Part shown: positions 1 to 64,000 of the stretch, piece by piece
Numbering within the stretch: the first letter of the stretch is position 1
How the letters are laid out: every line of letters begins with the position of its first letter
Assembly (NCBI GenBank): GCA_038245295.1
Contig: JBBRSP010000001.1
Span: 59,486-123,485 of the forward strand
Direction: 5' to 3'
From: Candidatus Binatia bacterium
Lineage (GTDB): Bacteria; Desulfobacterota; Binatia; HRBIN30
Length of the DNA: 64,000 nucleotides
Position numbers and translations under genes: made by a program
The notes under the pieces: generated by a model
The model's database searches: none
Seen by the model: only the letters and a program-made list of their open reading frames with translations
Told to the model about the DNA's origin: nothing

Positions 1-165
1 CCGCCGGTGTATAGCGAGCTACCCAACGGCTTTGCCCAGGGCAGTGAGACGGTTGCCTATGTCGACCGTATCCTTCGCCGCTACGCGCGATACCTGGAAT
101 CGACCGCCGGCACGCCGACGCACGACGCCTTTTCGTCCTCGGCCGGCGCATCGGCGAACGGCTAG
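1..165 (+). CDS. 3' fragment of an unidentified CDS. Frame 1 is open from the window edge to TAG at 163-165; product unknown.
   Basis: Open frame from position 1 (…PVYSELPNGFAQGSETVAYVDRILRRYARYLESTAG…); no recognisable motif. Confidence 0.3.
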   Translation, partial: PPVYSELPNGFAQGSETVAYVDRILRRYARYLESTAGTPTHDAFSSSAGASANG

Positions 166-216
166 ACGGGGGCAGCACCGGCGCCTCGGGCGAGATCCGC
201 ACCCGCATCTTCCCGG

Positions 217-951
217 TTGTCTCTCGGCGCTCGTGTGCTAGCCGATGCAACCGTGTTGACTCTTCGACCTGCGGACCAACGTGGTGTGTCCAGGATGTCG
301 TGGCTCGACAGCCGGCACACGTTTTCTTTCGGTGAGTATTACGACCCAGCGCATCTCGGGTTCCACAGCCTGCGTGTCATCAACGACGACCGTGTCGCCG
401 CCGGCGGTGGCTTTGCCACCCATGGCCACCGGGACATGGAGATCTTGACGTATGTGCTCGAGGGGGCGCTCGAGCATAAGGACAGTCTGGGCACCGGGTC
501 GATCATCCGTCCAGGCGAGGCGCAGCGCATGAGCGCCGGGACCGGGATCAACCACAGCGAGTTCAACCAATCCACAACGAGCCCGGTTCATTTCCTGCAG
601 ATCTGGATCATTCCGGCCCAACGCGGCATTGCCCCCGGTTATCAACAGTGTGCCATCGCGACGACCGATGTCGCGGGGCCGCTGCGGCGAGTCGCCGGCC
701 CCGGAGCCGGCACTGATTTCGTCACGTTGCACCAGGACGTCGATGTTTTTGCGATTACGCTGGGTGCGGGAGAATCGACGCGATACACGCCGCGTTCTGA
801 TCGCTACCAATGGATTCAATGTGCGCGCGGCGCCGCGCTCGTCAACCAGCAGGCGCTTGTCGAAGGCGACGGGTTGGCGATCGAAGCCGAGTCGGCGATC
901 GGCATCAGCACTGCCACGACGGCTGAGCTGCTGCTATTCGACCTTGCTTGA
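217..951 (+). CDS. Pirin family protein (YhhW-like cupin, quercetin 2,3-dioxygenase-like).
   Basis: WLDSRHTFSFGEYYDP…GFATHGHRDMEILTYVLEG…H…D aligns along its length with E. coli YhhW, including the metal-binding His/Glu positions. The exact start is uncertain. Confidence 0.8.
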   Translation: MSLGARVLADATVLTLRPADQRGVSRMSWLDSRHTFSFGEYYDPAHLGFHSLRVINDDRVAAGGGFATHGHRDMEILTYVLEGALEHKDSLGTGSIIRPGEAQRMSAGTGINHSEFNQSTTSPVHFLQIWIIPAQRGIAPGYQQCAIATTDVAGPLRRVAGPGAGTDFVTLHQDVDVFAITLGAGESTRYTPRSDRYQWIQCARGAALVNQQALVEGDGLAIEAESAIGISTATTAELLLFDLA

Positions 952-1004
952 ACCGGTCGTAAGCCGGGCGGAATCGTGACTTTTCAACGCGGGAGATGAT
1001 GACG

Positions 1005-2336
1005 ATGGCAGGAAAAGAGACGCTCACAATCACCGACAACCGAACCGGCAAGCAGTATGAGGTCCCGATCGAGCAGGGCACCATCCGCGCCACTGACTTG
1101 AAACAGATCAGAACCGACGACGATGACGGTGGTCTCTACACCTATGACCCCGCCCTCGTGAACACCGCCACCTGCAAGAGCCGCATCACTTATATCGACG
1201 GTGACAAAGGCATCCTGCGCTATCGCGGCTACCCGATCGAAGAGTTGGCTGAAAAGAGCACCTACCTCGAGACCGCCTATCTGATCGTCAAAGGCGAGCT
1301 GCCCGACGCCCGGCATCTCAGCTTCTGGAAACGCAACATCACCACCCACTCGATGGTGCACGAGAACATCAAGAAGTTCGTCGAAGGCTTCCGCTACGAC
1401 GCGCATCCGATGGGCATCATGGTCGGCACCATCGGCGCCCTGTCGACGTTTTACGCCGATGCCAAGGACATCCTGGGAATGGAGTCTCGCCGCCTGCAGA
1501 CGCGCCGGCTGATCGGCAAGATCCCGACCATTGCGGCCTGGGCCTATCGACACAGCCGCGGTTTGCCGTACGTCTATCCGGACAACGACCTCAGCTACAC
1601 CGGGAACTTCTTGTCTATGCTCTACAAGATGACCGAGGTCAAATACACGCCGAACCAGACACTCGAGCATGCCCTCGACGTATTGTTCATCTTACACGCC
1701 GACCACGAGCAGAATTGTTCGACGAACGCGCTGCGCGCCGTCGCCAGCTCACAAGTCGATCCGTATTCCGCCGTCGCAGCCGCTGTGGCCGCCCTCTACG
1801 GTCCTCTACACGGTGGCGCCAACGAAGCGGTAATCCGCATGCTGACGGATATCGGCTCGGTCAGCCGCATTCCGGACTATATCGAGAAGTTCAAGAAGGG
1901 CGAAGGCCGCCTGATGGGCTTCGGCCACCGCGTCTACAAGAACTACGACCCGCGCGCCACGATCATCAAGCGTATCGCCTACGAAGTCTTCGATGTGACC
2001 GGCAAGAACCCGCTGATCGACATCGCCCTCGAGCTGGAGCGCATCGCCCTGCAGGACGATTACTTCGTCAAGCGTAAGCTCTACCCCAACGTCGACTTCT
2101 ACTCGGGCATCATTTACCAGGCGATGGGTTTCCCCGTCACCATGTTCCCGGTGCTGTTCGCCATCCCGCGCACCGCCGGCTGGATGGCGCAGTGGGCCGA
2201 GTTGGTGCGCGATCCCGAGCAGAAGATCACACGACCACGGCAGATTTTCATCGGCGAGCCGGCACGCAAGTACGTCGAGCTCAACGAGCGCCCGGCACCG
2301 TCGATGCGTGAGGATGCCGTGAGCGTGGAGATCTGA
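1005..2336 (+). CDS. gltA: Citrate synthase (type II, hexameric-like).
   Basis: Full-length similarity to citrate synthases, including the GFGHRVYKNYDPRA active-site region. The track start is 996, but GGGAG at 991-995 is best spaced for the third ATG at 1005. Confidence 0.9.
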   Translation: MAGKETLTITDNRTGKQYEVPIEQGTIRATDLKQIRTDDDDGGLYTYDPALVNTATCKSRITYIDGDKGILRYRGYPIEELAEKSTYLETAYLIVKGELPDARHLSFWKRNITTHSMVHENIKKFVEGFRYDAHPMGIMVGTIGALSTFYADAKDILGMESRRLQTRRLIGKIPTIAAWAYRHSRGLPYVYPDNDLSYTGNFLSMLYKMTEVKYTPNQTLEHALDVLFILHADHEQNCSTNALRAVASSQVDPYSAVAAAVAALYGPLHGGANEAVIRMLTDIGSVSRIPDYIEKFKKGEGRLMGFGHRVYKNYDPRATIIKRIAYEVFDVTGKNPLIDIALELERIALQDDYFVKRKLYPNVDFYSGIIYQAMGFPVTMFPVLFAIPRTAGWMAQWAELVRDPEQKITRPRQIFIGEPARKYVELNERPAPSMREDAVSVEI

Positions 2337-2340
2337 TGCT

Positions 2341-2392
2341 GCGCCTACGATCTCACCAATTTACCGATCGGTAGGCGCAAGCTTTAGCTTGC
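2341..2392. terminator. Two adjacent stem-loops between convergent gltA and the DUF2064 gene; candidate bidirectional terminator.
   Basis: GCGCCTACGATC(2341-2352) pairs with GATCgGTAGGCGC(2366-2378), a 12-bp stem with one bulge and a 13-nt loop. CGCAAGCT-TT-AGCTTGCG follows at 2375-2392. The position is just after the gltA stop and overlaps the stop of the convergent gene. Confidence 0.4.
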
Positions 2393-3061
2393 GGAGCTCG
2401 GGGCACGGAACACACCGGCGGTGTGTCGCAGATCCACACGACCATCGGCGATCACTCGACGTAGCTCCTCGAGATCCTCGATCTCGTCAATGTCGAACGA
2501 GGGCGGCAGCAATGCCGCCCTCAGTCCTAAAGCCGCACAACGTGCCAACGTCGCCGTCAACACATGGGGCGTGCTCATTTCGATCCCGCTGAAGACGTCG
2601 TGCGGCTCTTTCATCGCGATGAGGTAATACCCGCCATCGCGGCTCGGCCCCAACACAACGTCGTGATCCGCTAGCTTCTCGTCGGCTTCATCGAGAAGCG
2701 TCGACTCGATGTGGGGTACGTCAGCGCCGATCATGACCACGCGAACGAATCCCTGTTTGTGCAGTGTGGCGAAGACATTGCGCATGCGTGCGCCCAATTC
2801 ATTCCCCGACTGCGACAGATAGAGCCCCGGCTCAACGAACAGCGAGGCGAAGTCGGCATCCGCTGGCGTGTAACACCAGACGAGCTGACGAGATCCACGG
2901 CGGAAGCGTGATTCGAGGTCGCGCAGGAATGCCGCATAGAGGTCGCAGGCGCCTTGCTCGCCCAGCACCTTGGCCAGGCGCGTCTTCACATCGCCAGCGC
3001 GCGGATACCGGGCCATGACGGCAAGGGCGTTGGGCAGAGTTCCTTTCCGGGCCGTCGTCAT
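2384..3061 (-). CDS. DUF2064/TIGR04282-type glycosyltransferase (MobA/CofC-like nucleotidyl-transferase fold).
   Basis: The track ORF (to 3712) is trimmed to the internal ATG at 3061 (MTTARKGTLPNALAVMARYPRAGDVKTRLAKVLG…), which forms an ATGA overlap with the stop of the upstream rhamnosidase. The N-terminal motif pattern is typical of the DUF2064 family. Confidence 0.6.
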   Translation of the reverse strand: MTTARKGTLPNALAVMARYPRAGDVKTRLAKVLGEQGACDLYAAFLRDLESRFRRGSRQLVWCYTPADADFASLFVEPGLYLSQSGNELGARMRNVFATLHKQGFVRVVMIGADVPHIESTLLDEADEKLADHDVVLGPSRDGGYYLIAMKEPHDVFSGIEMSTPHVLTATLARCAALGLRAALLPPSFDIDEIEDLEELRRVIADGRVDLRHTAGVFRAPSSAS

Positions 3062-5442
3062 GAGCGTTTGCTCCACGTTCGAGTGTGTCGCCCTGGAGGC
3101 AGCGCCGCCGTGGTGCCGTCGGGCAGCACCAATTCTGCCTCGGTCCCCGGTGGCACCGTCACATCGACGTTGCCGTGATTGTCGTCGGCGAGCCGCCACG
3201 CAACTTCGATGCGGCCATTCGGGGAGTCCTGTTGCGTGTGCGCGTTGCCGATGCCACCACCCGGCCGTGGCGCAACGCGAAAACGCCGGTAGCCAGGCGC
3301 GAGAATCTGCAGGCCGGCGACGTAGCGGTGCAGGAAGGAAATCACCGCGCCCTTGCTGTAGTGATTGAGCGATGCGTGGGCGACGCCGGCGGCGTCGATG
3401 CCATCCCATTCCTCCCAAACGGTCGTGGCGCCGCGCTCGATCATGAGCAGCCACGACGGCGCCGTGTTCTGAAACAGCAGCTCGTAGGCGATGTCGAGAT
3501 GTCCGTTGTCGGCCAGCACCGGCAACAGGAACGGTGTGGCCAGGAATCCGGTACCGAGATGCGTGCCGGCAGCGCGAATGAGCGCCACGAGGTCGTTTGC
3601 GGTCTGTGCTCGCCGCTCGCGCGGCACCAGATCGAAGGCGAGGGCGCGAACCAGAGTCGCCTGCGTGTGCGGCGTGATGCGGCCGTTGGCGTCGATGAAC
3701 TCGCGCCGCCACGCATCACGCACATTCTCGGCAAGCTTTCCGTAGCGTTCCGCGTCCCCGCCACGCCCAAGTGTTTCGGCCGTCTGCGCCACTTGCAGCG
3801 TCGAGCGATAGAAATAGGAGGTCGCCAGCGCGCCGTGGTCGCTGGATACGGCGAGGTTGATCGAGTCGGCGAGTGACTGGCCAGGCTCGAGCCATTCGCC
3901 CCAATGATATCCGCTATCCCAAATGTAACGTTCATGCGGCGCGGGCTCGGCCGAACGCTCAACCCGCGAGTGATGCCGGCCCGTCGCCGCGGCGCGTTCG
4001 GCAAAACCCACCCAGGCGGTCATCGATTCCCATTGGTCGGCGAGAACCTGCTGGTCGCCGGTGGCACGGTAGATCTCCCACGGCACGTGCACCGCGGCGT
4101 CGCCCCAGCCAGCCGACCCGACCATGCCCTTCCAGTAGGGGGGCTCGCGGTCATCCATCGCATGGGGCTCCGGGACAAGATTCGTCACCGCGCCATTCGC
4201 GAACTGCTCGGCCGCAAGATCGCGAAGCCACTTCCTGGTGAAACCGGTGACATTGTAGAGATACGCCGCCGTCTCGATGTAGATCTGCCAATCCCCCGTC
4301 CAACCGGCACGCTCGCGCGTCGGGCAATCGGTCGGAATGTCGCACGCGTTACCGCGGAAGCTCCACTCGGCGATGCGATGGATGGCGTTGACGCGCGCGT
4401 CCGAGCAATCGAAGGAACCGATGCGGCGGAAATCGGTGTGGACCACGACGCTGGCGATGTCGCCGGCGACCAGTGGTCCGGGGTGCCCGTCGACGCGGAC
4501 GTATTGGAAGCCCTTTGTGCTGTGGCGCGGCTCGAAGACATCGCCCTCGACACCGGCGGAGATGACGCTGTCCGTTTGGAAGGTCACAGATCGATCCGCT
4601 TCCATAGACGTGCCGCTGGCGATGTTCTCCTGAGTGACATCGCCGCTGCGATCGAGTGCTTCGCCGTAGGTCAGGGTGAGCGACGTTCCCGCCGGACCGA
4701 GATTCCGTAAGCGCACCCATCCATGACTATTCTGTCCGAAATCGACGACCCATCGACACGGCGACAACTCGCGGACCGTGACCGCGCGCAGCTCCTCGAC
4801 ACGCCGCACCGGCGGCGCGAGCGATGCACACAGCTCACGATATCCATAGTCGGCGACGCGCACGGGGCTCCACGAGGAACGATCCGTTCCGGGCTCGGAC
4901 CAGCCGGGAACACGCCGCCGCAGATCCTGTACTTCGCCGGCGATGAGATCGGCGCGCCGGATGTGACTGACACACGACCGCCAGTTTGAGTCCGTCGCAA
5001 CGCGGATCACCTTGCCCGACTTCAGTGTGACGACAAGCTGCGCCAGGAAGGCCGTTGTCGAGCCGTAGTCGTTGACGCGGCGAGCGACGCTGTTCTGCCC
5101 ACGCCACCAACCGTCGCTGAGGATGGCCCCGAGCGCGTTGCGCCCTTCGACGACAAGCTCTGTAACGTCAAAGGTCTGCACCTGGATGCGCTTGCGATAG
5201 GAGGTAAACCCGGGAGTAAGCTCGCAGTCGCCGACACGCTTGCCGTTGATGAATGCTTCGTACACACCGTGCGCGGTGGCGTGCAGGTATGCCGACTGGA
5301 TCGCCGTCGATACGGTGAACTCGCCGGCGAGATGATAGGCAGGGCGTTGGCGCTCGGGAACGTCGGTTGGTTCAATCGGCTCGATCCAAGAGCCGACCCA
5401 CGAATCCGCATTGGGTATGGACGGGACTGAAGCTGTGGTCAT
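3058..5442 (-). CDS. alpha-L-rhamnosidase (glycoside hydrolase family 78); no signal peptide.
   Basis: 794 aa. The block GSFDCSDARVNAIHRIAEWSFRGNACDIPTDCPTRERAGWTGDWQIY matches the conserved GH78 core (IPTDCP.RE..GWTGD). The RBS GAGGGAGAA lies upstream of the ATG at 5442. Confidence 0.75.
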   Translation of the reverse strand: MTTASVPSIPNADSWVGSWIEPIEPTDVPERQRPAYHLAGEFTVSTAIQSAYLHATAHGVYEAFINGKRVGDCELTPGFTSYRKRIQVQTFDVTELVVEGRNALGAILSDGWWRGQNSVARRVNDYGSTTAFLAQLVVTLKSGKVIRVATDSNWRSCVSHIRRADLIAGEVQDLRRRVPGWSEPGTDRSSWSPVRVADYGYRELCASLAPPVRRVEELRAVTVRELSPCRWVVDFGQNSHGWVRLRNLGPAGTSLTLTYGEALDRSGDVTQENIASGTSMEADRSVTFQTDSVISAGVEGDVFEPRHSTKGFQYVRVDGHPGPLVAGDIASVVVHTDFRRIGSFDCSDARVNAIHRIAEWSFRGNACDIPTDCPTRERAGWTGDWQIYIETAAYLYNVTGFTRKWLRDLAAEQFANGAVTNLVPEPHAMDDREPPYWKGMVGSAGWGDAAVHVPWEIYRATGDQQVLADQWESMTAWVGFAERAAATGRHHSRVERSAEPAPHERYIWDSGYHWGEWLEPGQSLADSINLAVSSDHGALATSYFYRSTLQVAQTAETLGRGGDAERYGKLAENVRDAWRREFIDANGRITPHTQATLVRALAFDLVPRERRAQTANDLVALIRAAGTHLGTGFLATPFLLPVLADNGHLDIAYELLFQNTAPSWLLMIERGATTVWEEWDGIDAAGVAHASLNHYSKGAVISFLHRYVAGLQILAPGYRRFRVAPRPGGGIGNAHTQQDSPNGRIEVAWRLADDNHGNVDVTVPPGTEAELVLPDGTTAALPPGRHTRTWSKRS

Positions 5443-5648
5443 CGTCGTTCTCCCTCAGGCTGGCGAATCACAAGAGCCGGGCCCTGGAGCGAAACGCCAC
5501 TGTCCGATCAGGAGCACGCCGCAAGCTTTCCCCTGCGCACACGGAGCGCAGCCTGACCGTTGATATTAGGTGCAAAGCCGTCCACGCCTGTGCGTGTACT
5601 CTCTGCCCAGCGCTTGCCGGTGACAGACACTCACACGCTCCCACGCGC

Positions 5649-6020
5649 TCAATTGATCGGTACGCCAAACTTGGCGTTCCCGGCGGGGTCATCAAGCTCG
5701 AAGAGCCCCCGCAGCCTGGTCTTACCGCCGGTGATCGTAATCCTGCACCTCGCCGGGATGCCCGGTCCAGGCCCGGCGCCGCAAGTCCCGTCAGCTGCCA
5801 GGCCGGGGCATGTATTGGTCGCGGTGACGGTCCCAGCGTTGTTGATCAAGTCGACCGTCACACTGGTGATCGGCGAGGTGCTCACGTTGACGGCATTGCA
5901 GTACACCGACTCGGATCCGAACGCGTAGATATACGACGAGTTCAACGTGCTCGCGATGGCAGACTGCGCCAAGCCAAATGCAACCGCCATGACCGCGATT
6001 ATCTTTCCAATTTGTTTCAT
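5649..6020 (-). CDS. Small secreted Cys-containing hypothetical protein.
   Basis: The internal ATG at 6020 follows GGAG and gives MKQIGKIIAVMAVAFGLAQSAIA, a classic signal peptide. The mature part is ~100 aa with 4 Cys. No homology recognised. Confidence 0.45.
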   Translation of the reverse strand: MKQIGKIIAVMAVAFGLAQSAIASTLNSSYIYAFGSESVYCNAVNVSTSPITSVTVDLINNAGTVTATNTCPGLAADGTCGAGPGPGIPARCRITITGGKTRLRGLFELDDPAGNAKFGVPIN

Positions 6021-6303
6021 CGAGATACTCCATCTGCGCCGGTCGGGGCGCGACTGCTTGGGCGGGCTGACCCGCATGGGTGCTGTCGCATGCAGAGGGT
6101 GGTGCAAGCCGTCGTGCTCCTGCAGGCGCGCTGAAGACGCTCAAATCCCGCAACCAAAACCGCCGCGAGTCTTAACACGGCCGCCGACCGGAGGCATAGG
6201 CGATTCGATGCCCGCCTGCGAACGACGACGTTCCCCTTACGGTTCACGGGAACCGATGATGCGCCACCAGTCTCGAAAGCCGAATCGTGAGTGCTATCGG
6301 GTG

Positions 6304-6332
6304 TTTCGCTCGAAGACGGGCATGGGTATATT
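6304..6332 (+). promoter_or_regulatory. Candidate sigma70-like promoter (TTTCGC-17nt-TATATT) upstream of the TerB-like gene.
   Basis: TATATT at 6327-6332 is a rare AT-rich hexamer in this GC-rich DNA. It lies 17 nt after TTTCGC (6304-6309) and ~40 nt upstream of the RBS/ATG at 6372. Confidence 0.25.
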
Positions 6333-6371
6333 CCGGGCCGTTCGGACGAGTTGAGGAAGGGAGAGTCGACC

Positions 6372-6950
6372 ATGAGCAACAACGCATTCGAGTCACGCCG
6401 CATCGCCTTTGAGGAAGAATACTTCGAGAAGAAGGAAGCGGTGCTGGTCGATAAGTTAAAGGCGGTATTCCACAAGAAGATGGATAAAGAGGCGATTCGT
6501 CAAGCCACCGGCATCACGGATGACGGGGTTCTCGACAACATGGTGGCCCTCAATCTCAGCGGCGAGATGATGTCTGCATTCAAGCTATTGCCGCTCATCG
6601 AGGTCGCCTGGGCTGATGGTGACGTCGACGAACGGGAAGCGGTTGCCGTCCTGAAAGCAGCCGAGAAGCGCGGCGTGGCGCCCGGCAGCGCCGCGCACTC
6701 GATGCTCGAACGCTCCTTGCGCAACCGCCCGTCGCCGGATTCGCGCAAAGTCTGGTTTCTCTACGCCGACGAGCTCCGCAAGCTCCTCAATCCGAAGGAA
6801 CTGGAGACCTTCCGCACCGATTTGTTGGAGGTCGCACGCTGCATCGCCGCGACGAGTGGCGGCATCTTGAATCTCGCCTTCACCGTATCGCCGAACGAGA
6901 AGCGAGTGCTGGAAGCCGTTGAGCGTGCACTGACCCCGGGGGGAGCTTGA
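6372..6950 (+). CDS. Hypothetical cytoplasmic protein with a TerB-like (tellurite-resistance TerB/DjlA-N-like) region.
   Basis: The track ORF starts at 6291; the ATG at 6372 is preceded by GGAAGGGAGAG. The segment LPLIEVAWADGDVDEREAVAVLKAAEKRG resembles the TerB-domain ADG..E pattern. Confidence 0.4.
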   Translation: MSNNAFESRRIAFEEEYFEKKEAVLVDKLKAVFHKKMDKEAIRQATGITDDGVLDNMVALNLSGEMMSAFKLLPLIEVAWADGDVDEREAVAVLKAAEKRGVAPGSAAHSMLERSLRNRPSPDSRKVWFLYADELRKLLNPKELETFRTDLLEVARCIAATSGGILNLAFTVSPNEKRVLEAVERALTPGGA

Positions 6951-7150
6951 GACCGGATGGTAGCGTCTCGATTTGGGATCCACGCCCGCCAGCCGCCCAC
7001 AGCTCAAACTGAGACACTAACGACCGGATCGCGTCTTTGAATCTGCGGACGAAACCTGGTAGCGCCCCGAGCAACGGCTGATCGGCGGCGTCCGGCCGCT
7101 GCTCTTGAGAATTTCACGCTGGGCCGAAGGTTGCGTGGGTACAAAAGGGG

Positions 7151-7936
7151 TTGGCAATGCACAAGGCGCGCGCCGTTCTGCTGGGATTGATCGTACTGGT
7201 GGCGGGGACGACGGCCGCCAACGCCCTCGTGGCGACATTGGCCGCGAGTAAGGACAATTCGATCTTCCAAGAGTTTCCAACCCGCAGTGACGGGGCAGGG
7301 CCGGAATTCTACGCGGGAAACACGGCAGTCGGAAACCAGCGGCGGGCTCTGATCGCCTTCAACACGGCAAGCATCCCGCCCGGTTCCATGATCCTCAGTG
7401 TCGACCTGGCCTTGACCGTTACGGGCATCCCTCGTTCACCCGCCCCGGCCTCCGAAGTTGTCGAATTGCATCGCTTGCTAGCTGATTGGGGCGAGGCCGG
7501 TTCGAGCGGCGATGGCCAAGGCGACGCCGCCCAGACGGGTGATGCGACGTGGAATGACAGGTTCTTCATGACGGACACATGGGCGACTGCTGGTGGTGAC
7601 TTCTCGCCGACGGCCAGCGGCCAGCAGACGATCGGCGGGACGGGCGTCTACCATTGGATTTCGACGCCCGGCATGCGGTCGGACGTCCAGGGATGGGTGA
7701 ACAATCCGTCGAGCAATTTCGGTTGGCTGCTCCTCGGCGACGAGTCGATAAACAAGACGGCGAGAGCCTTCGCGTCGCGGACGCCAGACGAGGCAGGGGA
7801 TGAGCCCGTGTTGACCATCACATTCGTTCCGCCCCCGGGTGCCCCGACGCTCAGCACGGGGGGGATAATCGGACTCGCCATTGCGTTGGCTTTCGTCGGC
7901 ACGAACAGACTACGCCACCGGGCTGCGACCGTGTGA
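7151..7936 (+). CDS. Secreted protein with a C-terminal PEP-CTERM/IPTL-CTERM-like sorting tail.
   Basis: N-terminal signal peptide (AVLLGLIVLVAGTTAANA). The C-terminus VPPPGAPTLSTGGIIGLAIALAFVGTNRLRHR has the motif-TM-basic layout of a sorting signal. The RBS AAGGGG sits 7 nt before the ATG. Confidence 0.5.
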   Translation: MAMHKARAVLLGLIVLVAGTTAANALVATLAASKDNSIFQEFPTRSDGAGPEFYAGNTAVGNQRRALIAFNTASIPPGSMILSVDLALTVTGIPRSPAPASEVVELHRLLADWGEAGSSGDGQGDAAQTGDATWNDRFFMTDTWATAGGDFSPTASGQQTIGGTGVYHWISTPGMRSDVQGWVNNPSSNFGWLLLGDESINKTARAFASRTPDEAGDEPVLTITFVPPPGAPTLSTGGIIGLAIALAFVGTNRLRHRAATV

Positions 7937-8309
7937 CAGGCGCCGGCGCCGGGAAACAGGCCGCAGTATGCCGCGCCGAGGCGGGAATGGAGCGATAACG
8001 CAGGCCGCATAGAAGGTGCCCCGCTGCCAAACGCGCTAGGAAGCCCGTAGAGCCCCGATCGGCACCCAGGACGACCCTACCTAGCCACACAAACTCAACG
8101 TTTTTCGGCTTTTTCGCGAGAGGACCCTTGAAAAATAAGGGTTTTCTCTCCTGTCGACGCCTCCTCCGGTCCGAGCTCGGCGAAATCCCTGTTCCGCTCC
8201 CGGGGGACGACGTGTACCTCCAAGGTTTATCAAGAATCACCAGACCTACCGTCTATGCATTCCGTAGGGTTGCGGACGTACAGGCGTTCCAACTAAGTTC
8301 CGGCGCCCA

Positions 8310-9035
8310 GTGTCCGTACTCATCAACTCACTCATCGCCACCTTCCTCATCAGCCTGATTTCCCTGGTGGCTCTCGTCTTCTGGAAGACGAAGTGGTCGG
8401 ACAGTCTGGAGACGGCCTCGCTCAGCTTCGGCGCCGGGGTTCTCCTGGCGACGACCTTTTTGGAACTACTCCCCGAGGCCCTGGCGCGCGGCGGTAACGA
8501 CGTGTTGTCGGCTTCGATGGCCGGCATGATCGGCTTCTTTGCGCTCGAAAGGGTGTTGCACGAGAACCATTCCGATGCGGCCATTCACGCCGGACCGTCG
8601 CGTTATCTCATTCTGATCGGTGATGGTGTTCACAATTTCATCGACGGTGTGGTGATCGCCGCCAGCTTTGTCATCAGCCCAACGCTTGGCCTCACCACGA
8701 CACTTGCCGTCGCGGCTCATGAGATCCCGCAAGAGTTCGCCGACTACGGCATCCTGGTGAGTGGTGGCTTCACGCGCCGCGTCGCGCTGCAGCTGAACTT
8801 CCTCTCCGGCCTTACCGCCATTCTCGGCGCCATCGTCTGCCTGATGTTTCAGGAGACGATCGAGAAAAACCTGGGGTGGTTCATGGCCGCCACAGCCGGG
8901 ATGTTTCTTTACATCGCCGCCTCCGACTTGATGCCCGAGCTGCAACATCCGCAACGCCGCGGCTCATGGCTGTCCGGGGCGCCTCTGCTGGTGGGTGTAG
9001 CGCTCATCGCGCTCCTGGAGTTTTTCGTACACTAG
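8310..9035 (+). CDS. zupT: ZIP family metal (zinc) transporter, ZupT-like.
   Basis: Multi-pass membrane protein with HNFIDGVVIAASF and HEIPQEFADYGIL, the conserved ZIP metal-binding helices. GTG start per the track. Confidence 0.8.
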   Translation: MSVLINSLIATFLISLISLVALVFWKTKWSDSLETASLSFGAGVLLATTFLELLPEALARGGNDVLSASMAGMIGFFALERVLHENHSDAAIHAGPSRYLILIGDGVHNFIDGVVIAASFVISPTLGLTTTLAVAAHEIPQEFADYGILVSGGFTRRVALQLNFLSGLTAILGAIVCLMFQETIEKNLGWFMAATAGMFLYIAASDLMPELQHPQRRGSWLSGAPLLVGVALIALLEFFVH

Positions 9036-9087
9036 GCTCGTCGCCAGAGCCGTTAAACGCAGCGCGTCGTACCGCCAACCTTCGGTC

Positions 9088-10143
9088 TTATGTACGCGTC
9101 GCTTCAACGATGCTGAGGGGCGATGTTGTTGGCAGGACTCGCTTCAGCGTCAGCCCCGCCTTGGCCATCACCTTCTGAAATTCCAGCTTGGTGCGCTCCT
9201 GGCCGCCGGGAACAACCATCATGTTGATGTCGAGCAGTTTACCCCAGTCGGCTCCATTGCCCGGTGGAATGACGTGCTCGACAACCAATACGCGGCCGTC
9301 GCGTTTCATCCCTTCACGGCAATTGCGCAAGATGCGAATTGCCTTCTCATCGTCCCAATCATGGATGATGTACTTCAGGACGTACAGGTCGGCCCCAGCC
9401 GGCACTTCGCGGAAGAAGTCGCCACCCACGGTGGCGCAGCGACCGCGAATCACCGGGTTGGTAATGAAGCCGCTGTGGGTTGCCGCCGACACAACGGCCG
9501 GCTGATCATACAGCACGCCACGTAGGTTGCGATGTTGCGTCAGGATCTCGGAAACCAGGTGTCCGTGGGCGCCGCCAACGTCGACCATCGTCGAGAACTT
9601 GCTGAACGGATACGCCTGCGCGACGGCGGCATTCTCGGGGCCCGAAATGCTGGCCATCGAAGCCGAGAACTCGCGTTCCTTCTCGGGGTGCTGCTGCAGG
9701 TAGGCGAAGGCAGGCATCTTGTGGACATGATCGAAGGGTAACTCGCCGGTACGGATCCCGTGTTCCAAGGCGCCCCAGGCGGCCCAGTTGTAGTTGTCGA
9801 CGACCATCAGGGCGAAGGGCCGCAAGGAGCCCGGTTCATTGCGCTTCAACGTCTCGGCCAGCGGCGTCATGCGAAATTTGCCGTCGGGCGTCTCGGCGAA
9901 AATATCGACACTGGCGAGGGCTCGTAGCAGGCGTCGCACATACGGCGGATGCGCCCCCACCTTCTTGGCGATCGCCGCCGGCGCCATGGCGCCGCGGCCG
10001 AGCGCGTCGGCGATTCCCAAACGTGCGGCGACAAAGATCAGCTGCGAAACCCAATAGCCGGTGAGGAGGCCAAGCATCTGCTCGTTGGCAGATGGACGGC
10101 GGCGAGCGGTGGGCATGCGGTTTCTTCCTTCCTGGATCTGCAA
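9088..10143 (-). CDS. Class I SAM-dependent O-methyltransferase (COMT/plant-type OMT fold with N-terminal dimerisation domain).
   Basis: VDVGGAHGHL SAM-binding motif plus an OMT-family C-terminal region. It lies 21 nt downstream of znuB on the same strand. Confidence 0.75.
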   Translation of the reverse strand: MQIQEGRNRMPTARRRPSANEQMLGLLTGYWVSQLIFVAARLGIADALGRGAMAPAAIAKKVGAHPPYVRRLLRALASVDIFAETPDGKFRMTPLAETLKRNEPGSLRPFALMVVDNYNWAAWGALEHGIRTGELPFDHVHKMPAFAYLQQHPEKEREFSASMASISGPENAAVAQAYPFSKFSTMVDVGGAHGHLVSEILTQHRNLRGVLYDQPAVVSAATHSGFITNPVIRGRCATVGGDFFREVPAGADLYVLKYIIHDWDDEKAIRILRNCREGMKRDGRVLVVEHVIPPGNGADWGKLLDINMMVVPGGQERTKLEFQKVMAKAGLTLKRVLPTTSPLSIVEATRT

Positions 10144-10164
10144 AAAACACCAGACGGGGCAAAA

Positions 10165-11022
10165 TCAGTTGCGACGAATCGCCTTACTGAGCCACGCCAT
10201 CGCAAGGCCGAGGCCAAGCAGTGTTGCCACAACTTGACCCGGCGGGAAATCTTCATAGTTCGCGAGGATGAAGCCGAGAGTCGACCCACCCAGCGCCACC
10301 AACGGGGCCACCCAGAACATGTGGCGCACTTCACGGCACAAATTCTTGGCAATCAACGCCGGCAACACCAAGCAGCCGAAGGTGAATAGCATGCCGGAAA
10401 CATGCATGGACAGACCCACGGACAGCCCTAGCCAGATGGCAATCCCGCGCTGCCACCGGCTCACCGGCACCCCCACCGCGCCTGCCATCTCAAGGTCCAT
10501 CAACAAAAGAACAATCGTCGGCAGAAAGCCTGCGAGCAACACCAGGGTCACGACGTTGAGCAGCAGGAACGCCGCAACGTCGGTGTTGGTGGCGCCGATG
10601 ATCGTGCTCGACAGCAGCCGATGAACCTCCTCGAGACCGTGCGGGCTCTGGGACAGCAGCAGAATCGCCGCGCTGGCGGAGACCACGTAAACCCAGCCGG
10701 TGACCGCTTCGTGGGTTTCGGACGTGGCGTGGGTGCCGCTGCGCGAGGTGATCAGGGCGCCGAGGATGGCGAACAGTCCGCCGCACGACGCCAACAGCGC
10801 ATCGCTGCCGCACCATTCGCAGGCCATCGATTCGCCCCAACTCGCCAACCACATGCCCACGGCGATGCCGAGCATTGAAGCATGCGATACGGCGGCGCCG
10901 ATGAAGATCTGGTCGCGCGCCACCACGGCGACGCCAACCAGGGACAGCAGCAGGGCGATGAGCCAGCCGGCGATGTAGGTGTCGTGGAACAGGGGCCACG
11001 AGCTCAGGAAGGCGCTGATCAA
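10165..11022 (-). CDS. znuB: Metal ABC transporter permease (ZnuB/MntB, ABC-3 family).
   Basis: Aligns with E. coli ZnuB from its N-terminus (…VSHASMLGIAVG…). TTG start overlapping the znuC stop. Confidence 0.8.
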   Translation of the reverse strand: MISAFLSSWPLFHDTYIAGWLIALLLSLVGVAVVARDQIFIGAAVSHASMLGIAVGMWLASWGESMACEWCGSDALLASCGGLFAILGALITSRSGTHATSETHEAVTGWVYVVSASAAILLLSQSPHGLEEVHRLLSSTIIGATNTDVAAFLLLNVVTLVLLAGFLPTIVLLLMDLEMAGAVGVPVSRWQRGIAIWLGLSVGLSMHVSGMLFTFGCLVLPALIAKNLCREVRHMFWVAPLVALGGSTLGFILANYEDFPPGQVVATLLGLGLAMAWLSKAIRRN

Positions 11023-11771
11023 TCGTGCCCCCCAACGGAGTGGATGTGGTCGATGTCCTGACCGTACACAGCCCGCAGATTTTCCGCGGTGAGTGTACTT
11101 GCGGTCGGGCCGGCGACAACCTTGCCGCGGTGAAACAGCGCCACGTGCGTGGCGTATTGTCGTGCCATACCGAGATCGTGGGTCACCATGATCATGGCAA
11201 TGCGGCGCTCCTGGCGCAGCTGCGCCAGCCCTTTGAGGAGTCGCGACTCGGACGACGGATCGAGCCCGGTTGTCGGTTCGTCGAGGATCAAAATATGTGG
11301 ATCACGGATCAATGCTCGAGCAATCAACGCACGCTGGCGCTGCCCGCCCGAGAGAGCCCAGTAACTGCGGTCCTCCAGCCCGGCGAGATCGACCCACGCC
11401 AAGGCCGCCGCCAGGCGATCCTCACTCGAACCGGTTGAGATGCCGACCAGGCCGAGACCGACGAATTCGCGGATGGTCGTCGGCAAGGTGCGATTCAGCT
11501 CACAACGCTGCGGCACAAAGCCGATTCGCTCCAGGCTTGCTTCGGTCGGGTGGCGCCATAACGTACCGCCGCGAATCGGCAGCAGTCCCAGAACGGTGCG
11601 CAGGAATGTCGTCTTGCCGGCGCCGTTCGACCCCAGGAGACACCAGAACTCGGCGCGACGAACCTCGAACGAGCAATCGGCGACGACGAGGTCGCGGCCG
11701 TAACCCAGTTGCAGGTGCGAGGCGCTCAGCAGCAACTCGGGATCGCTTCGCAGCGGGAGATCTTCGGGCAC
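11019..11771 (-). CDS. znuC: Metal ABC transporter ATP-binding protein (ZnuC-like).
   Basis: Walker A GSNGAGKTT, ABC signature LSGGQRQR and Walker B ILILDEP. Confidence 0.85.
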   Translation of the reverse strand: MPEDLPLRSDPELLLSASHLQLGYGRDLVVADCSFEVRRAEFWCLLGSNGAGKTTFLRTVLGLLPIRGGTLWRHPTEASLERIGFVPQRCELNRTLPTTIREFVGLGLVGISTGSSEDRLAAALAWVDLAGLEDRSYWALSGGQRQRALIARALIRDPHILILDEPTTGLDPSSESRLLKGLAQLRQERRIAMIMVTHDLGMARQYATHVALFHRGKVVAGPTASTLTAENLRAVYGQDIDHIHSVGGHD

Positions 11772-11901
11772 GCTGACAGCAGTAGCAGCCAGCCTTTAGG
11801 CAGAGCAACAAATGATCGGCCGCCTTGCGCGCGTAGCGACCACGACCAACCGAGGGTTGATCGGCGGTGGTGAGGCATTGTTCAGCACGCCCTAAAGGAA
11901 T

Positions 11902-12933
11902 TCAGCCGCGCAACAGCACATCGGCAGTCCAGCGCATGGCGCGGACCAGTCGCTCGAAGAGCGGCACGCGGTGCACCCAATGGCGCAGGAAGCGCAAAAT
12001 GCGGCGCTCGACGCGGAAGCGATCCCAGGGCTGGTTCTTGGCTACGGTAGTGCCGCCGCGTTGCGATGCTTCTTCTATTGGTCTGTACAGTGTGGCGCGC
12101 GGGAAGCCCCACGTCCCCAGATCGTCATCGTCCAGCTCGTCGAGAATGGCGCGAAGTCGAATCAAATTGTGCGGCGCGCTCACCAACTCGTCCGCCCACC
12201 GGTGCAGCGAATCGGTGACCGGCCGCGTCTGACGATTGACGGTGACAGGGTCGCCGAGTCCCTTGGTCTCGTGTTTCTGGGCGCCGTACTCGACGGTTCC
12301 GGCCTCGAACGCCAGGCCCAGGAAGTCGAAGACGCGGCGCATCTCCGTCTCGGGCTGCTGTACGAGCTCTTCGTACTGGACGCGGCAGATCGGCACCGCC
12401 TGTTGGCGTAGGAATTGCGCCATGGCCGGCACATAGCGACCCAGTATGGGGTTGAATCGTTCCGCTGCCTCGAAGTCTCCGTCGAAGAATGAGTTGGCGT
12501 ACGAGCAGAAAATCGCGCCCGGATGTCGCGTCAGCACGATGTAGCGTGCCTGCGGGTAAAGCTGGCTCAGGAAGGGGAGGATCAACGCGTTGGCCGGCGT
12601 CTTGTCGAGGAAGAAGCATTTGCCGCCGCCGCGCACGTCGAGCATTCGCCCATAGAGGGTATCGGCATAGGCCCGACATGCATCGAGGTAATCGGCTTTG
12701 CCACGCGGCAGATCAGCGACGAACTCGCGTACCGCCTGGGCCGCCTGCAAGTGATCAAATGGCGCCGCATCGACATTGTCGAAGTAACCGAGATGCGCCA
12801 ACGGCCCCAGGAGATGTGGTTCGGGACGACTGTAGATCTGCGAGTGTGAACCCAGCATTCGCATCAGCAACGTTGACCCGGAGCGCGGCGGACCGATCAC
12901 GAAGATCAACTGCGCCTGCCGCAACTCACTCAT
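11902..12933 (-). CDS. Sulfotransferase family protein (PAPS-dependent).
   Basis: 5'-PSB motif IGPPRSGSTLL and a 3'-PB-like motif RYIVLTRHPGAIFCS. The ATG at 12933 forms an ATGA overlap with the yajD stop. Confidence 0.75.
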   Translation of the reverse strand: MSELRQAQLIFVIGPPRSGSTLLMRMLGSHSQIYSRPEPHLLGPLAHLGYFDNVDAAPFDHLQAAQAVREFVADLPRGKADYLDACRAYADTLYGRMLDVRGGGKCFFLDKTPANALILPFLSQLYPQARYIVLTRHPGAIFCSYANSFFDGDFEAAERFNPILGRYVPAMAQFLRQQAVPICRVQYEELVQQPETEMRRVFDFLGLAFEAGTVEYGAQKHETKGLGDPVTVNRQTRPVTDSLHRWADELVSAPHNLIRLRAILDELDDDDLGTWGFPRATLYRPIEEASQRGGTTVAKNQPWDRFRVERRILRFLRHWVHRVPLFERLVRAMRWTADVLLRG

Positions 12934-13262
12934 TTCTTGCGCCTCGCCTCATCGATGTAGTCGGCGAGCAGGTTCTTCGAATGCTCAGCCTCGTGGCAGT
13001 AGACGCAAAGGTTCTCCCAGTTGCTGCCGTCGGGCGGGTTATAGTTGTGGTTGCCGTCGCGGTGATGCACGGTCAGCAGATGCAGCGTGTTGGCTTCGAA
13101 TTCCCGGGCGCAGCGGGCGCAGATCCAGCCGTAGAGAGCCAGAGAGCGCTCGCGGTAACCGGCGGCGCGCTGTTGCGCCGCGTCGCGCGCTGCGCGGACG
13201 ATGTCGGCACTGCTCCGGGGGGAGGTCGGCTGGCGGCGTTGTGCGGGACGAAAGCTACGCAT
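12930..13262 (-). CDS. yajD: YajD-like small HNH-nuclease-fold protein.
   Basis: Aligns along its length with E. coli YajD (…GYREKALKIYPWVCGRCSREF…LTVHH.D…NPEDGSNWE.LC.YCH..EH). Confidence 0.75.
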   Translation of the reverse strand: MRSFRPAQRRQPTSPRSSADIVRAARDAAQQRAAGYRERSLALYGWICARCAREFEANTLHLLTVHHRDGNHNYNPPDGSNWENLCVYCHEAEHSKNLLADYIDEARRKK

Positions 13263-13305
13263 GATCTGCCGCTATCTGACGCCTCATCCCGCCTCGCTTC
13301 AAGCC

Positions 13306-15741
13306 CTACGAGGCCGCGGGCAACTTGAGCACGGTGGGCTTGTCGAAGCGCAGGAATGACCAGTCGGAAGTACCGGCAGGACGGATGAACAATCGTGCGC
13401 CGACGTCGGCGGCAGCGAGAAAACGCGCCTTGGCGGTGATCGTGTGGGCTCCTGCGGTAAGAGTAATGGCCCCGTCATACGCGTGCCCGTCGAGAGTCCA
13501 CGCAAATTCTGCCTGACGTGACTCGGCAAAAAACTCGTAAGAGCCGGTCTCGTTCAGAGTGAACGTCCCATCCCATTCGACTCGGCAGTTATAGGCGCCG
13601 ACACTGCCGATCCACATGCATTTGTCCGGTACGAATGCCCAACTCATCGCCGGCTCGAGGCGGGACAGGAAGGGGACCGGTTCATTGTTGCGGAAGTAGA
13701 GCGCCTTCAGGCCGCTGGTGGGCGCTTGCGCCGGAGGCAGAGAGTGAACGACGCAAGCGGCGTAGTCGAGATGCGGCAGGCCTTCCGGGTGACGCACCAT
13801 CCGACATTGGGCGCCCGGAATCTTCTCTTGCAGCAGACTTTCGAGCTGTTCGATCTCAAACGGCTTCTGGATCAGCACATGCAGCTCGTGACCATCCGCC
13901 CGCTTGTCTGCTCCCGCGAGGAGTGGCACGACGTCCGTGGTGACAACGCCGGCGTTCCGCGTCGTGCGCCACCACGCGAAGTCATTCGGCAGCATTAGAT
14001 TGCTGATGTCGCTCACTGCCAGCATGTACGAATTGTCGGGCATCGCGTTGTAGTAGGCGATTCCCGACGTGTACGCGTTGCGGAAGACGTCTCGCACGGC
14101 GCGGCTGGTGATGGTGCGGTTGAAGAACGCATCGTAGTTGGACGCGAACGCCGCGCCGCCGACGACCAAGGCTAGCAGCGGCAGCACCCAGACGGCAACC
14201 TTGCCGAAGATCGAACGCGCCACCGCGTCAAAGCGATCGGTCGCAAACGCGATGAGGACGAAAAGCAACGGGACAATTACTTGCAGTCGACAGACCACCA
14301 GCGTCTGCGTCAGCGTCGAACCAGCGATGAGCAACAGCAGGAAGGTGAAGGCGAAGTAACCCTGCAGACGGTGGCGCCACCAGAGGACACAGTAGAAGAT
14401 CGCGATCGTGAACAGCACCCCGGTGATGGGGTCCAACATCGGCTCCAGGGGCAGGTTGTACGACTGGATGGAGTCGCCAACGTGGTTGAAGATTTTGGCC
14501 GTCTCGATCTGCCGCTCCCAGCGCAAGCGCAGCCACGAGCTCCACTCCGAGGTGTAGTAGCCCTTGTTCAGGTACGAACGCTGGTAGGCCTCCATGAAGT
14601 AGGCAGGATTGCTGCGCAGCCGATCGACAAGGATCACTAGCGGCCCGCTGAGTGCGGCGGCAGCGATGGTCATACCCATCGCTTGGATGACGACGTGCCG
14701 TCGCGCGACGACGCGTTCCTCATCCGCCGTGGCATTCCACCAGCGCCGCACGGCAACCAGGAAGCGACTGGCCAGGAAGATTCCGACGACCAAGCCAGTG
14801 GCGCGATAACCGGCGTAGGCATAGAGCGTGTAGCCGGTCCAGAAACCGATCAGCGGATAGAGCGCCAGACCGCCACGTTTGCTCTGGCGGACGCACAGCG
14901 CCCACAGGATGACGACGATCAGTGTTGTCGGGAAAACGGCATGAGCATTCCGCGCGTAGTTCAGATGCCAGCGTGCCATGGCGAGCAGCAGCGTGCCGAA
15001 CGCGGCAGCCGGCCAGGAGACGACCTGTCGGGCAATGAAATAGGTTGCCAGCACGGTCAGGCCGCTGACGATCATGAACGGTATGCGCAATGCTTCGGTG
15101 GTGGGCCCCATCCACTTGAAGAACGGCACCGGCATCCAACGATCCAACATGAATTCCCAGGGACGTGCATTGTTCATCACGATATCCCAGGCACCCATCC
15201 CGGATTGCGGCTCTTCGATCGCGAAAAACCCATCCGCCGGCGGGAAGTAGTCGAAACGGTAGAAACGCAGGAAGAACCCAAAGGCGACGATGGCGCAAAC
15301 AGCCAAGACTTCGGTGCGGCTGATCTGTGGCCGCTGGTGGGGCAGACGCCAAGGGCGATCGAGAAGCGCCAAGCCCCAGCTGCAGCTGAAGATGGATCCC
15401 GCGGCCAGCGGCGCCGCCCAGAGGAACTCAAGGTTCCAGCTGCGGAAAAGCCAGTAACAGGCGTAGACGTAGGCCGCGGCGCTCACGCAAGCGAGCAACA
15501 GACCGAAGATCCGCCGCGCGCCCCATTTTTCGGGGGCCGGGTAGATCAATGCCGGCGAAGCTGTCGGCTCCGGTGGCCCCAGAAGAATGGCGACGAGCAG
15601 GGAGCCGAGGACCAGGGCGGTCGTCGAGACCGGCCAATTGATCTGCTGGGCGACGTACCATTGGCCGACGCCAGCGGTTGCCAACCCGGCAAAAATACCA
15701 GCGACGCGCCATGGAGCAATCTTGGATGCTGCTTCTGTCAT
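13306..15741 (-). CDS. GT-C fold membrane glycosyltransferase (ArnT/PMT-like, polyprenyl-phosphate-sugar dependent) with a C-terminal PA14-like periplasmic domain.
   Basis: 811 aa, with ~12 predicted TM segments and loop acidic residues (FAIEEP). The soluble C-terminus (…EFAWTLDGHAYDGAITLTAGAHTITAKARF…) is PA14-like. The ATG at 15741 forms an ATGA overlap with the upstream methyltransferase. Confidence 0.55.
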   Translation of the reverse strand: MTEAASKIAPWRVAGIFAGLATAGVGQWYVAQQINWPVSTTALVLGSLLVAILLGPPEPTASPALIYPAPEKWGARRIFGLLLACVSAAAYVYACYWLFRSWNLEFLWAAPLAAGSIFSCSWGLALLDRPWRLPHQRPQISRTEVLAVCAIVAFGFFLRFYRFDYFPPADGFFAIEEPQSGMGAWDIVMNNARPWEFMLDRWMPVPFFKWMGPTTEALRIPFMIVSGLTVLATYFIARQVVSWPAAAFGTLLLAMARWHLNYARNAHAVFPTTLIVVILWALCVRQSKRGGLALYPLIGFWTGYTLYAYAGYRATGLVVGIFLASRFLVAVRRWWNATADEERVVARRHVVIQAMGMTIAAAALSGPLVILVDRLRSNPAYFMEAYQRSYLNKGYYTSEWSSWLRLRWERQIETAKIFNHVGDSIQSYNLPLEPMLDPITGVLFTIAIFYCVLWWRHRLQGYFAFTFLLLLIAGSTLTQTLVVCRLQVIVPLLFVLIAFATDRFDAVARSIFGKVAVWVLPLLALVVGGAAFASNYDAFFNRTITSRAVRDVFRNAYTSGIAYYNAMPDNSYMLAVSDISNLMLPNDFAWWRTTRNAGVVTTDVVPLLAGADKRADGHELHVLIQKPFEIEQLESLLQEKIPGAQCRMVRHPEGLPHLDYAACVVHSLPPAQAPTSGLKALYFRNNEPVPFLSRLEPAMSWAFVPDKCMWIGSVGAYNCRVEWDGTFTLNETGSYEFFAESRQAEFAWTLDGHAYDGAITLTAGAHTITAKARFLAAADVGARLFIRPAGTSDWSFLRFDKPTVLKLPAAS

Positions 15742-16730
15742 GGGCGGTTAGGTCGCAAGATCACCAGGCCATTGTCGCTCGGTAGAAGCGGGGCCACCAC
15801 GGCGAAGGCCGCGAGGGCCAATCCGGTGACGGTCTGCTTGAGGCGGCCGGCGACGGTCCGTTCGCCATCCATGCGAGCCCGGTGCAGGCTGCCGCGCCAG
15901 GATAATGCCCGTTGCGGTTTCATTAAAACGACCTCGAATCCAGCGGCTCGCGCCAGGGCGGTCAGACTGTGGGGCGAATAGTAATAGAGGTGCGGAAACG
16001 GGTAGTGCACCTGAAACATGCGCTCGAGAGGCCCGTGTGCGCCGAGTCGGTTTAGCGCCCGCGCCAGCTTGAAGACGAAACCGTTTGCCATGGGCAGCGC
16101 CATGACGACGACACCGCGTTCGGTCAAATGTTGCCGCACGCTGCGCAGGATACCGATTGGATTGGCGAGATGCTCAAACACATCGTTGAACGAGATGATC
16201 TCGAAGCTCGGCCAATCGGCTGGCAAATCTTGGGGGAAGAACCCCGGGGTTACACGCACCCCGACTTGCGACGCGCGGGCTGCAATCTGGTCGTAGAAAA
16301 ACGCGTCGGGCTCTATGCCGTAACTCTCGTACATGGCCTCCGCGGCCATGGTAATGAACCAGCCGTTCGAGCAACCTACGTCGAGCAGTCGTCGTGGTGT
16401 TTCAGGAAACAGCTCGTTGAGACGCTGCAACGCCTGCAGGTAATTGTCCCGTCTCAACGTCGCTAGAGCTCCGTCGAACTGACTGCGATCAAGGATCAAA
16501 TCGGCGACGTTTCGCGGTGCCCCGTGCAAGGCGAACAGTCCACAGGTGGGGCACTCGACAGCCTCGTAGCCTGCCAGATTGCCGAGCGAACTCGGGGAGC
16601 CTGGAGCGCCGCATGGACAGGGCAGTGTTTGGCTAGTTTGTGATGTCACAGATGACTCGGGCGGGTTGCTGACGGCAGCCACTGGCAATCGCGTTTCGAC
16701 CCATTTCTGCAAGCCGCCAGCGTCTAACAT
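15738..16730 (-). CDS. Class I SAM-dependent methyltransferase with an N-terminal Cys4 zinc-ribbon.
   Basis: CPCG…CPTCG ribbon followed by LLDVGCSNGWF (motif I) and the rest of the MTase fold. The RBS GGGAGG precedes the ATG at 16730. Confidence 0.65.
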   Translation of the reverse strand: MLDAGGLQKWVETRLPVAAVSNPPESSVTSQTSQTLPCPCGAPGSPSSLGNLAGYEAVECPTCGLFALHGAPRNVADLILDRSQFDGALATLRRDNYLQALQRLNELFPETPRRLLDVGCSNGWFITMAAEAMYESYGIEPDAFFYDQIAARASQVGVRVTPGFFPQDLPADWPSFEIISFNDVFEHLANPIGILRSVRQHLTERGVVVMALPMANGFVFKLARALNRLGAHGPLERMFQVHYPFPHLYYYSPHSLTALARAAGFEVVLMKPQRALSWRGSLHRARMDGERTVAGRLKQTVTGLALAAFAVVAPLLPSDNGLVILRPNRP

Positions 16731-16816
16731 GGGCCTCCCGTAGCGGCAAGTTGTGCGGATCGTTCACCTTTCAGCACGAGCGAACTCGCCTGGGCCAATT
16801 CCGGCGGCCACCCCGA

Positions 16817-19800
16817 TCATGGTGTGACGGCGTTGAACCATGTGCCGGTGTTCCTCCGCGCCGACGCCGTGTAGCTCGCTTCCCAGCAGGGTGGTCCATC
16901 GCTCTTCTGCAATTGAACGATGACCGCCGGTGCTTGATTTAGGAATTGTGTTGGGCTGAGCGGCACCGGCAGCGGTAACGCCAGCCCCTTGCCGACCATG
17001 ATGATCGATGCCTTGCCCGCGACACCGCTGTACAGTCGCGTCCGCAGGATCCCATCGGCTGCCTTGAGGCGATCGAGATAGCGGAATCCCGTCAATCTGG
17101 ATGTCGCCCCGCATGCCTTTGTGCCGCAGATCCGCGCCGCCGGGACGAAGAATTGCCCGACCAACAATGGCGCCGGCGCATCATCATAGATGCATAACGT
17201 GTATCCGGTCGATTCAAGCGGATTGCCGAATTCAGCGGTGTCCGTCGTGGCCCCACGGGTCCATTTCCATGTCATGGAGTTGCGGGTCGGGAGCGTGGCG
17301 TACTTGAGAGAAAAAGACGACTTGAGTGAAACCCGACATCCGACGATCGGTTCAGGTGGACATCGGAATGGAGTGCCGGTTGGGCTTGGGGTTTGGGTAG
17401 GCAATGGTGGTTCTATCTCCGTGACCGTGCCCGATGGACTCGCTGTGTGGGTGGGGCTGGGTGTTGCGGTATGGGTGCGTGTCGCTGTCGTGGTTGCGGT
17501 AACGGTCGGCGTCCGCGTTGCCGCTCCTGTAGAGGTTGGCGTCGCCGAAATTGTGAAGGTGGGTGTCGGTGTTGCCGGGGCTGCCTGCCCGCTGCCGGCG
17601 GAAAAGTGGGCGATAATTCGTTCGGCCGACAAAGCTTGTCCGTAGAAGGCGATCTCGTCTAGCTGGCCGAAACCATTGCTCCAGCCACCGCCAGCAGCGT
17701 AACCCATCTGCCAATGATCGCCCGCGGCCAGCGTGGTCACAGGCAATGGGGTGCCCTCCTCGACACCATTTACAAACAAGCGCACGAACCCGCCGTTGGC
17801 GGCTGTACCGACGAGATGGTAGGTCTGGCCGGGTGTAACCGTCCTCGAGCTGGTCACGATGAGTTCGGCTGTGGAGGTCAGGAATACGCGATGCTGGAAG
17901 CGCGCTTCGCTTCCGAACCGCTGGACCGTCAACTCCTGGACGTAGTTTCCGCCAGCATTCACACGCAACACGACAACTCGCGGAGCCATCGTTCCCGAGT
18001 CTGTTCCGCTCGGCTTGAACCACGCTTCTATCGTATAGGCAGCGGTGTCTGCCGTCTGGGGTGCGATGACGGCACCATTCGCTCCATCGACCGAGATCGA
18101 TTTGTCGCTCGTCGAGGTCAACAGGGATGGGAGACCCTTCCCGACGCCGGACCCGGAGTAGGCGGCGTGGAATCCACCGCCGCTCGAATCGAAGGCTATG
18201 GCACCCGACAGTTCCCCCAGATGGTAATAGCCTGTCGGGGAATCCGAGAGGACGGTTGCTGCGTAGTTCGGCCCCGCATAGGGTGTCGGCGTTGCAGTTG
18301 GTGTGTGGGTGCCGTCACGCGTCGGCGTCGGTTGCGGGTTCGGGAAGGTCAACTTCTCAAAGGGTGTCTTGTAGATCAGCAGGCGCGACCAGTCTGTATC
18401 GTAGAGGTAGAGGTTTCCTTCGCTATCGAAGAACGGGCTCCCCGACGCGAAGCCGGTGAAGTCGCCAAGCGCCAGTTGTGGCAGGGTGCTCGCCAGAGGC
18501 GCCGTGAAGAGCAACGGGTACCTGGTGGCGGCATACGGGTTATTCGGCAGAATCATGTATCCTTGGGGCGAGAAGGCCGGTTTGAGCGGGCTGATCAACG
18601 GATCTTGACTCGCGGCGGTTCCTTGCGTCGTGAAGCTTCCGCCTGTGCCGTAGACTCGGGTCGCATTGGGCGCGACCAGAGCCAATGTCCCCGTCGATGC
18701 CGGAAATGCACTCGCGTCGAACTCCAATAGCCGATGAGTCGATCCACCCTCACCACCATTGTCGGAGACGAAGAGATTGCCGCTCGCGTCGAGCGAGACA
18801 TAGTAAGGTACGCAAAGGGTATTCGCCGTGGGCGCAGAATCGTGACCGTTGCAACCGGAGGACGTTGGCGACGGTTGGCCAAGAATGACGTCGACGTAAG
18901 CGCCCGTCGATACGTTGCGCAGACCCTTGAGATTGACGACACGATAAACGCGGCTGTTTGTCGAGTCGGCAATCCAGACCTCGTCACCGTTTGGAGTCGC
19001 GGCGAAGTCGATAAAGTCAGCCCCTGCCGTGGTCATGAGTGTGCCCGGGAACCCGAGCACTGGATAGCCGGTGAAACCGGCGGCGGCATTCAAACCGATC
19101 GTGCGCGCCGGCTTGCACCCGCCACCCATACAATTGCCGAGCTGGCTGCTGAACACGAGAATCTCGTCCTTGGGGTTTTGCGTGTGCATGACCCACAGTT
19201 CGGTCCCGACGATTTGTGGAAACGCGAAGTAGTTCTGGAACGTTGCCGTGTACAAGTCGGTCTCGCCGAGGACGTCATCCGCTGCCATGTGCGTGGTCGC
19301 AAACGCCAGATCGAAGCCGTTCCAAATTAGAAGCCGATGCCCATCGGCGACGACTAGTTGATCGCCGTACAGGGCACCGCCAAATCCAAAACGAAGATCG
19401 TCGGGGCCGATGCCGGCTCGAGTCTTCGGGAAGACCTGCTGTGCACTCTGTAGCTGTGAACTGGGGCTCTGGCCGAACAGAGAGCGGCGGAACCGCAGCA
19501 GCTGGCCGGTATTCCCAGCCCATTTGTCCAAAGCCAGGAGGTCACCGCTCGGATCCGTCCCACTGCCGTATAGGACAGGCACCTGGGTGGTCGAGAGCTT
19601 GGTCAGAGAAGGGCTATCGAGATCGAAACGATCCAAATAGAAGCAGTCATTGCCAACCCACAATGCATGACTCACGGAATCGATGAACAGCTCTTGGGAA
19701 CGCGTGTAGTGTCCGCCGATGTCGCATGTGAGGTTGATCGGCAAAGCTCGGGCTGCGCTCATACCGGTTGTGAATCCGGGCCTGAACTCCAGTACGCGCG

Positions 19801-21115
19801 AGACCCCCGAAAAATCAGAGTCCGTGACATACAACCATCCGGTTTGCGAATCGAAAGTGACATCCGAAGGGAACGCCATTTTGTCGAGTGCTCGGGCCGT
19901 GCTCCCTTGCGACGTCGTGGTGCAATTCGGCTGACCGAGCACGACGTCCGCCGTTTGCTGAATGATGCCACCAATCCTGGGGAATCGAAGGACGCGAGCG
20001 TTGCCGGAGTCGGCAACCCACATACTCCCAGAGTTGTCGAAGGCGAGCCCGCCGACGGTTTCGAAATGCAAGGATTGGCAGGTGGCGCTGGCGCCGCGGT
20101 TCGCCTGGTTCGCCGAATAGTCGGCTTGGCCCCAGACCGCATCGGCGGTGGAGTCGGTATTGAATGGGTCGTCGAACCTGAGGACGCGATTGTTGTAGAG
20201 ATCCGTGACGTACAGAGCGCCTGCCGCGTCGACCTCCAAATTGGCCGCCATCACGGTTTCACCGATACTCACCTGGGTTGGCGGGATCAGGCAGAGACTC
20301 GTGTTCGATGCTGGGGCACGCGACGGTAGCAGCTGAGCTGTACCGTCGCCGTTGCAAGCGGAAACGTCCACCGCGCTGGGCTGACCGATGACCTTTTGGA
20401 TCTGGATTTCGGCATCTGGAGTACAAGCGCCGCCACCACAGTCTGAATCCGACATGCACGTCGTACCACTCACGGTGCCACCAGTGCAGTTTCCGATGTG
20501 ATCGAATGCGATGATTCGATTGTTGTTGGTATCGGCGATGTAGAGGCGGGTTGGCTGACCGGCGCGCGTGTCAAAAGCCAAGCCCCCGGGCCATTGCATG
20601 ACAGCTGCGGTCGTTTTGGCATAGGCGTTTTGGCCAAAATCCGGCTGGCCAAGAACAATGTCGGCCCAAAGATCGCCGCTGCTACCGCGTTGCGGGCCGT
20701 TGTCGAGCTGCGCCGTTATGCAGTCGGATACGGGGTCGTTTCCGGACGGTCGGTCGGCGACGACCCTGTAATAGTAGGTTGTACCGGGCGCGAGGCTCGA
20801 CGACGTACCGAAGCGGGCTCTATCTGTAGGCAGCTTGCCCGTGTCGCCGTAAGCGTTGGTGGCGCTAGACACATTGTATGTCGTAAACGTCGTGAAGGCC
20901 GACGAGGTGCTACGTTGAATTTGATATTGAGAGATGCCGGCTTGCGGTGCCCAACTTAGCGCGATTTCGATTGTCGTCGACCCGATGTGACGCAAGGCGA
21001 AGCTACCCGCGCCGCAAATTGCGCTCGCCGGCGCAGCAACGGAACCGGCGGCGATGCCGGCAGCCACGACTGCCATCGTCCACGCCTTTCGGATACCCCT
21101 CTCGCACCATCGCAT
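16817..21115 (-). CDS. Giant secreted multidomain protein: signal peptide, fibronectin-III, multiple NHL beta-propeller repeats, a LamG/ConA-like domain, Thr/Pro-rich linkers and a Cys-containing C-terminal domain.
   Basis: 1432 aa. Signal peptide …AAGIAAGSVAAPASA. Repeated …NNRIIAF/NNRVLRFD/NARVLRF/SRVYRV… NHL signatures. LDEIAFYGQALSAERIIAHF is LamG_3-like. Linkers PTPTRDGTHTPTATPTP and ATPTPTFTISATPTSTGAATRTPTVTATTTATRTHTATPSPTHTASPSGT. Confidence 0.7.
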   Translation of the reverse strand: MRWCERGIRKAWTMAVVAAGIAAGSVAAPASAICGAGSFALRHIGSTTIEIALSWAPQAGISQYQIQRSTSSAFTTFTTYNVSSATNAYGDTGKLPTDRARFGTSSSLAPGTTYYYRVVADRPSGNDPVSDCITAQLDNGPQRGSSGDLWADIVLGQPDFGQNAYAKTTAAVMQWPGGLAFDTRAGQPTRLYIADTNNNRIIAFDHIGNCTGGTVSGTTCMSDSDCGGGACTPDAEIQIQKVIGQPSAVDVSACNGDGTAQLLPSRAPASNTSLCLIPPTQVSIGETVMAANLEVDAAGALYVTDLYNNRVLRFDDPFNTDSTADAVWGQADYSANQANRGASATCQSLHFETVGGLAFDNSGSMWVADSGNARVLRFPRIGGIIQQTADVVLGQPNCTTTSQGSTARALDKMAFPSDVTFDSQTGWLYVTDSDFSGVSRVLEFRPGFTTGMSAARALPINLTCDIGGHYTRSQELFIDSVSHALWVGNDCFYLDRFDLDSPSLTKLSTTQVPVLYGSGTDPSGDLLALDKWAGNTGQLLRFRRSLFGQSPSSQLQSAQQVFPKTRAGIGPDDLRFGFGGALYGDQLVVADGHRLLIWNGFDLAFATTHMAADDVLGETDLYTATFQNYFAFPQIVGTELWVMHTQNPKDEILVFSSQLGNCMGGGCKPARTIGLNAAAGFTGYPVLGFPGTLMTTAGADFIDFAATPNGDEVWIADSTNSRVYRVVNLKGLRNVSTGAYVDVILGQPSPTSSGCNGHDSAPTANTLCVPYYVSLDASGNLFVSDNGGEGGSTHRLLEFDASAFPASTGTLALVAPNATRVYGTGGSFTTQGTAASQDPLISPLKPAFSPQGYMILPNNPYAATRYPLLFTAPLASTLPQLALGDFTGFASGSPFFDSEGNLYLYDTDWSRLLIYKTPFEKLTFPNPQPTPTRDGTHTPTATPTPYAGPNYAATVLSDSPTGYYHLGELSGAIAFDSSGGGFHAAYSGSGVGKGLPSLLTSTSDKSISVDGANGAVIAPQTADTAAYTIEAWFKPSGTDSGTMAPRVVVLRVNAGGNYVQELTVQRFGSEARFQHRVFLTSTAELIVTSSRTVTPGQTYHLVGTAANGGFVRLFVNGVEEGTPLPVTTLAAGDHWQMGYAAGGGWSNGFGQLDEIAFYGQALSAERIIAHFSAGSGQAAPATPTPTFTISATPTSTGAATRTPTVTATTTATRTHTATPSPTHTASPSGTVTEIEPPLPTQTPSPTGTPFRCPPEPIVGCRVSLKSSFSLKYATLPTRNSMTWKWTRGATTDTAEFGNPLESTGYTLCIYDDAPAPLLVGQFFVPAARICGTKACGATSRLTGFRYLDRLKAADGILRTRLYSGVAGKASIIMVGKGLALPLPVPLSPTQFLNQAPAVIVQLQKSDGPPCWEASYTASARRNTGTWFNAVTP

Positions 21116-21233
21116 CCGCTTTTGCCCCCGCCTCTTGACCGCATCCGGCTGACGTGTCGGGGAATCTCGCCGATCGTTTGGTGGTAGTCAAGGAAACTCG
21201 TACCCACGAACTCCTATGCTCGCGATCTCGGCT

Positions 21234-22469
21234 TCAACCGCGTTCCAGCGCCGCGACGCATTCCACGTGTTCGGTCTGCGGCAAGAGGTCGAACGGCAGG
21301 AGGTTCGCGGTGCGGTAGCCGTGCTGGGCGAACCAATCGAGATCGCGCGCCAGGGTGGTGGGATCACAGGAGACGTAGGCGATACGTTTGGGCTCGGCCC
21401 GCAGGATCGCTTCGCGGGTGCGCTCGTCGGCGCCTTTGCGTGGTGGATTGAGGGTGATGATGTCGACGCTGCCGAGCAGGTCGAGCAACTTCGGTAACTC
21501 TACGCCGACGTCGCCGCAATAGAAACGCACATTGTGGAAGCCGTTGAGCTTGGTGTTGCGTTTGGCGTCTTGCACCGCCACCGGCGAGGCTTCGATGGCG
21601 AAGACGCGCTTCGCGGTGATGGCCAGCTGGAAACTCAGACCGCCGACACCGCAGTAGAGGTCGATCGCCGCCGACTCGGCGTCGGGCGCCGCCCACTTCG
21701 CCGCCGTCTCGTACAGGCGTCGTGCGACCGGCACATTGGCCTGCAGGAAGGCGCCGGGGTTGGTGATGAACTTGAACGAGCCGACACGTTCGGTGAGCGT
21801 CGGCTCGCCGGCAAGCTGAACATACTCCCTGCCAAGGATGACGTTGCCTGGATCGTCGTTGATGTTCTGCACGACGCCGGTGACGCGCGGCAAGGCGGCG
21901 ATGGCGCGTGCGAGTTGGCGTCCCTGCGGGATCGTGCGTTCGGCCGAGACGAGAATGACCTGCACCGACTTCGACCACGTGGCGGCGCGCACCACCACAT
22001 AACGTAACCAGCCGTGGCGCGTGCGCTCGTCGTAGGCCAGCACCTTGTGGTCATCGAGCACCGCGCCGAGACGGGTCAGTACGTCGCGGATCAGGGGATG
22101 ATGCACGGGGCACTCGCTGATGTCGCTCACCTGATGTGTGCCGGGTCGGTAGATGCCCAGCAATAGGTTGCGTCCGGCTCGCCGCACGACGAGTTTGGCC
22201 TGATTGCGATAGCCGAACGAATGCGGCGCGCCGACCACCTCCGGGATCTCGACATGGCGCAGAGACTCGTAGGCGCCGAAGGCGTCAACGACGCGCTGCT
22301 GCTTGAAGGCCATCTGCTCACGGTATGGCTTGCCGATCAGCGGACAACCGAAACAGCGCGGGTAGTGGGCGCAGGGTAGGGCGTTGGTAGCTGGTGTTGG
22401 AGGGCTCATGGGGGCGTGTGCTTGTAAGTTGCTGATAGCACACGCGCAAGAAGTGCGGACCGTTGCCAC
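21234..22469 (-). CDS. rlmD: 23S rRNA (uracil-C5)-methyltransferase, RlmD/RumA (TrmA) family.
   Basis: Cys cluster CAHYPRCFGCP, then DLYCGVGGLS (motif I), ITLNPPRKG and YVSCDPTTLARD. The start may be the downstream ATG (MSPPTP…). Confidence 0.8.
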   Translation of the reverse strand: MATVRTSCACAISNLQAHAPMSPPTPATNALPCAHYPRCFGCPLIGKPYREQMAFKQQRVVDAFGAYESLRHVEIPEVVGAPHSFGYRNQAKLVVRRAGRNLLLGIYRPGTHQVSDISECPVHHPLIRDVLTRLGAVLDDHKVLAYDERTRHGWLRYVVVRAATWSKSVQVILVSAERTIPQGRQLARAIAALPRVTGVVQNINDDPGNVILGREYVQLAGEPTLTERVGSFKFITNPGAFLQANVPVARRLYETAAKWAAPDAESAAIDLYCGVGGLSFQLAITAKRVFAIEASPVAVQDAKRNTKLNGFHNVRFYCGDVGVELPKLLDLLGSVDIITLNPPRKGADERTREAILRAEPKRIAYVSCDPTTLARDLDWFAQHGYRTANLLPFDLLPQTEHVECVAALERG

Positions 22470-22531
22470 GAATCAATCGACGCTGCTGCCGGTTGATTGC
22501 GTATCGGCGCCAACCCTGACAGCGTGCGCCG

Positions 22532-24397
22532 GTGCTCGCGCCGATCTTGTCTCTAGCGATCGTTGCCTTCTACGTTTGGAGCGTCTGGCGTTTGCTCCGC
22601 CATGAATCACGGGAGTTCCATCTCGTCCTCCTCGTGATCGTCATACTGGCCCTGGCGCTGCGTCTGGCCTATCTCGGCGACTATCCCCCCGGCCTCAATG
22701 AAGACGAAGTAAAGGGTCTGGAGCGCGGCCAGGTGGCACTCAACGAAGGCACCCTCTTTGGCCGCGGCGTCGAAGGGCCGATCCTCTTGAACGCCCTCTT
22801 CATGTCGCAGCTCTTGCCGCTGTTGGGTCCCGTGCGCTGGGCCGTGCGCGGCTACTCCTTTGTCGGCGGGATTCTCGCCTGCGCGGTGATCGCCGCGGTC
22901 GGACGCGCCATGCGGCTGGGCCGCGTCGCTTCCCTGGTGGGCGCCGCTCTGGTTGCCGTTTTGCCGGTTTTCAATTTCTACAGCCGTGTCGCGTGGGGCG
23001 GCGAGCTGACGTTCCATCAGGCGCTGCTGCTCGCGGCCCTAGCCCGTCTGATATGGCAAAATGGCAACCGCGGCGATGTTGTCGTGGGTGGCGTCGCCAG
23101 CGGTCTGCTGCTGTGGGACTACGCCGCCGGCCGCTCGATGCTCGCCATGCCGATTCTGGCAGCAGCCCTGGCAAGTGGCATGAACAGTTTACGCTGCCTG
23201 CTCATTCCCCTTGGTGGCCTCCTCGTCTGGAGCCCCTATCTAGCCGGGTTTTGGCTCTGGGTGCGCGATCAGTTCGGCGCCACACTCGATCCAGGCTACC
23301 ATGACTCGACGCTCACCACCGTGGCTCGCAAGTTCGTCGGGGCACTCGACGCACTGACACGACCACGCTCGCGGACCGGCTGGATGAGCATTCCAAGCGG
23401 CGCAACGTTTCCCTGGTTGGCTCTCGGATTAGCCCCCCTGGGCTTTGTGCGGAGCTGGCGTCATGCGGTGTTCTTGCTCGGCGGGTTCTGCCTCGGCCTG
23501 ACACCCAGCTTGCTCAGCGAAGGCACGGCGCCGAGCGCTCACCGCATGCTGATGGCCTACACCTTCATTCCATTGGCCATCGCTTGTGGAATCGATGCCG
23601 TGCCGCGGCCGCGGCTGCGCTGTTGGGCCGCTGTGTCGTGTGTTGCCGTGCTTGGCGTGCTGAGCGTGCGGTCCTTCTTCTCGGCAACATACTGGGACAA
23701 CGAGTCCCAGGCCGTTTTCCCGCGCGACCGCACCCTCCTCGCCGAGACCGCCGAGCGCAACCCGGCGGTGCGCAAGATTGTCGACGGGGGCATCAAGTAT
23801 CATTGGGGTTTGCGCCGCCTCAGTGCCAAGGATTCGGAGTTGCTATCAGTCGAAAACTGGCTGCCGCCAACGGGTGTGCCGCTGCAGTACGTGATGGGAC
23901 CGCACTCCAGCGCGCTGCGCGCCTTTTACCTCGATCTCTTTGGCAGCGAGCGCATGACGATGATCGGCCAGGGCTTTCTGTTGCGTCTCGAAGCCGCCGA
24001 TTGGAGGTGGATCGAAGCGCACGGATGGACCTACCGCGCGACTTGCGAGGCTACCGTGCGTCAAATCCATGTGCCGACGTTGCATCAACGGGGCATTGGC
24101 TTCCGCGATCTCGCTTGCCCACACGGGGCGGATCACGAGTGGCGCGCCCGCTGGAACGGCCCGCGTGAGTGGGTCGCCGTGACCTTCTCGGGCGACCTCG
24201 GCGTTGAAGTGAATGAACGGCTGGTGGCCGAAAAACACGGGGAAGAGCAGGAGCAAACCTTTGAGCTCGTCCCAGGCGACGACGTTCGCCTTCACTTGCA
24301 CACCGAGGGCCTGTGGCCCGATGTCAAGCTGTTCGAAATGTCGCCGCAAACCCGCCGCCTGCCGCGCTGGGAATCGGCTACGCCGATCGATCCCTAG
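22532..24397 (+). CDS. GT-C fold membrane glycosyltransferase (ArnT/PMT-like).
   Basis: 621 aa, many TM segments. The first periplasmic loop carries YLGDYPPGLNEDEVKG, a DE motif of the kind PMT/ArnT enzymes use for catalysis. GTG start. Confidence 0.55.
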   Translation: MLAPILSLAIVAFYVWSVWRLLRHESREFHLVLLVIVILALALRLAYLGDYPPGLNEDEVKGLERGQVALNEGTLFGRGVEGPILLNALFMSQLLPLLGPVRWAVRGYSFVGGILACAVIAAVGRAMRLGRVASLVGAALVAVLPVFNFYSRVAWGGELTFHQALLLAALARLIWQNGNRGDVVVGGVASGLLLWDYAAGRSMLAMPILAAALASGMNSLRCLLIPLGGLLVWSPYLAGFWLWVRDQFGATLDPGYHDSTLTTVARKFVGALDALTRPRSRTGWMSIPSGATFPWLALGLAPLGFVRSWRHAVFLLGGFCLGLTPSLLSEGTAPSAHRMLMAYTFIPLAIACGIDAVPRPRLRCWAAVSCVAVLGVLSVRSFFSATYWDNESQAVFPRDRTLLAETAERNPAVRKIVDGGIKYHWGLRRLSAKDSELLSVENWLPPTGVPLQYVMGPHSSALRAFYLDLFGSERMTMIGQGFLLRLEAADWRWIEAHGWTYRATCEATVRQIHVPTLHQRGIGFRDLACPHGADHEWRARWNGPREWVAVTFSGDLGVEVNERLVAEKHGEEQEQTFELVPGDDVRLHLHTEGLWPDVKLFEMSPQTRRLPRWESATPIDP

Positions 24398-24400
24398 CCT

Positions 24401-25315
24401 TCAACCGCCAAGCAGGTCGCGCGCCAGGCTCCGGCTGCCGCGACGCGCCAGTGTCTTATGGAGGAAGGCCGCGATCTCGCGCGGTTTCGGGTGGCGTAAC
24501 ATCTCGACGAGCACCTGCCGCGTGTAGCGGCGCACCGAGCGCCGGTGGCAGGCCAAGGCCGTCGGGTCGTTGTCGTACTCGGGGAGAATTTCGTGGTCGA
24601 AGTGTGCATGTCCGTCGGTGCCCGCAACCAGCGTGGCGCTTTCGCGTGGGCCGCGACGCCACGCGGTCGCGGCGATGTAACGGATGGCGAGTCCGGCACG
24701 CAGCTGATCCGACGGATTCGCTGGCGAGCCGTGAATCATTCGGAGGTCGTGCAAGGACGCTTGTCCGGCACGCAGTTGCATGGCCACGGTGTCGCGTTCG
24801 TTGATGTGCGTATCCAACGATTGGCCGCGCAGCAGCGCGTTGTGCTTGTCGAAGTTTACCCGATGGCGCTGCTCGGGCGCCCGATGTGAGCCGGGGACTA
24901 CCGAAACGCAGCCGTTGGCCGTGGTGCTGTCCGTCAGGGCCACCCAGGCGGTGAGGACTTCGTTGCCGGCGAACTTCCAATAGACCGAATCCTGGTGCCA
25001 CGGCACGTGTTGAGGATCGCCCCCTGCCTTGATGAAGAACGTTGAGCGCCAGACGAGCACATCGGGGCCGAGCAGATCGCTGGCGGCACCAATGAGTGCC
25101 GGGTGACGCACCAAATCGGCGGCCCACTTGAGATAGAGATGCGGCTTGTGTCGGTGTGCCGGAGACAGCGGCAAGCCATTGGCGGCAAGCAACGAACGAA
25201 ACGCGGCTTGGGTTGCGGCGAGAGTCGCGCCGCTCAGGACTTCGATCGGATAGAAATAACCGTCGGCGCGATACTGGGCGAGGGCGTCATCGGCGAGGCG
25301 GCGCGGTACCGCCAT
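24401..25315 (-). CDS. Phytanoyl-CoA dioxygenase (PhyH) family Fe(II)/2-oxoglutarate oxygenase.
   Basis: HQDSVYW…H facial triad and PhyH-like length and layout. The track begins at a TTG at 25321; the ATG at 25315 overlaps the stop of the upstream cupin gene by 1 nt. Confidence 0.7.
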   Translation of the reverse strand: MAVPRRLADDALAQYRADGYFYPIEVLSGATLAATQAAFRSLLAANGLPLSPAHRHKPHLYLKWAADLVRHPALIGAASDLLGPDVLVWRSTFFIKAGGDPQHVPWHQDSVYWKFAGNEVLTAWVALTDSTTANGCVSVVPGSHRAPEQRHRVNFDKHNALLRGQSLDTHINERDTVAMQLRAGQASLHDLRMIHGSPANPSDQLRAGLAIRYIAATAWRRGPRESATLVAGTDGHAHFDHEILPEYDNDPTALACHRRSVRRYTRQVLVEMLRHPKPREIAAFLHKTLARRGSRSLARDLLGG

Positions 25316-25836
25316 CACCAACCGCGCGACATGTCGAACTTGAACGGGATGCGGTCATTGTCGAGGGGCAAACGCAGCTTGTCCGGATCGGTGTGGTCGA
25401 ACGGTACGGTCTTGAAGTTGACGGCGATGACGTCGCTGCTGCCGAGATTACGATCGGCATGCCAGATTCCCGGCGGGATATTCATGATGCGGCGTCGGTA
25501 GGATGACAGGACAACCCGCGCCACCAACCCGAGCGTCGGCGATTGTGGGCGCTCGTCGTACAACACCAACTCCATCTCGCCGAACATTACGAAATAGCGA
25601 TCTTCGGTCTTCTCGTGCAGAGACCAGCCCTTGATCATGCCGGGACGGATCGTAAACGCGTAGGCGAACGTGCATGGCTCGGACAGCAATCCCCAGCGTA
25701 AATCAAAGATCTCGAAGACCTCGCCGCGTGCATCGCCGTGGGTTTGCACGTCGTGGAAATGCACGCCATGCGGCAGTGGGGTGATGGGTTCTCCCGCTGA
25801 CGTCACCGTCTGGCGATCCTTGCTTGGAGCATTCAT
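25315..25836 (-). CDS. RmlC-like cupin (dTDP-4-dehydrorhamnose 3,5-epimerase family sugar-nucleotide epimerase/isomerase).
   Basis: The internal ATG at 25836 forms an ATGA overlap with the GT2 stop. GMIKGWSLHEKTEDRYFVMFGEMELVLYDERPQSPTLG, IPPGIWHAD and FDHTDPD follow the RmlC pattern (G.LRGLH…K.V…G.V.DV.VD.R..SPTFG / IP.GFAHGF / .nDP). Confidence 0.6.
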   Translation of the reverse strand: MNAPSKDRQTVTSAGEPITPLPHGVHFHDVQTHGDARGEVFEIFDLRWGLLSEPCTFAYAFTIRPGMIKGWSLHEKTEDRYFVMFGEMELVLYDERPQSPTLGLVARVVLSSYRRRIMNIPPGIWHADRNLGSSDVIAVNFKTVPFDHTDPDKLRLPLDNDRIPFKFDMSRGW

Positions 25837-26696
25837 GCGATTGGCGTGCCCTCTTGCGGGCGCGTTGTAAGCCGCTGGTACCAGAAGCGCAAGAATTTTG
25901 GACCCGACCGTAAGCCGAACAACAGGAAGTCGCGCCACTGGCGTTGGCGTATTTCCCATGAGCGGTGCCGGTCACCCGAGCGCATGCGCAGCGATGCTAC
26001 CCATCTGGGGTCTTCGAGCAAAGCCAAATATTTCGCCTGCGGCGCCTCGCGGCTGAGGTCGTAGTGCCGGTCCCAGTGCAGCGCATAAAAACGCAAGACG
26101 GTCAGATGATCGATGTACGCGGATGGTTGCTCGGACGTCCGCACCCGATTGTAGAATTCGCGATCGCCGAAGCGCACCAGTTGATCGTTCCAATATCCGA
26201 CGGCGGCGAAAACATCGCGCCGATGCACGCAGTTCACCGATCCCATGAACCAGTTGCGCAGAAAGCGCTGGGCGAAAGGGCCGCGCCAGTCGAAGGCGAA
26301 GAAGTACGGATCGAGAGTGTCGGGCACCTGCACGGGGCACGAGCGCATCGCCACCAGACTCAGACGACGGTTTTGCAGCGCCGCTACCGCCGACTCCAGA
26401 TGATCGGTAAACCACAGATCGTCATCGTTGCAGTAGGCGATGATTGGCGCGTTGGTCTCGGCGAGCACTTGGTTGCGATGCGCGTAGCCGAATCCCCGAC
26501 CCTTCGAGAATCGATAGAAGCGCAGACGCTCGTCGTCGAAGCGGCGCACCTGTTGCTCGGTTGCGTCGTCACAGCCGTCGCCGATGACATGCAGCGTGAA
26601 GTGTTTGTAGGTCTGCCGCAACACCGACTCGATTGCATACCCGACGGTGTGCGGACGCTTGAACGTGGGTAGGATGATATCGACGGCGTCGCTCAT
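25833..26696 (-). CDS. Family 2 glycosyltransferase.
   Basis: ILPTFKRP…DGCDD (DxD-type) architecture of GT-A fold GT2 enzymes. The ATG at 26696 forms an ATGA overlap with the moaC stop. Confidence 0.75.
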
Positions 26697-27199
26697 TTAT
26701 TGGACCGGAATGCTCCGCTACGGCCGCCGCTCTTCTCCATCAATCTGACCTCGGTGATGACCATCCCACGATCGGCCGCCTTGCACATGTCGTAGATCGT
26801 CAGTGCGGCGACACTGACGGCCGTCAATGCTTCCATTTCAACGCCCGTGCGGCCGCTCACCTTCACCGTTGCCTCGATCTGCAGACGACCACGCCCCGCG
26901 ACCGTGAAGTCGATATTGGCTACCTGAATGGGGAGGGGGTGACACAAGGGGATCAGATCGGACGTGCGCTTGGCCGCCTGAATGCCGGCGATGCGCGCCA
27001 CGGCCAATACTTCGCCTTTGGCGATCTTGCCGCTCTGGATCAGGAGCAACGTGGCCGGTTGCATGACCACGACGCAGCGCGCGACGGCGACACGTTCGGT
27101 GATCGGCTTGTCTCCGACATCGACCATGCGGGCGCGGCCCTGCGTGTCGATGTGAGAGAGGGCGGGGGGTTTTGTCTGACGTCCGGGTCGCGTCGGCAT
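26693..27199 (-). CDS. moaC: Cyclic pyranopterin monophosphate synthase MoaC.
   Basis: Near-colinear with E. coli MoaC (HMVDV…[21 protein letters not shown]…[22 protein letters not shown]…SGG.SG). Trimmed to the ATG at 27199. Confidence 0.85.
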
Positions 27200-27336
27200 A
27201 CGGCGTGTATAGCGAAACCTCGCGGTGAGACGCGACCTCCGGCCGCGATAGCTGGCGAAGGATTCGCAGCCCGCCGCATGCGAGGCTGGACCTACCTGGG
27301 TTGCCGAAGCCAACGTTCAACCCTACCTTGGCGCGT

Positions 27337-28278
27337 ATGCCACACCACAAGCTGATCATCATTGGTTCCGGACCCTCTGGCCTGACGGCGGCGCTTTATG
27401 CGGCGCGCGCCGACTTGGCTCCCGTCGTCATCGAGGGATCGCAGCCCGGTGGTCAGCTGACCATTACCACCGAGGTCGAGAACTATCCCGGCTTCCCGGA
27501 AGGGTTGCAGGGGCCCGAGATGATGGACCGCTTTCGCGCTCAGGCCGAGCGTTTCGGGACGCAATACATCTACGGCGACGTCTCGAAGGTCGAGTTGGCG
27601 CAGCGGCCGTTCAAGCTGCTGGTTGGCAAGGACACATTTACCTGCGACGCCCTGATCATCTCGACCGGCGCTTCCGCGAAACTCCTTGGACTGGAATCGG
27701 AGAAACTGTTGATGGGGCATGGCGTGTCGGCCTGCGCCACCTGCGACGGTTTCTTTTTCAAAGGCAAAGAGCTCGTCGTGGTAGGTGGCGGTGACACGGC
27801 GGTCGAGGAAGCACTCTACCTCACGAAGTTCGCCAGCAAGGTGACGATCGTTCACCGGCGCGACGAACTGCGTGCATCGAAGATCATGCGCGACCGAGCC
27901 CTCAAGAATGACAAGGTCGCTTTTGTCTGGGACTCGATCGTCGAAGAGATCCTGGGTGCCGCCGACAAGACAGGTGTCACCGGCGTGCGCCTGCGCAACG
28001 TCAAGACCAACACGGTCAGCGAGTTCAAGACCGATGGTGTCTTCATGGCCATCGGCCATCAGCCCAATACACAGCTCTTTGTCGGCCAACTCGACATGGA
28101 CGAGACCGGCTACCTGCTTACCCAGGCCGGCGGTACGGCAACCAACGTCGAAGGCGTGTTTGCTTGTGGCGACGTGCGCGATCACGTTTACCGCCAGGCC
28201 ATTACGGCCGCCGGCTCGGGCTGTATGGCGGCAATCGATGCGGAGCGCTGGCTGGAAACAAAAAAGAGTGAAGAGTAA
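27337..28278 (+). CDS. trxB: Thioredoxin-disulfide reductase.
   Basis: IIIGSGPSGLTAALYAAR (FAD), active-site CATCDG and GGGDTAVEEALYL (NADPH). Confidence 0.9.
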   Translation: MPHHKLIIIGSGPSGLTAALYAARADLAPVVIEGSQPGGQLTITTEVENYPGFPEGLQGPEMMDRFRAQAERFGTQYIYGDVSKVELAQRPFKLLVGKDTFTCDALIISTGASAKLLGLESEKLLMGHGVSACATCDGFFFKGKELVVVGGGDTAVEEALYLTKFASKVTIVHRRDELRASKIMRDRALKNDKVAFVWDSIVEEILGAADKTGVTGVRLRNVKTNTVSEFKTDGVFMAIGHQPNTQLFVGQLDMDETGYLLTQAGGTATNVEGVFACGDVRDHVYRQAITAAGSGCMAAIDAERWLETKKSEE

Positions 28279-28293
28279 ACGGGGCTTTCACCC

Positions 28294-29064
28294 TTATTTC
28301 GTAGTGCGTACGGCTACGCCGCGTTCGAGCAGGTAATCCTTGCACTGGTGTACGGTGTATTCGCGATAGTGAAAGATCGACGCGGCGAGTGCCGCGGTGG
28401 CGCCGCCGGCGGTGAGCCCTTGATAGATGTGCTCGAGGTTGCCGACACCGCCCGAGGCGATCACTGGCACGTGCACCGCATCGGCGATGGCCCGGGTTAG
28501 CTCGATGTCGTAGCCGCCTTTGGTGCCGTCACGATCCATGCTGGTGAGCAGGATTTCACCGGCCCCGTAGCGCTCCATTCGTTGAGCCCATTCGATCGCT
28601 TCCAGCCCGGTCGGCTTGCGCCCGCCGTGCGTGAAGACCTCCCAGCGCTGCGGGCTGCCCGGCACACGCTTGGCATCGATGGCGACGACAACGCATTGGC
28701 TGCCGAACTTCTCGGCCGCCTCGCGCACGAACTCAGGTCGGTTCACCGCCGCTGTATTGATCGACACCTTGTCGGCGCCGGCCTTCAGCAGATTGCGGAC
28801 ATCCTGCGCTTCGCGCACGCCGCCGCCGACCGTGAGCGGCATGAAGACCGTGTCGGCCGTGCGCGCCACGACATCCAGAATAATCCCGCGTTGTTCGTGC
28901 GACGCGGTAATGTCGAGGAAGGTCAACTCGTCGGCGCCTTCGGCGTCGTAGCGCTGCGCCACTTCGACCGGATCGCCGGCATCACGCAGGCCGACGAAGT
29001 TGACGCCTTTGACGACGCGTCCGTCTTTGACATCGAGGCAGGGAATGATGCGCTTGGCCAACAC
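28294..29064 (-). CDS. hisF: Imidazole glycerol phosphate synthase cyclase subunit HisF.
   Basis: [20 protein letters not shown]… is the canonical HisF N-terminus; TIM-barrel length. Confidence 0.9.
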
Positions 29065-29068
29065 GGTG

Positions 29069-29794
29069 TCACTCCTTCGCGACGCGGATTGCTTCTGCCA
29101 GGTTCACGGCGCCGGTGTAGATGGCGCGCCCGACGATCACGGCGTCAAGGTTAGCGACCCCGGCGTCGCGCACGGCTCTGATATCCGCCAACGAACCGAC
29201 GCCGCCCGAGGCGGTGACGGGAATCTTGACGGCACGCGCCAGATCGGCGGTGGCGCTGACGTTGACGCCTTGCTGTGTGCCGTCACGGCTGATGTCGGTG
29301 TAGATGATGCGGCGCGCGCCCCATTGTTCGACACGCGAGGCTAGATCGCGCGCCGAGACCGTGCTCGTTTCGACCCAGCCCTGCACGGCCACCATCCCAT
29401 CTCGAGCATCGATGCCGACGGCGATCCGGCCGGGGAAGCGACGACACGCGTCTTCGACAATCTTGGGCTGTGACAACGCCGAGGTACCGTAGATGACGCA
29501 GTCGACGCCCATGTCGATGAGCTCGGCGGCGCGTTCCACCGTGCGCACTCCGCCGCCAACTTCGATCGGCATGGTCAGGTGTTTGCACAAGCCGGCGATG
29601 GCGGCAGCGTTCACCGGTGTGCCGCTTACGGCGCCGTCGAGATCAACGACATGCAGATACTCCGCGCCCTCCGAGGCCCAGCGTTGGCCCATGGCAACCG
29701 GATCGTCGCCATAAATGGTCGCCGCATCCATTTCGCCACGCAACAAGCGCACACATTTGCCGCCCTTCAGATCAATCGCTGGAACGATCAGCAT
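29069..29794 (-). CDS. hisA: ProFAR isomerase HisA.
   Basis: [17 protein letters not shown]… is the canonical HisA start. Confidence 0.9.
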
Positions 29795-29803
29795 CCTCGT
29801 ACC

Positions 29804-30421
29804 TCAATGTTGCGCGACCAGCTTTCCGAAATTTGCCAGGATTTTGAGCCCGACCGCCTGGCTCTTCTCCGGGTGATACTGTGTGGCAAAAACGTTGTTG
29901 CGATACACCGCCGACGTGAACGGCGCGCCGTAATCGGTGCTGGTGGCGGTGAGCGTCTCGTCGCTCGGCTGCACATAGAAGGAGTGCACGAAATAGACGT
30001 AGGCTCCGTCGTCGATACCCTCGAGGTGCGGCACCGGCTGGGTTTTGCGGATCTGATTCCACCCCATGTGCGGCACTTGCAGACCGGGCTGGTCGCGAAA
30101 ACGAACGACGCGCCCGGGGAAGATGCCAAGACCCTTCACCGGACCGAACTCCTCGCTCTCTTCGAAAAGCAGCTGCATACCGAGGCAGATGCCGAGAAAC
30201 GGCGTGCCGCGATCGATCACATGCCGTACGGTGGCGATGAGGCCGTAGGTCTCCAGGTTGTTCATGCACGCGCCAAAGGCGCCGACTCCGGGCAGCACGA
30301 CACCGGCAGCCGCTTCGATCTCGGCCGGGTCGCGGCTGACGATCGCGTCGCAACCAACCCGTTCGAGGCCTTTCTGCACCGAGCGCAGATTGCCCATGCC
30401 GTAATCGATAATAGCGATCAT
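29804..30421 (-). CDS. hisH: Imidazole glycerol phosphate synthase glutamine amidotransferase subunit HisH.
   Basis: MIAIIDYGMGNLRSV… with a class I GATase Cys-His-Glu layout. Confidence 0.9.
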   Translation of the reverse strand: MIAIIDYGMGNLRSVQKGLERVGCDAIVSRDPAEIEAAAGVVLPGVGAFGACMNNLETYGLIATVRHVIDRGTPFLGICLGMQLLFEESEEFGPVKGLGIFPGRVVRFRDQPGLQVPHMGWNQIRKTQPVPHLEGIDDGAYVYFVHSFYVQPSDETLTATSTDYGAPFTSAVYRNNVFATQYHPEKSQAVGLKILANFGKLVAQH

Positions 30422-30457
30422 GTTGTCATCCGATGGATCAGTCGGATCCGACTGATC

Positions 30458-31111
30458 CTAGAGCTTGCCCTTTGTCGACAGCACGCCGTGCACGCGTGCA
30501 TCCACCTGCGTCGCCTGATCCATGCAGCGCGCGAACGCCTTGAAGGCCGCTTCGATGATGTGATGCGCGTTGCGGCCATGCATCTGGTTGAAGTGCAGGT
30601 TCATTGCGGCACTATTGGTCAAGGCCAGGAAGAAGTCGTGCACGAGCTCGGTGTCGAAGGTGCCGACGCGCGCCTGCTCGATCTTCAGGTTGTAGCCGAG
30701 GAATGGACGACCACTGAGGTCGACCACGGCATACACGAGTGCCTCGTCGAGAGGGCAGGCGGCATCGCCGAAGCGGCGTATGCCGGCTTTGTCTCCGAGA
30801 GCATCGCGCAGCGCTTCGCCAAGGGTTAGCCCGACGTCTTCCACCGTGTGGTGTTGATCGACGGCCAAATCACCAGTGGCTTTGATGCTCAGATCGAAGA
30901 AGCCGTGGCGCGCAAATGCATCGAGCATGTGGTCGAGGAAGGGGATGCCGGTGTCGATCGCTATGCGACCACTGCCATCGAGCTTGAGCTCGACCGTGAT
31001 CTCCGTCTCCTTGGTTGAGCGGACCACCTTGGCGCTGCGCCCCTTTTCGCGCGGGCGTACCGCGACCGGCGGCCGTGCCGCGGATCGTGTCGTAGTCTTC
31101 ACGCGTGCCAT
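30458..31111 (-). CDS. hisB: Imidazoleglycerol-phosphate dehydratase HisB.
   Basis: VRSTKETEITVELKLDGSG… is an IGPD motif. The track's TTG start at 31132 translates what is really the RBS, so the gene is trimmed to the ATG at 31111 (MARVK). Confidence 0.85.
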   Translation of the reverse strand: MARVKTTTRSAARPPVAVRPREKGRSAKVVRSTKETEITVELKLDGSGRIAIDTGIPFLDHMLDAFARHGFFDLSIKATGDLAVDQHHTVEDVGLTLGEALRDALGDKAGIRRFGDAACPLDEALVYAVVDLSGRPFLGYNLKIEQARVGTFDTELVHDFFLALTNSAAMNLHFNQMHGRNAHHIIEAAFKAFARCMDQATQVDARVHGVLSTKGKL

Positions 31112-31119
31112 ACTTCGCG

Positions 31120-31129
31120 TCTCCTTCCT
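31120..31129 (-). promoter_or_regulatory. Shine-Dalgarno AGGAAGGAGA for hisB, in the 17-nt hisD-hisB spacer.
   Basis: Reverse complement of plus-strand TCTCCTTCCT, 8 nt upstream of the ATG at 31111. Confidence 0.6.
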
Positions 31130-32439
31130 CAACCTCGGGCGGCGGGGGCAAAACGCACTCGCACTGCCGCGGCGTGCGCGTCGTAGCCTTCGAGCCCAGC
31201 CAATGTCTCTACCGTTGGCGCCAATCGCTCAAGCCCTTTGCGCGTCGCCGTTACCACGCTCGTGCGTTTCAGGAAGTCGTAGGTCCCGAGCGGCGAGAAG
31301 AAGCGTGCCGTGCCGCCGGTCGGCAGGACGTGATTTGGCCCGGCCACATAGTCGCCGAGCGGCGCCGGGGAATACGGCCCGATGAAGATGGCTCCCGAGT
31401 TGCGCAGGCGCGGCGCCACCGCCTCGGCATTCTCCACCATCAGCTCCAGGTGCTCCGGGCCAACCTCGTCGGCTAGCACCACGGCCTCGTCGATGTCGCG
31501 TACGAGGACCAGTGCACCGCGATGCTTCAAGACGGCGGCGATATCCTTGCGGCGCGGCAGCAAGGCGAGCTGGCGCGCTAGTTCGGTCTGCACCGCGATC
31601 GCCAGCGGCCGCGAGGTCGTCAGCAACACGGCGCACTCGTCGCCGCTGCCGTGCTCCGCCTGGGCCAACAGGTCGGCGGCGACGAAACGAGGGTTGGCGG
31701 TGCGATCGGCGATCACCAGGACCTCGCTCGGGCCGGCGATCTTGTCGATGTCGACGACGCCGTAGACGATCTTCTTGGCGGCCTGTACCCAGGCATTGCC
31801 GGGGCCGACGATCTTGTCGACGGGCTGGATGGTCTTTGTTCCGAAGGCGAGGGCGGCGACGGCTTGGGCGCCGCCGATCTGGTACACCGCGTCGACTCCG
31901 GCAATGGCGGCGGCCGCGAGCACGGCGGGGTTGAACTCACCCTGACCGCGCGGTGACACCATGATGACTTCGTCGACGCCGGCAACCCGCGCCGGAATGG
32001 CGTTCATCAACACCGACGACGGATAGGCCGCATGGCCGCCGGGGACGTACAAGCCGACGCGCCGCAACGGCGAGATTTGCTGGCCGAGCTTCAGACCGAC
32101 GGGATCGCGATAACTCCACGAGCGCGTCAGCTGTTTCTTGTGATACGCGGCGATGCGTTTGGCGGCGAGGCGCAAGGCGCGCAGCGCCGCTGGGCTTGTC
32201 TGCTTCGTTGCCTCGGCGATCGCCGCGTCGCTGACGCGCAGGGTCTTGGGTGTCAGCTTGAGATGGTCGAAGCGCTGCGTCAGCTCGATGACGGCTTTGT
32301 CGCCGCGACGGCGTACGTCTTCGACGATGCGGCGCGCCTGATCATCGACGGCGGCGCTGCCTTGCGCGCCGCGGTCGCGAATCGAAGCAAACTGCCGCGA
32401 GAAATTCCTGTCCTGCGTGTTCAGTATCCGGATCAACAT
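31129..32439 (-). CDS. hisD: Histidinol dehydrogenase HisD.
   Basis: Trimmed to the ATG at 32439 ([13 protein letters not shown]…); the full-length HisD fold follows. The 43-aa N-terminal extension in the track ORF is Arg/Pro-rich GC-rich read-through, not coding sequence. Confidence 0.9.
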
Positions 32440-32443
32440 CTCA

Positions 32444-33706
32444 CTACCCTTTTCGTTCCTTGACCCGCCGGATGTCTGCCCCGAGGGCCGACAGCTTGGC
32501 CTCGATGCCGGCATAGCCGCGATCGAGATGATAGATGCGCGATACTTCGGTCGTGCCTTCGGCCGCAAGGCCGGCGATTACCAGGCAGACACTGGCGCGC
32601 AGGTCGGTGGCCATCACCGGAGCGCCGCTCAGGTTGGTAACCCCGCGCACGACGGCGGTGTTGCCCTGGATCTTGATGTCGGCGTTCATGCGACTGAGCT
32701 CCTGTACATGCATGAAGCGGTTTTCGAAGATGGTCTCGGTGACGACGGAGGTGCCGTTGGCGAGAGTCAATAACGCCATACTCTGGGCTTGCAGGTCGGT
32801 CGGGAAGCCAGGGTAGGGCATCGTCTTGATGTCGATGCTGCTCAGGCGGCGATTACCGGTGACCCGCACACCGTCTTGCCGTTCGTCGACGTCGGCGCCG
32901 GCCTCGCGTAGTTTCTCGATCAAGGCGTTGAGATGATCGGCGCGGGCACCGCGCACGAACACGTCGCCACCCGTCGCGGCCGCGGCGATCATGAACGTTC
33001 CCGCCTCGATGCGGTCCGGGCAGACCGTGAAATCGGTGCCATGCAGTTCCGCCACGCCTTCGATCGTGATCACCGCTTCGCCGGCACCGTGGATCTTTGC
33101 GCCCATCGAGATGAGCGCGTTGGCCAGGTCGACAACCTCGGGCTCACGGGCCGCTTGTTCGATGCGTGTAACGCCGTCCGCTAGGGCCGCCACCATCATG
33201 AGATGTTCGGTGGCGCCCACCGACGGAACCTCGAGGTAGATGGTCGCACCGTGCAGGCGTTCCGCCTCCGCCTCGGCATAGCCGTGCACGAGGCGCACCG
33301 TTGCGCCCATTTTCTGCAGCCCGTCGAGGTGCAGGTTGACCGGACGACTGCCGATCGCGCAGCCACCCGGTGTCGAAACTCGCGCTCTGCCGTGCCGCGC
33401 CAGCAAGGGGCCGAGGACGAGAAACGAGGCGCGCATCGTCTTGACGAGATCGTAGGTTGCCTCGAGGCGCGCCAAGCGATCGGCACAGATCTGCACGACG
33501 TCGCCGTCACGCTCGACGGTGGCGCCGAGATCCTGCAGCAGCCGCTGCGTTGTGCGCACGTCGACGACGTTCGGAACATTGCGAAAGGTGCAGGGCTCAC
33601 GCGTCAGCAGCGACGACAGGAGAATCGGCAGGGCGGCGTTTTTGGCGCCTTCGACGGTGACGTCGCCCATCAGGCGTTTGCCGCCACGAATTAGAATCTG
33701 GTCCAT
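32444..33706 (-). CDS. murA: UDP-N-acetylglucosamine 1-carboxyvinyltransferase MurA.
   Basis: [29 protein letters not shown]… with canonical MurA start and length. Confidence 0.9.
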
Positions 33707-33709
33707 GTT

Positions 33710-34570
33710 CTACCAACGCGCCCGTAACAGCCGCGGCAGGCCGGCGTAATCCTTCACGACCGTAGCGTCTCGACAGCCTGCGTCATGTGCCAAAGCGAGG
33801 ACAGCTGGTTCCTGGTCGCAGCCGATCTCCATCAACAGCCAGCCGCCGGCCACGAGATACGATGGTGTCGCGGCGACCAGGCGACGAATGACGTCGAGAC
33901 CGTCGGCTCCACCATCGAGGGCGAGGCGCGGTTCGTACGACAGCTCCCGTTGGCCGCCATCGATCGCCGTCGACTCGACGTAGGGCGGGTTGCTGGCGAT
34001 GAGGGTGAAGCGCTGCCCGACAACCTCGTCGAACAGGTTGCCGCACGCGAATCGAATGCGATCGGAGACGCTGACGCGTTCGGCGTTGCGGCGCGCAACC
34101 GCGACGGCGGCCGGAGAGATGTCGCTTGCCGTCACTGCAACGCCGGGTAGCGCATCGGCCAGGGTAATGGCGATACAACCACTGCCGGTGCCGATATCGC
34201 AAAGCGACTCGATGCCGCCGAGCTCCAGTGCCTGTTCGATCAACAGCTCGGTTTCGGGGCGTGGGATGAGCACGTCCGGTGTGATCTCGAAATCGAGCGA
34301 CCAGAATTCCTGATGACCGCGCAAGTATTGCAGCGGCACGCCTTGCGCGCGCTTCTCGAGGAGGGCCTCGAAGCGACGGTGGTCGGCTGGGGTGATGGGC
34401 GAGGTGAGTCGCACATGCATGGCGCTGCGATCGAGGCTGCAGCTTTCGGCGAGCAGCAGCTCGGCGTCGAACCGCGGGTTGTCGACACCGACCTCGGCGA
34501 GGCGTTGCGTCGCCGTGTCGAGCACGGTGGACAGTGTCGTCGCGGCTTCGTTTGTCGACGGGGTCTGCAT
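33710..34570 (-). CDS. prmC: Release-factor glutamine N5-methyltransferase PrmC/HemK.
   Basis: NPPYV catalytic motif and DIGTGSGCIA SAM motif; located directly downstream of prfA. Confidence 0.85.
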   Translation of the reverse strand: MQTPSTNEAATTLSTVLDTATQRLAEVGVDNPRFDAELLLAESCSLDRSAMHVRLTSPITPADHRRFEALLEKRAQGVPLQYLRGHQEFWSLDFEITPDVLIPRPETELLIEQALELGGIESLCDIGTGSGCIAITLADALPGVAVTASDISPAAVAVARRNAERVSVSDRIRFACGNLFDEVVGQRFTLIASNPPYVESTAIDGGQRELSYEPRLALDGGADGLDVIRRLVAATPSYLVAGGWLLMEIGCDQEPAVLALAHDAGCRDATVVKDYAGLPRLLRARW

Positions 34571-35637
34571 CAGTCCGCCGACTTGAGTGCCTCGGCCTGA
34601 TAGTGGGTGTTGAGTGCGTCGATCACCGGCTCGAGCTCGCCCTCGACGACGCGATCGAGCGAGTAGATGGTCAAATTGATGCGGTGGTCGGTCAGGCGAC
34701 CCTGCGGGAAGTTGTAGGTACGGATACGTTCCGAACGATCGCCGGTGCCGACCATGCTGCGGCGATTCTCGGCCACCTCGGCATGTTGCGCCGCTTGTGC
34801 CTGTTCGAGAAGGCGCGAGCGCAGGATCTTCAGGGCTTTGTGTTTGTTCTTCAACTGCGACTTCTCGTCCTGGCAGCTGACCACGAGGCCGGTCGGCAAG
34901 TGGGTGATCCGCACGGCCGAGTCGGTCGTGTTGACGCTCTGGCCGCCGGGCCCGGACGAACGGAACACATCGATGCGCAGTTCCTTGACCTCATCGATCT
35001 GCACTTCGACGTCGTCGGCTTCGGGAAGCACGGCGACGGTGACCGTCGACGTATGGATGCGGCCGGAGGCTTCGGTGACCGGCACCCGTTGCACGCGGTG
35101 CACGCCGCCTTCGAACTTCAGGCGGCTGTAGGCGCCCTGGCCGGCGATCAACGCGATCACTTCTTTGTAGCCGCCGAGTCCGGTCGGACTGGCGCTCATC
35201 ATCTCGACGCGCCAGCCGCGGTTCTCGGCGTAGCGGCTGTACATGCGGAACAACACGCCGGCAAACAGGCTTGCCTCGTCGCCACCGGCGCCGGCGCGAA
35301 TTTCCAAGATGATGTTGCGATCGTCGTTCGGGTCTTTGGGCAGGAGTAGGCGCTTCAGCTCGACATCGAGCGCCTCGAGCTGCTCGCGCATGCCAGGTAG
35401 CTCCGCTTTGGCGAGCTCGCGGATCTCGGCGTCGCCCGCGTCGAGAAGCTCCTTGAGGCCGTCGATCTCAGCCGAGAGCTTTTTCCAATCGCGATAACGC
35501 GCCACGATCGCTTCGAGATCGGCGCGTTCCTTGGCGAGTTTGGCGAAATCTTTCCGGTTGCCGAGCAACGACGGATCGGAGAGGGCCGCTTCCAACTCCG
35601 TGTAGCGGTGCTCGACATCTTCCAGCTTGTTCAGCAC
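34570..35637 (-). CDS. prfA: Peptide chain release factor 1.
   Basis: GGQ motif ([24 protein letters not shown]) and colinearity with E. coli RF1. The start is moved to the GTG at 35637 (VLNKLED…), preceded by GGAG, which aligns with the RF1 N-terminus. Confidence 0.85.
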
Positions 35638-35778
35638 GGCAGGACCGCTCCCAGTTCCACACGCCGCACGCCGCAATCGCCCGGTCGCGCCGGGATCCGG
35701 ACAAAAGAAAAGGGCGCGGGAGGTTTACTCCCTCGCCCTCCTCGATCGGACCCATAACCGACCGCAATCGTGCGGCGG

Positions 35779-36012
35779 CTAGTTCTCGGTGACAGGCTCG
35801 GCAGCCGGGGCAGTGCCTGTCTTGTACTTGCGATTGAAGCGCTCCACACGCCCCGCTTGGTCCATGAGCTTTTGCTTGCCGGTGTAGAACGGATGGCAAT
35901 TTGAGCAGATTTCAACATGGATCTCAGGCAGCGTCGAACGCGTCTCAATCGTGTGGCCGCAGGCGCAAATGATCCTGCTGGCGACGTAATTGGGGTGTAT
36001 ACCTTCTTTCAT
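35779..36012 (-). CDS. rpmE: 50S ribosomal protein L31.
   Basis: [10 protein letters not shown]…CACGH…[10 protein letters not shown] (Zn-ribbon L31), with a short C-terminal extension. Confidence 0.85.
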
Positions 36013-36131
36013 AAGCTTCAACTCCAATCGGGAGCGCAGCGGTTAGCAGCGGCTATCGGTTCTCGCAACCCACTGCGGGTTCTACGATCGAGGACTGCAG
36101 GGACTGCACGGGCTTCAACGACTGTAACGAC

Positions 36132-37616
36132 TCAGGATCCGAGAGAGCGGACTGCCGCTACGGCGCGGCGCCAGCCCTGATAGAGCGATTCGCGTTGCTC
36201 GGGGCGCATCTTGGGGCGGAAAACGCGCTCGGAGCGGCGCACGCGATTGAGCTCGCGCTCGGTTTTCCAGATGCCGGCCCCGAGGCCCGCGAGCAGGGCG
36301 GCGCCGAGGGCGGTGGTTTCGATGACGTGTGGGCGATCCACCGTCGTGTTGAGCAGATCAGCCTGGAATTGCATGAGAAAGTCGTTGGCGACCGCGCCGC
36401 CGTCGACTCGCAGGCCGGTGAGTGGTCGGCCCGACTCGGCGACCATGGTGTCGACCAGGTCGCGGGTCTGGTAGGCCATCGACTCGAGCGTCGCACGCAC
36501 GACGTGGGCTCGTTCGACGCCGCGGGTCAGGCCGACGAGGGCACCGCGTGCCGCCGGATCCCAGTAGGGGGCGCCGAGACCGACGAAGGCGGGGACGAGG
36601 TAGACGCCGAGTGTGGAATCAACCTGGCGCGCCAGCGCCTCGGTCTCCTTGGCGTGTTTGATCAACCCAAGGGCATCGCGCAGCCACTGTACCGCCGCAC
36701 CGGCAACGAACACCGAACCCTCGACGGCATAGGCGGGTTGGCCTTTGACATCGCATGCCATCGTCGTGAGAAGGCCGCGCCGCGACTCGACAGCGTGTTC
36801 GCCGGTGAACATCAGCATGAAGCAGCCGGTCCCGTAGGTATTTTTCACCATGCCCGGGTGGAAGCAGGCTTGTCCGAAGAGGGCGGCTTGCTGATCTCCC
36901 GCGATGCCCGCGATCGGCACTTCGGCGCCGAAGGCGGCGCGGTCGGTGATCCCGGCGATGCCGGCGGAGGGAACGACCTGCGGCAACAGGCTAGCGGGAA
37001 TATCGAGCAGCTTCAGCAAGTCGGTGTCCCACTGCTTGGTGTGGATGTTGAAGAGCATCGTGCGCGAGGCGTTCGTGTAGTCGGTGGCGTGTAACTGGCC
37101 ATTGGTGAGCTTCCACATCAACCATGTGTCGATGGTGCCGAAGGCCAAGCGATCAGCACGTTGTCGCGCCCCCTTCACGTTGTCGAGCAGCCACTGCAGC
37201 TTGGTTCCCGAGAAGTAGGGGTCGGTGACCAAACCCGTCTTGGTGCGAATGACGCTCTCGTGCCCCTGGGCGCGCAGACGCTCGCAGGCCGGTGCCGTGC
37301 GACGATCTTGCCAGACGATGGCGCGGTGCACCGGTTTGCCGGTTTTACGATCCCACAACACAGTCGTCTCGCGTTGGTTGGTGATGCCGATGGCGGAAAT
37401 GTCGCCTGCCTTGAGTTTGGCGGAGCGCAGCGCCGTAGCGATACACTTCTTGGTGACCGTCCAGATTTCCTCGGGGTCATGTTCGACCCAGCCGGGTTTC
37501 GGGTAGTACTGTTTGAACTCCGAGTAGCCGCGTCCTCGCAGCTTCCCCGTCGCGTCGAAGATCATCACGGTCGAGCCCGTGGTTCCCTGATCGATTGCCA
37601 GCACGTACGCTTTCAT
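36132..37616 (-). CDS. glpK: Glycerol kinase.
   Basis: [17 protein letters not shown]…; full-length FGGY kinase. Confidence 0.9.
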
Positions 37617-37691
37617 GGTGGCGGTTCATCGCACAACCGCCGCCCGGCGGGCAATCGGCCCGGGGCGTCTCGGAAGTGAATCGGGAGCATG

Positions 37692-37847
37692 TCACGTCCC
37701 GAGGAGTAGGGCTTGCAACAGTTGCGCCCATTCTTGCCAGGCGCGGCTCCACATCGACCAGTGCAGCACCGCGTAGACGGCGGCAGCGGCGATGCTGAAC
37801 CAAACGAAGACAACAGGGACTGCATGATCGGGAGAGGCGCGCTTCAT
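37692..37847 (-). CDS. Unannotated 51-aa single-TM small protein, translationally coupled to the upstream GT-C gene.
   Basis: Not in the ORF track (below 60 aa). ATG at 37847-37845 overlaps the TGA stop (37846-37844) of the 745-aa membrane protein as ATGA. Translation: MKRASPDHAVPVVFVWFSIAAAAVYAVLHWSMWSRAWQEWAQLLQALLLGT. Confidence 0.3.
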   Translation of the reverse strand: MKRASPDHAVPVVFVWFSIAAAAVYAVLHWSMWSRAWQEWAQLLQALLLGT

Positions 37848-40081
37848 GGCCGGACGACCTCATAGATTTGCATTAGCCCCTGGCCGCCCCCGAATTCGGA
37901 GGCTTGCGCCACGGGTCGAAAATGCGCCGCGTCATCCTCCATCCACAGGCACTCGATTGGCCACCCGAGGTACTGCCAGTTGCCCGATAGAACCGTCGCT
38001 TTTCCGTCAGGTTCAATGATCTCTATGGAGGTCACGTCGAGGAAAGCTTCCGCGTACAGGACGCGTGTGTCGACGGGGCGCATGAGCAGTTCCAGGCTGT
38101 GCACTTCGCCCGTCCATGGGACCGTAAATTCGCCGCCCTCATCTCTTGGTAGGACGAAGGCTTGCGTGAAGTGGTTTACGCCCAGGATTGCCATGGACGG
38201 CGCCCGCGTTTGGTAGCGTAGCCGGATCCCTTTGACTTGCTGCGCTGGGAGCGGGTGCACGACCGTGATGTATTCGTCGCTGGTGATCGTCACGTCCATC
38301 GCCAGGCGGATTCCTGCACCTCGATTCGTGATCTTAGAATGTGGACCGCGCATTTCACCGACGGCGACGTTCTGGATGTTTTCCCGCGCTACCCGGTCGA
38401 GCCACGCCGTGCGCGTGCTGGCCGGCAGGAAATGGAGCCGATGCTGATACGCGGCGCCGAGCATTGGGTAGGCAAAGGCCAGATGGGCGACGGCGATCTG
38501 ACGGCCGTCGGTGAGGTCGTCGAGGTACTTCCAGGCGCCGCGAAAATCCTGCGTGCCGAGGTCGCCCATGGCGCCAAAACGGCCCAGGGAGGTTTCGCCG
38601 GAATACACGCCACGCCAACCATTCAGGGCTGCCGACGGGGAGCGGAAGGTAGTGACGCGCGGCAGCGACGCGAAGACGCTGGCGACACAGGACAGCGCCG
38701 CCAGTCGGATCAACCACACGGCGCGTTGGCTGTTGCTGATCATCCAACCGGCGGCGGCGTAGGCTACCGGCAAGCCCGGCAATACGTAGCGCATGAAGGA
38801 GTGGAGTTCGGTCGAGACGTCGAGGAACCAAAACCCGTAAAGGGCCAAAGGGAGCAAGGCGAGGGCCGATAGGTCGTGGCGCTGCCGGCGCCAGGCGTGT
38901 CTGGTGAGTGCCAAGCAGGCGGGGATCCCGAGTGCGGCGAACTGCATGCCGGCACCCGTCTCGTAGTTGTAGAGAAAGTATGGCGGGTAGATGCTGCAAT
39001 CGAACAGCGGCCACCAGGGAAAGTAGGTGAGGACGTTCGACCAGACGATCGGGTCGCCGCCACGTGCGGTGATCGGGAACAGGGCTGATCCGGTCACCCA
39101 GGCATTGCGGGCGAACCAATAGCCGGAGAACAGCAACGTGGCGGTGATCAGAGCCGCCGCTGCGGCGACGTAGGTGCGACGACGATCAGACGCTGCGGTT
39201 GCCTCGGCGTGGTGGATTGCCAGCGCCATCCAGAGGACACCCATGGGAAGGCTGGCGAGGGCGGTGAGCTTTACTCCCGGCGTGAGACCCCAGGCGATGC
39301 CACCGAGGCAAAGCCCCGCCGTGGTGAGCGGCGGCATGATAAACACCAGGCCAGCGGCGAACAGGAACGCCGAAGTGACGTCGACGAGCGCGGTCTGCGA
39401 CTGGTTGATGACGATCGGTGTCGTCAAGAACAACAAACCCGCCCAGCCCGCGCCGCGGGTTGTTGCACCCAGTTGTCGTGCCAACACGAATGCCGCGACG
39501 GAGGCGGCGAACGCGAAGGGCAACTGGGAGAGATCGACGATGACGCCGTTTCCAAACGGCTGAATCCACCATTGGTCGAGCAAATAGGCATTGCCCGGGA
39601 AATAGGCCCACAGGTCGGCGCGCCAGTAGAGGCCCAGATCCGGGATGACGATGCGACCTTCGCGTGCATACGCCGCTGCCAGCGGCAGGTGGTACATCAG
39701 GCTGTCGCCGGCGGACGGTTCGAAGAAAATGCCGACCAACACGACGTAGCCGTAGGCGACAGCACAGGTGGCGAGGACGAGGCGTTGTACTGTCTCCATG
39801 CGTCGCAGAGCCTTGCCCGGACACAGCATGGCGGCGACGGATCGCCAACGCGCAAACGGCGCGACCGCCGCCGCCAAGATCGCCTGACTTGCCAACAGCG
39901 GCGCGAAGCGCAGGTGGCCGGTAACGCCGAGGATGGTCGCCGAGAGAACCGCCACGGCGACGTACAGCACACTGGCCGCCAGCCATTGTTCGGCCAAGCC
40001 GCGCCGTTGCAAGCGCGAGGTCAAGCCGAGCGCCACGAGAAGAGTGGCGCCGTTTAGAAGCAGGAAGTTAAGAAGACCCAC
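37844..40081 (-). CDS. Large polytopic membrane protein, putatively a GT-C type glycosyltransferase, with a C-terminal soluble domain.
   Basis: 745 aa. Roughly the first 500 aa form many TM helices; a ~240-aa soluble C-terminus follows. No strict DE motif (GDSLMYHLPLAAAYA in loop 1). GTG start. Confidence 0.45.
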   Translation of the reverse strand: MGLLNFLLLNGATLLVALGLTSRLQRRGLAEQWLAASVLYVAVAVLSATILGVTGHLRFAPLLASQAILAAAVAPFARWRSVAAMLCPGKALRRMETVQRLVLATCAVAYGYVVLVGIFFEPSAGDSLMYHLPLAAAYAREGRIVIPDLGLYWRADLWAYFPGNAYLLDQWWIQPFGNGVIVDLSQLPFAFAASVAAFVLARQLGATTRGAGWAGLLFLTTPIVINQSQTALVDVTSAFLFAAGLVFIMPPLTTAGLCLGGIAWGLTPGVKLTALASLPMGVLWMALAIHHAEATAASDRRRTYVAAAAALITATLLFSGYWFARNAWVTGSALFPITARGGDPIVWSNVLTYFPWWPLFDCSIYPPYFLYNYETGAGMQFAALGIPACLALTRHAWRRQRHDLSALALLPLALYGFWFLDVSTELHSFMRYVLPGLPVAYAAAGWMISNSQRAVWLIRLAALSCVASVFASLPRVTTFRSPSAALNGWRGVYSGETSLGRFGAMGDLGTQDFRGAWKYLDDLTDGRQIAVAHLAFAYPMLGAAYQHRLHFLPASTRTAWLDRVARENIQNVAVGEMRGPHSKITNRGAGIRLAMDVTITSDEYITVVHPLPAQQVKGIRLRYQTRAPSMAILGVNHFTQAFVLPRDEGGEFTVPWTGEVHSLELLMRPVDTRVLYAEAFLDVTSIEIIEPDGKATVLSGNWQYLGWPIECLWMEDDAAHFRPVAQASEFGGGQGLMQIYEVVRP

Positions 40082-40243
40082 GGCTAGTCTCTGGAACGTG
40101 CGGCGCTATTCGTGGGACTTAGTGTCGCGGTGCCACGCATCTCGGTCGCGTCTCATGACATAAGAGACGCGCAGAATGAACCGTCCGGGCAAGTTCAGGA
40201 TCGTTACTTGTTCGTGGCAACAGCCGCCACTATACGACGACAA

Positions 40244-41167
40244 ATGGCGACCGCCACGCAACTCGTATTCGTTACCGGCAAAGGTGGCGTCGGCAAGACG
40301 ACGATGGCGGCGGCTCTAGGACTGCACGCGGCGGGGGAAGGCCAGCGTGTGCTGATCGTCGAAACTGCCGGTGACGGTAGCTTGGCGCAGCTCTTCGGGA
40401 AGCAGCAACTGGCGCCCAAGCCATCACGGATGCGGCCGCAGCTCGATGCCGTGCGCGTCGATGCGCGACAGTTGGTCGAACAGTACTTCTCCGAGATGCT
40501 GCGCTTCCGTTGGTTGTCGGATCGCCTTCTGTCGAGCAGCACCTTCAATGCACTCACTGCCGCCGCCCCGGGCATCACGGAGTTTCTTCTGCTGGATCGG
40601 ATCCTTGGTTGGGTCGAGCCGGGAGTACTGCGACGCAAACCCTACGACCTCGTCATCGTCGACGGGCCGGCGACCGGTCACGCGTTGAAACTGCTGCGCA
40701 CACCGCGCAATCTGGCGACCATGGTGCCGGGCGGTCCGCTCGGGCGCACGGCACGGCGTCTTCTTGGCTTGTTGGGAAACCGACTGCAGACGCAGGTGGT
40801 CCTCGTCGGCCTGGCCGAGGAGATGGTGATCCGCGAGACCATCGAGACGCATACGGCGATCGCCGGTGACCTGGCTCTGCGCGTCGCACGGCCGGTGATC
40901 AACCGTGTTCTGCCGCACCACTTCACCGCCGCGCAGGTGGCGCTGATCGAGGGCGGCCCGGCCCACCCTCTCCTCGAGGCGGCACGCTTTTCCGCGGCGG
41001 TGCGACGCGAAGCCGATCGGCATGTCGGGACCTTGCGACGAGCCCTTGGCGTGACTCCCATTCTGGTGCGTCAGGTGTTCGCCGAGCGCGTCGGTATAGA
41101 TGATCTGGGCCCGATCGGGCGCAGCCTGTCGCGCGTCGTCTTGAACGGCTCGACGGAGACGGCGTGA
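40244..41167 (+). CDS. ArsA/Get3-family P-loop ATPase (single ATPase domain), copy 1.
   Basis: Deviant Walker A GKGGVGKTT and A-loop-like DGPATGHALKLL. The track start at 40112 is trimmed to the ATG at 40244. Confidence 0.7.
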   Translation: MATATQLVFVTGKGGVGKTTMAAALGLHAAGEGQRVLIVETAGDGSLAQLFGKQQLAPKPSRMRPQLDAVRVDARQLVEQYFSEMLRFRWLSDRLLSSSTFNALTAAAPGITEFLLLDRILGWVEPGVLRRKPYDLVIVDGPATGHALKLLRTPRNLATMVPGGPLGRTARRLLGLLGNRLQTQVVLVGLAEEMVIRETIETHTAIAGDLALRVARPVINRVLPHHFTAAQVALIEGGPAHPLLEAARFSAAVRREADRHVGTLRRALGVTPILVRQVFAERVGIDDLGPIGRSLSRVVLNGSTETA

Positions 41168-42243
41168 TCTCGCTCAAGAACATTCTGGATCGCCGCTTGA
41201 TCGTCTGTGTCGGCTGTGGCGGGGTGGGCAAGACCACTACGGCGGCCGCCCTGGCGCTGACGGCGGCACGTGAAGGTCGGCGCGTCGCCGTCATCACGTT
41301 CGACCCGGCGAAGCGGTTGAAAGATGCGCTTGGGTTGGACGACTTGTCGGTTGATCCGCAACCCGTGATGATCGAGGGCGGCGCCAGCTTCGATGCCCTC
41401 GCTCTCGACACCAAACGCACCTGGGACTCGCTCGTCGAGCGTTTCGCCGGCAGTCGGGAAGCGGCCGAACGTATCCTGACGAATCGTCTTTACCAGGAGC
41501 TCTCGAACGAGCTCGCCGGCTCGGCGGAATATATGGCGATGGAGAAGTTGCACGAGTTGGCGCACCTCGGGACCTACGATCTGCTGATCGTCGATACACC
41601 GCCGAGCAGCCACGCGCGCGATTTGCTGCACGCACCGAATCGGCTGTTGGGTTTGTTGGCGACACGCGCCGTCAGCCTGCTGCGCTCGCCCGCCTCTTTG
41701 CTGAGCGGCATAGAGTCGACGGCGGCCCGCACGCTATTGGCGGGGTTGCTGAAGGGGCTCGAGCGTTGGAGTGGGCTCGAGTTGATGCGTGACCTCAGCG
41801 ACTTCGTCGGGGGCTTCGAACACATGATCGAAGGCTTCGCCAAACGGGCCGAGGAAGTGAATCGCCTGTTGCGTAGTCGTCGCACGGCATTCCTGCTGGT
41901 GACAACAGCCGAGCCCTATACGGTCGAGACAACCATCGGCTTTCACCGCGACCTTTCGGACGGTGGCTTCACCGTCGCCGGTATCATCGCCAACCGCGTG
42001 CTGACGTTCCCGCCTCTGGCCGGCGTACCCGAATCGGTTGCGCGCTGGGAGAAGGGACTGCAGAAGAAGTTGCTGCGCAACTACGAAGAGCTACGCGCCT
42101 TGTCGGCACGCGACGAGGCGATGATGCGCCGGCTGAGCGAAGCCACCGGAGCGCCGCTGCTCGGTTCGATTGCCGCGGTGACGGAGCCGCCAACGTCGAT
42201 CGCCGCTCTGCAGAAGTTCGCGACGCAGCTCCGCTCTACCTAG
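41164..42243 (+). CDS. ArsA/Get3-family P-loop ATPase, copy 2, with degenerate signature motifs.
   Basis: GCGGVGKTT (Cys replaces the signature Lys) and DTPPSSHARDLL in place of DTAPTGHT. The GTG start overlaps the copy-1 stop (GTGA). Confidence 0.7.
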   Translation: MISLKNILDRRLIVCVGCGGVGKTTTAAALALTAAREGRRVAVITFDPAKRLKDALGLDDLSVDPQPVMIEGGASFDALALDTKRTWDSLVERFAGSREAAERILTNRLYQELSNELAGSAEYMAMEKLHELAHLGTYDLLIVDTPPSSHARDLLHAPNRLLGLLATRAVSLLRSPASLLSGIESTAARTLLAGLLKGLERWSGLELMRDLSDFVGGFEHMIEGFAKRAEEVNRLLRSRRTAFLLVTTAEPYTVETTIGFHRDLSDGGFTVAGIIANRVLTFPPLAGVPESVARWEKGLQKKLLRNYEELRALSARDEAMMRRLSEATGAPLLGSIAAVTEPPTSIAALQKFATQLRST

Positions 42244-42273
42244 ACTCGACCGTTCGGAGAGGTCGAGGGAGGG

Positions 42274-42621
42274 TTAGTCCTCTACTTTGCGCGACTTCTT
42301 GTGGTCGTGTTGTTGCTGCTGTGCCAGGACACGGTCGAGCTTCATGTTCAGGTTGACCAGGCTTCCCTGCAGCGTTTCGATTTTGGTTTTAAGCGTCTGG
42401 TAGTCGGCGCTCGACGGTAGGTTGAGCAGATGCAAGATCGTTTGCGCGTTCTTGTCCATCTGCCCCTTCGTCTTGGCGGCGCGTTGCACCACATTCGACA
42501 AGCCCTCGGCGACGCCGGGGCGGCCCAGGACATCTTCCAAAACTTGTGTCACGGCGGCGTTTCCTTGCGTGACGACCCAGTCCAACAGATTCTTCGGTTG
42601 CTTCGTGCTCTTGGCAGCCAT
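42274..42621 (-). CDS. Phasin-family PHA-granule-associated protein.
   Basis: Small coiled-coil protein. LLNLPSSADYQTLKTKIETLQGSL resembles the conserved C-terminal segment of PHA granule-associated proteins (…lN.Ps..d…L..kIdeL…). Confidence 0.5.
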   Translation of the reverse strand: MAAKSTKQPKNLLDWVVTQGNAAVTQVLEDVLGRPGVAEGLSNVVQRAAKTKGQMDKNAQTILHLLNLPSSADYQTLKTKIETLQGSLVNLNMKLDRVLAQQQQHDHKKSRKVED

Positions 42622-42913
42622 GGCGATTGCATATAGTGAGGCCGCCGGAGTCGTCAACTGTGCCCTGGACCACCGCCCTCGGATACTTTACCGGATTGTA
42701 CTTCTTAGATCCGACTCTCGACGCTGGAACGTTGGTGCGAACCACCGTGCTGTTGCACGGTCTCGACTGCATCATGTGCCGGCTGTTCGCGCACAATAAC
42801 GGCCACCCCAAGAATCTGTGGACGGTGCTGGGATTTGTTTTCGGCGTCTGGGCGGTGGCGGTCTTGATCGTGCTGCCGCGCCGCAACCTACATGTCGCGC
42901 CAGACTAAGCGGC

Positions 42914-43813
42914 TCACGCCTTGCGACGAGCGACGCGCAACTTGGCGCTGCCGGCGCGAGAATTGTCTTCTACCTCTTCGTCGTCGGCGCGTAGCGGTCG
43001 CTTGGTCAGGATCTCGACGCGTCCGGCCTGTTTCTCGGCGACGAAGAATTGTTTGACCATGCGATCTTCGAGCGAATGAAAAGACAACACGGCCATGCGG
43101 CCACCTAGCGCCAGCAGCGACAGCGCCTGCGGCAGTGCATCGGCGATGGCCGAGAGCTCATCGTTCACGGCGATGCGCAGTGCCTGAAAGATGCGTGCTG
43201 CCGACCGGGCGGCTTTCCAGCGGACGTTGCCGGGCAATGACGCGGTAATGATCTCCAGCAGCTGTGTCGTGGTTTGTACGGGGCGGTCACGTACGACGCG
43301 CCAGGCGATGCGTTTGGCGAAACGCTCTTCGCCGAAATCGCGGAAGATCGCCGTGAGCTCCTCTTCGTCGCGGCTGGCGAGGATCTCCGCCGCTGTCTCC
43401 GCATCCGAATCGGTCGGATCGAAACGCATGTCGAGCGGCTCGTCATGCGCGAAACTGAAGCCGCGCGCGCTCTGATCGAAATGATAGGAGCTTACGCCGA
43501 CGTCGAAGATGATGGCGTCGACGTCGGTCATGTGGCGCGACGCAGCGATCTTACTCAGCTCACGGAAGTTGCCGTTGGCCAGGATGAGCCGCCCGGCTTC
43601 GGCAAACTCGGCGAGTCGAACCGCGGTGGCGGTGAGAATCTCCGGGTCGCGATCGATGCCAAGGACTTTGCTGTCGGGGCCCGTCGATTCGAGGATCGCC
43701 GCGGTATGTCCGCCGCCGTTGATCGTCGCGTCAATACAGCGGGCGCCACGCGGCAGGTCGAGAAGCTCGAGCAGTTGCTGCGTCAAGATGGGTGTGTGAA
43801 CCGCTGGTTGCAT
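42914..43813 (-). CDS. rsmH: 16S rRNA (cytosine1402-N4)-methyltransferase RsmH/MraW.
   Basis: …IDATINGGGHTAAIL… and full-length RsmH similarity. Confidence 0.9.
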   Translation of the reverse strand: MQPAVHTPILTQQLLELLDLPRGARCIDATINGGGHTAAILESTGPDSKVLGIDRDPEILTATAVRLAEFAEAGRLILANGNFRELSKIAASRHMTDVDAIIFDVGVSSYHFDQSARGFSFAHDEPLDMRFDPTDSDAETAAEILASRDEEELTAIFRDFGEERFAKRIAWRVVRDRPVQTTTQLLEIITASLPGNVRWKAARSAARIFQALRIAVNDELSAIADALPQALSLLALGGRMAVLSFHSLEDRMVKQFFVAEKQAGRVEILTKRPLRADDEEVEDNSRAGSAKLRVARRKA

Positions 43814-43819
43814 GCGTCC

Positions 43820-44929
43820 CTACTTTGCCGTCGGGGTGATTGCCGGTGGACGTGTGCGGCTGACGATGTTTAGAATTTCGTCCGGTCCGAGGACACGGGG
43901 GTAGACCTGCACGTCGCGCATGATGCTACGGGCGCTGCCGGCGCCGTTCGGAACATCGGAGCCAAACAGCCACGGTGTGCCGTTCGGCACCTGCAACTCG
44001 CCGTTGTACTCACTGCTCGGGAGCGGCAGGCCGTCAATAAAAAGCGTCGTCACGCCATCTCCCCACTGGGCGGCCACATGGTGCCAATCGCCTACCTTCC
44101 AGCCTGAAATTCCCGTGCTGCCGCCGCTTTCGTGGCCTGTGTTGTCGCAGAAGAGGAAGCGTAGGTACTGGCCGTTCTTGAAGATCTCGATGCGGTTCTC
44201 GAAGGTTCCGGTCTTCCACTGGGCGAAGCCGGCATTGGTATCAGCCTCGCCGATCCACTCGGGCAGTATCCAGAAGACGACGCTGCCCGACTGCCCGGTG
44301 AAGTTCTCGGGGTTCGGCACGGCGAAACGCGCATCAGCTCCGAAGTGGGCTCCAGCCTCGGTGACCGTGACGTCGTGCTCAATGATCGGGGAGTTGTCAC
44401 CGGCAGCCTGTGCTTGATCCGGTGCCGTCGTCTTGTTGAAACCGAAGGAGATCGCCGGAGCATGGGCGTCGTCCGTGTCGGCTTTTGGACCCGGCACCGA
44501 GCCTGCCGGTGATTGGTTTGCCTGTTGCTCCGCCCGTTCCTGGGCTTCCGATCCGGCGCGCGCGATTTCGGAATCGGCACGCCGCTGCGGGCGAGCCTTG
44601 GGGTCGGTGGTTGCCCCGCTGGTGCCGGGCTCGCTGTCATCAGCGGCGGCGAGGGGTTCGCGTTCCAGACCTTGGCGGGCGCGTTGCGCGGCGGCGGCAA
44701 TCGCCGGCCGGTCCGCGAAGCGCTCATCGCCACCTTCGCTGCCGTCAAAGCGCCCGGAACGACGGCTTGCGGCGCCGCGCGCCTCCCGCCGTCCGGCCGC
44801 GGAAGCGGATACGGCCGAATCACTTTCGCCGTCGTCGTCGGCAAGATCGGGGGACGTCGGACGCAAGAGCCACAGCCCGACCATCAGTAGGATGGCCAGA
44901 GACACTGCAATCAATACCGAGCGCTGCAT
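43820..44929 (-). CDS. N-terminally anchored protein with a long acidic/Ala-rich linker and a C-terminal LamG/concanavalin-A-like domain.
   Basis: TM helix (VLIAVSLAILLMVGLWLL), ~170 aa of low complexity, then a ~180-aa beta-sandwich-like region (…WKVGDWHHVAAQWGDGVTTLFIDG…). It lies 7 nt upstream of rsmH. Confidence 0.5.
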   Translation of the reverse strand: MQRSVLIAVSLAILLMVGLWLLRPTSPDLADDDGESDSAVSASAAGRREARGAASRRSGRFDGSEGGDERFADRPAIAAAAQRARQGLEREPLAAADDSEPGTSGATTDPKARPQRRADSEIARAGSEAQERAEQQANQSPAGSVPGPKADTDDAHAPAISFGFNKTTAPDQAQAAGDNSPIIEHDVTVTEAGAHFGADARFAVPNPENFTGQSGSVVFWILPEWIGEADTNAGFAQWKTGTFENRIEIFKNGQYLRFLFCDNTGHESGGSTGISGWKVGDWHHVAAQWGDGVTTLFIDGLPLPSSEYNGELQVPNGTPWLFGSDVPNGAGSARSIMRDVQVYPRVLGPDEILNIVSRTRPPAITPTAK

Positions 44930-44999
44930 ACAATCTAGGATGTAGCTGTTTTTTGACGCCGCGCCTACTCAGGGAACTGCGAAGAATACGGGTAGGATA

Positions 45000-45065
45000 G
45001 GCGGTTATGCGGTTAGGCGGCTCGCGGTTCCGGAGTTTCTGGAAGAGCCTAACCGCGTAACCGCC
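45000..45065. repeat. 19-bp near-perfect inverted repeat (GGCGGTTATGCGGTTAGGC / GCCTAACCGCGTAACCGCC) with a ~27-nt spacer, in the divergent intergenic region upstream of the GT2-MTase operon.
   Basis: Arms at 45000-45018 and 45047-45065. The single mismatch is a G-U wobble when transcribed on the plus strand. It lies ~75 nt upstream of the GTG at 45141. Confidence 0.6.
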
Positions 45066-45140
45066 AAACGTCTGGAGCGAGGCCCTGCCATAGCTAGCCA
45101 GGCTTGCACGCTACCGCGCCGAGCGGTAAGCCGAGGCGCT

Positions 45141-45935
45141 GTGTCGAACCCTGGCCAATCCCTAGCCCCAAGCCCTGCTCCCGTCGGTCGTCCGCGGCGC
45201 AAGGTGTACATCGTATTGCCGGCGTACAACGAGGAGCCGAATCTTCCGGTTCTCTTCGAGGCGCTCCGCGAGACGATGGAGGACAACTTCATTGCCTATG
45301 AAGTGATCGTCGTTGATGACGGTAGCCAGGATCGCACGGCGGCGGTGGCGCGCGAGTGGGCGGAGCAGATTCCCGTAGTGTTGGTGCAGCATCCGGTGAA
45401 CCAAGGGCTCGGCGCGACATTGCGTGATGGTTTGTTGGCGGCGCTGGAGCGCGCCACGGATCGCGATATCATCATCACCATGGATGCCGATGCGACGCAT
45501 ACGCCGGGTCTGATCGTGCGCATGGTCCGGATGATCGGCGAGGGTTACGACGTCTTGATTGCGTCGCGTTACCAGCCTGGCGCGCGTGTCTATGGCGTGC
45601 CCTTCCTGCGCCGCGTGATGAGTCGCGCTGCCTCGATCCTGATGCGCTTGGTGTTGCCGATCCAAGGGGTCAAAGATTTCACCTGCGGCTATCGCGCCTA
45701 TCGCGCCGATGCGCTGCGCAAAGCGGTCAATCTCTACAAAGGCGAGTTCGTCAATCAGGAAGGCTTTCAGTGTATGCTCGACGTACTGCTGAAGCTGCGC
45801 CCGATGCATTTGGTCTTTGGCGAAGTGCCGATGTTGTTGCGTTACGACCTCAAGGGCGGCGCCAGCAAGATGAACATCTCGCGCACGGCGAAGAATAGCC
45901 TGCTGCTGCTGGTGCGGCGCCGATTCGGGTACTAG
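45141..45935 (+). CDS. Family 2 glycosyltransferase, Dpm1/ArnC/GtrB-like polyprenyl-phosphate sugar synthase.
   Basis: VYIVLPAYNEEPNLP…VIVVDDGSQDRT…ITMDADATH is the Dpm1-like GT2 signature. GTG start. Confidence 0.8.
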   Translation: MSNPGQSLAPSPAPVGRPRRKVYIVLPAYNEEPNLPVLFEALRETMEDNFIAYEVIVVDDGSQDRTAAVAREWAEQIPVVLVQHPVNQGLGATLRDGLLAALERATDRDIIITMDADATHTPGLIVRMVRMIGEGYDVLIASRYQPGARVYGVPFLRRVMSRAASILMRLVLPIQGVKDFTCGYRAYRADALRKAVNLYKGEFVNQEGFQCMLDVLLKLRPMHLVFGEVPMLLRYDLKGGASKMNISRTAKNSLLLLVRRRFGY

Positions 45936-45938
45936 TCA

Positions 45939-46586
45939 ATGTCGGCCGGCGGGTTCGAAGCCGAGTACTACGAACAGAACTATCCCAACTACGCGCGGCA
46001 AAACCCGACGCGTAAGCTCAAGCACTATGAAGAGGCGGTGCGCCGCCACTTGCCGCCGGGCGAGCCGATCCGTGTCTACGATCTCGGCTGTGCCTTCGGG
46101 GCGTATCTCTCAGCAATCGATCCGCAATGGCAGGCCTACGGGGCTGACGTAAGTCATTTCGCCGTCGCCGAAGCGAAGAAGCGCCTGCCGCGCGGACATT
46201 TCGACGTCATCGCCGAACGCAGTATTCCGTTCGACGAGAAGTTTCATGCGATTACGGCATGGGACGTGATCGAACACATTCCCGATCTGGATCGGGTTGC
46301 CGCCGAGGTCGAGGCGCATCTGGTCGAGCGCGGCGCCTTCGTGTTCGTTGTTCCGGTTTATGACGGACCGCTCGGGCCGGTGGTCATGGCGCTCGACAAA
46401 GATCCGACCCACATCCATAAAACCGCGCGTCGCTTCTGGGTCGACTGGGCCGCCCGCCACTTCGAAGTGATCGAGTGGTGGGGAATCTTCCGTTACCTCA
46501 TGCCGGGCGGCTACTACGCCCACGTTCCGACACGTGCTTTACGTTCGATCGCGCCGGCAATCCTCGTCGTTGCGCGCCGCCGCTGA
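45939..46586 (+). CDS. Class I SAM-dependent methyltransferase.
   Basis: VYDLGCAFGAYL (motif I) and …ITAWDVIEHIPD; 3-nt gap after the GT2 gene. Confidence 0.7.
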   Translation: MSAGGFEAEYYEQNYPNYARQNPTRKLKHYEEAVRRHLPPGEPIRVYDLGCAFGAYLSAIDPQWQAYGADVSHFAVAEAKKRLPRGHFDVIAERSIPFDEKFHAITAWDVIEHIPDLDRVAAEVEAHLVERGAFVFVVPVYDGPLGPVVMALDKDPTHIHKTARRFWVDWAARHFEVIEWWGIFRYLMPGGYYAHVPTRALRSIAPAILVVARRR

Positions 46587-46595
46587 ACGCCCGTT

Positions 46596-49259
46596 TTACT
46601 GCGGCTCGACGCCGTCCGGCGGTGCCATTGCCTGCCAATCACCCTTGCCGACGCCGGCGATGGAGTCGGGTGTAATGTTCTCGTGCGTCAGGTTGTCCTT
46701 GTAGTCCTTGACCATGAACCAGGCGTGATCGGTTCCCTTGCCGGGTACGACGCGAAATTCGAGCGGTTGCCCTGGGGTGACGTCACTGGCTGGGACTTCG
46801 ATGAACAAGATGCCCGAGAATCCGCCGGCTTCGCCTTTGAAGGCGAACGTCAGGCGGTAGGCGCCGTTGGTGAACGTCTTGGTGCCGCGCTCCGGGCCCA
46901 GATCGAAGGTCAACGCGTACTTGCCATTGACGTACAACTCGCCGCCGAACGGTTCGGGCGATATCGAGGCGGTCAGGACTGCGACGGTGCGCTTGGCGAT
47001 CGGTGGCGGCGCGGAGGTCCAGACGACTTCGCCCTCGGGATCCCAGACGTAGGTCCACCACGACTCGGTGCCGCCGCGATAGTCGGAGTAGGGGTTTTGT
47101 GTGTGTTTGAAGCGGACGATCGAGTCGAAACCCTCGATGGCCTGCAGCTCGCTGGGTTTGGCCGGTGGAACGATGGCGGTCGCGACGGTGGCCGGGATCT
47201 CCTGCTCGACGACGATGTCGTCGATATCCTTGCCCTCGGCATCCGTAATGCGGGCGGTGAAGTACCAGTCGCCGATCGTCTCGCAGCTCTTGACCAGCAA
47301 GAGGTTGGTGCCGGCGCTCAGGGTGATTTCCTTGCGTACCGGCGCGACTCCCACGGTGAGGGCCCACGCGGTGAGGCTCTCGCCATTGAGCCAGAGTTGC
47401 GCCAGATCGCCGCCGCCGGCGAGCTCGAGCCAGACGGCTTGTTGTTTCGTCGACTTCACCGAAGTGGCCGTATAGGCGCAGACCAGTTCCGGGTTCATCG
47501 GATGGCGCGGGTCGGCGGTGGCGAAGAAACCGTTGAGGTCGACGCGCACATTGCGCTGCGGAATCGGGCGCCAGTACAGATCTCCCCAGGCACCCTTGTA
47601 GCGATCGCGGGTCACCTTCTTGGGATCGATGAAATCGATCTTCTTGCCTTCGTCGTTGTCGTTGAGGAACAGGCCCAGACCCATCCACTTGGTCAGATAG
47701 TTCTTGCGCTTGCGCACTTCGGCAATGACGAATTCCTTCTGTCCGCCGGGTGCGACGATGTCCTTGAGGACGGTGTAGTCGCTGAAGAACGCCATGTCGG
47801 CCGGGCGCAATTGGTACAACACGCGCTGATTCAGGTGGTAGTCGGCGTAAAAGGCGGGATCGGAGATCAGGTAGCCGATGTCGCGATCCTTGTTGTATTT
47901 GATCGGATCCATCGCGTTGTAGAACAGCGCGAAGATCTGCGGCTGATTGACCTCGGTGGCGGTGATCATCATGAGGTCGTACTTGTGGCGCAACGGCTCC
48001 ATGAAGGCGAAGGAGTCGCGGTAGCCGTACTGGAAGCCACCATACGTTGGCGCTGAATATTTGGGATATTCGTTGAAGTAGAAGCGCACGTAACGATCGA
48101 ACTCGGGGGCCGCGAAGTAGACGAAGGCGGCGACGCCGGCAGCCTGCAGGGTAACGACCAACGGACGCCAACGCAGGACCTTGAGGCACCACAAGGCGGT
48201 GCCGAGGCCGATGCCGCCGAGTAGGCACATCACCGGTGCGCCGATGAAGGAACGCGTCGCGGTTGGAATCTCGGTCATCATGCTGGCGCCGGCGGGGTAG
48301 AGCAGCAGCCACCACAACAGCAGCTTGCTGGCGCGGTCGCGCTTCAAGAAAACAGCCAGGACACCGAGCAGGATCAACGGCATGTACGAAGGCAGCAATT
48401 CGCCGAAGCCACGCACGGCATGGCGGCTGATGCTGTCGCCGTTTTGGAACAGGAAGACCGGGTTGAAGAACTCTTTGTAGTTGGCCAGGTAGTGCGCGGC
48501 GTTCTGTTGCAGCGACGCCGCCGGATCGATCATCGTCGTGCGTTGCAGGTAGATCGAGCCCTGCGCGTTGCGGTAATAAAAGATGCCGCACGGGGCGACG
48601 GTCGCCAGGGCCACGATGATCGCCAGGAAGGTTTCCTTCCAGCGCCGTAGCATCGTTGGGAGGTAGAGCAGGCCGAAGCCGATCAGGAACACCGGCACGA
48701 ACAGTGTTGCGATCGCATACGCGTAGACACACAGCCCACCAAAGAACAGCGCCGCCGGCAGGGTGCGCCTACCTTTCGTGAACTCGACGAGGAAATAGAC
48801 ACAAAGGGTGAACAGCATCCCGAACAGCGTCATGTCGAAGGCGATGCGACTGAAATGTAAATGCCATGGCGCTGCCGCCAGCAGCGCGGCGGCGAAGAAG
48901 CCGACCCATGGTCCGAACAGGGAGCGGCCGAGGAAGAACAGGGCGATGATCCCACCGATGCCGAACAGGGCAGCCGGCATGCGAGTGGTGGCTTCGTTGA
49001 TGCCGGCGAAACGCATGATGGCGCCGGCGGTGTAGATGTAGATCGGGTTCTTGTAGCCGCCGAACGACCAGATGAAGAGCGGTAGGAACTTGCCGTTTTC
49101 GTCGTAACCGGTGGTGCCGATCGCGTAGGCGTTGTAGCCCTCGGCCGCCTCGTCGCAGTAAAGCCCGGCTGGGACGTCCTTGAGTTGATAGACCCGCACC
49201 GCAGTGGCCATGACTACAAGAATGGCCATCAACGCAAATTGAACCCATCGGCGCTGCAT
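46596..49259 (-). CDS. ArnT/PMT-like GT-C glycosyltransferase (GT39/GT83-like) with a large C-terminal periplasmic domain.
   Basis: Trimmed to the ATG at 49259 (MQRRWVQFALMAILVV…), preceded by AGGAG. The loop-1 motif YCDEAAEGYNAYAIG corresponds to the ArnT DE.RYAE motif. It has ~13 TM helices and a ~450-aa soluble C-terminus with a PA14-like segment. Confidence 0.7.
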   Translation of the reverse strand: MQRRWVQFALMAILVVMATAVRVYQLKDVPAGLYCDEAAEGYNAYAIGTTGYDENGKFLPLFIWSFGGYKNPIYIYTAGAIMRFAGINEATTRMPAALFGIGGIIALFFLGRSLFGPWVGFFAAALLAAAPWHLHFSRIAFDMTLFGMLFTLCVYFLVEFTKGRRTLPAALFFGGLCVYAYAIATLFVPVFLIGFGLLYLPTMLRRWKETFLAIIVALATVAPCGIFYYRNAQGSIYLQRTTMIDPAASLQQNAAHYLANYKEFFNPVFLFQNGDSISRHAVRGFGELLPSYMPLILLGVLAVFLKRDRASKLLLWWLLLYPAGASMMTEIPTATRSFIGAPVMCLLGGIGLGTALWCLKVLRWRPLVVTLQAAGVAAFVYFAAPEFDRYVRFYFNEYPKYSAPTYGGFQYGYRDSFAFMEPLRHKYDLMMITATEVNQPQIFALFYNAMDPIKYNKDRDIGYLISDPAFYADYHLNQRVLYQLRPADMAFFSDYTVLKDIVAPGGQKEFVIAEVRKRKNYLTKWMGLGLFLNDNDEGKKIDFIDPKKVTRDRYKGAWGDLYWRPIPQRNVRVDLNGFFATADPRHPMNPELVCAYTATSVKSTKQQAVWLELAGGGDLAQLWLNGESLTAWALTVGVAPVRKEITLSAGTNLLLVKSCETIGDWYFTARITDAEGKDIDDIVVEQEIPATVATAIVPPAKPSELQAIEGFDSIVRFKHTQNPYSDYRGGTESWWTYVWDPEGEVVWTSAPPPIAKRTVAVLTASISPEPFGGELYVNGKYALTFDLGPERGTKTFTNGAYRLTFAFKGEAGGFSGILFIEVPASDVTPGQPLEFRVVPGKGTDHAWFMVKDYKDNLTHENITPDSIAGVGKGDWQAMAPPDGVEPQ

Positions 49260-49282
49260 CGTCTGTGTCGACTCCTCGTCCC

Positions 49283-50035
49283 TTAAGCTGCCGCGTTGCT
49301 TAGCCCGGCTTGTTCGTCGCGCAATCGTTTGGCACGTCGGCGTATGCCCCACAACTCGGTATACGCTTGAGCTCCACTCATCAAGCTGACGGTCGAATCG
49401 GGGGAATTCGTCCACACCACCGGAACATCGGTGGCGCGCAGCCCAAGCGCCAGTGCCAGGGCAATCAACTCAACATCGAACGCGAAACGATCGATCTGCA
49501 TCAATTCGAGCACCGGCAGCATTGGCTGGCGGCGGAACATCTTGAAGCCACACTGGGTGTCCTTGAAGGGCAGTCCGACGACGACCCGAACAAAGACATT
49601 GAAGAGTTTTCCCGACAGCTCGCGGAAAAAGTTCTGGTGCGCCTGGATGCGCGCCTGGCGATGGGCCCGACTGCTGATAACCAAGTCGTATCCGGCTTCG
49701 ACGAGCCCAACCATCTGGTCCATCTCCTCGATCGGTGTCGACAGGTCGGCATCGCTGAACAGGACAATATCTCCCTCGGCCTGCAAAGCCCCGTGGCGCA
49801 CGGCGAAACCCTTGCCGCGATTGCCGCCATAACTCAGGATCCGTAGTTGAGCGCGGTTGGGGAAGCCGCGTTCGACGACCCCTCGGGTGTCGTCGGTGCT
49901 GCCGTCGTCGACCACGAGGATCTCGAAATTCGCGTACTTCTCCTCCAGATGCTCGAAAATCCTTTGCAACGAAGGTAGGATACGCCGCGCCTCGTTAAAG
50001 GCGGGAATGACTACGGACACCTTCATCACGCGCAT
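49283..50035 (-). CDS. Family 2 glycosyltransferase, Dpm1-like polyprenyl-phosphate sugar synthase.
   Basis: VSVVIPAFNEARRI…ILVVDDGSTDDT…FSDADLS. It lies 24 nt upstream of the GT-C gene on the same strand. Confidence 0.8.
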   Translation of the reverse strand: MRVMKVSVVIPAFNEARRILPSLQRIFEHLEEKYANFEILVVDDGSTDDTRGVVERGFPNRAQLRILSYGGNRGKGFAVRHGALQAEGDIVLFSDADLSTPIEEMDQMVGLVEAGYDLVISSRAHRQARIQAHQNFFRELSGKLFNVFVRVVVGLPFKDTQCGFKMFRRQPMLPVLELMQIDRFAFDVELIALALALGLRATDVPVVWTNSPDSTVSLMSGAQAYTELWGIRRRAKRLRDEQAGLSNAAA

Positions 50036-50125
50036 CGGCGATTAGTTGACAAGGCCACAGGTGGCATATACACGAGAGCGGCTTTTCAGCCTCAAGACTA
50101 AATTAACTCGAAAGATCCGATTCCT

Positions 50126-52912
50126 ATGGCAGAGAGAGAGACCGTTCGCAACCTGACGGAAGCGTCGAATCGCGCCGAAACACCAAGCGCACTCGATCGC
50201 CCGTTTATCGGATCAATGACCCTCGAGAAGTTCCTTTATCTTCTCCTCTGGGCCGTGATCGTTTTCACCCGGCTTTATCAGCTGGGGGATCGTCCGTACC
50301 ATCACGACGAATCGATCCACGCCTTCTACTCGTGGAAAATCGTCGACGAGGGGCTGGGTAACTACAAGTACGACCCGGTCTACCATGGCCCGGTGCTGTA
50401 CTACGCCAGCGCCCTGATGATGAAAATCTTTGGCGACGGCGACTTCCAGGCGCGTCTGAGTGCGGTGGCGTTCGGCTTCGGCATCCTCGCCTTTGCATGG
50501 CCGCTGCGCAAATTCATGGGGCGTTGGTCGGCCCTGATGTTCCTCGTGCTCGCCACCTTCTCGCCGGCGCTGAACTACTTTACGCGATTCATTCGCCATG
50601 ACGTCTACGTCGGCCTCGGCAACATGATGGCCGTCTATTTCGCCTTCCTATACGGCCGCTCGCGCAAGGCGACGCATCTCTACGTCGCCGCCGTCGGCCT
50701 GGCGATCGCCTTCTGCAACAAGGAAGACATGTACGTGCTCGGCCCGGTCATGGTGCTGAGCCTGCTGCTCATGCAGGTGTGGGAGATCATCTACGCCGGC
50801 GACTGGCGCAAGCAGTTGAGTGTCACCTGGGGCGAGACGGCGGCTTTCCTCAAGAGCTCGGCGTTGCCGATCATCACCAGCCTGATCATCTTCCTGGTCG
50901 TTTGCCTGACGTTCTACACCTCGATCTTCACGCATCCCGAGAATTGGAACCCGGTACGGCGCGCCCTCGAGTACTGGATCGGCCAACATACGATCAAACG
51001 GATCGGTGGCCCCTGGTGGTACTACTTCCCGCAACTCATCGCCTACGAGCCGGTGATTCTGGTGCCGATGTTGCTGCTCCTGTTCGGTCCGGTGCTGACG
51101 CCGCAGAAGGGCGAGCGCCGTTCGACGACAATCCTCGAATACCTGACGCTGGCAAGCACCGTGCTAGCGATTCTCATCATCTTCTTGAACCAGGCCGGTC
51201 TCGCCTTCGGCATGTTCGTGATCTACGACTCGCACACTGGGGGTCTAATCTTCCTGTTGCCGCTGGGGCTGGCCGGCCTGACGCTCATGCGCCGCTGGTT
51301 GCCCGACCCGTTCATTCGTTTCCTGTGCATGTGGACCATCGGCTGCTTCTGCTTCTACTGCTGGGCGCAAGAAAAGGTGCCGTGGCTGCTGTTCCCGATG
51401 GTCATGCCCTCGGCGTTGCTGGCGGGGCAATGGTTCGGCCGCATGATCGAGGAGAAGCGCCTGTCGAAGCCCGCTGTCTTCGTGCCGGTGGGCATCTTGG
51501 CGGTGTTGACGCTGTGGAGCTTCGTCGCCGTCAACTATCTCTACAGCGCGCCGCGTCCCGATGAAGGTCCGAACGACTCACCGAAGCGAACCGGCGAACT
51601 GTTGGCGTATGTGCAATCGACCTACGATATTCAGAAGGTCATGCACCGCATCGAAGACGTGTCGCGTATCATGGGCACGGGCGACAAGACCCGCCTGGCC
51701 GTCGGTGGCAATGCAACCTGGCCGCTCAGCTGGTACCTGCGTCACTACCCGGTCAATTGGGCTGCCGACGTGCGCAATGTCGACACGCCGGTGGTCATCA
51801 CCGATCTCGAGGTCGCCACGGCGCTCGATAAGGCGCTGCTGGAGAAATACGAGAAGGTACGTTTCGAGATCCGCGGTTGGTGGGAGCCCGATTGGACGAA
51901 GCTCAATGTGACCACCTTCGCCAAATGGTGGGCGACACGTGTGGCGTTCAACGGTGTCGGATCGAGTGATGCCGTCATGTACGTTCTCAAGGACATCAAG
52001 CCGGGTGTTGCGCTTGACTCGATTGCGGTCAATCCGCCGCCGGCGGCAAAGGGCTACAACGCGCCCCCGAGCCTCGAGAAGCCGGCTGCTGTTTGGGGGG
52101 TGCGCGGGGTTGGCGCCGGCCAGTTCAACGAGCCACGCGGCATCGCCGTCGACGGCGAAGGCAATGTCTATGTCGTCGACAGCAAGAACAATCGTCTGCA
52201 GAAGCTTTCGGCTCAGGGCGTGCCGATCACCAGTTGGGGTAAAGAGGGCGACACGCCGGGCGATTTCAAGGATCCGGGCGGCGTCGCGCTTGGGCCTGAT
52301 GCCAGCGTCTTCGTCGCCGATACCTGGAATCATCGCATCCAGAAGTTCGACAAGGGCGGCAAGTTCCTCGCCGAGTGGAAGCCTGACCCTGGGTTCTGGG
52401 GCCCGCGCGGCGTCGCGGTCTCGGCCGATGGCAACAATGTCTATGTCACCGACACCGGCAACAAACGCATCGTGCGCTTCGACGGCAATGGCAAGCAACT
52501 CGGCGTTTGGGGTAAAGAGGGTTCGAAGCCGGGTGAGTTCATCGAACCGGTCGGCATCGCCGTCGATACCGACGGAAGCGTTTACGTCGCCGATACCGGC
52601 AACCACCGTGTGCAGGTTTTCAGTGCCGACGGGACCTTCCTACGTGAGATCCCGATCCTTGGTTGGGAGGAATTCTACTCCGAGCCCTACATCGCTCTCT
52701 ATGGCGGCGAGCTGTGGGTAACCGACTCCTACAACCACCGTGTGGCGCGTTACAAAGACGGTCAGAACATCGGGTCATGGGGCAAGTCGGGTGCGGCGGA
52801 TGGCGACTTCAATCGTCCGATCGGCATTGCCGCCGATCGACAAGGCGCTGCCTACGTCGCGGACACGATGAACAATCGCATCCAGAAGTTCGTGCTGCCC
52901 GCCGCGAAGTAG
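50126..52912 (+). CDS. Fusion of a GT-C fold membrane domain (TIGR03663/PMT-like, HHDE loop motif) to a C-terminal six-bladed NHL-repeat beta-propeller.
   Basis: N-terminal ~560 aa polytopic, with RPYHHDESIHAFYSW in loop 1. C-terminal ~330 aa carries six NHL repeats (…GNVYVVDSKNNRLQKL…, …VFVADTWNHRIQKFD…, …VYVTDTGNKRIVRFD…, …VYVADTGNHRVQVF…, …LWVTDSYNHRVARY…, …AYVADTMNNRIQKF). Confidence 0.7.
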   Translation: MAERETVRNLTEASNRAETPSALDRPFIGSMTLEKFLYLLLWAVIVFTRLYQLGDRPYHHDESIHAFYSWKIVDEGLGNYKYDPVYHGPVLYYASALMMKIFGDGDFQARLSAVAFGFGILAFAWPLRKFMGRWSALMFLVLATFSPALNYFTRFIRHDVYVGLGNMMAVYFAFLYGRSRKATHLYVAAVGLAIAFCNKEDMYVLGPVMVLSLLLMQVWEIIYAGDWRKQLSVTWGETAAFLKSSALPIITSLIIFLVVCLTFYTSIFTHPENWNPVRRALEYWIGQHTIKRIGGPWWYYFPQLIAYEPVILVPMLLLLFGPVLTPQKGERRSTTILEYLTLASTVLAILIIFLNQAGLAFGMFVIYDSHTGGLIFLLPLGLAGLTLMRRWLPDPFIRFLCMWTIGCFCFYCWAQEKVPWLLFPMVMPSALLAGQWFGRMIEEKRLSKPAVFVPVGILAVLTLWSFVAVNYLYSAPRPDEGPNDSPKRTGELLAYVQSTYDIQKVMHRIEDVSRIMGTGDKTRLAVGGNATWPLSWYLRHYPVNWAADVRNVDTPVVITDLEVATALDKALLEKYEKVRFEIRGWWEPDWTKLNVTTFAKWWATRVAFNGVGSSDAVMYVLKDIKPGVALDSIAVNPPPAAKGYNAPPSLEKPAAVWGVRGVGAGQFNEPRGIAVDGEGNVYVVDSKNNRLQKLSAQGVPITSWGKEGDTPGDFKDPGGVALGPDASVFVADTWNHRIQKFDKGGKFLAEWKPDPGFWGPRGVAVSADGNNVYVTDTGNKRIVRFDGNGKQLGVWGKEGSKPGEFIEPVGIAVDTDGSVYVADTGNHRVQVFSADGTFLREIPILGWEEFYSEPYIALYGGELWVTDSYNHRVARYKDGQNIGSWGKSGAADGDFNRPIGIAADRQGAAYVADTMNNRIQKFVLPAAK

Positions 52913-52982
52913 GGTTTGAAGAAGTTGAAGTGAGCTCTCCCTTGGCCGGTGCGACAAGCGCCGGCCAAGGGAGGCGCGTCGG

Positions 52983-53720
52983 TCACTTGCCCGACAAGAT
53001 CTTTTGGCGCAGCCGGAAGAGATCGTAGAAGGCGCCGACGATCACCGACAGATGCGCGCCAGTCTGCACGCCGGCGGTGCGAGGGTAATGATGGACGCCC
53101 GTTTCTTTGATCTTGAATCCTTTATTGACGGCACGTCCGTACAACTCGGCGTTAATCAACGCCCCTGTCGATTCCAGGGTGATGGCGTTCAACACCTTCT
53201 TGGGAATCAACTTGAAGGCGCAGTTGAGGTCCTTCACGTAGACATTGAGCATGATGCGCACGAGCCAGCCGCCAAACAGCTTGGCGTTGAGGCGGCGGAT
53301 CAATGGATCGTTGCGCTTGATGCGATACCCGGTGACGATGTGATCGTCGTCTGTCACCAGGGGCAGGATGATGTCCAGCTCCTTGATGTCGAACTGCCCG
53401 TCGCCATCCATGTAAAAGACGAAACGCTTCTGTGCCGCGTCGAATCCGGTGCGCAACGCCGCGCCGTAGCCGCGGTTCTGCGGATGATGCTGCGGCCGCA
53501 GTCGCGGGAACTCTTTGGCGAGCTCGTCGAGGATCGCACCGGTGCGGTCCTTGCTGCCATCGTTGGTGACCACGAGCTCGTAATCGAGGCCGGTCGTCTC
53601 CAGATAGGCGACACAGTCGCGCACGACGCGATCGATGTTGGCCTCCTCGTTGAACGCCGGCAGCACAACCGAAAGCTCACGAACTACGCCCGGCACGTTG
53701 CTTTTCGATCCATTCCCCAT
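52983..53720 (-). CDS. Family 2 glycosyltransferase, Dpm1-like polyprenyl-phosphate sugar synthase.
   Basis: LSVVLPAFNEEANI…LVVTNDGSKDRT…YMDGDGQFD. Confidence 0.8.
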   Translation of the reverse strand: MGNGSKSNVPGVVRELSVVLPAFNEEANIDRVVRDCVAYLETTGLDYELVVTNDGSKDRTGAILDELAKEFPRLRPQHHPQNRGYGAALRTGFDAAQKRFVFYMDGDGQFDIKELDIILPLVTDDDHIVTGYRIKRNDPLIRRLNAKLFGGWLVRIMLNVYVKDLNCAFKLIPKKVLNAITLESTGALINAELYGRAVNKGFKIKETGVHHYPRTAGVQTGAHLSVIVGAFYDLFRLRQKILSGK

Positions 53721-53748
53721 ACAATCTCCGCCGCTTAGGCAAGTTTAT

Positions 53749-54879
53749 ATGATCGTTCAATGCCCCTACTGTGCAACCCGCTACAAAATCGATGACGCCA
53801 AGGTGGCGGCCGGCAACGCGCGCATGAAATGTTCGCGTTGTCAGCAAGTCTTCCCGGCGCCGTCGACCAAGAAACGTGTTGCTGCCGCGCCCACCAAGCC
53901 TACCTTGGCCGGCGCTGTCAACTTGAAGCTACCATTCGACGATTCGCCGGCGAAAGACAACCCGGTGAAGGACCTCCCGGCGAAGGAACCGCCGGCCGTG
54001 AAGCCGGCATCCAAGGTTCCCGTGTTCGATCTTGGCGCGGCCGCCGATTCCGCCGAAGAGGATGCCAACGATGTGCTCCGGGGTGACGACGAACCTCCGG
54101 CAAAACACGAGCCGGTGGTCGACGAGATCGATGCCGAGACCGACGCCGACGGCGCCAATGACGATGACAAATTCGAGATCTCCGAACCCCCCGATACATA
54201 CACTCTCGGCACCGAGGAGGTTGCGCCGTCGCCCAAGCCTGCACCCGCCCCACGCCGTGCCACGCCGCGCCCGCCGTCCGGCGGACGTGGCGCCTCCGCG
54301 GCACGCGGTCCTCGTAAGGGCGCCGCGCCGCCAGCTTCGTCTTCCGAACGGGGAAAGTTCCGCGCGATCATGGTGTTTCAGGTTATCACGGTGGTCATCT
54401 ACGCCGCCTTGTTTCAGGCGATGCTGGCCAGCCCGGCGATGACCGATGACTTGTTGCAGAAGCTGCCGTTGATCAGTGCCTTTCGCAACGACAAGCTGAT
54501 GGCCCGCAAGATCGCCTTGTCGGAACTCAGCGGCGGTTATCAACGGATCAAGGAAGGCAAGGAAGTGTTTGTTGTGCGCGGACACGTGCTCAACACCGCG
54601 CCCGTCGCGCTGCAGAGCGTGCAGATCGCCGGCAAACTCTACGATTCCAAGGGCAAGGTCGTCGATACCAAGACGATCTTCTGCGGTAGCGTCATCTCGA
54701 CGAAGGTTTTGAAAGATCTGACGACACCGGAGCTGTCGATGCTGCAGCCGCCATATCCGCCGAAGCATTTCGCCATCGAGCCCGGTGAATCGAAGTCATT
54801 TGTGGTGGTGTTTACGGAGCCACCGCGCGACGCCGCCGAGTTTACGACCCAGGTGGTTTCGGCGCAGCGCCAGAGCTAG
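53749..54879 (+). CDS. MJ0042-type zinc-ribbon protein with a Pro/Ala-rich linker, one TM segment and a DUF3426-like C-terminal domain.
   Basis: Trimmed to the ATG at 53749 (MIVQCPYCATRYKID…CSRCQQVF). The TM segment is MVFQVITVVIYAALFQA. Confidence 0.6.
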   Translation: MIVQCPYCATRYKIDDAKVAAGNARMKCSRCQQVFPAPSTKKRVAAAPTKPTLAGAVNLKLPFDDSPAKDNPVKDLPAKEPPAVKPASKVPVFDLGAAADSAEEDANDVLRGDDEPPAKHEPVVDEIDAETDADGANDDDKFEISEPPDTYTLGTEEVAPSPKPAPAPRRATPRPPSGGRGASAARGPRKGAAPPASSSERGKFRAIMVFQVITVVIYAALFQAMLASPAMTDDLLQKLPLISAFRNDKLMARKIALSELSGGYQRIKEGKEVFVVRGHVLNTAPVALQSVQIAGKLYDSKGKVVDTKTIFCGSVISTKVLKDLTTPELSMLQPPYPPKHFAIEPGESKSFVVVFTEPPRDAAEFTTQVVSAQRQS

Positions 54880-54921
54880 CGCTCAAGCCCACTAGAGGAC
54901 TGCCACCGACTGCGACGACGA

Positions 54922-55122
54922 CTACGCTCTGTCCTTGCTGTCTTTGCTGTCCTTACGGTCTTTCGGAGTAATGTCGATTTCGTCCGGCGCCTTCACTTGT
55001 TTGCGGAAGTTGCGAACGCCGCGCCCGATGCTGTCACCCAGCTCTGGCAGTCGGCCGGCCCCGAAGATGATCAGTACGATCACCAGTAGTACGACCAGTT
55101 CTCCGATGCCCATTCCAAACAT
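54922..55122 (-). CDS. tatA: Twin-arginine translocase subunit TatA/E.
   Basis: [29 protein letters not shown]… The RBS AGGAGA sits 6 nt upstream. Confidence 0.85.
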
Positions 55123-55188
55123 GAAGATCTCCTGAGGCGTCTATAGGTCAGGCTCACGGACCTCTGCAAGGTTGGAGTGAGAAGGGTT

Positions 55189-55233
55189 CGGGGTGCGGGG
55201 TCGAGGTACGGCCCACCCGAACCCCGCACCCCG
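55189..55233. repeat. GC-rich 12-bp palindromic stem (CGGGGTGCGGGG / CCCCGCACCCCG) with a 21-nt loop, between the LLM oxidoreductase stop and tatA.
   Basis: Arms at 55189-55200 and 55222-55233. No U-tract follows on either strand. Confidence 0.45.
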
Positions 55234-55249
55234 CCACCTGCACCCGGCT

Positions 55250-56251
55250 CTACTGAAGGAGCCGCTCGATGGCTTTGGTGTACTCGCGCGGATCCTCGGT
55301 AGCCACATGCACGCGATGGATCTTGGCCCCAGCCTTTTCTTGTTCGATCAGCCGATCGCGGCATTCCTCGACATCGCCGCAGACGCCCAAGCGGTTGCGC
55401 ATCGCCGCAGGAATCGCCGCGACTGCTGCCGCCGCCCCCTGTTGCCAGGCCGCTTTGACGGCGGCGACTTCCTTTTCGAAGCCGAAGCGCTCGAGCTGGC
55501 GCGCGTAGTAGACGCCCATTTTCCCAATGTAGAAGGCGGTTGTCCCCGCCTGTGCCAGCTCGGCGCGCTCGCGTGCCTCTCCCGACGCCACCACGGCGGC
55601 GGTGGGGGCTGTCACCTCGAATTGTTCCGGATCGCGCCCCGCAGCAAGAATGCGCGTGTTCAGGGCGCCGATCTCGGTGCCGAGCTTGTCGATGGGAATC
55701 ATCACCGGCAGCCATCCGTCGGCATGGGAAGCGGTCAGCTCGAGCGCTTTCGGGTTGAGTGTCGCCAGATGAATCGGGATGTGTTTGCGCACCGGCTCGA
55801 AGCGCAGCGTGAAGCCGCGGTCGAGTTGGAACACTTTGCCGACATATTTTAGCGGCTCGTGGCGCAGAAGGATGTTGAAGATTTCGATCGTCTCGCGCAG
55901 GCGGGTTAGTGCTGGCTCGAACTTGACGCCGTGAAAATGTTCGATGACGTTGATGCCGCTGGTGCCGAAGCCGGCGATCATGCGCCCCTCCGACAACTCG
56001 TCGAGCGTCGCGAAGTGCTGCGCCAGGCAAGCCGGCGTGCGCGAGAAGACGTTGACGATACCTGTCGCCAAGCGGATCCGTTTGGTGCGTGCCGCCAGCA
56101 GGGTCAGCAACGTGAAGCAGTCGCGTCCCCACGCTTCCGCAATCCACACCGAATCGACGCCCGCTTCGTCGGCGACCTGCACTCGCTCGATGATCTTGTT
56201 GAGATCGAACTTCCCTTGCCAATCGACGGAAATTGCCAGTTTGCGTGCCAT
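55250..56251 (-). CDS. LLM-class (luciferase-like) flavin-dependent oxidoreductase.
   Basis: Trimmed to the ATG at 56251 (MARKLAISVDW…VWIAEAWGRD…). TIM-barrel LLM-family pattern. Confidence 0.75.
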   Translation of the reverse strand: MARKLAISVDWQGKFDLNKIIERVQVADEAGVDSVWIAEAWGRDCFTLLTLLAARTKRIRLATGIVNVFSRTPACLAQHFATLDELSEGRMIAGFGTSGINVIEHFHGVKFEPALTRLRETIEIFNILLRHEPLKYVGKVFQLDRGFTLRFEPVRKHIPIHLATLNPKALELTASHADGWLPVMIPIDKLGTEIGALNTRILAAGRDPEQFEVTAPTAAVVASGEARERAELAQAGTTAFYIGKMGVYYARQLERFGFEKEVAAVKAAWQQGAAAAVAAIPAAMRNRLGVCGDVEECRDRLIEQEKAGAKIHRVHVATEDPREYTKAIERLLQ

Positions 56252-56510
56252 GAGCGGTCTTGTGGCCGAGCGGCGCCCTTGGCGCAAGACAGGCGCCGTC
56301 GGCGCGTCGGCGGTGGAAGGGGAGGCGCAGGTCTTCAGCCTGCGCTGTGTGCCGGACCCACCCGAGAGCAACCAGAGGAAGCCAAACAACTACACCTAGA
56401 GGACGGACGACACTCTCCACCGCAAGCTGAAGCTTGCGCCTACCCGCCGTGCCTACTCGCGTGCGCACGCTTGCTCCGTCGAAGCTGCGACGGCTAAGAT
56501 CAACTCTTCG

Positions 56511-57644
56511 ATGTCGGATCAGACACGCCTGCGTACCGCCGTAGTTGTTTCCCTGCTGATGCACTTGTCTCTGCTGTGGATGTGGGCCGCCTATCGTGTG
56601 GCGCAGGAGATTCTGCGGCAATCGCGCCCGATCGACATTGATGTTGTCTCGATGCCACCGCCGGCCCCGCCGGCGCCGCCGCGACCGGCGCAGCCGGCCC
56701 ATCCGGTGCAGCCTGCCCCACAGGCTCAACCCGCTGAACCCGCCCCGCCAGTGCCTCCGGCGCCCGTGCTTCAACGACAGATCGTTTCGCCATCGGACGC
56801 CGGAGAGGAGAAGCCGCCACCGCCGGACACTCGTCTCCTCAGTGATCGCGACAACGTCGTGGCCAAGGAGAGCGCTCAGGTCGGCGAAGGGGCACGCGAG
56901 AAGGACAACGCTCCGCCCAAGCCTGTGCAGGAATCGGCACCACCGCCGAAGCCTGAGGCGCCTCGCAAGGTGATCGCTGAGCCCAAACCCGAAGCCAAGC
57001 CCGAGCCTCCCGAGCGCCGGCGCGACCGCAACCCGGGGGCAAGTTTGCCCAATCTCGATCAGCTACTGCCACAGGTCGGTGATCTGGCGCTGGCCGGCGG
57101 CGGTTCGCAAGAGCGTGATCGCGGAGCCGATTCCAACAGCGAGGCGCGTCGCAAGTTGTCGCTACCGCAGGCGGAAGCGTTCTCGGCGCGCCCCGGCATT
57201 CGCGATTTCCTACCGGCCGTGCGCCCGAGCGACATCACCATGCTCAACACGAAGGCGGACCGCTTCGCTCCATTTGTCCGCCGCGTGGCACAACGCGTCT
57301 TCCAACATCTGGACATTCGCTTGCGACAGGCCATTGGCGGTGTCGGCCAAGGCGGCAAAGAGTTCGCCATCGTTGAAGCGATCATGGACAAGCGCGGCCG
57401 CTTGGTGGACGCGCGTATCGTCGAACGGGACAGCACGAGCGCGCTGAGCGCCGATCGGATTCTGCTCGGAGCTACGGAGCCCGACATCTTTTTTGACGAG
57501 AACCCGCCACCCGGCGCCGAGGCGGCCGACGGCAAGATTCATTTCAAGCTGCTCATCGATCTGGAGGTCGTGGCCTATCAAGATCCGCGTAGTGGCCGGA
57601 CTAGTGGCGGCTACCACGGCATGGCCGGGGTTGGGCTGGATTGA
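56511..57644 (+). CDS. N-terminally anchored proline-rich protein with a TonB-C-like C-terminal domain (putative TonB-family energy transducer).
   Basis: TM helix (VVVSLLMHLSLLWMWAAY), a long (P/A/E/K)-rich spacer and a ~100-aa C-terminal domain. No exbB/exbD is adjacent. Confidence 0.4.
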   Translation: MSDQTRLRTAVVVSLLMHLSLLWMWAAYRVAQEILRQSRPIDIDVVSMPPPAPPAPPRPAQPAHPVQPAPQAQPAEPAPPVPPAPVLQRQIVSPSDAGEEKPPPPDTRLLSDRDNVVAKESAQVGEGAREKDNAPPKPVQESAPPPKPEAPRKVIAEPKPEAKPEPPERRRDRNPGASLPNLDQLLPQVGDLALAGGGSQERDRGADSNSEARRKLSLPQAEAFSARPGIRDFLPAVRPSDITMLNTKADRFAPFVRRVAQRVFQHLDIRLRQAIGGVGQGGKEFAIVEAIMDKRGRLVDARIVERDSTSALSADRILLGATEPDIFFDENPPPGAEAADGKIHFKLLIDLEVVAYQDPRSGRTSGGYHGMAGVGLD

Positions 57645-57707
57645 TCGCGTCTAGCCGAGGACGGTAGGGCGTTCTGCGTAGGGCGTCGGGGGTGGTTGGG
57701 GAAACGG

Positions 57708-59228
57708 TTACGCGTTGGTCTCTGGCTTCGTCCAGCGTAGGACCGGGCGCCGCGCCGCGCGGGCTTCATCGAGGCGCCCGACCGGGGTGCGTCGTGGCGC
57801 ATCATGCAAGACATCCGGCGTCTCGCGCGCCTCGCGAGCGATGGCGCGCATCGCGGCGATGAACTCGTCGATCGTCTCTTTGCTCTCGGTTTCCGTTGGC
57901 TCGATCATGATGGCGCCGCTTACAACCAACGGGAAGTAGATCGTTGGCGCGTAGAACCCGTACTCCAGAAGCCGCTTCGCCACGTCGAGTGTCTTGATGC
58001 CGTACTCTTCGAGTCGTTTGTCGCTGAGCACACACTCGTGCATGCACAAGCCGGGGTAGGCGAGATGATACTCATCCTCGAGGCTCTTGCGGATGTAGTT
58101 GGCGCTCAGGACGGCCATTTGGGTCGCCAGCTTCAAACCGTCGCCACCCAGGGCCAGCATGTAGGCCAGGGCACGCACGTGCATGCCGAAGTTGCCGTGG
58201 AAGGAACGCACCCGCCCGATGGTTTTTGGGAAGTCACTGCTCCACGCGTATGTCTTGTCGCGGCAGACAACGCGCGGCGTGGGCAGATAGGGCTCGAGAA
58301 TCTGGCGCACGGCAACCGGGCCCGACCCGGGACCGCCGCCACCGTGCGGGGTCGAGAACGTCTTGTGCAGATTGATCTGCATCACGTCGGCGCCCATGTG
58401 CGCCGGTTTGGCGATACCCATCAGCGCGTTCAGATTCGCGCCGTCGAGGTAGACCAGGCCACCCTTGCTGTGCACGACTTCGGCGATCTGGACAATCTCG
58501 CGTTCGAAGAGGCCGAGTGTGTTGGGATTGGTGATCATCAAGGCGGCGACGTCATCGTCCATGGCGCGACGCACCGCCTCGGCTTCGATCAAGCCGAGCC
58601 GATTGCCTTCGATCTGCACCGTCGTGTAGCCGCATAACGCGGCGCTGGCCGGGTTGGTGCCGTGAGCGCTTGCCGGGATCAATACTTTGCGACGCGCCCG
58701 ACCGTGGTCGACGTGATAGGCGCGCACCATCTTCATCCCGGCGAGCTCGCCCTGGGCACCGGCCGCAGGTTGCAGACTGACCGCATCCATCCCGGTGACC
58801 TCGGCCAGAATACGCTCCACTTCCCAAATCGTGGCCAGGGCGCCCTGTGCCGCGTCGTCATCAGCGAACGGGTGGAGATTGGCAAACCCGGCGAGCCGCG
58901 CCGCGACTTCGTTCACCACTGGGTTGTACTTCATGGTGCACGAGCCGAGCGGATAAAAGGTCGTCGCCGTGCCGTAGTTCCATTGCGACAAGCGTAGGAA
59001 GTGCCGCAGCACCTCCGGTTCACTCACCTCGGGCAGACCATCGACAGAATCGCGAAGCAACTCGGCGGGCAACACCGATTCGGCTCCTGCCGGCGCGGCG
59101 GCCGTCCAAACGCCAATCCGGCCGGCGCGGCTGCGCTCGAAAATCGGTGGCTCGTCGAGGATCAGGCCGGCCTGCTTGCCGGCGATCGGCCCGCTGGGTG
59201 TCTGCTCGTCTTCTTGTTCCTGCATCAC
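57708..59228 (-). CDS. gcvPB: Glycine dehydrogenase (decarboxylating) subunit 2.
   Basis: Full-length GcvPB similarity including the PLP-lysine region. The track GTG at 59228 is immediately followed by an ATG at 59225, which overlaps the gcvPA stop by 1 nt. Confidence 0.9.
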   Translation of the reverse strand: MMQEQEDEQTPSGPIAGKQAGLILDEPPIFERSRAGRIGVWTAAAPAGAESVLPAELLRDSVDGLPEVSEPEVLRHFLRLSQWNYGTATTFYPLGSCTMKYNPVVNEVAARLAGFANLHPFADDDAAQGALATIWEVERILAEVTGMDAVSLQPAAGAQGELAGMKMVRAYHVDHGRARRKVLIPASAHGTNPASAALCGYTTVQIEGNRLGLIEAEAVRRAMDDDVAALMITNPNTLGLFEREIVQIAEVVHSKGGLVYLDGANLNALMGIAKPAHMGADVMQINLHKTFSTPHGGGGPGSGPVAVRQILEPYLPTPRVVCRDKTYAWSSDFPKTIGRVRSFHGNFGMHVRALAYMLALGGDGLKLATQMAVLSANYIRKSLEDEYHLAYPGLCMHECVLSDKRLEEYGIKTLDVAKRLLEYGFYAPTIYFPLVVSGAIMIEPTETESKETIDEFIAAMRAIAREARETPDVLHDAPRRTPVGRLDEARAARRPVLRWTKPETNA

Positions 59229-60574
59229 TTTGCCGCCGTTTCAAAGGCCCGCACCAGGGCGTCGATGGCACTGTCCTCATGTACCTCGGTGACGCACAGC
59301 AACGCCGCATCACCGAACTCCGGATACCATCGCGACAGGCTGATCCCGGCGAGCAAGCCGCTCTTCTGCGCCGCGGCTCGTGCCGCGTCGAGGCGTTTGC
59401 CGCGTATGACGAACTCATTGAAGAACGGTGCCTGGAAGGGCACCTCGAGGCCTTTGATGCTGCCCAGGCGCTGTGCCAGTCGATGGGCTGCGGCGGTATT
59501 CGCCAAGGCGACGTTCCGGATACCCTGTTTGCCGAGGGCGCAGACGTGCACGGTGAACGCCAGCGACATGAGCCCCTGGTTGGTGCAAATGTTCGAGGTC
59601 GCCTTTTCACGCCGGATGTGTTGTTCGCGCGTCGCCAGAGTCAGCACGTAGCCGCGCCGTCCGGCCGTGTCGTTGGCTTCGCCCACCAACCGTCCAGGCA
59701 TCATGCGGACGTATTCCGAGCGCGTCGCGAAAAGACCGACCCCGGGGCCGCCGTAGGACATCGGGATGCCGAGACTCTGTCCTTCTGCCACGGCAATGTC
59801 GGCCCCCAACTCGCCCGGCGACTTCAAGAGGCCAAGTGCCACGGCTTCGCTGGTGGCGGTGATAACTAGCGCCTCTCTGGCATGCGCAATCGCAGCAACG
59901 GCGGCGACGTCCTCGATGACGCCGAAGAAGTTTGGATAACCGAGAACCACAGCCGCCGTCTGTTCATCGATGTTCTGCGCCAACCAAGCGCCGTCGGTAC
60001 GCCCCTGGGCATCAATGGGCGCTTCGACGACGTCGATCAGCCCGGCGCCTTCGAGGTATGTCGTGATCGTCTCGCGATAATGCGGATGCACGGCGCGCGA
60101 GACTATGACGCGGCGCCGCTTGTTGCGCACGCGTGCCGCCATCAGCACGGCCTCGGCCGTTGCCGAGGCGCCGTCGTACATGCTGGCGTTGGCGACATCG
60201 AGACCGAGCAGCATCGAGACGATCGTCTGAAATTCAAAGATCGCCTGGAGAGTCCCTTGGCTAACCTCGGGTTGGTACGGGGTGTAGGCCGAGTAGAACT
60301 CGGCGCGTTGCAGAATCTGATCGACCACCGCGGGGACAAAGTGCGGATAGGCTCCGGCACCGGCGAAGCAGGCTGCCGCGGCGGCACTGTTTTTCGCCGC
60401 CAACGATTCGAGATGGCGGCGCACCTCGAGCTCCGTGCGACCCGGCGCCAACGCCAAGGTGGCGCTGCGCCGCAGCTCGATCGGCACGTTCTCGAAGAGG
60501 TCGTCGATGTCTGCCACGCCGATGTGGTCGAGCATGGCTCGCACATCGTCAGCGGTATGTGGAATGAAACGCAT
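59225..60574 (-). CDS. gcvPA: Glycine dehydrogenase (decarboxylating) subunit 1.
   Basis: Trimmed to the ATG at 60574 (MRFIPHTADDVRAML…), the canonical GcvPA N-terminus. The track start at 60607 is a GTG. Confidence 0.9.
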   Translation of the reverse strand: MRFIPHTADDVRAMLDHIGVADIDDLFENVPIELRRSATLALAPGRTELEVRRHLESLAAKNSAAAAACFAGAGAYPHFVPAVVDQILQRAEFYSAYTPYQPEVSQGTLQAIFEFQTIVSMLLGLDVANASMYDGASATAEAVLMAARVRNKRRRVIVSRAVHPHYRETITTYLEGAGLIDVVEAPIDAQGRTDGAWLAQNIDEQTAAVVLGYPNFFGVIEDVAAVAAIAHAREALVITATSEAVALGLLKSPGELGADIAVAEGQSLGIPMSYGGPGVGLFATRSEYVRMMPGRLVGEANDTAGRRGYVLTLATREQHIRREKATSNICTNQGLMSLAFTVHVCALGKQGIRNVALANTAAAHRLAQRLGSIKGLEVPFQAPFFNEFVIRGKRLDAARAAAQKSGLLAGISLSRWYPEFGDAALLCVTEVHEDSAIDALVRAFETAAK

Positions 60575-60661
60575 CCGGAAGGCCTTCAACCCTCCGTAAA
60601 TGAGCACGCCACGGTGCGCGTGTGGAGAGGGTAATGAAAAAACGTTCGATTCGTGAGCCGA

Positions 60662-61054
60662 CTACTCCTCGTCTTCCTCGGCAACGAACTCTTCATACTC
60701 GACCGAGGTCATGAGCTCGTCGATCTCTTCCGGGTCGTTGATCTCGATCTTGATCAACCAGCCGTCGCCATAGGGATCTTCGTTGATGATCTCTGGATTG
60801 TCGGGGAGATCATCGTTGATCTCCATGACAATGCCGCTGATCGGCGCGAAGATATCAGAGACCGCTTTGACGGATTCGACGACGCCGAATGCATCTTCTT
60901 TGCTGACCTTGTCGCTCACGGCCGGCAGCTCGACGAACACGATGTCCCCGAGCTGATCCTGCGCAAAATCGGTGATGCCGATTGTGGCGATGTTTCCCTC
61001 AAGCAACACCCATTCGTGCTGCTTCGAGTATTTGAGGTCCTCGGGAAACTCCAT
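60662..61054 (-). CDS. gcvH: Glycine cleavage system H protein.
   Basis: …VESVKAVSDI… lipoyl-lysine motif; 130 aa. Confidence 0.9.
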   Translation of the reverse strand: MEFPEDLKYSKQHEWVLLEGNIATIGITDFAQDQLGDIVFVELPAVSDKVSKEDAFGVVESVKAVSDIFAPISGIVMEINDDLPDNPEIINEDPYGDGWLIKIEINDPEEIDELMTSVEYEEFVAEEDEE

Positions 61055-61066
61055 TACCTTTCCTCC

Positions 61067-62149
61067 CTACGAATCTTGACGCTTGTAGAACGGCAGCTTG
61101 ACCACTTCGGCTGGTACGATGCGTCCGCGAATATCGACGCCTAGTTTGGTACCCGTCTCCGCCGAAGCGGCCGCCACATAGCCTAGCCCTATTCCCTTGC
61201 CAACCGTCGGTGCTTTGGTTCCGCTGGTGATCTCGCCGACTGTTTCCTTGCCCGCAGTGACCGCATATCCCTGCCGTGGAATACCCCGCTCCGTCAATAC
61301 CAGTCCGATGAGTTTTCGCGTCACCCCTGTTGCGCGCTGCTTCTGCAACGCGTCGCGTCCGATGAAGTCGCCCTTGTTGAAACGCACCACCCAGGAGAGG
61401 CCCGCTTCCAGTGGCGTCGTCGTCTCGGTCAGTTCGTGACCATAGAGGGGCAGGGCGCGTTCCAACCGCAAGGTGTCGCGGGCTCCCAGCCCAACGGCCT
61501 GAATGCCGTGTGCCGCGCCTGCCTCCATGATCGCATCCCAGATGGCGCCGGCATGGGCATTCTCGCAATAGATCTCCCAACCATCTTCTCCCGTGTAGCC
61601 GGTGTGGGCGACCCAGCATTTCTTGCCGGCGACTTCGTCATCGACAAACCAGAAGGCGGGAATATTCAAGTCGGCAGGCGTCAGCTGGCGCAGAATCTCG
61701 GTCGCCCGCGGTCCTTGGCAAGCCAGTAACGACAGCTCTCCACTGCGATCGATCGCCTCGGCGCCGCCGCAGTTTTCTTTCACCCAGGCGAAATCTTTGC
61801 CGGTGTTCGAGGCGTTGACGCAGATCATGAAGCGTTGTTCGGCAACGCGATGCACCATGATGTCGTCGACGACGCCGCCACTGGGAAGACAAAACATGGA
61901 GTACTGCGCGTTGCCGTCTTGCAGGCGCGTGACGTCGTTGACCGTCAGTCGCTGCACCGCTTCGGCGGCGCGCGGCCCACGCAGCTCGAACTCTCCCATG
62001 TGACTGACGTCGAACAAGCCGGCATGCCGACGCACGGCCTCGTGCTCCTCGATGATGCCCGTGTACTGCACCGGCATCTCCCAGCCGCCGAATTCGACGA
62101 AACGCGCGCCTAACGCTTGGTGCCGGCTGTAGAGTTCTGTGCGTCGCAT
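61067..62149 (-). CDS. gcvT: Aminomethyltransferase (glycine cleavage T protein).
   Basis: Trimmed to the ATG at 62149 ([29 protein letters not shown]…). The 150-aa extension in the track ORF is Arg/His-rich nonsense. Confidence 0.9.
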
Positions 62150-62163
62150 GGATCGTATCGCGC

Positions 62164-63015
62164 TTATCGAGCCAGACGCTTGGCCGCGGTGAGCGTGTTC
62201 TGCATCAGCATGGCGATGGTCATTGGTCCGACACCGCCGGGAACCGGGGTTATATGCGACGCCCTCTCCTTGGCCACCGCAAATTCGACGTCGCCAAGCA
62301 ACTTGCCGTTCTGCTGACGGTTGATGCCGACATCGATCACTACGCTCCCCGGTTTCACCCAGTCGCCACGGATGAGCTCGGTGCGCCCGATCGCGGCGAT
62401 CAGCACATCGGCGCGCGCCACCTCGGCGGCGATGTCGCGTGTGCGCGAGTGACAGATGGTCACTGTGGCGTGACGCTCGAGCAGCATGAAGGCGATCGGC
62501 TTGCCGACCAGAGTGCTGCGACCGCAAATCACCGCTTGGGCTCCCTTGAGACCGATGCCGGTGCTGTCCAGCAGGTGCATGACGCCAAGCGGCGTACACG
62601 GGCGCATGCCGTCGCGCCCTTGCACCAGGCGGGCCTGGCTGATGGGGTGTAACCCGTCGACATCCTTGCTCGGGGCGATCGCCTCGATGATCGCGTCGGA
62701 ATCGATATGACTCGGCAGTGGCAACTGCACCAGGATTCCGTGCACCTGATCGTCGCCGTTCAGGCGTTCGACCAACGCCAACAATTCGCCTTGCGTGATG
62801 TCAGCGGTGAATTCGAACGGATGTGAGACGATGCCGACTTCTTCGCACGCTTTGCGCTTGCCACGAACATAGGTGTGCGAGGCGGGATCGGCACCGACCA
62901 GCACAGTCGCCAGGCCGGGAGCGAAGCCGTGGACGGCGCGGAACTCGGCGACGTCACGTTTTACGGTCGCTCGGACGTCCGCCGCGGCCGCCTTGCCATC
63001 AATGATCTGCGCCAT
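62164..63015 (-). CDS. folD: Bifunctional methylene-THF dehydrogenase/methenyl-THF cyclohydrolase.
   Basis: [11 protein letters not shown]…[14 protein letters not shown]… It lies 14 nt upstream of gcvT. Confidence 0.9.
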
Positions 63016-63094
63016 CGACGGGCCGCATAGTCAATGCGACCCGTCGAGTAAACGGGGTGTTTTGGAACGGATACCTGCCCTGGTCGTAGGGATG

Positions 63095-63586
63095 TTACGC
63101 CTTCTTGGCCTTCTTACGCTTCGCCTTCGTGCCGGTGCTGGCGCCTGAGCGCAGCGTCACCACGGGACAACCGGCTTTGCGCACAACGTTCTCGGCGATG
63201 CTGCCGATCATCACGTGCATGAGTCCGGTGCGGCCATGCGTTCCCATGACGATCATGTCGACCTTCAGCTTCTTGGCACTGTCGACGATGGCGGATGCCG
63301 GCGCGCCGGTACGCATCAACGCTCGCGCCTTGATCTTGCGTTTCAGTAAGCCGGCTTCGATGTGCGCCAGTTGGTCTCGGCCCGCCTTGCGCTGCTCGTC
63401 GATCAGGACGGTCAGGTTGGGGCTCGTGGCATACATGTCGGCCGCCGACGCGTAGTAGATCGGTTCGAGGACGTACAAAACGATGATCTCAGGACCAAAC
63501 GGTTTGGTGAGCTCGATCGCGTAATCGAGTGCAGCGATCGAGTCGTCGGAAAAATCGATAGGGACGAGAACGGTCTTGGGCGCCAT
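63095..63586 (-). CDS. Universal stress protein (UspA family).
   Basis: Trimmed to the ATG at 63586 (MAPKTVLVPIDFSDDS…VMGTHGRTGL…GSIAENVV). The RBS AAGGAG is upstream. Confidence 0.75.
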   Translation of the reverse strand: MAPKTVLVPIDFSDDSIAALDYAIELTKPFGPEIIVLYVLEPIYYASAADMYATSPNLTVLIDEQRKAGRDQLAHIEAGLLKRKIKARALMRTGAPASAIVDSAKKLKVDMIVMGTHGRTGLMHVMIGSIAENVVRKAGCPVVTLRSGASTGTKAKRKKAKKA

Positions 63587-63768
63587 CAGGATCTCCTTTG
63601 CCTGAGCGCTAGGTATCACCGGATCCTGATAGGTGCGACCCCTGGGCGTGCGACGGTGCGCGAAGGGACCGTCGATCTCTTTTCGAGAGCAGGAGGTCGA
63701 GATCCGTCCACCGACTTCAAATTGGCAGGCGACCCGAGTATGAGCACGCCTGACGGAGGAGCGACGCA

Positions 63769-64000
63769 ATGCTGAAAGTCCTGGAAGGTGTGCGACTCGT
63801 CGAGATTGCCGAATGGTTCTTCGTGCCCGGCGCCGGCACGGTGCTGGCCGACTGGGGTGTCGATGTGATCAAGATCGAGCATCCGGTGCGTGGTGATCCG
63901 CTGCGTGGCCTGATCAGCTCGGGCATGATTCCGGGCGCCCAGGGGCCCAATTTCTTTGTCGAGAACGGCAGCCGCAACAAGCGCAGCGTCGGACTCGATC
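63769..64000 (+). CDS. CoA-transferase family III (CaiB/BaiF) protein, 5' part; continues beyond the window.
   Basis: MLKVLEGVRLVEIAEWFFVPGAGTVLADWGVDVIKIEHP is the characteristic family III N-terminus. GGAGGA lies upstream of the ATG. Confidence 0.7.
   Translation, partial: MLKVLEGVRLVEIAEWFFVPGAGTVLADWGVDVIKIEHPVRGDPLRGLISSGMIPGAQGPNFFVENGSRNKRSVGLD

Follow-up and report, generated by a model that had tools for sequence, protein, structure and literature searches.

Why would a gene of the molybdopterin pathway be joined to genes for sugar tailoring? In the 64-kb stretch of Candidatus Binatia DNA analyzed here (the window), moaC is the first gene of a minus-strand unit that continues with genes for a GT2 glycosyltransferase, an RmlC-superfamily cupin, and a PhyH-family Fe(II)/2-oxoglutarate oxygenase. 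The first-pass annotation of this DNA raised the possibility that moaC is moonlighting or regulated together with the sugar-tailoring cassette. The data discussed below point to another answer: it is likely that moaC encodes the ordinary housekeeping cyclic pyranopterin monophosphate (cPMP) synthase of its lineage, and that an accessory glycan-tailoring block of ~4.3 kb has come to lie beside it by insertion or rearrangement. The pairing of moaC and the cassette, seen in this one lineage, appears to reflect reshuffling of the genome rather than a new pathway.

The four genes were described as being chained by overlapping stop and start codons, and all three junctions are confirmed in the sequence. 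The moaC stop (TGA, 26695–26693) and the GT2 start (ATG, 26696–26694) overlap in an ATGA, and the same motif joins the GT2 stop (TGA, 25835–25833) to the cupin start (ATG, 25836–25834). At the third junction, TGATG, the cupin stop (TGA, 25317–25315) and the PhyH start (ATG, 25315–25313) have one base in common; GTG at 25318 and TTG at 25321 are alternative PhyH starts. Overlaps of 1 or 4 nt are found in nine of the 30 co-directional neighboring gene pairs in the window. They are thus generic in this DNA and argue for co-transcription, not for shared function. A terminator scan found nine candidates compared with 5.5 ± 2.7 in shuffles, none of them at the moaC/GT2 junction. From the 4-, 4-, and 1-nt overlaps together with the absent terminator signal, we infer a single transcript across moaC-GT2-cupin-PhyH. 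The presumed promoter region of the four-gene unit is the 137-bp gap that separates the divergently oriented moaC and trxB (27200–27336), in which an Rfam scan found neither a Moco riboswitch nor any other RNA family. A scan with a sigma-70 model, from which the promoter types of the host phylum may differ, returned no sites across 21–28.4 kb.

MoaC (26693–27199, minus strand; 168 aa) is bona fide, as the first-pass annotation held. It matches PF01967 at 192.9 bits (E = 3e-57; cutoff 27) and passes the cutoffs of the TIGR00581 equivalog (211.4 vs 141.5 bits) and of NF006870 (234 vs 162 bits). The catalytic and substrate-binding residues of E. coli MoaC are K51, H77, E112, E114, D128, and K131. 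On the basis of a phmmer alignment to PDB entries 4pyd/1ekr, the window protein keeps all of these as well as K67 (E. coli numbering), and overall identity to the E. coli protein is 55.6% over 153 aa (E = 3e-46). The start at ATG 27199 agrees with the homologues and with E. coli MoaC; one public gene call has a shorter, 144-aa form. It had also been noted that moaA, moaD, and moaE are not nearby. This holds for the entire window: Pfam scans of ~47 ORFs detected none of the three, and tblastn searches of the window with E. coli MoaA, MoaB, MoaD, and MoaE gave a best E of 0.07.

The gene order in relatives bears directly on the question. Four independent Binatia-like loci have sequence downstream of moaC (L085, L086, L088, which is NCBI "Candidatus Binatia," and L175), and their MoaC proteins are 75–78% identical to that of the window. 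In all four, an aroA-his-trxB|moaC neighborhood is followed directly by rlmD, with a 4-nt moaC/rlmD overlap in three cases, and GT2, cupin, and PhyH genes are absent from between moaC and rlmD in each. The trxB gene for thioredoxin reductase, divergent from moaC in the window (27337–28278, plus strand; PF07992 at 2e-52), has counterparts of 77–81% identity with the same placement and divergent orientation in L086, L088, L089, and L175. In the window, rlmD (21234–22409, minus strand), encoding a rumA-type 23S rRNA U1939 C5-methyltransferase (TIGR00479, 299 bits vs a cutoff of 183.55), is separated from moaC by a gap of ~4.3 kb that holds GT2-cupin-PhyH and a convergent gene for a predicted GT-C membrane glycosyltransferase. 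The conserved housekeeping frame consists of aroA-hisD-hisB-hisH-hisA-hisF, divergent trxB, and then moaC-rlmD. Synteny with the relatives reaches orf811-HNH-sulfotransferase.

What is conserved in this clade is a moaC that stands alone. As the arrangement that would speak against a link, the first-pass annotation had named a moaC that, in related genomes, ends a moa operon and has an unrelated gene downstream. The unrelated neighbor is found (rlmD) and the moa operon is not, but the outcome agrees with that expectation in spirit. The direct passage from moaC to rlmD in relatives, often with the same 4-nt overlap, and the presence of the cassette without moaC at 70 other loci (see below) speak against the proposed functional or regulatory link.

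At its rlmD side, the block carries what looks like a rearrangement scar. A relic of the GT2 3′ end, 57 nt long (22405–22461, minus strand; direct repeat D2), abuts the rlmD start codon. When the 161 nt upstream of rlmD were compared with the whole window by blastn, the best non-self match was the GT2 3′ end (25865–25904; E = 1e-4), with the next match at 0.21. The local alignment score of the relic is 25, vs 8.9 ± 1.4 (maximum 15) for shuffles, and its translation, GPHFLRVCYQQLTSTRPHE, was aligned with an 18-residue segment of the GT2 C-terminus. Apart from this relic, no meaningful terminal direct or inverted repeats flank the block. It contains no tRNAs, integrase, or transposase as signs of a mobile element, and its GC3 (0.75–0.77) is native-like.

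What does the block encode? The GT2 protein (25833–26696, minus strand; 287 aa) matches PF00535 at 68 bits (E = 1e-18; cutoff 23.3). Its DDD motif, D91–D93, is invariant in the family alignment, and together with the GT-A fold matches these data uphold the glycosyltransferase assignment. The top Foldseek matches of the AF2 model (pLDDT 85.8) are the WrtF fucosyltransferase, SpsA, heparosan synthase, TarP, and RmlT (E ~1e-13 to 1e-10), and the model resembles soluble GT-A enzymes whose donors are of the dTDP, TDP-Rha, or GDP-L-Fuc type; polyprenyl-phosphate GT2s (GtrB, DPMS) are absent from these top matches. Weak NCBIfam matches (TuaG, WcaA, and PglI) all score far below the equivalog cutoffs. 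The 261 homologues come mostly from soil metagenomes, with a best non-self identity of 64%, and those with a source name are labeled Vicinamibacteria or Terriglobia.

The next gene (25315–25836, minus strand; 173 aa) had been taken to encode an RmlC-like epimerase. Membership in the superfamily stands, while identity as RmlC does not. The protein barely exceeds the PF00908 cutoff (28.1 vs 27 bits), scores 28.3 bits on PF14667 (cutoff 28.7), and reaches only 19.9 bits on the RmlC equivalog TIGR01221 (cutoff 155.75). Among PDB entries, 3ejk, "dTDP sugar isomerase," matches best (1.7e-11), and RmlC entries score ~0.01. We know of no activity assigned to 3ejk, a structural-genomics entry, and literature searches for 3EJK found nothing useful. 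H74 corresponds to His63 of E. coli RfbC (the RGLH His) and occupies an invariant column in the subfamily, and Lys73 of RfbC is replaced by Arg. In an alignment-dependent comparison at 26% identity, Tyr133 (QYK) is replaced by Phe (NFK), and the cupin ends before the S-x-K-D segment, such that the Asp170 tail is absent. A tblastn search of the window with E. coli RfbC gave no match at 1e-6, and homologues of rmlA, rmlB, and rmlD (RfbA, RfbB, and RfbD) are found neither in the window nor in most of the GT2-orthologue loci. The start at 25836 is preferred over a longer ORF from 25959, as it fits the conserved N-termini of the homologues and a public gene call. The likeness of the N-terminus, MNAPSKDRQ, to that of L085 RlmD, MSAPDKDRR, was considered as a recombination relic and rejected, since the motif is conserved across the N-termini of the cupin subfamily.

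The last gene of the unit (24401–25315, minus strand; 304 aa) encodes a PhyH-family Fe(II)/2-oxoglutarate enzyme, as originally assigned, with a PF05721 score of 106.4 bits (E = 3e-30; cutoff 22). The best PDB match is 6zyk (1.7e-40), followed by SnoK, CytC3, SyrB2, SnoN, and EvdO2; in the literature library that was searched, no paper cites 6ZYK or 6ZYL. Alignment to 6zyk places the facial triad at H107-x-D109 and H195 and the 2-oxoglutarate-binding Arg at R206. Because the motif is HxD, the protein is classed by sequence as an oxygenase and not as an HxA/G halogenase.

Convergent with the PhyH gene, its stop codon 3 bp from that of PhyH, lies a gene for a 621-aa membrane protein (22532–24397, plus strand) that belongs to the block splitting moaC from rlmD. 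The protein has no Pfam (including PMT_2) or NCBIfam match, and hhalign of its family against a PMT_2 protein from the window gave no signal (probability 0.2). Foldseek searches with the AF2 model (pLDDT 92.5) returned STT3/OST, AftD, AglB, ArnT, Pmt4, and PglB at E = 3e-6 to 1e-4, plus PA14 domains. The TM-scores to GT-C folds are modest (0.35–0.48), and a GT-C glycosyltransferase fold followed by a C-terminal PA14-like beta-sandwich is predicted. In the family of 33 members, source names are few and are Candidatus Binatia in three of four (all but one); one source names a member ArnT-like. D58 and E59 are invariant in the family alignment and would lie in the first extracytoplasmic loop, after the predicted first two helices.

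The cassette is also found elsewhere, and there moaC is missing. Orthologous GT2 genes (at least 48% identity) define 70 loci, 53 of which have at least 600 bp of upstream sequence. A cupin gene is present in 47 of the 70, and in 20 the GT2 orthologue is adjoined by a PhyH gene 45–51% identical to that of the window. MoaC is near GT2 at none of these loci, nor at any of the 166 loci with any GT2-like match, and the order moaC-GT2-cupin-PhyH is conserved in none of the four relatives and none of the 70 loci. Where a label exists, it is Acidobacteriota for most loci, and one locus comes from a Binatia MAG. In one lineage (L126/L127), the GT2-cupin-PhyH trio is embedded in the his operon, flanked by hisD and hisB; in L011, another Binatia MAG, GT2-cupin occupies a low-GC3 island that also contains fragments of GT2 pseudogenes. 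Collectively, GT2 and the RmlC-superfamily cupin form a recurrent, uncharacterized module at no fewer than 70 loci, often with PhyH, GFO/IDH/MocA oxidoreductase, or radical-SAM genes. Literature searches on clusters of PhyH, cupin, and glycosyltransferase genes found nothing useful.

How do these data bear on a functional coupling, in which MoaC moonlights or provides GT2, cupin, and PhyH with a pterin- or cPMP-type substrate, or in which control of the cassette has been purposely joined to that of Moco synthesis? The tight overlaps, which leave moaC and GT2 without space for an intervening terminator, favor it, as does the lack of any other moa gene within 64 kb. However, the linkage is absent in every relative with downstream sequence (4/4) and at every GT2-orthologue locus (70/70), and in the relatives moaC is equally tightly overlapped with the gene of an unrelated rRNA methyltransferase. 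Moreover, MoaC is fully canonical, its stand-alone state is conserved in the clade, and no Moco riboswitch is present. Functional coupling is on these grounds very improbable. It would be extremely improbable that the cassette is hard-wired to moaC in a non-neutral way, be it through a glycosylated or hydroxylated pterin made from a cPMP- or pterin-derived molecule, through expression purposely tied to Moco demand, or, in a weaker version, with the widespread GT2-cupin-PhyH module, whose cupin lacks the RmlC Tyr and Asp, performing new sugar-tailoring chemistry. Another scenario retains the gene order and gives up the shared transcript: the cassette would be transcribed separately, starting at a promoter located inside the 3′ portion of moaC, with the overlaps reflecting packing and no co-expression. 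The 4-nt stop/start overlap leaves no intergenic space, and the terminator scan gave no signal above shuffles; we consider such separate transcription rather unlikely.

The direction of the change also has to be considered, as the cassette could be ancestral between moaC and rlmD and have been deleted in the sister lineage, with the window keeping the old state. Judged by MoaC, RlmD, TrxB, and HisF identities, the window diverges further than any other member of the Binatia-like set and branches outside the four relatives, and one loss in the sister clade is therefore as parsimonious as one gain here. The native-like codon composition of the block also favors this scenario. Yet the exact 4-nt moaC/rlmD overlap in three relatives would be hard to recreate by deletion, and the cassette occurs in many unrelated contexts, including another position in the same his neighborhood. 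In addition, the best GT2 matches (61–64%) are of the Acidobacteriota type, compared with 53% for the one other Binatia copy, the best cupin match (62%) is in an Actinomycetota MAG, and the GT2 3′-end relic points to rearrangement in the lineage of the window itself. An ancestral cassette is thus decidedly unlikely.

According to the preferred reading, GT2-cupin-PhyH and the convergent GT-C glycosyltransferase gene most likely arrived between moaC and rlmD by insertion and rearrangement. The GT2 start codon lies across the moaC stop, which leaves no space for a terminator. Transcription of the cassette therefore probably begins at the divergent moaC/trxB promoter, and its translation would be coupled to that of moaC. 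This coupling would be an outcome of position and not of shared chemistry, and the cassette is most likely an uncharacterized envelope-glycan tailoring module that is co-transcribed with moaC by accident of position. If co-transcribed, its expression is tied to that of moaC, and a regulatory consequence is possible. The cassette probably decorates an envelope glycoconjugate. In such a pathway, the cupin would epimerize or isomerize an NDP-4-keto-6-deoxyhexose-type donor through a non-RmlC variant mechanism, and GT2 would move the sugar onto an acceptor on the cytoplasmic side. Hydroxylation of either the sugar or its acceptor would fall to PhyH, and the GT-C/PA14 protein may work from the periplasm. 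A hydroxylated or epimerized sugar decoration, the alternative offered by the first-pass annotation, is a plausible, putative product.

The main lesson of the locus is one of caution. When start/stop overlaps are generic (30% of the co-directional pairs here) and the neighborhood is not conserved, finding genes overlapped and in one operon in a single genome is weak evidence for a common function. The locus also provides an example of a translationally coupled pair of housekeeping genes being split by an accessory cassette, with a scar left behind. The module of GT2 and RmlC-superfamily cupin could be a target for glycan-tailoring enzymology.

Comparison with known systems places each part of the locus. 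The MoaC protein resembles that of E. coli in identity, in its scores above the TIGR00581 and NF006870 cutoffs, and in all seven residues checked; it differs in that its gene lies outside any moaABCDE operon, stand-alone and divergent from trxB as in the relatives. With SpsA-, WrtF-, RmlT-, and TarP-type GT2s, the window GT2 has the GT-A fold and the DxD motif in common, whereas its family is set apart by a conserved C-terminal helix of its own, RSGPKFxRFWYQR. The cupin shares the superfamily and the invariant His63 equivalent with RmlC, the C-terminal cupin of Cap5F/WbjC, and 3ejk, and its gene adjoins that of a glycosyltransferase, the usual arrangement for cupins that tailor sugar nucleotides; relative to RmlC, it has Phe for Tyr133, lacks the Asp170 segment, and has no rmlA, rmlB, or rmlD nearby. 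PhyH has PF05721 in common with 6zyk, SnoK/SnoN, EvdO1/O2, and SyrB2/CytC3, which act on glycoside or tethered substrates, and carries the HxD…H motif and the Arg. Finally, the 621-aa protein resembles ArnT, PglB/STT3, PMT, and AftD in the fold of its multi-helix membrane domain, and it differs from these known GT-Cs in lacking a Pfam PMT_2 match, in its added C-terminal PA14-like domain, and in belonging to a family of only 33 members.

Four minus-strand genes, moaC, GT2, a cupin gene and PhyH, had been proposed to form a chain of overlapping stops and starts, and reading the minus strand (24330-27420) reproduced its coordinates and confirmed both ATGA overlaps and the single 1-nt overlap. 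The moaC frame runs from ATG 27199 to a TGA (26695-26693) that overlaps the GT2 ATG at 26696, the GT2 stop (25835-25833) overlaps the cupin ATG at 25836, and the cupin stop (25317-25315) has one base in common with the PhyH ATG at 25315 (TGATG). An identical metagenomic contig has publicly available gene calls, and these set the GT2, cupin and PhyH boundaries at the same positions. For moaC, one public call (NCBI) begins at the internal ATG 27127 (144 aa). Because the LSHID...GRAR segment preceding this codon is conserved in homologues and in E. coli MoaC, the start at ATG 27199 (168 aa) is favoured. Of the 30 co-directional gene pairs within the window, 9 overlap by 1 or 4 nt. Such overlaps make co-transcription probable and represent tight packing, not shared function.

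MoaC is canonical (Pfam MoaC, 3e-57; tblastn, 55.6% identity to E. coli MoaC, E = 3e-46). It scores above equivalog cutoffs and retains K51, K67, H77, E112, E114, D128 and K131, which bears out its description as a bona fide MoaC. As was also stated, moaA, moaD and moaE are missing nearby: Pfam scans of ~47 ORFs revealed no other moa gene in the 64 kb, and tblastn of E. coli MoaA, MoaB, MoaD and MoaE against the window gave nothing below E = 0.07. No riboswitch was found.

Upstream of moaC lie the divergent trxB (27337-28278, plus strand) and then hisF-hisA-hisH-hisB-hisD-aroA. Downstream, PhyH is followed by a convergent 621-aa membrane ORF (22532-24397, plus strand) and an rlmD-type methyltransferase gene (21234-22409, minus strand). 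Only 3 bp separate the ends of PhyH and the 621-aa gene (24397-24401), and no terminator-like structure occurs there; their transcripts would have to overlap or end inside the opposing gene. The nearest MoaC homologues are 75-78% identical, one of them labelled Candidatus Binatia by NCBI; as named homologues of the 621-aa protein mostly bear this label too, a Binatia-like MAG is very likely the source of the window. Contexts were obtained for five MoaC relatives and confirmed by tblastn with the window proteins. The aroA-hisD-hisB-hisH-hisA-hisF frame with divergent trxB and moaC is common to the relatives with a recovered upstream flank, except L085, where the upstream neighbourhood differs (the L175 sequence extends only to trxB). 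Two relative contigs stop at moaC. In all four relatives with downstream sequence (L085, L086, L088 and L175) rlmD is the next gene, without GT2, cupin or PhyH in between, and synteny extends further, through an ORF of 811-834 aa and an HNH gene to a sulfotransferase gene, as at 11.9-15.7 kb of the window. Hence, stand-alone moaC is the conserved state of the clade. Tight coupling of moaC to its downstream gene is also conserved, the relatives' partner being an unrelated rRNA methyltransferase gene; in L085, L088 and L175 the two genes share 4 nt. As a separate observation, the HNH endonuclease and sulfotransferase genes (11902-13262) overlap by 4 nt, an odd pairing whose adjacency recurs in L085 and L175.

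Relative to the moaC-rlmD junction of these relatives, the window carries ~4.3 kb extra (22410-26692). In this block the minus-strand genes GT2, cupin and PhyH are accompanied by the plus-strand 621-aa gene, and a new divergent spacer of 122 bp precedes rlmD. A relic of the GT2 3′ end, 57 nt long, lies directly before the rlmD ATG. When the rlmD-upstream region was searched by unbiased blastn against the window as a whole, the strongest match other than itself was the GT2 3′ end (E = 1e-4; next 0.21), and the local alignment scores 25 versus 8.9 ± 1.4 for shuffles. The relic translation, GPHFLRVCYQQLTSTRPHE, aligns with an 18-residue stretch of GT2, and the match covers the gene-specific tail as well as the family motif. 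This similarity indicates that a GT2 3′ end was formerly next to rlmD and that further rearrangement produced the present gene order. A search for mobile-element signatures revealed no integrase, tRNA or terminal repeats, and the GC3 of the block is native-like. Gain of the block is favoured over its loss from the relatives because moaC and rlmD overlap by exactly 4 nt in three of them and because the cassette has many other contexts and cross-phylum best matches; the window is nevertheless the most divergent member of the set, so polarity is not formally settled.

Other variation surrounds rlmD. L175 (5124-8971) has two tandem 621-aa GT-C/PA14 paralogues (~40% identity) downstream of rlmD, oriented as moaC, while the window has a single inverted copy upstream, which suggests local inversion or translocation in a variable GT-C region. 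At 16817-21115, a gene for a secreted NHL/Laminin_G_3 protein of 1432 aa, with linkers rich in Thr and Pro, has lower GC3 than its neighbours (0.69 versus 0.75-0.80). It is missing at the corresponding L085 position and so may have been inserted downstream of rlmD as a second event specific to this lineage.

The same conclusion is reached from the cassette side. The GT2 family gave 261 matches, the best non-self ones at 61-64% identity, and, where homologues have a named source, the label is Vicinamibacteria or Terriglobia. Scanning genome and metagenome collections with a 26-member GT2 alignment gave 160 loci, which were pooled with look-up loci. Orthologous GT2 (at least 48% identity) occurs at 70 loci, 53 of them with at least 600 bp upstream; MoaC matches none of the 70, and none of the 166 loci with any GT2-like match. 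An adjacent RmlC-superfamily cupin is present at 47 of the 70 and PhyH (39-51% identical to that of the window) at 20. Further recurrent partners are a GFO/IDH/MocA oxidoreductase and a larger GT2 plus radical-SAM genes; a PMT_2-type GT-C was seen once. A more distant relative (L126:6546-11163, also L127) has the trio in the same orientation inside its his operon, with hisD on one side and hisB on the other; within the aroA-his neighbourhood, the cassette has thus either inserted at another site or moved to it. In L011, another Binatia MAG, GT2-cupin sits in a low-GC3 island near gap-tpiA-secG. Three short GT2 fragments on both strands (7886-8182), 2 kb upstream of the intact pair, where GC3 is below that of the remaining contig, are pseudogene debris, suggesting repeated rearrangement around the cassette. 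Given these varying placements, the cassette is a mobile accessory module with freely varying flanks.

Collectively, the moaC-cassette linkage is non-conserved from either side and MoaC is canonical. The functional or regulatory link raised in the first-pass annotation is therefore not upheld, and a functional connection between MoaC and a glycan is very unlikely. The four-gene chain was observed correctly, but its explanation is ordinary: the cassette would be co-transcribed from the moaC/trxB promoter merely through its landing site. Its products probably tailor an envelope glycoconjugate, with the cupin modifying a keto-sugar nucleotide, GT2 transferring the modified sugar, PhyH hydroxylating and the GT-C protein possibly acting in the periplasm. 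What retains interest is the recurrent, uncharacterised GT2-cupin-PhyH module and the rearrangement scar. Elsewhere in the window, a glycosylation island (45141-53720) interleaves three small GT2 genes (45141-45935, 49283-50035 and 52983-53720) with genes for two very large GT-C proteins of PMT_2 type (46596-49415, 939 aa; 50126-52912, 928 aa, with fused NHL repeats), near a Laminin_G_3 protein (43820-44929); similar PMT_2, Laminin_G_3 and GT2 genes recur in L175.

Comparison with known systems qualifies the "RmlC-like epimerase" label. The cupin belongs to the RmlC superfamily and the equivalent of His63 in E. coli RfbC is invariant, but Tyr133 is replaced by Phe, the Asp170 tail is absent and TIGR01221 scores 19.9 against a cutoff of 155.75. 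Its Pfam matches are borderline (dTDP_sugar_isom and Polysacc_synt_C, ~28 bits each), the best PDB match (3ejk) is uncharacterised, and rmlA, rmlB and rmlD are absent from the window; it is not a canonical RmlC. In Actinomycetota and Alphaproteobacteria, the nearest members of its subfamily (47-62% identity) neighbour GT2s of other types. Since cupins beside orthologous GT2s are only ~30-35% identical to it, the cassette is mosaic. PhyH (Pfam, 3e-30) has the H107-x-D109...H195 triad and R206 and is closest to PDB 6zyk (1.7e-40), followed by SnoK, SnoN, EvdO, SyrB2 and CytC3; the HxD motif marks it as an oxygenase, not a halogenase. The model of GT2 (Glycos_transf_2, 1e-18; pLDDT 85.8) matches soluble GT-A enzymes such as WrtF (GDP-L-Fuc), SpsA (dTDP complex), RmlT (TDP-Rha) and TarP. 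The 621-aa protein, three of whose four named homologues are labelled Candidatus Binatia by NCBI, has invariant D58 and E59 and a C-terminal PA14-like domain, and its model (pLDDT 92.5) matches the GT-C enzymes STT3, AftD, AglB, ArnT, Pmt4 and PglB.
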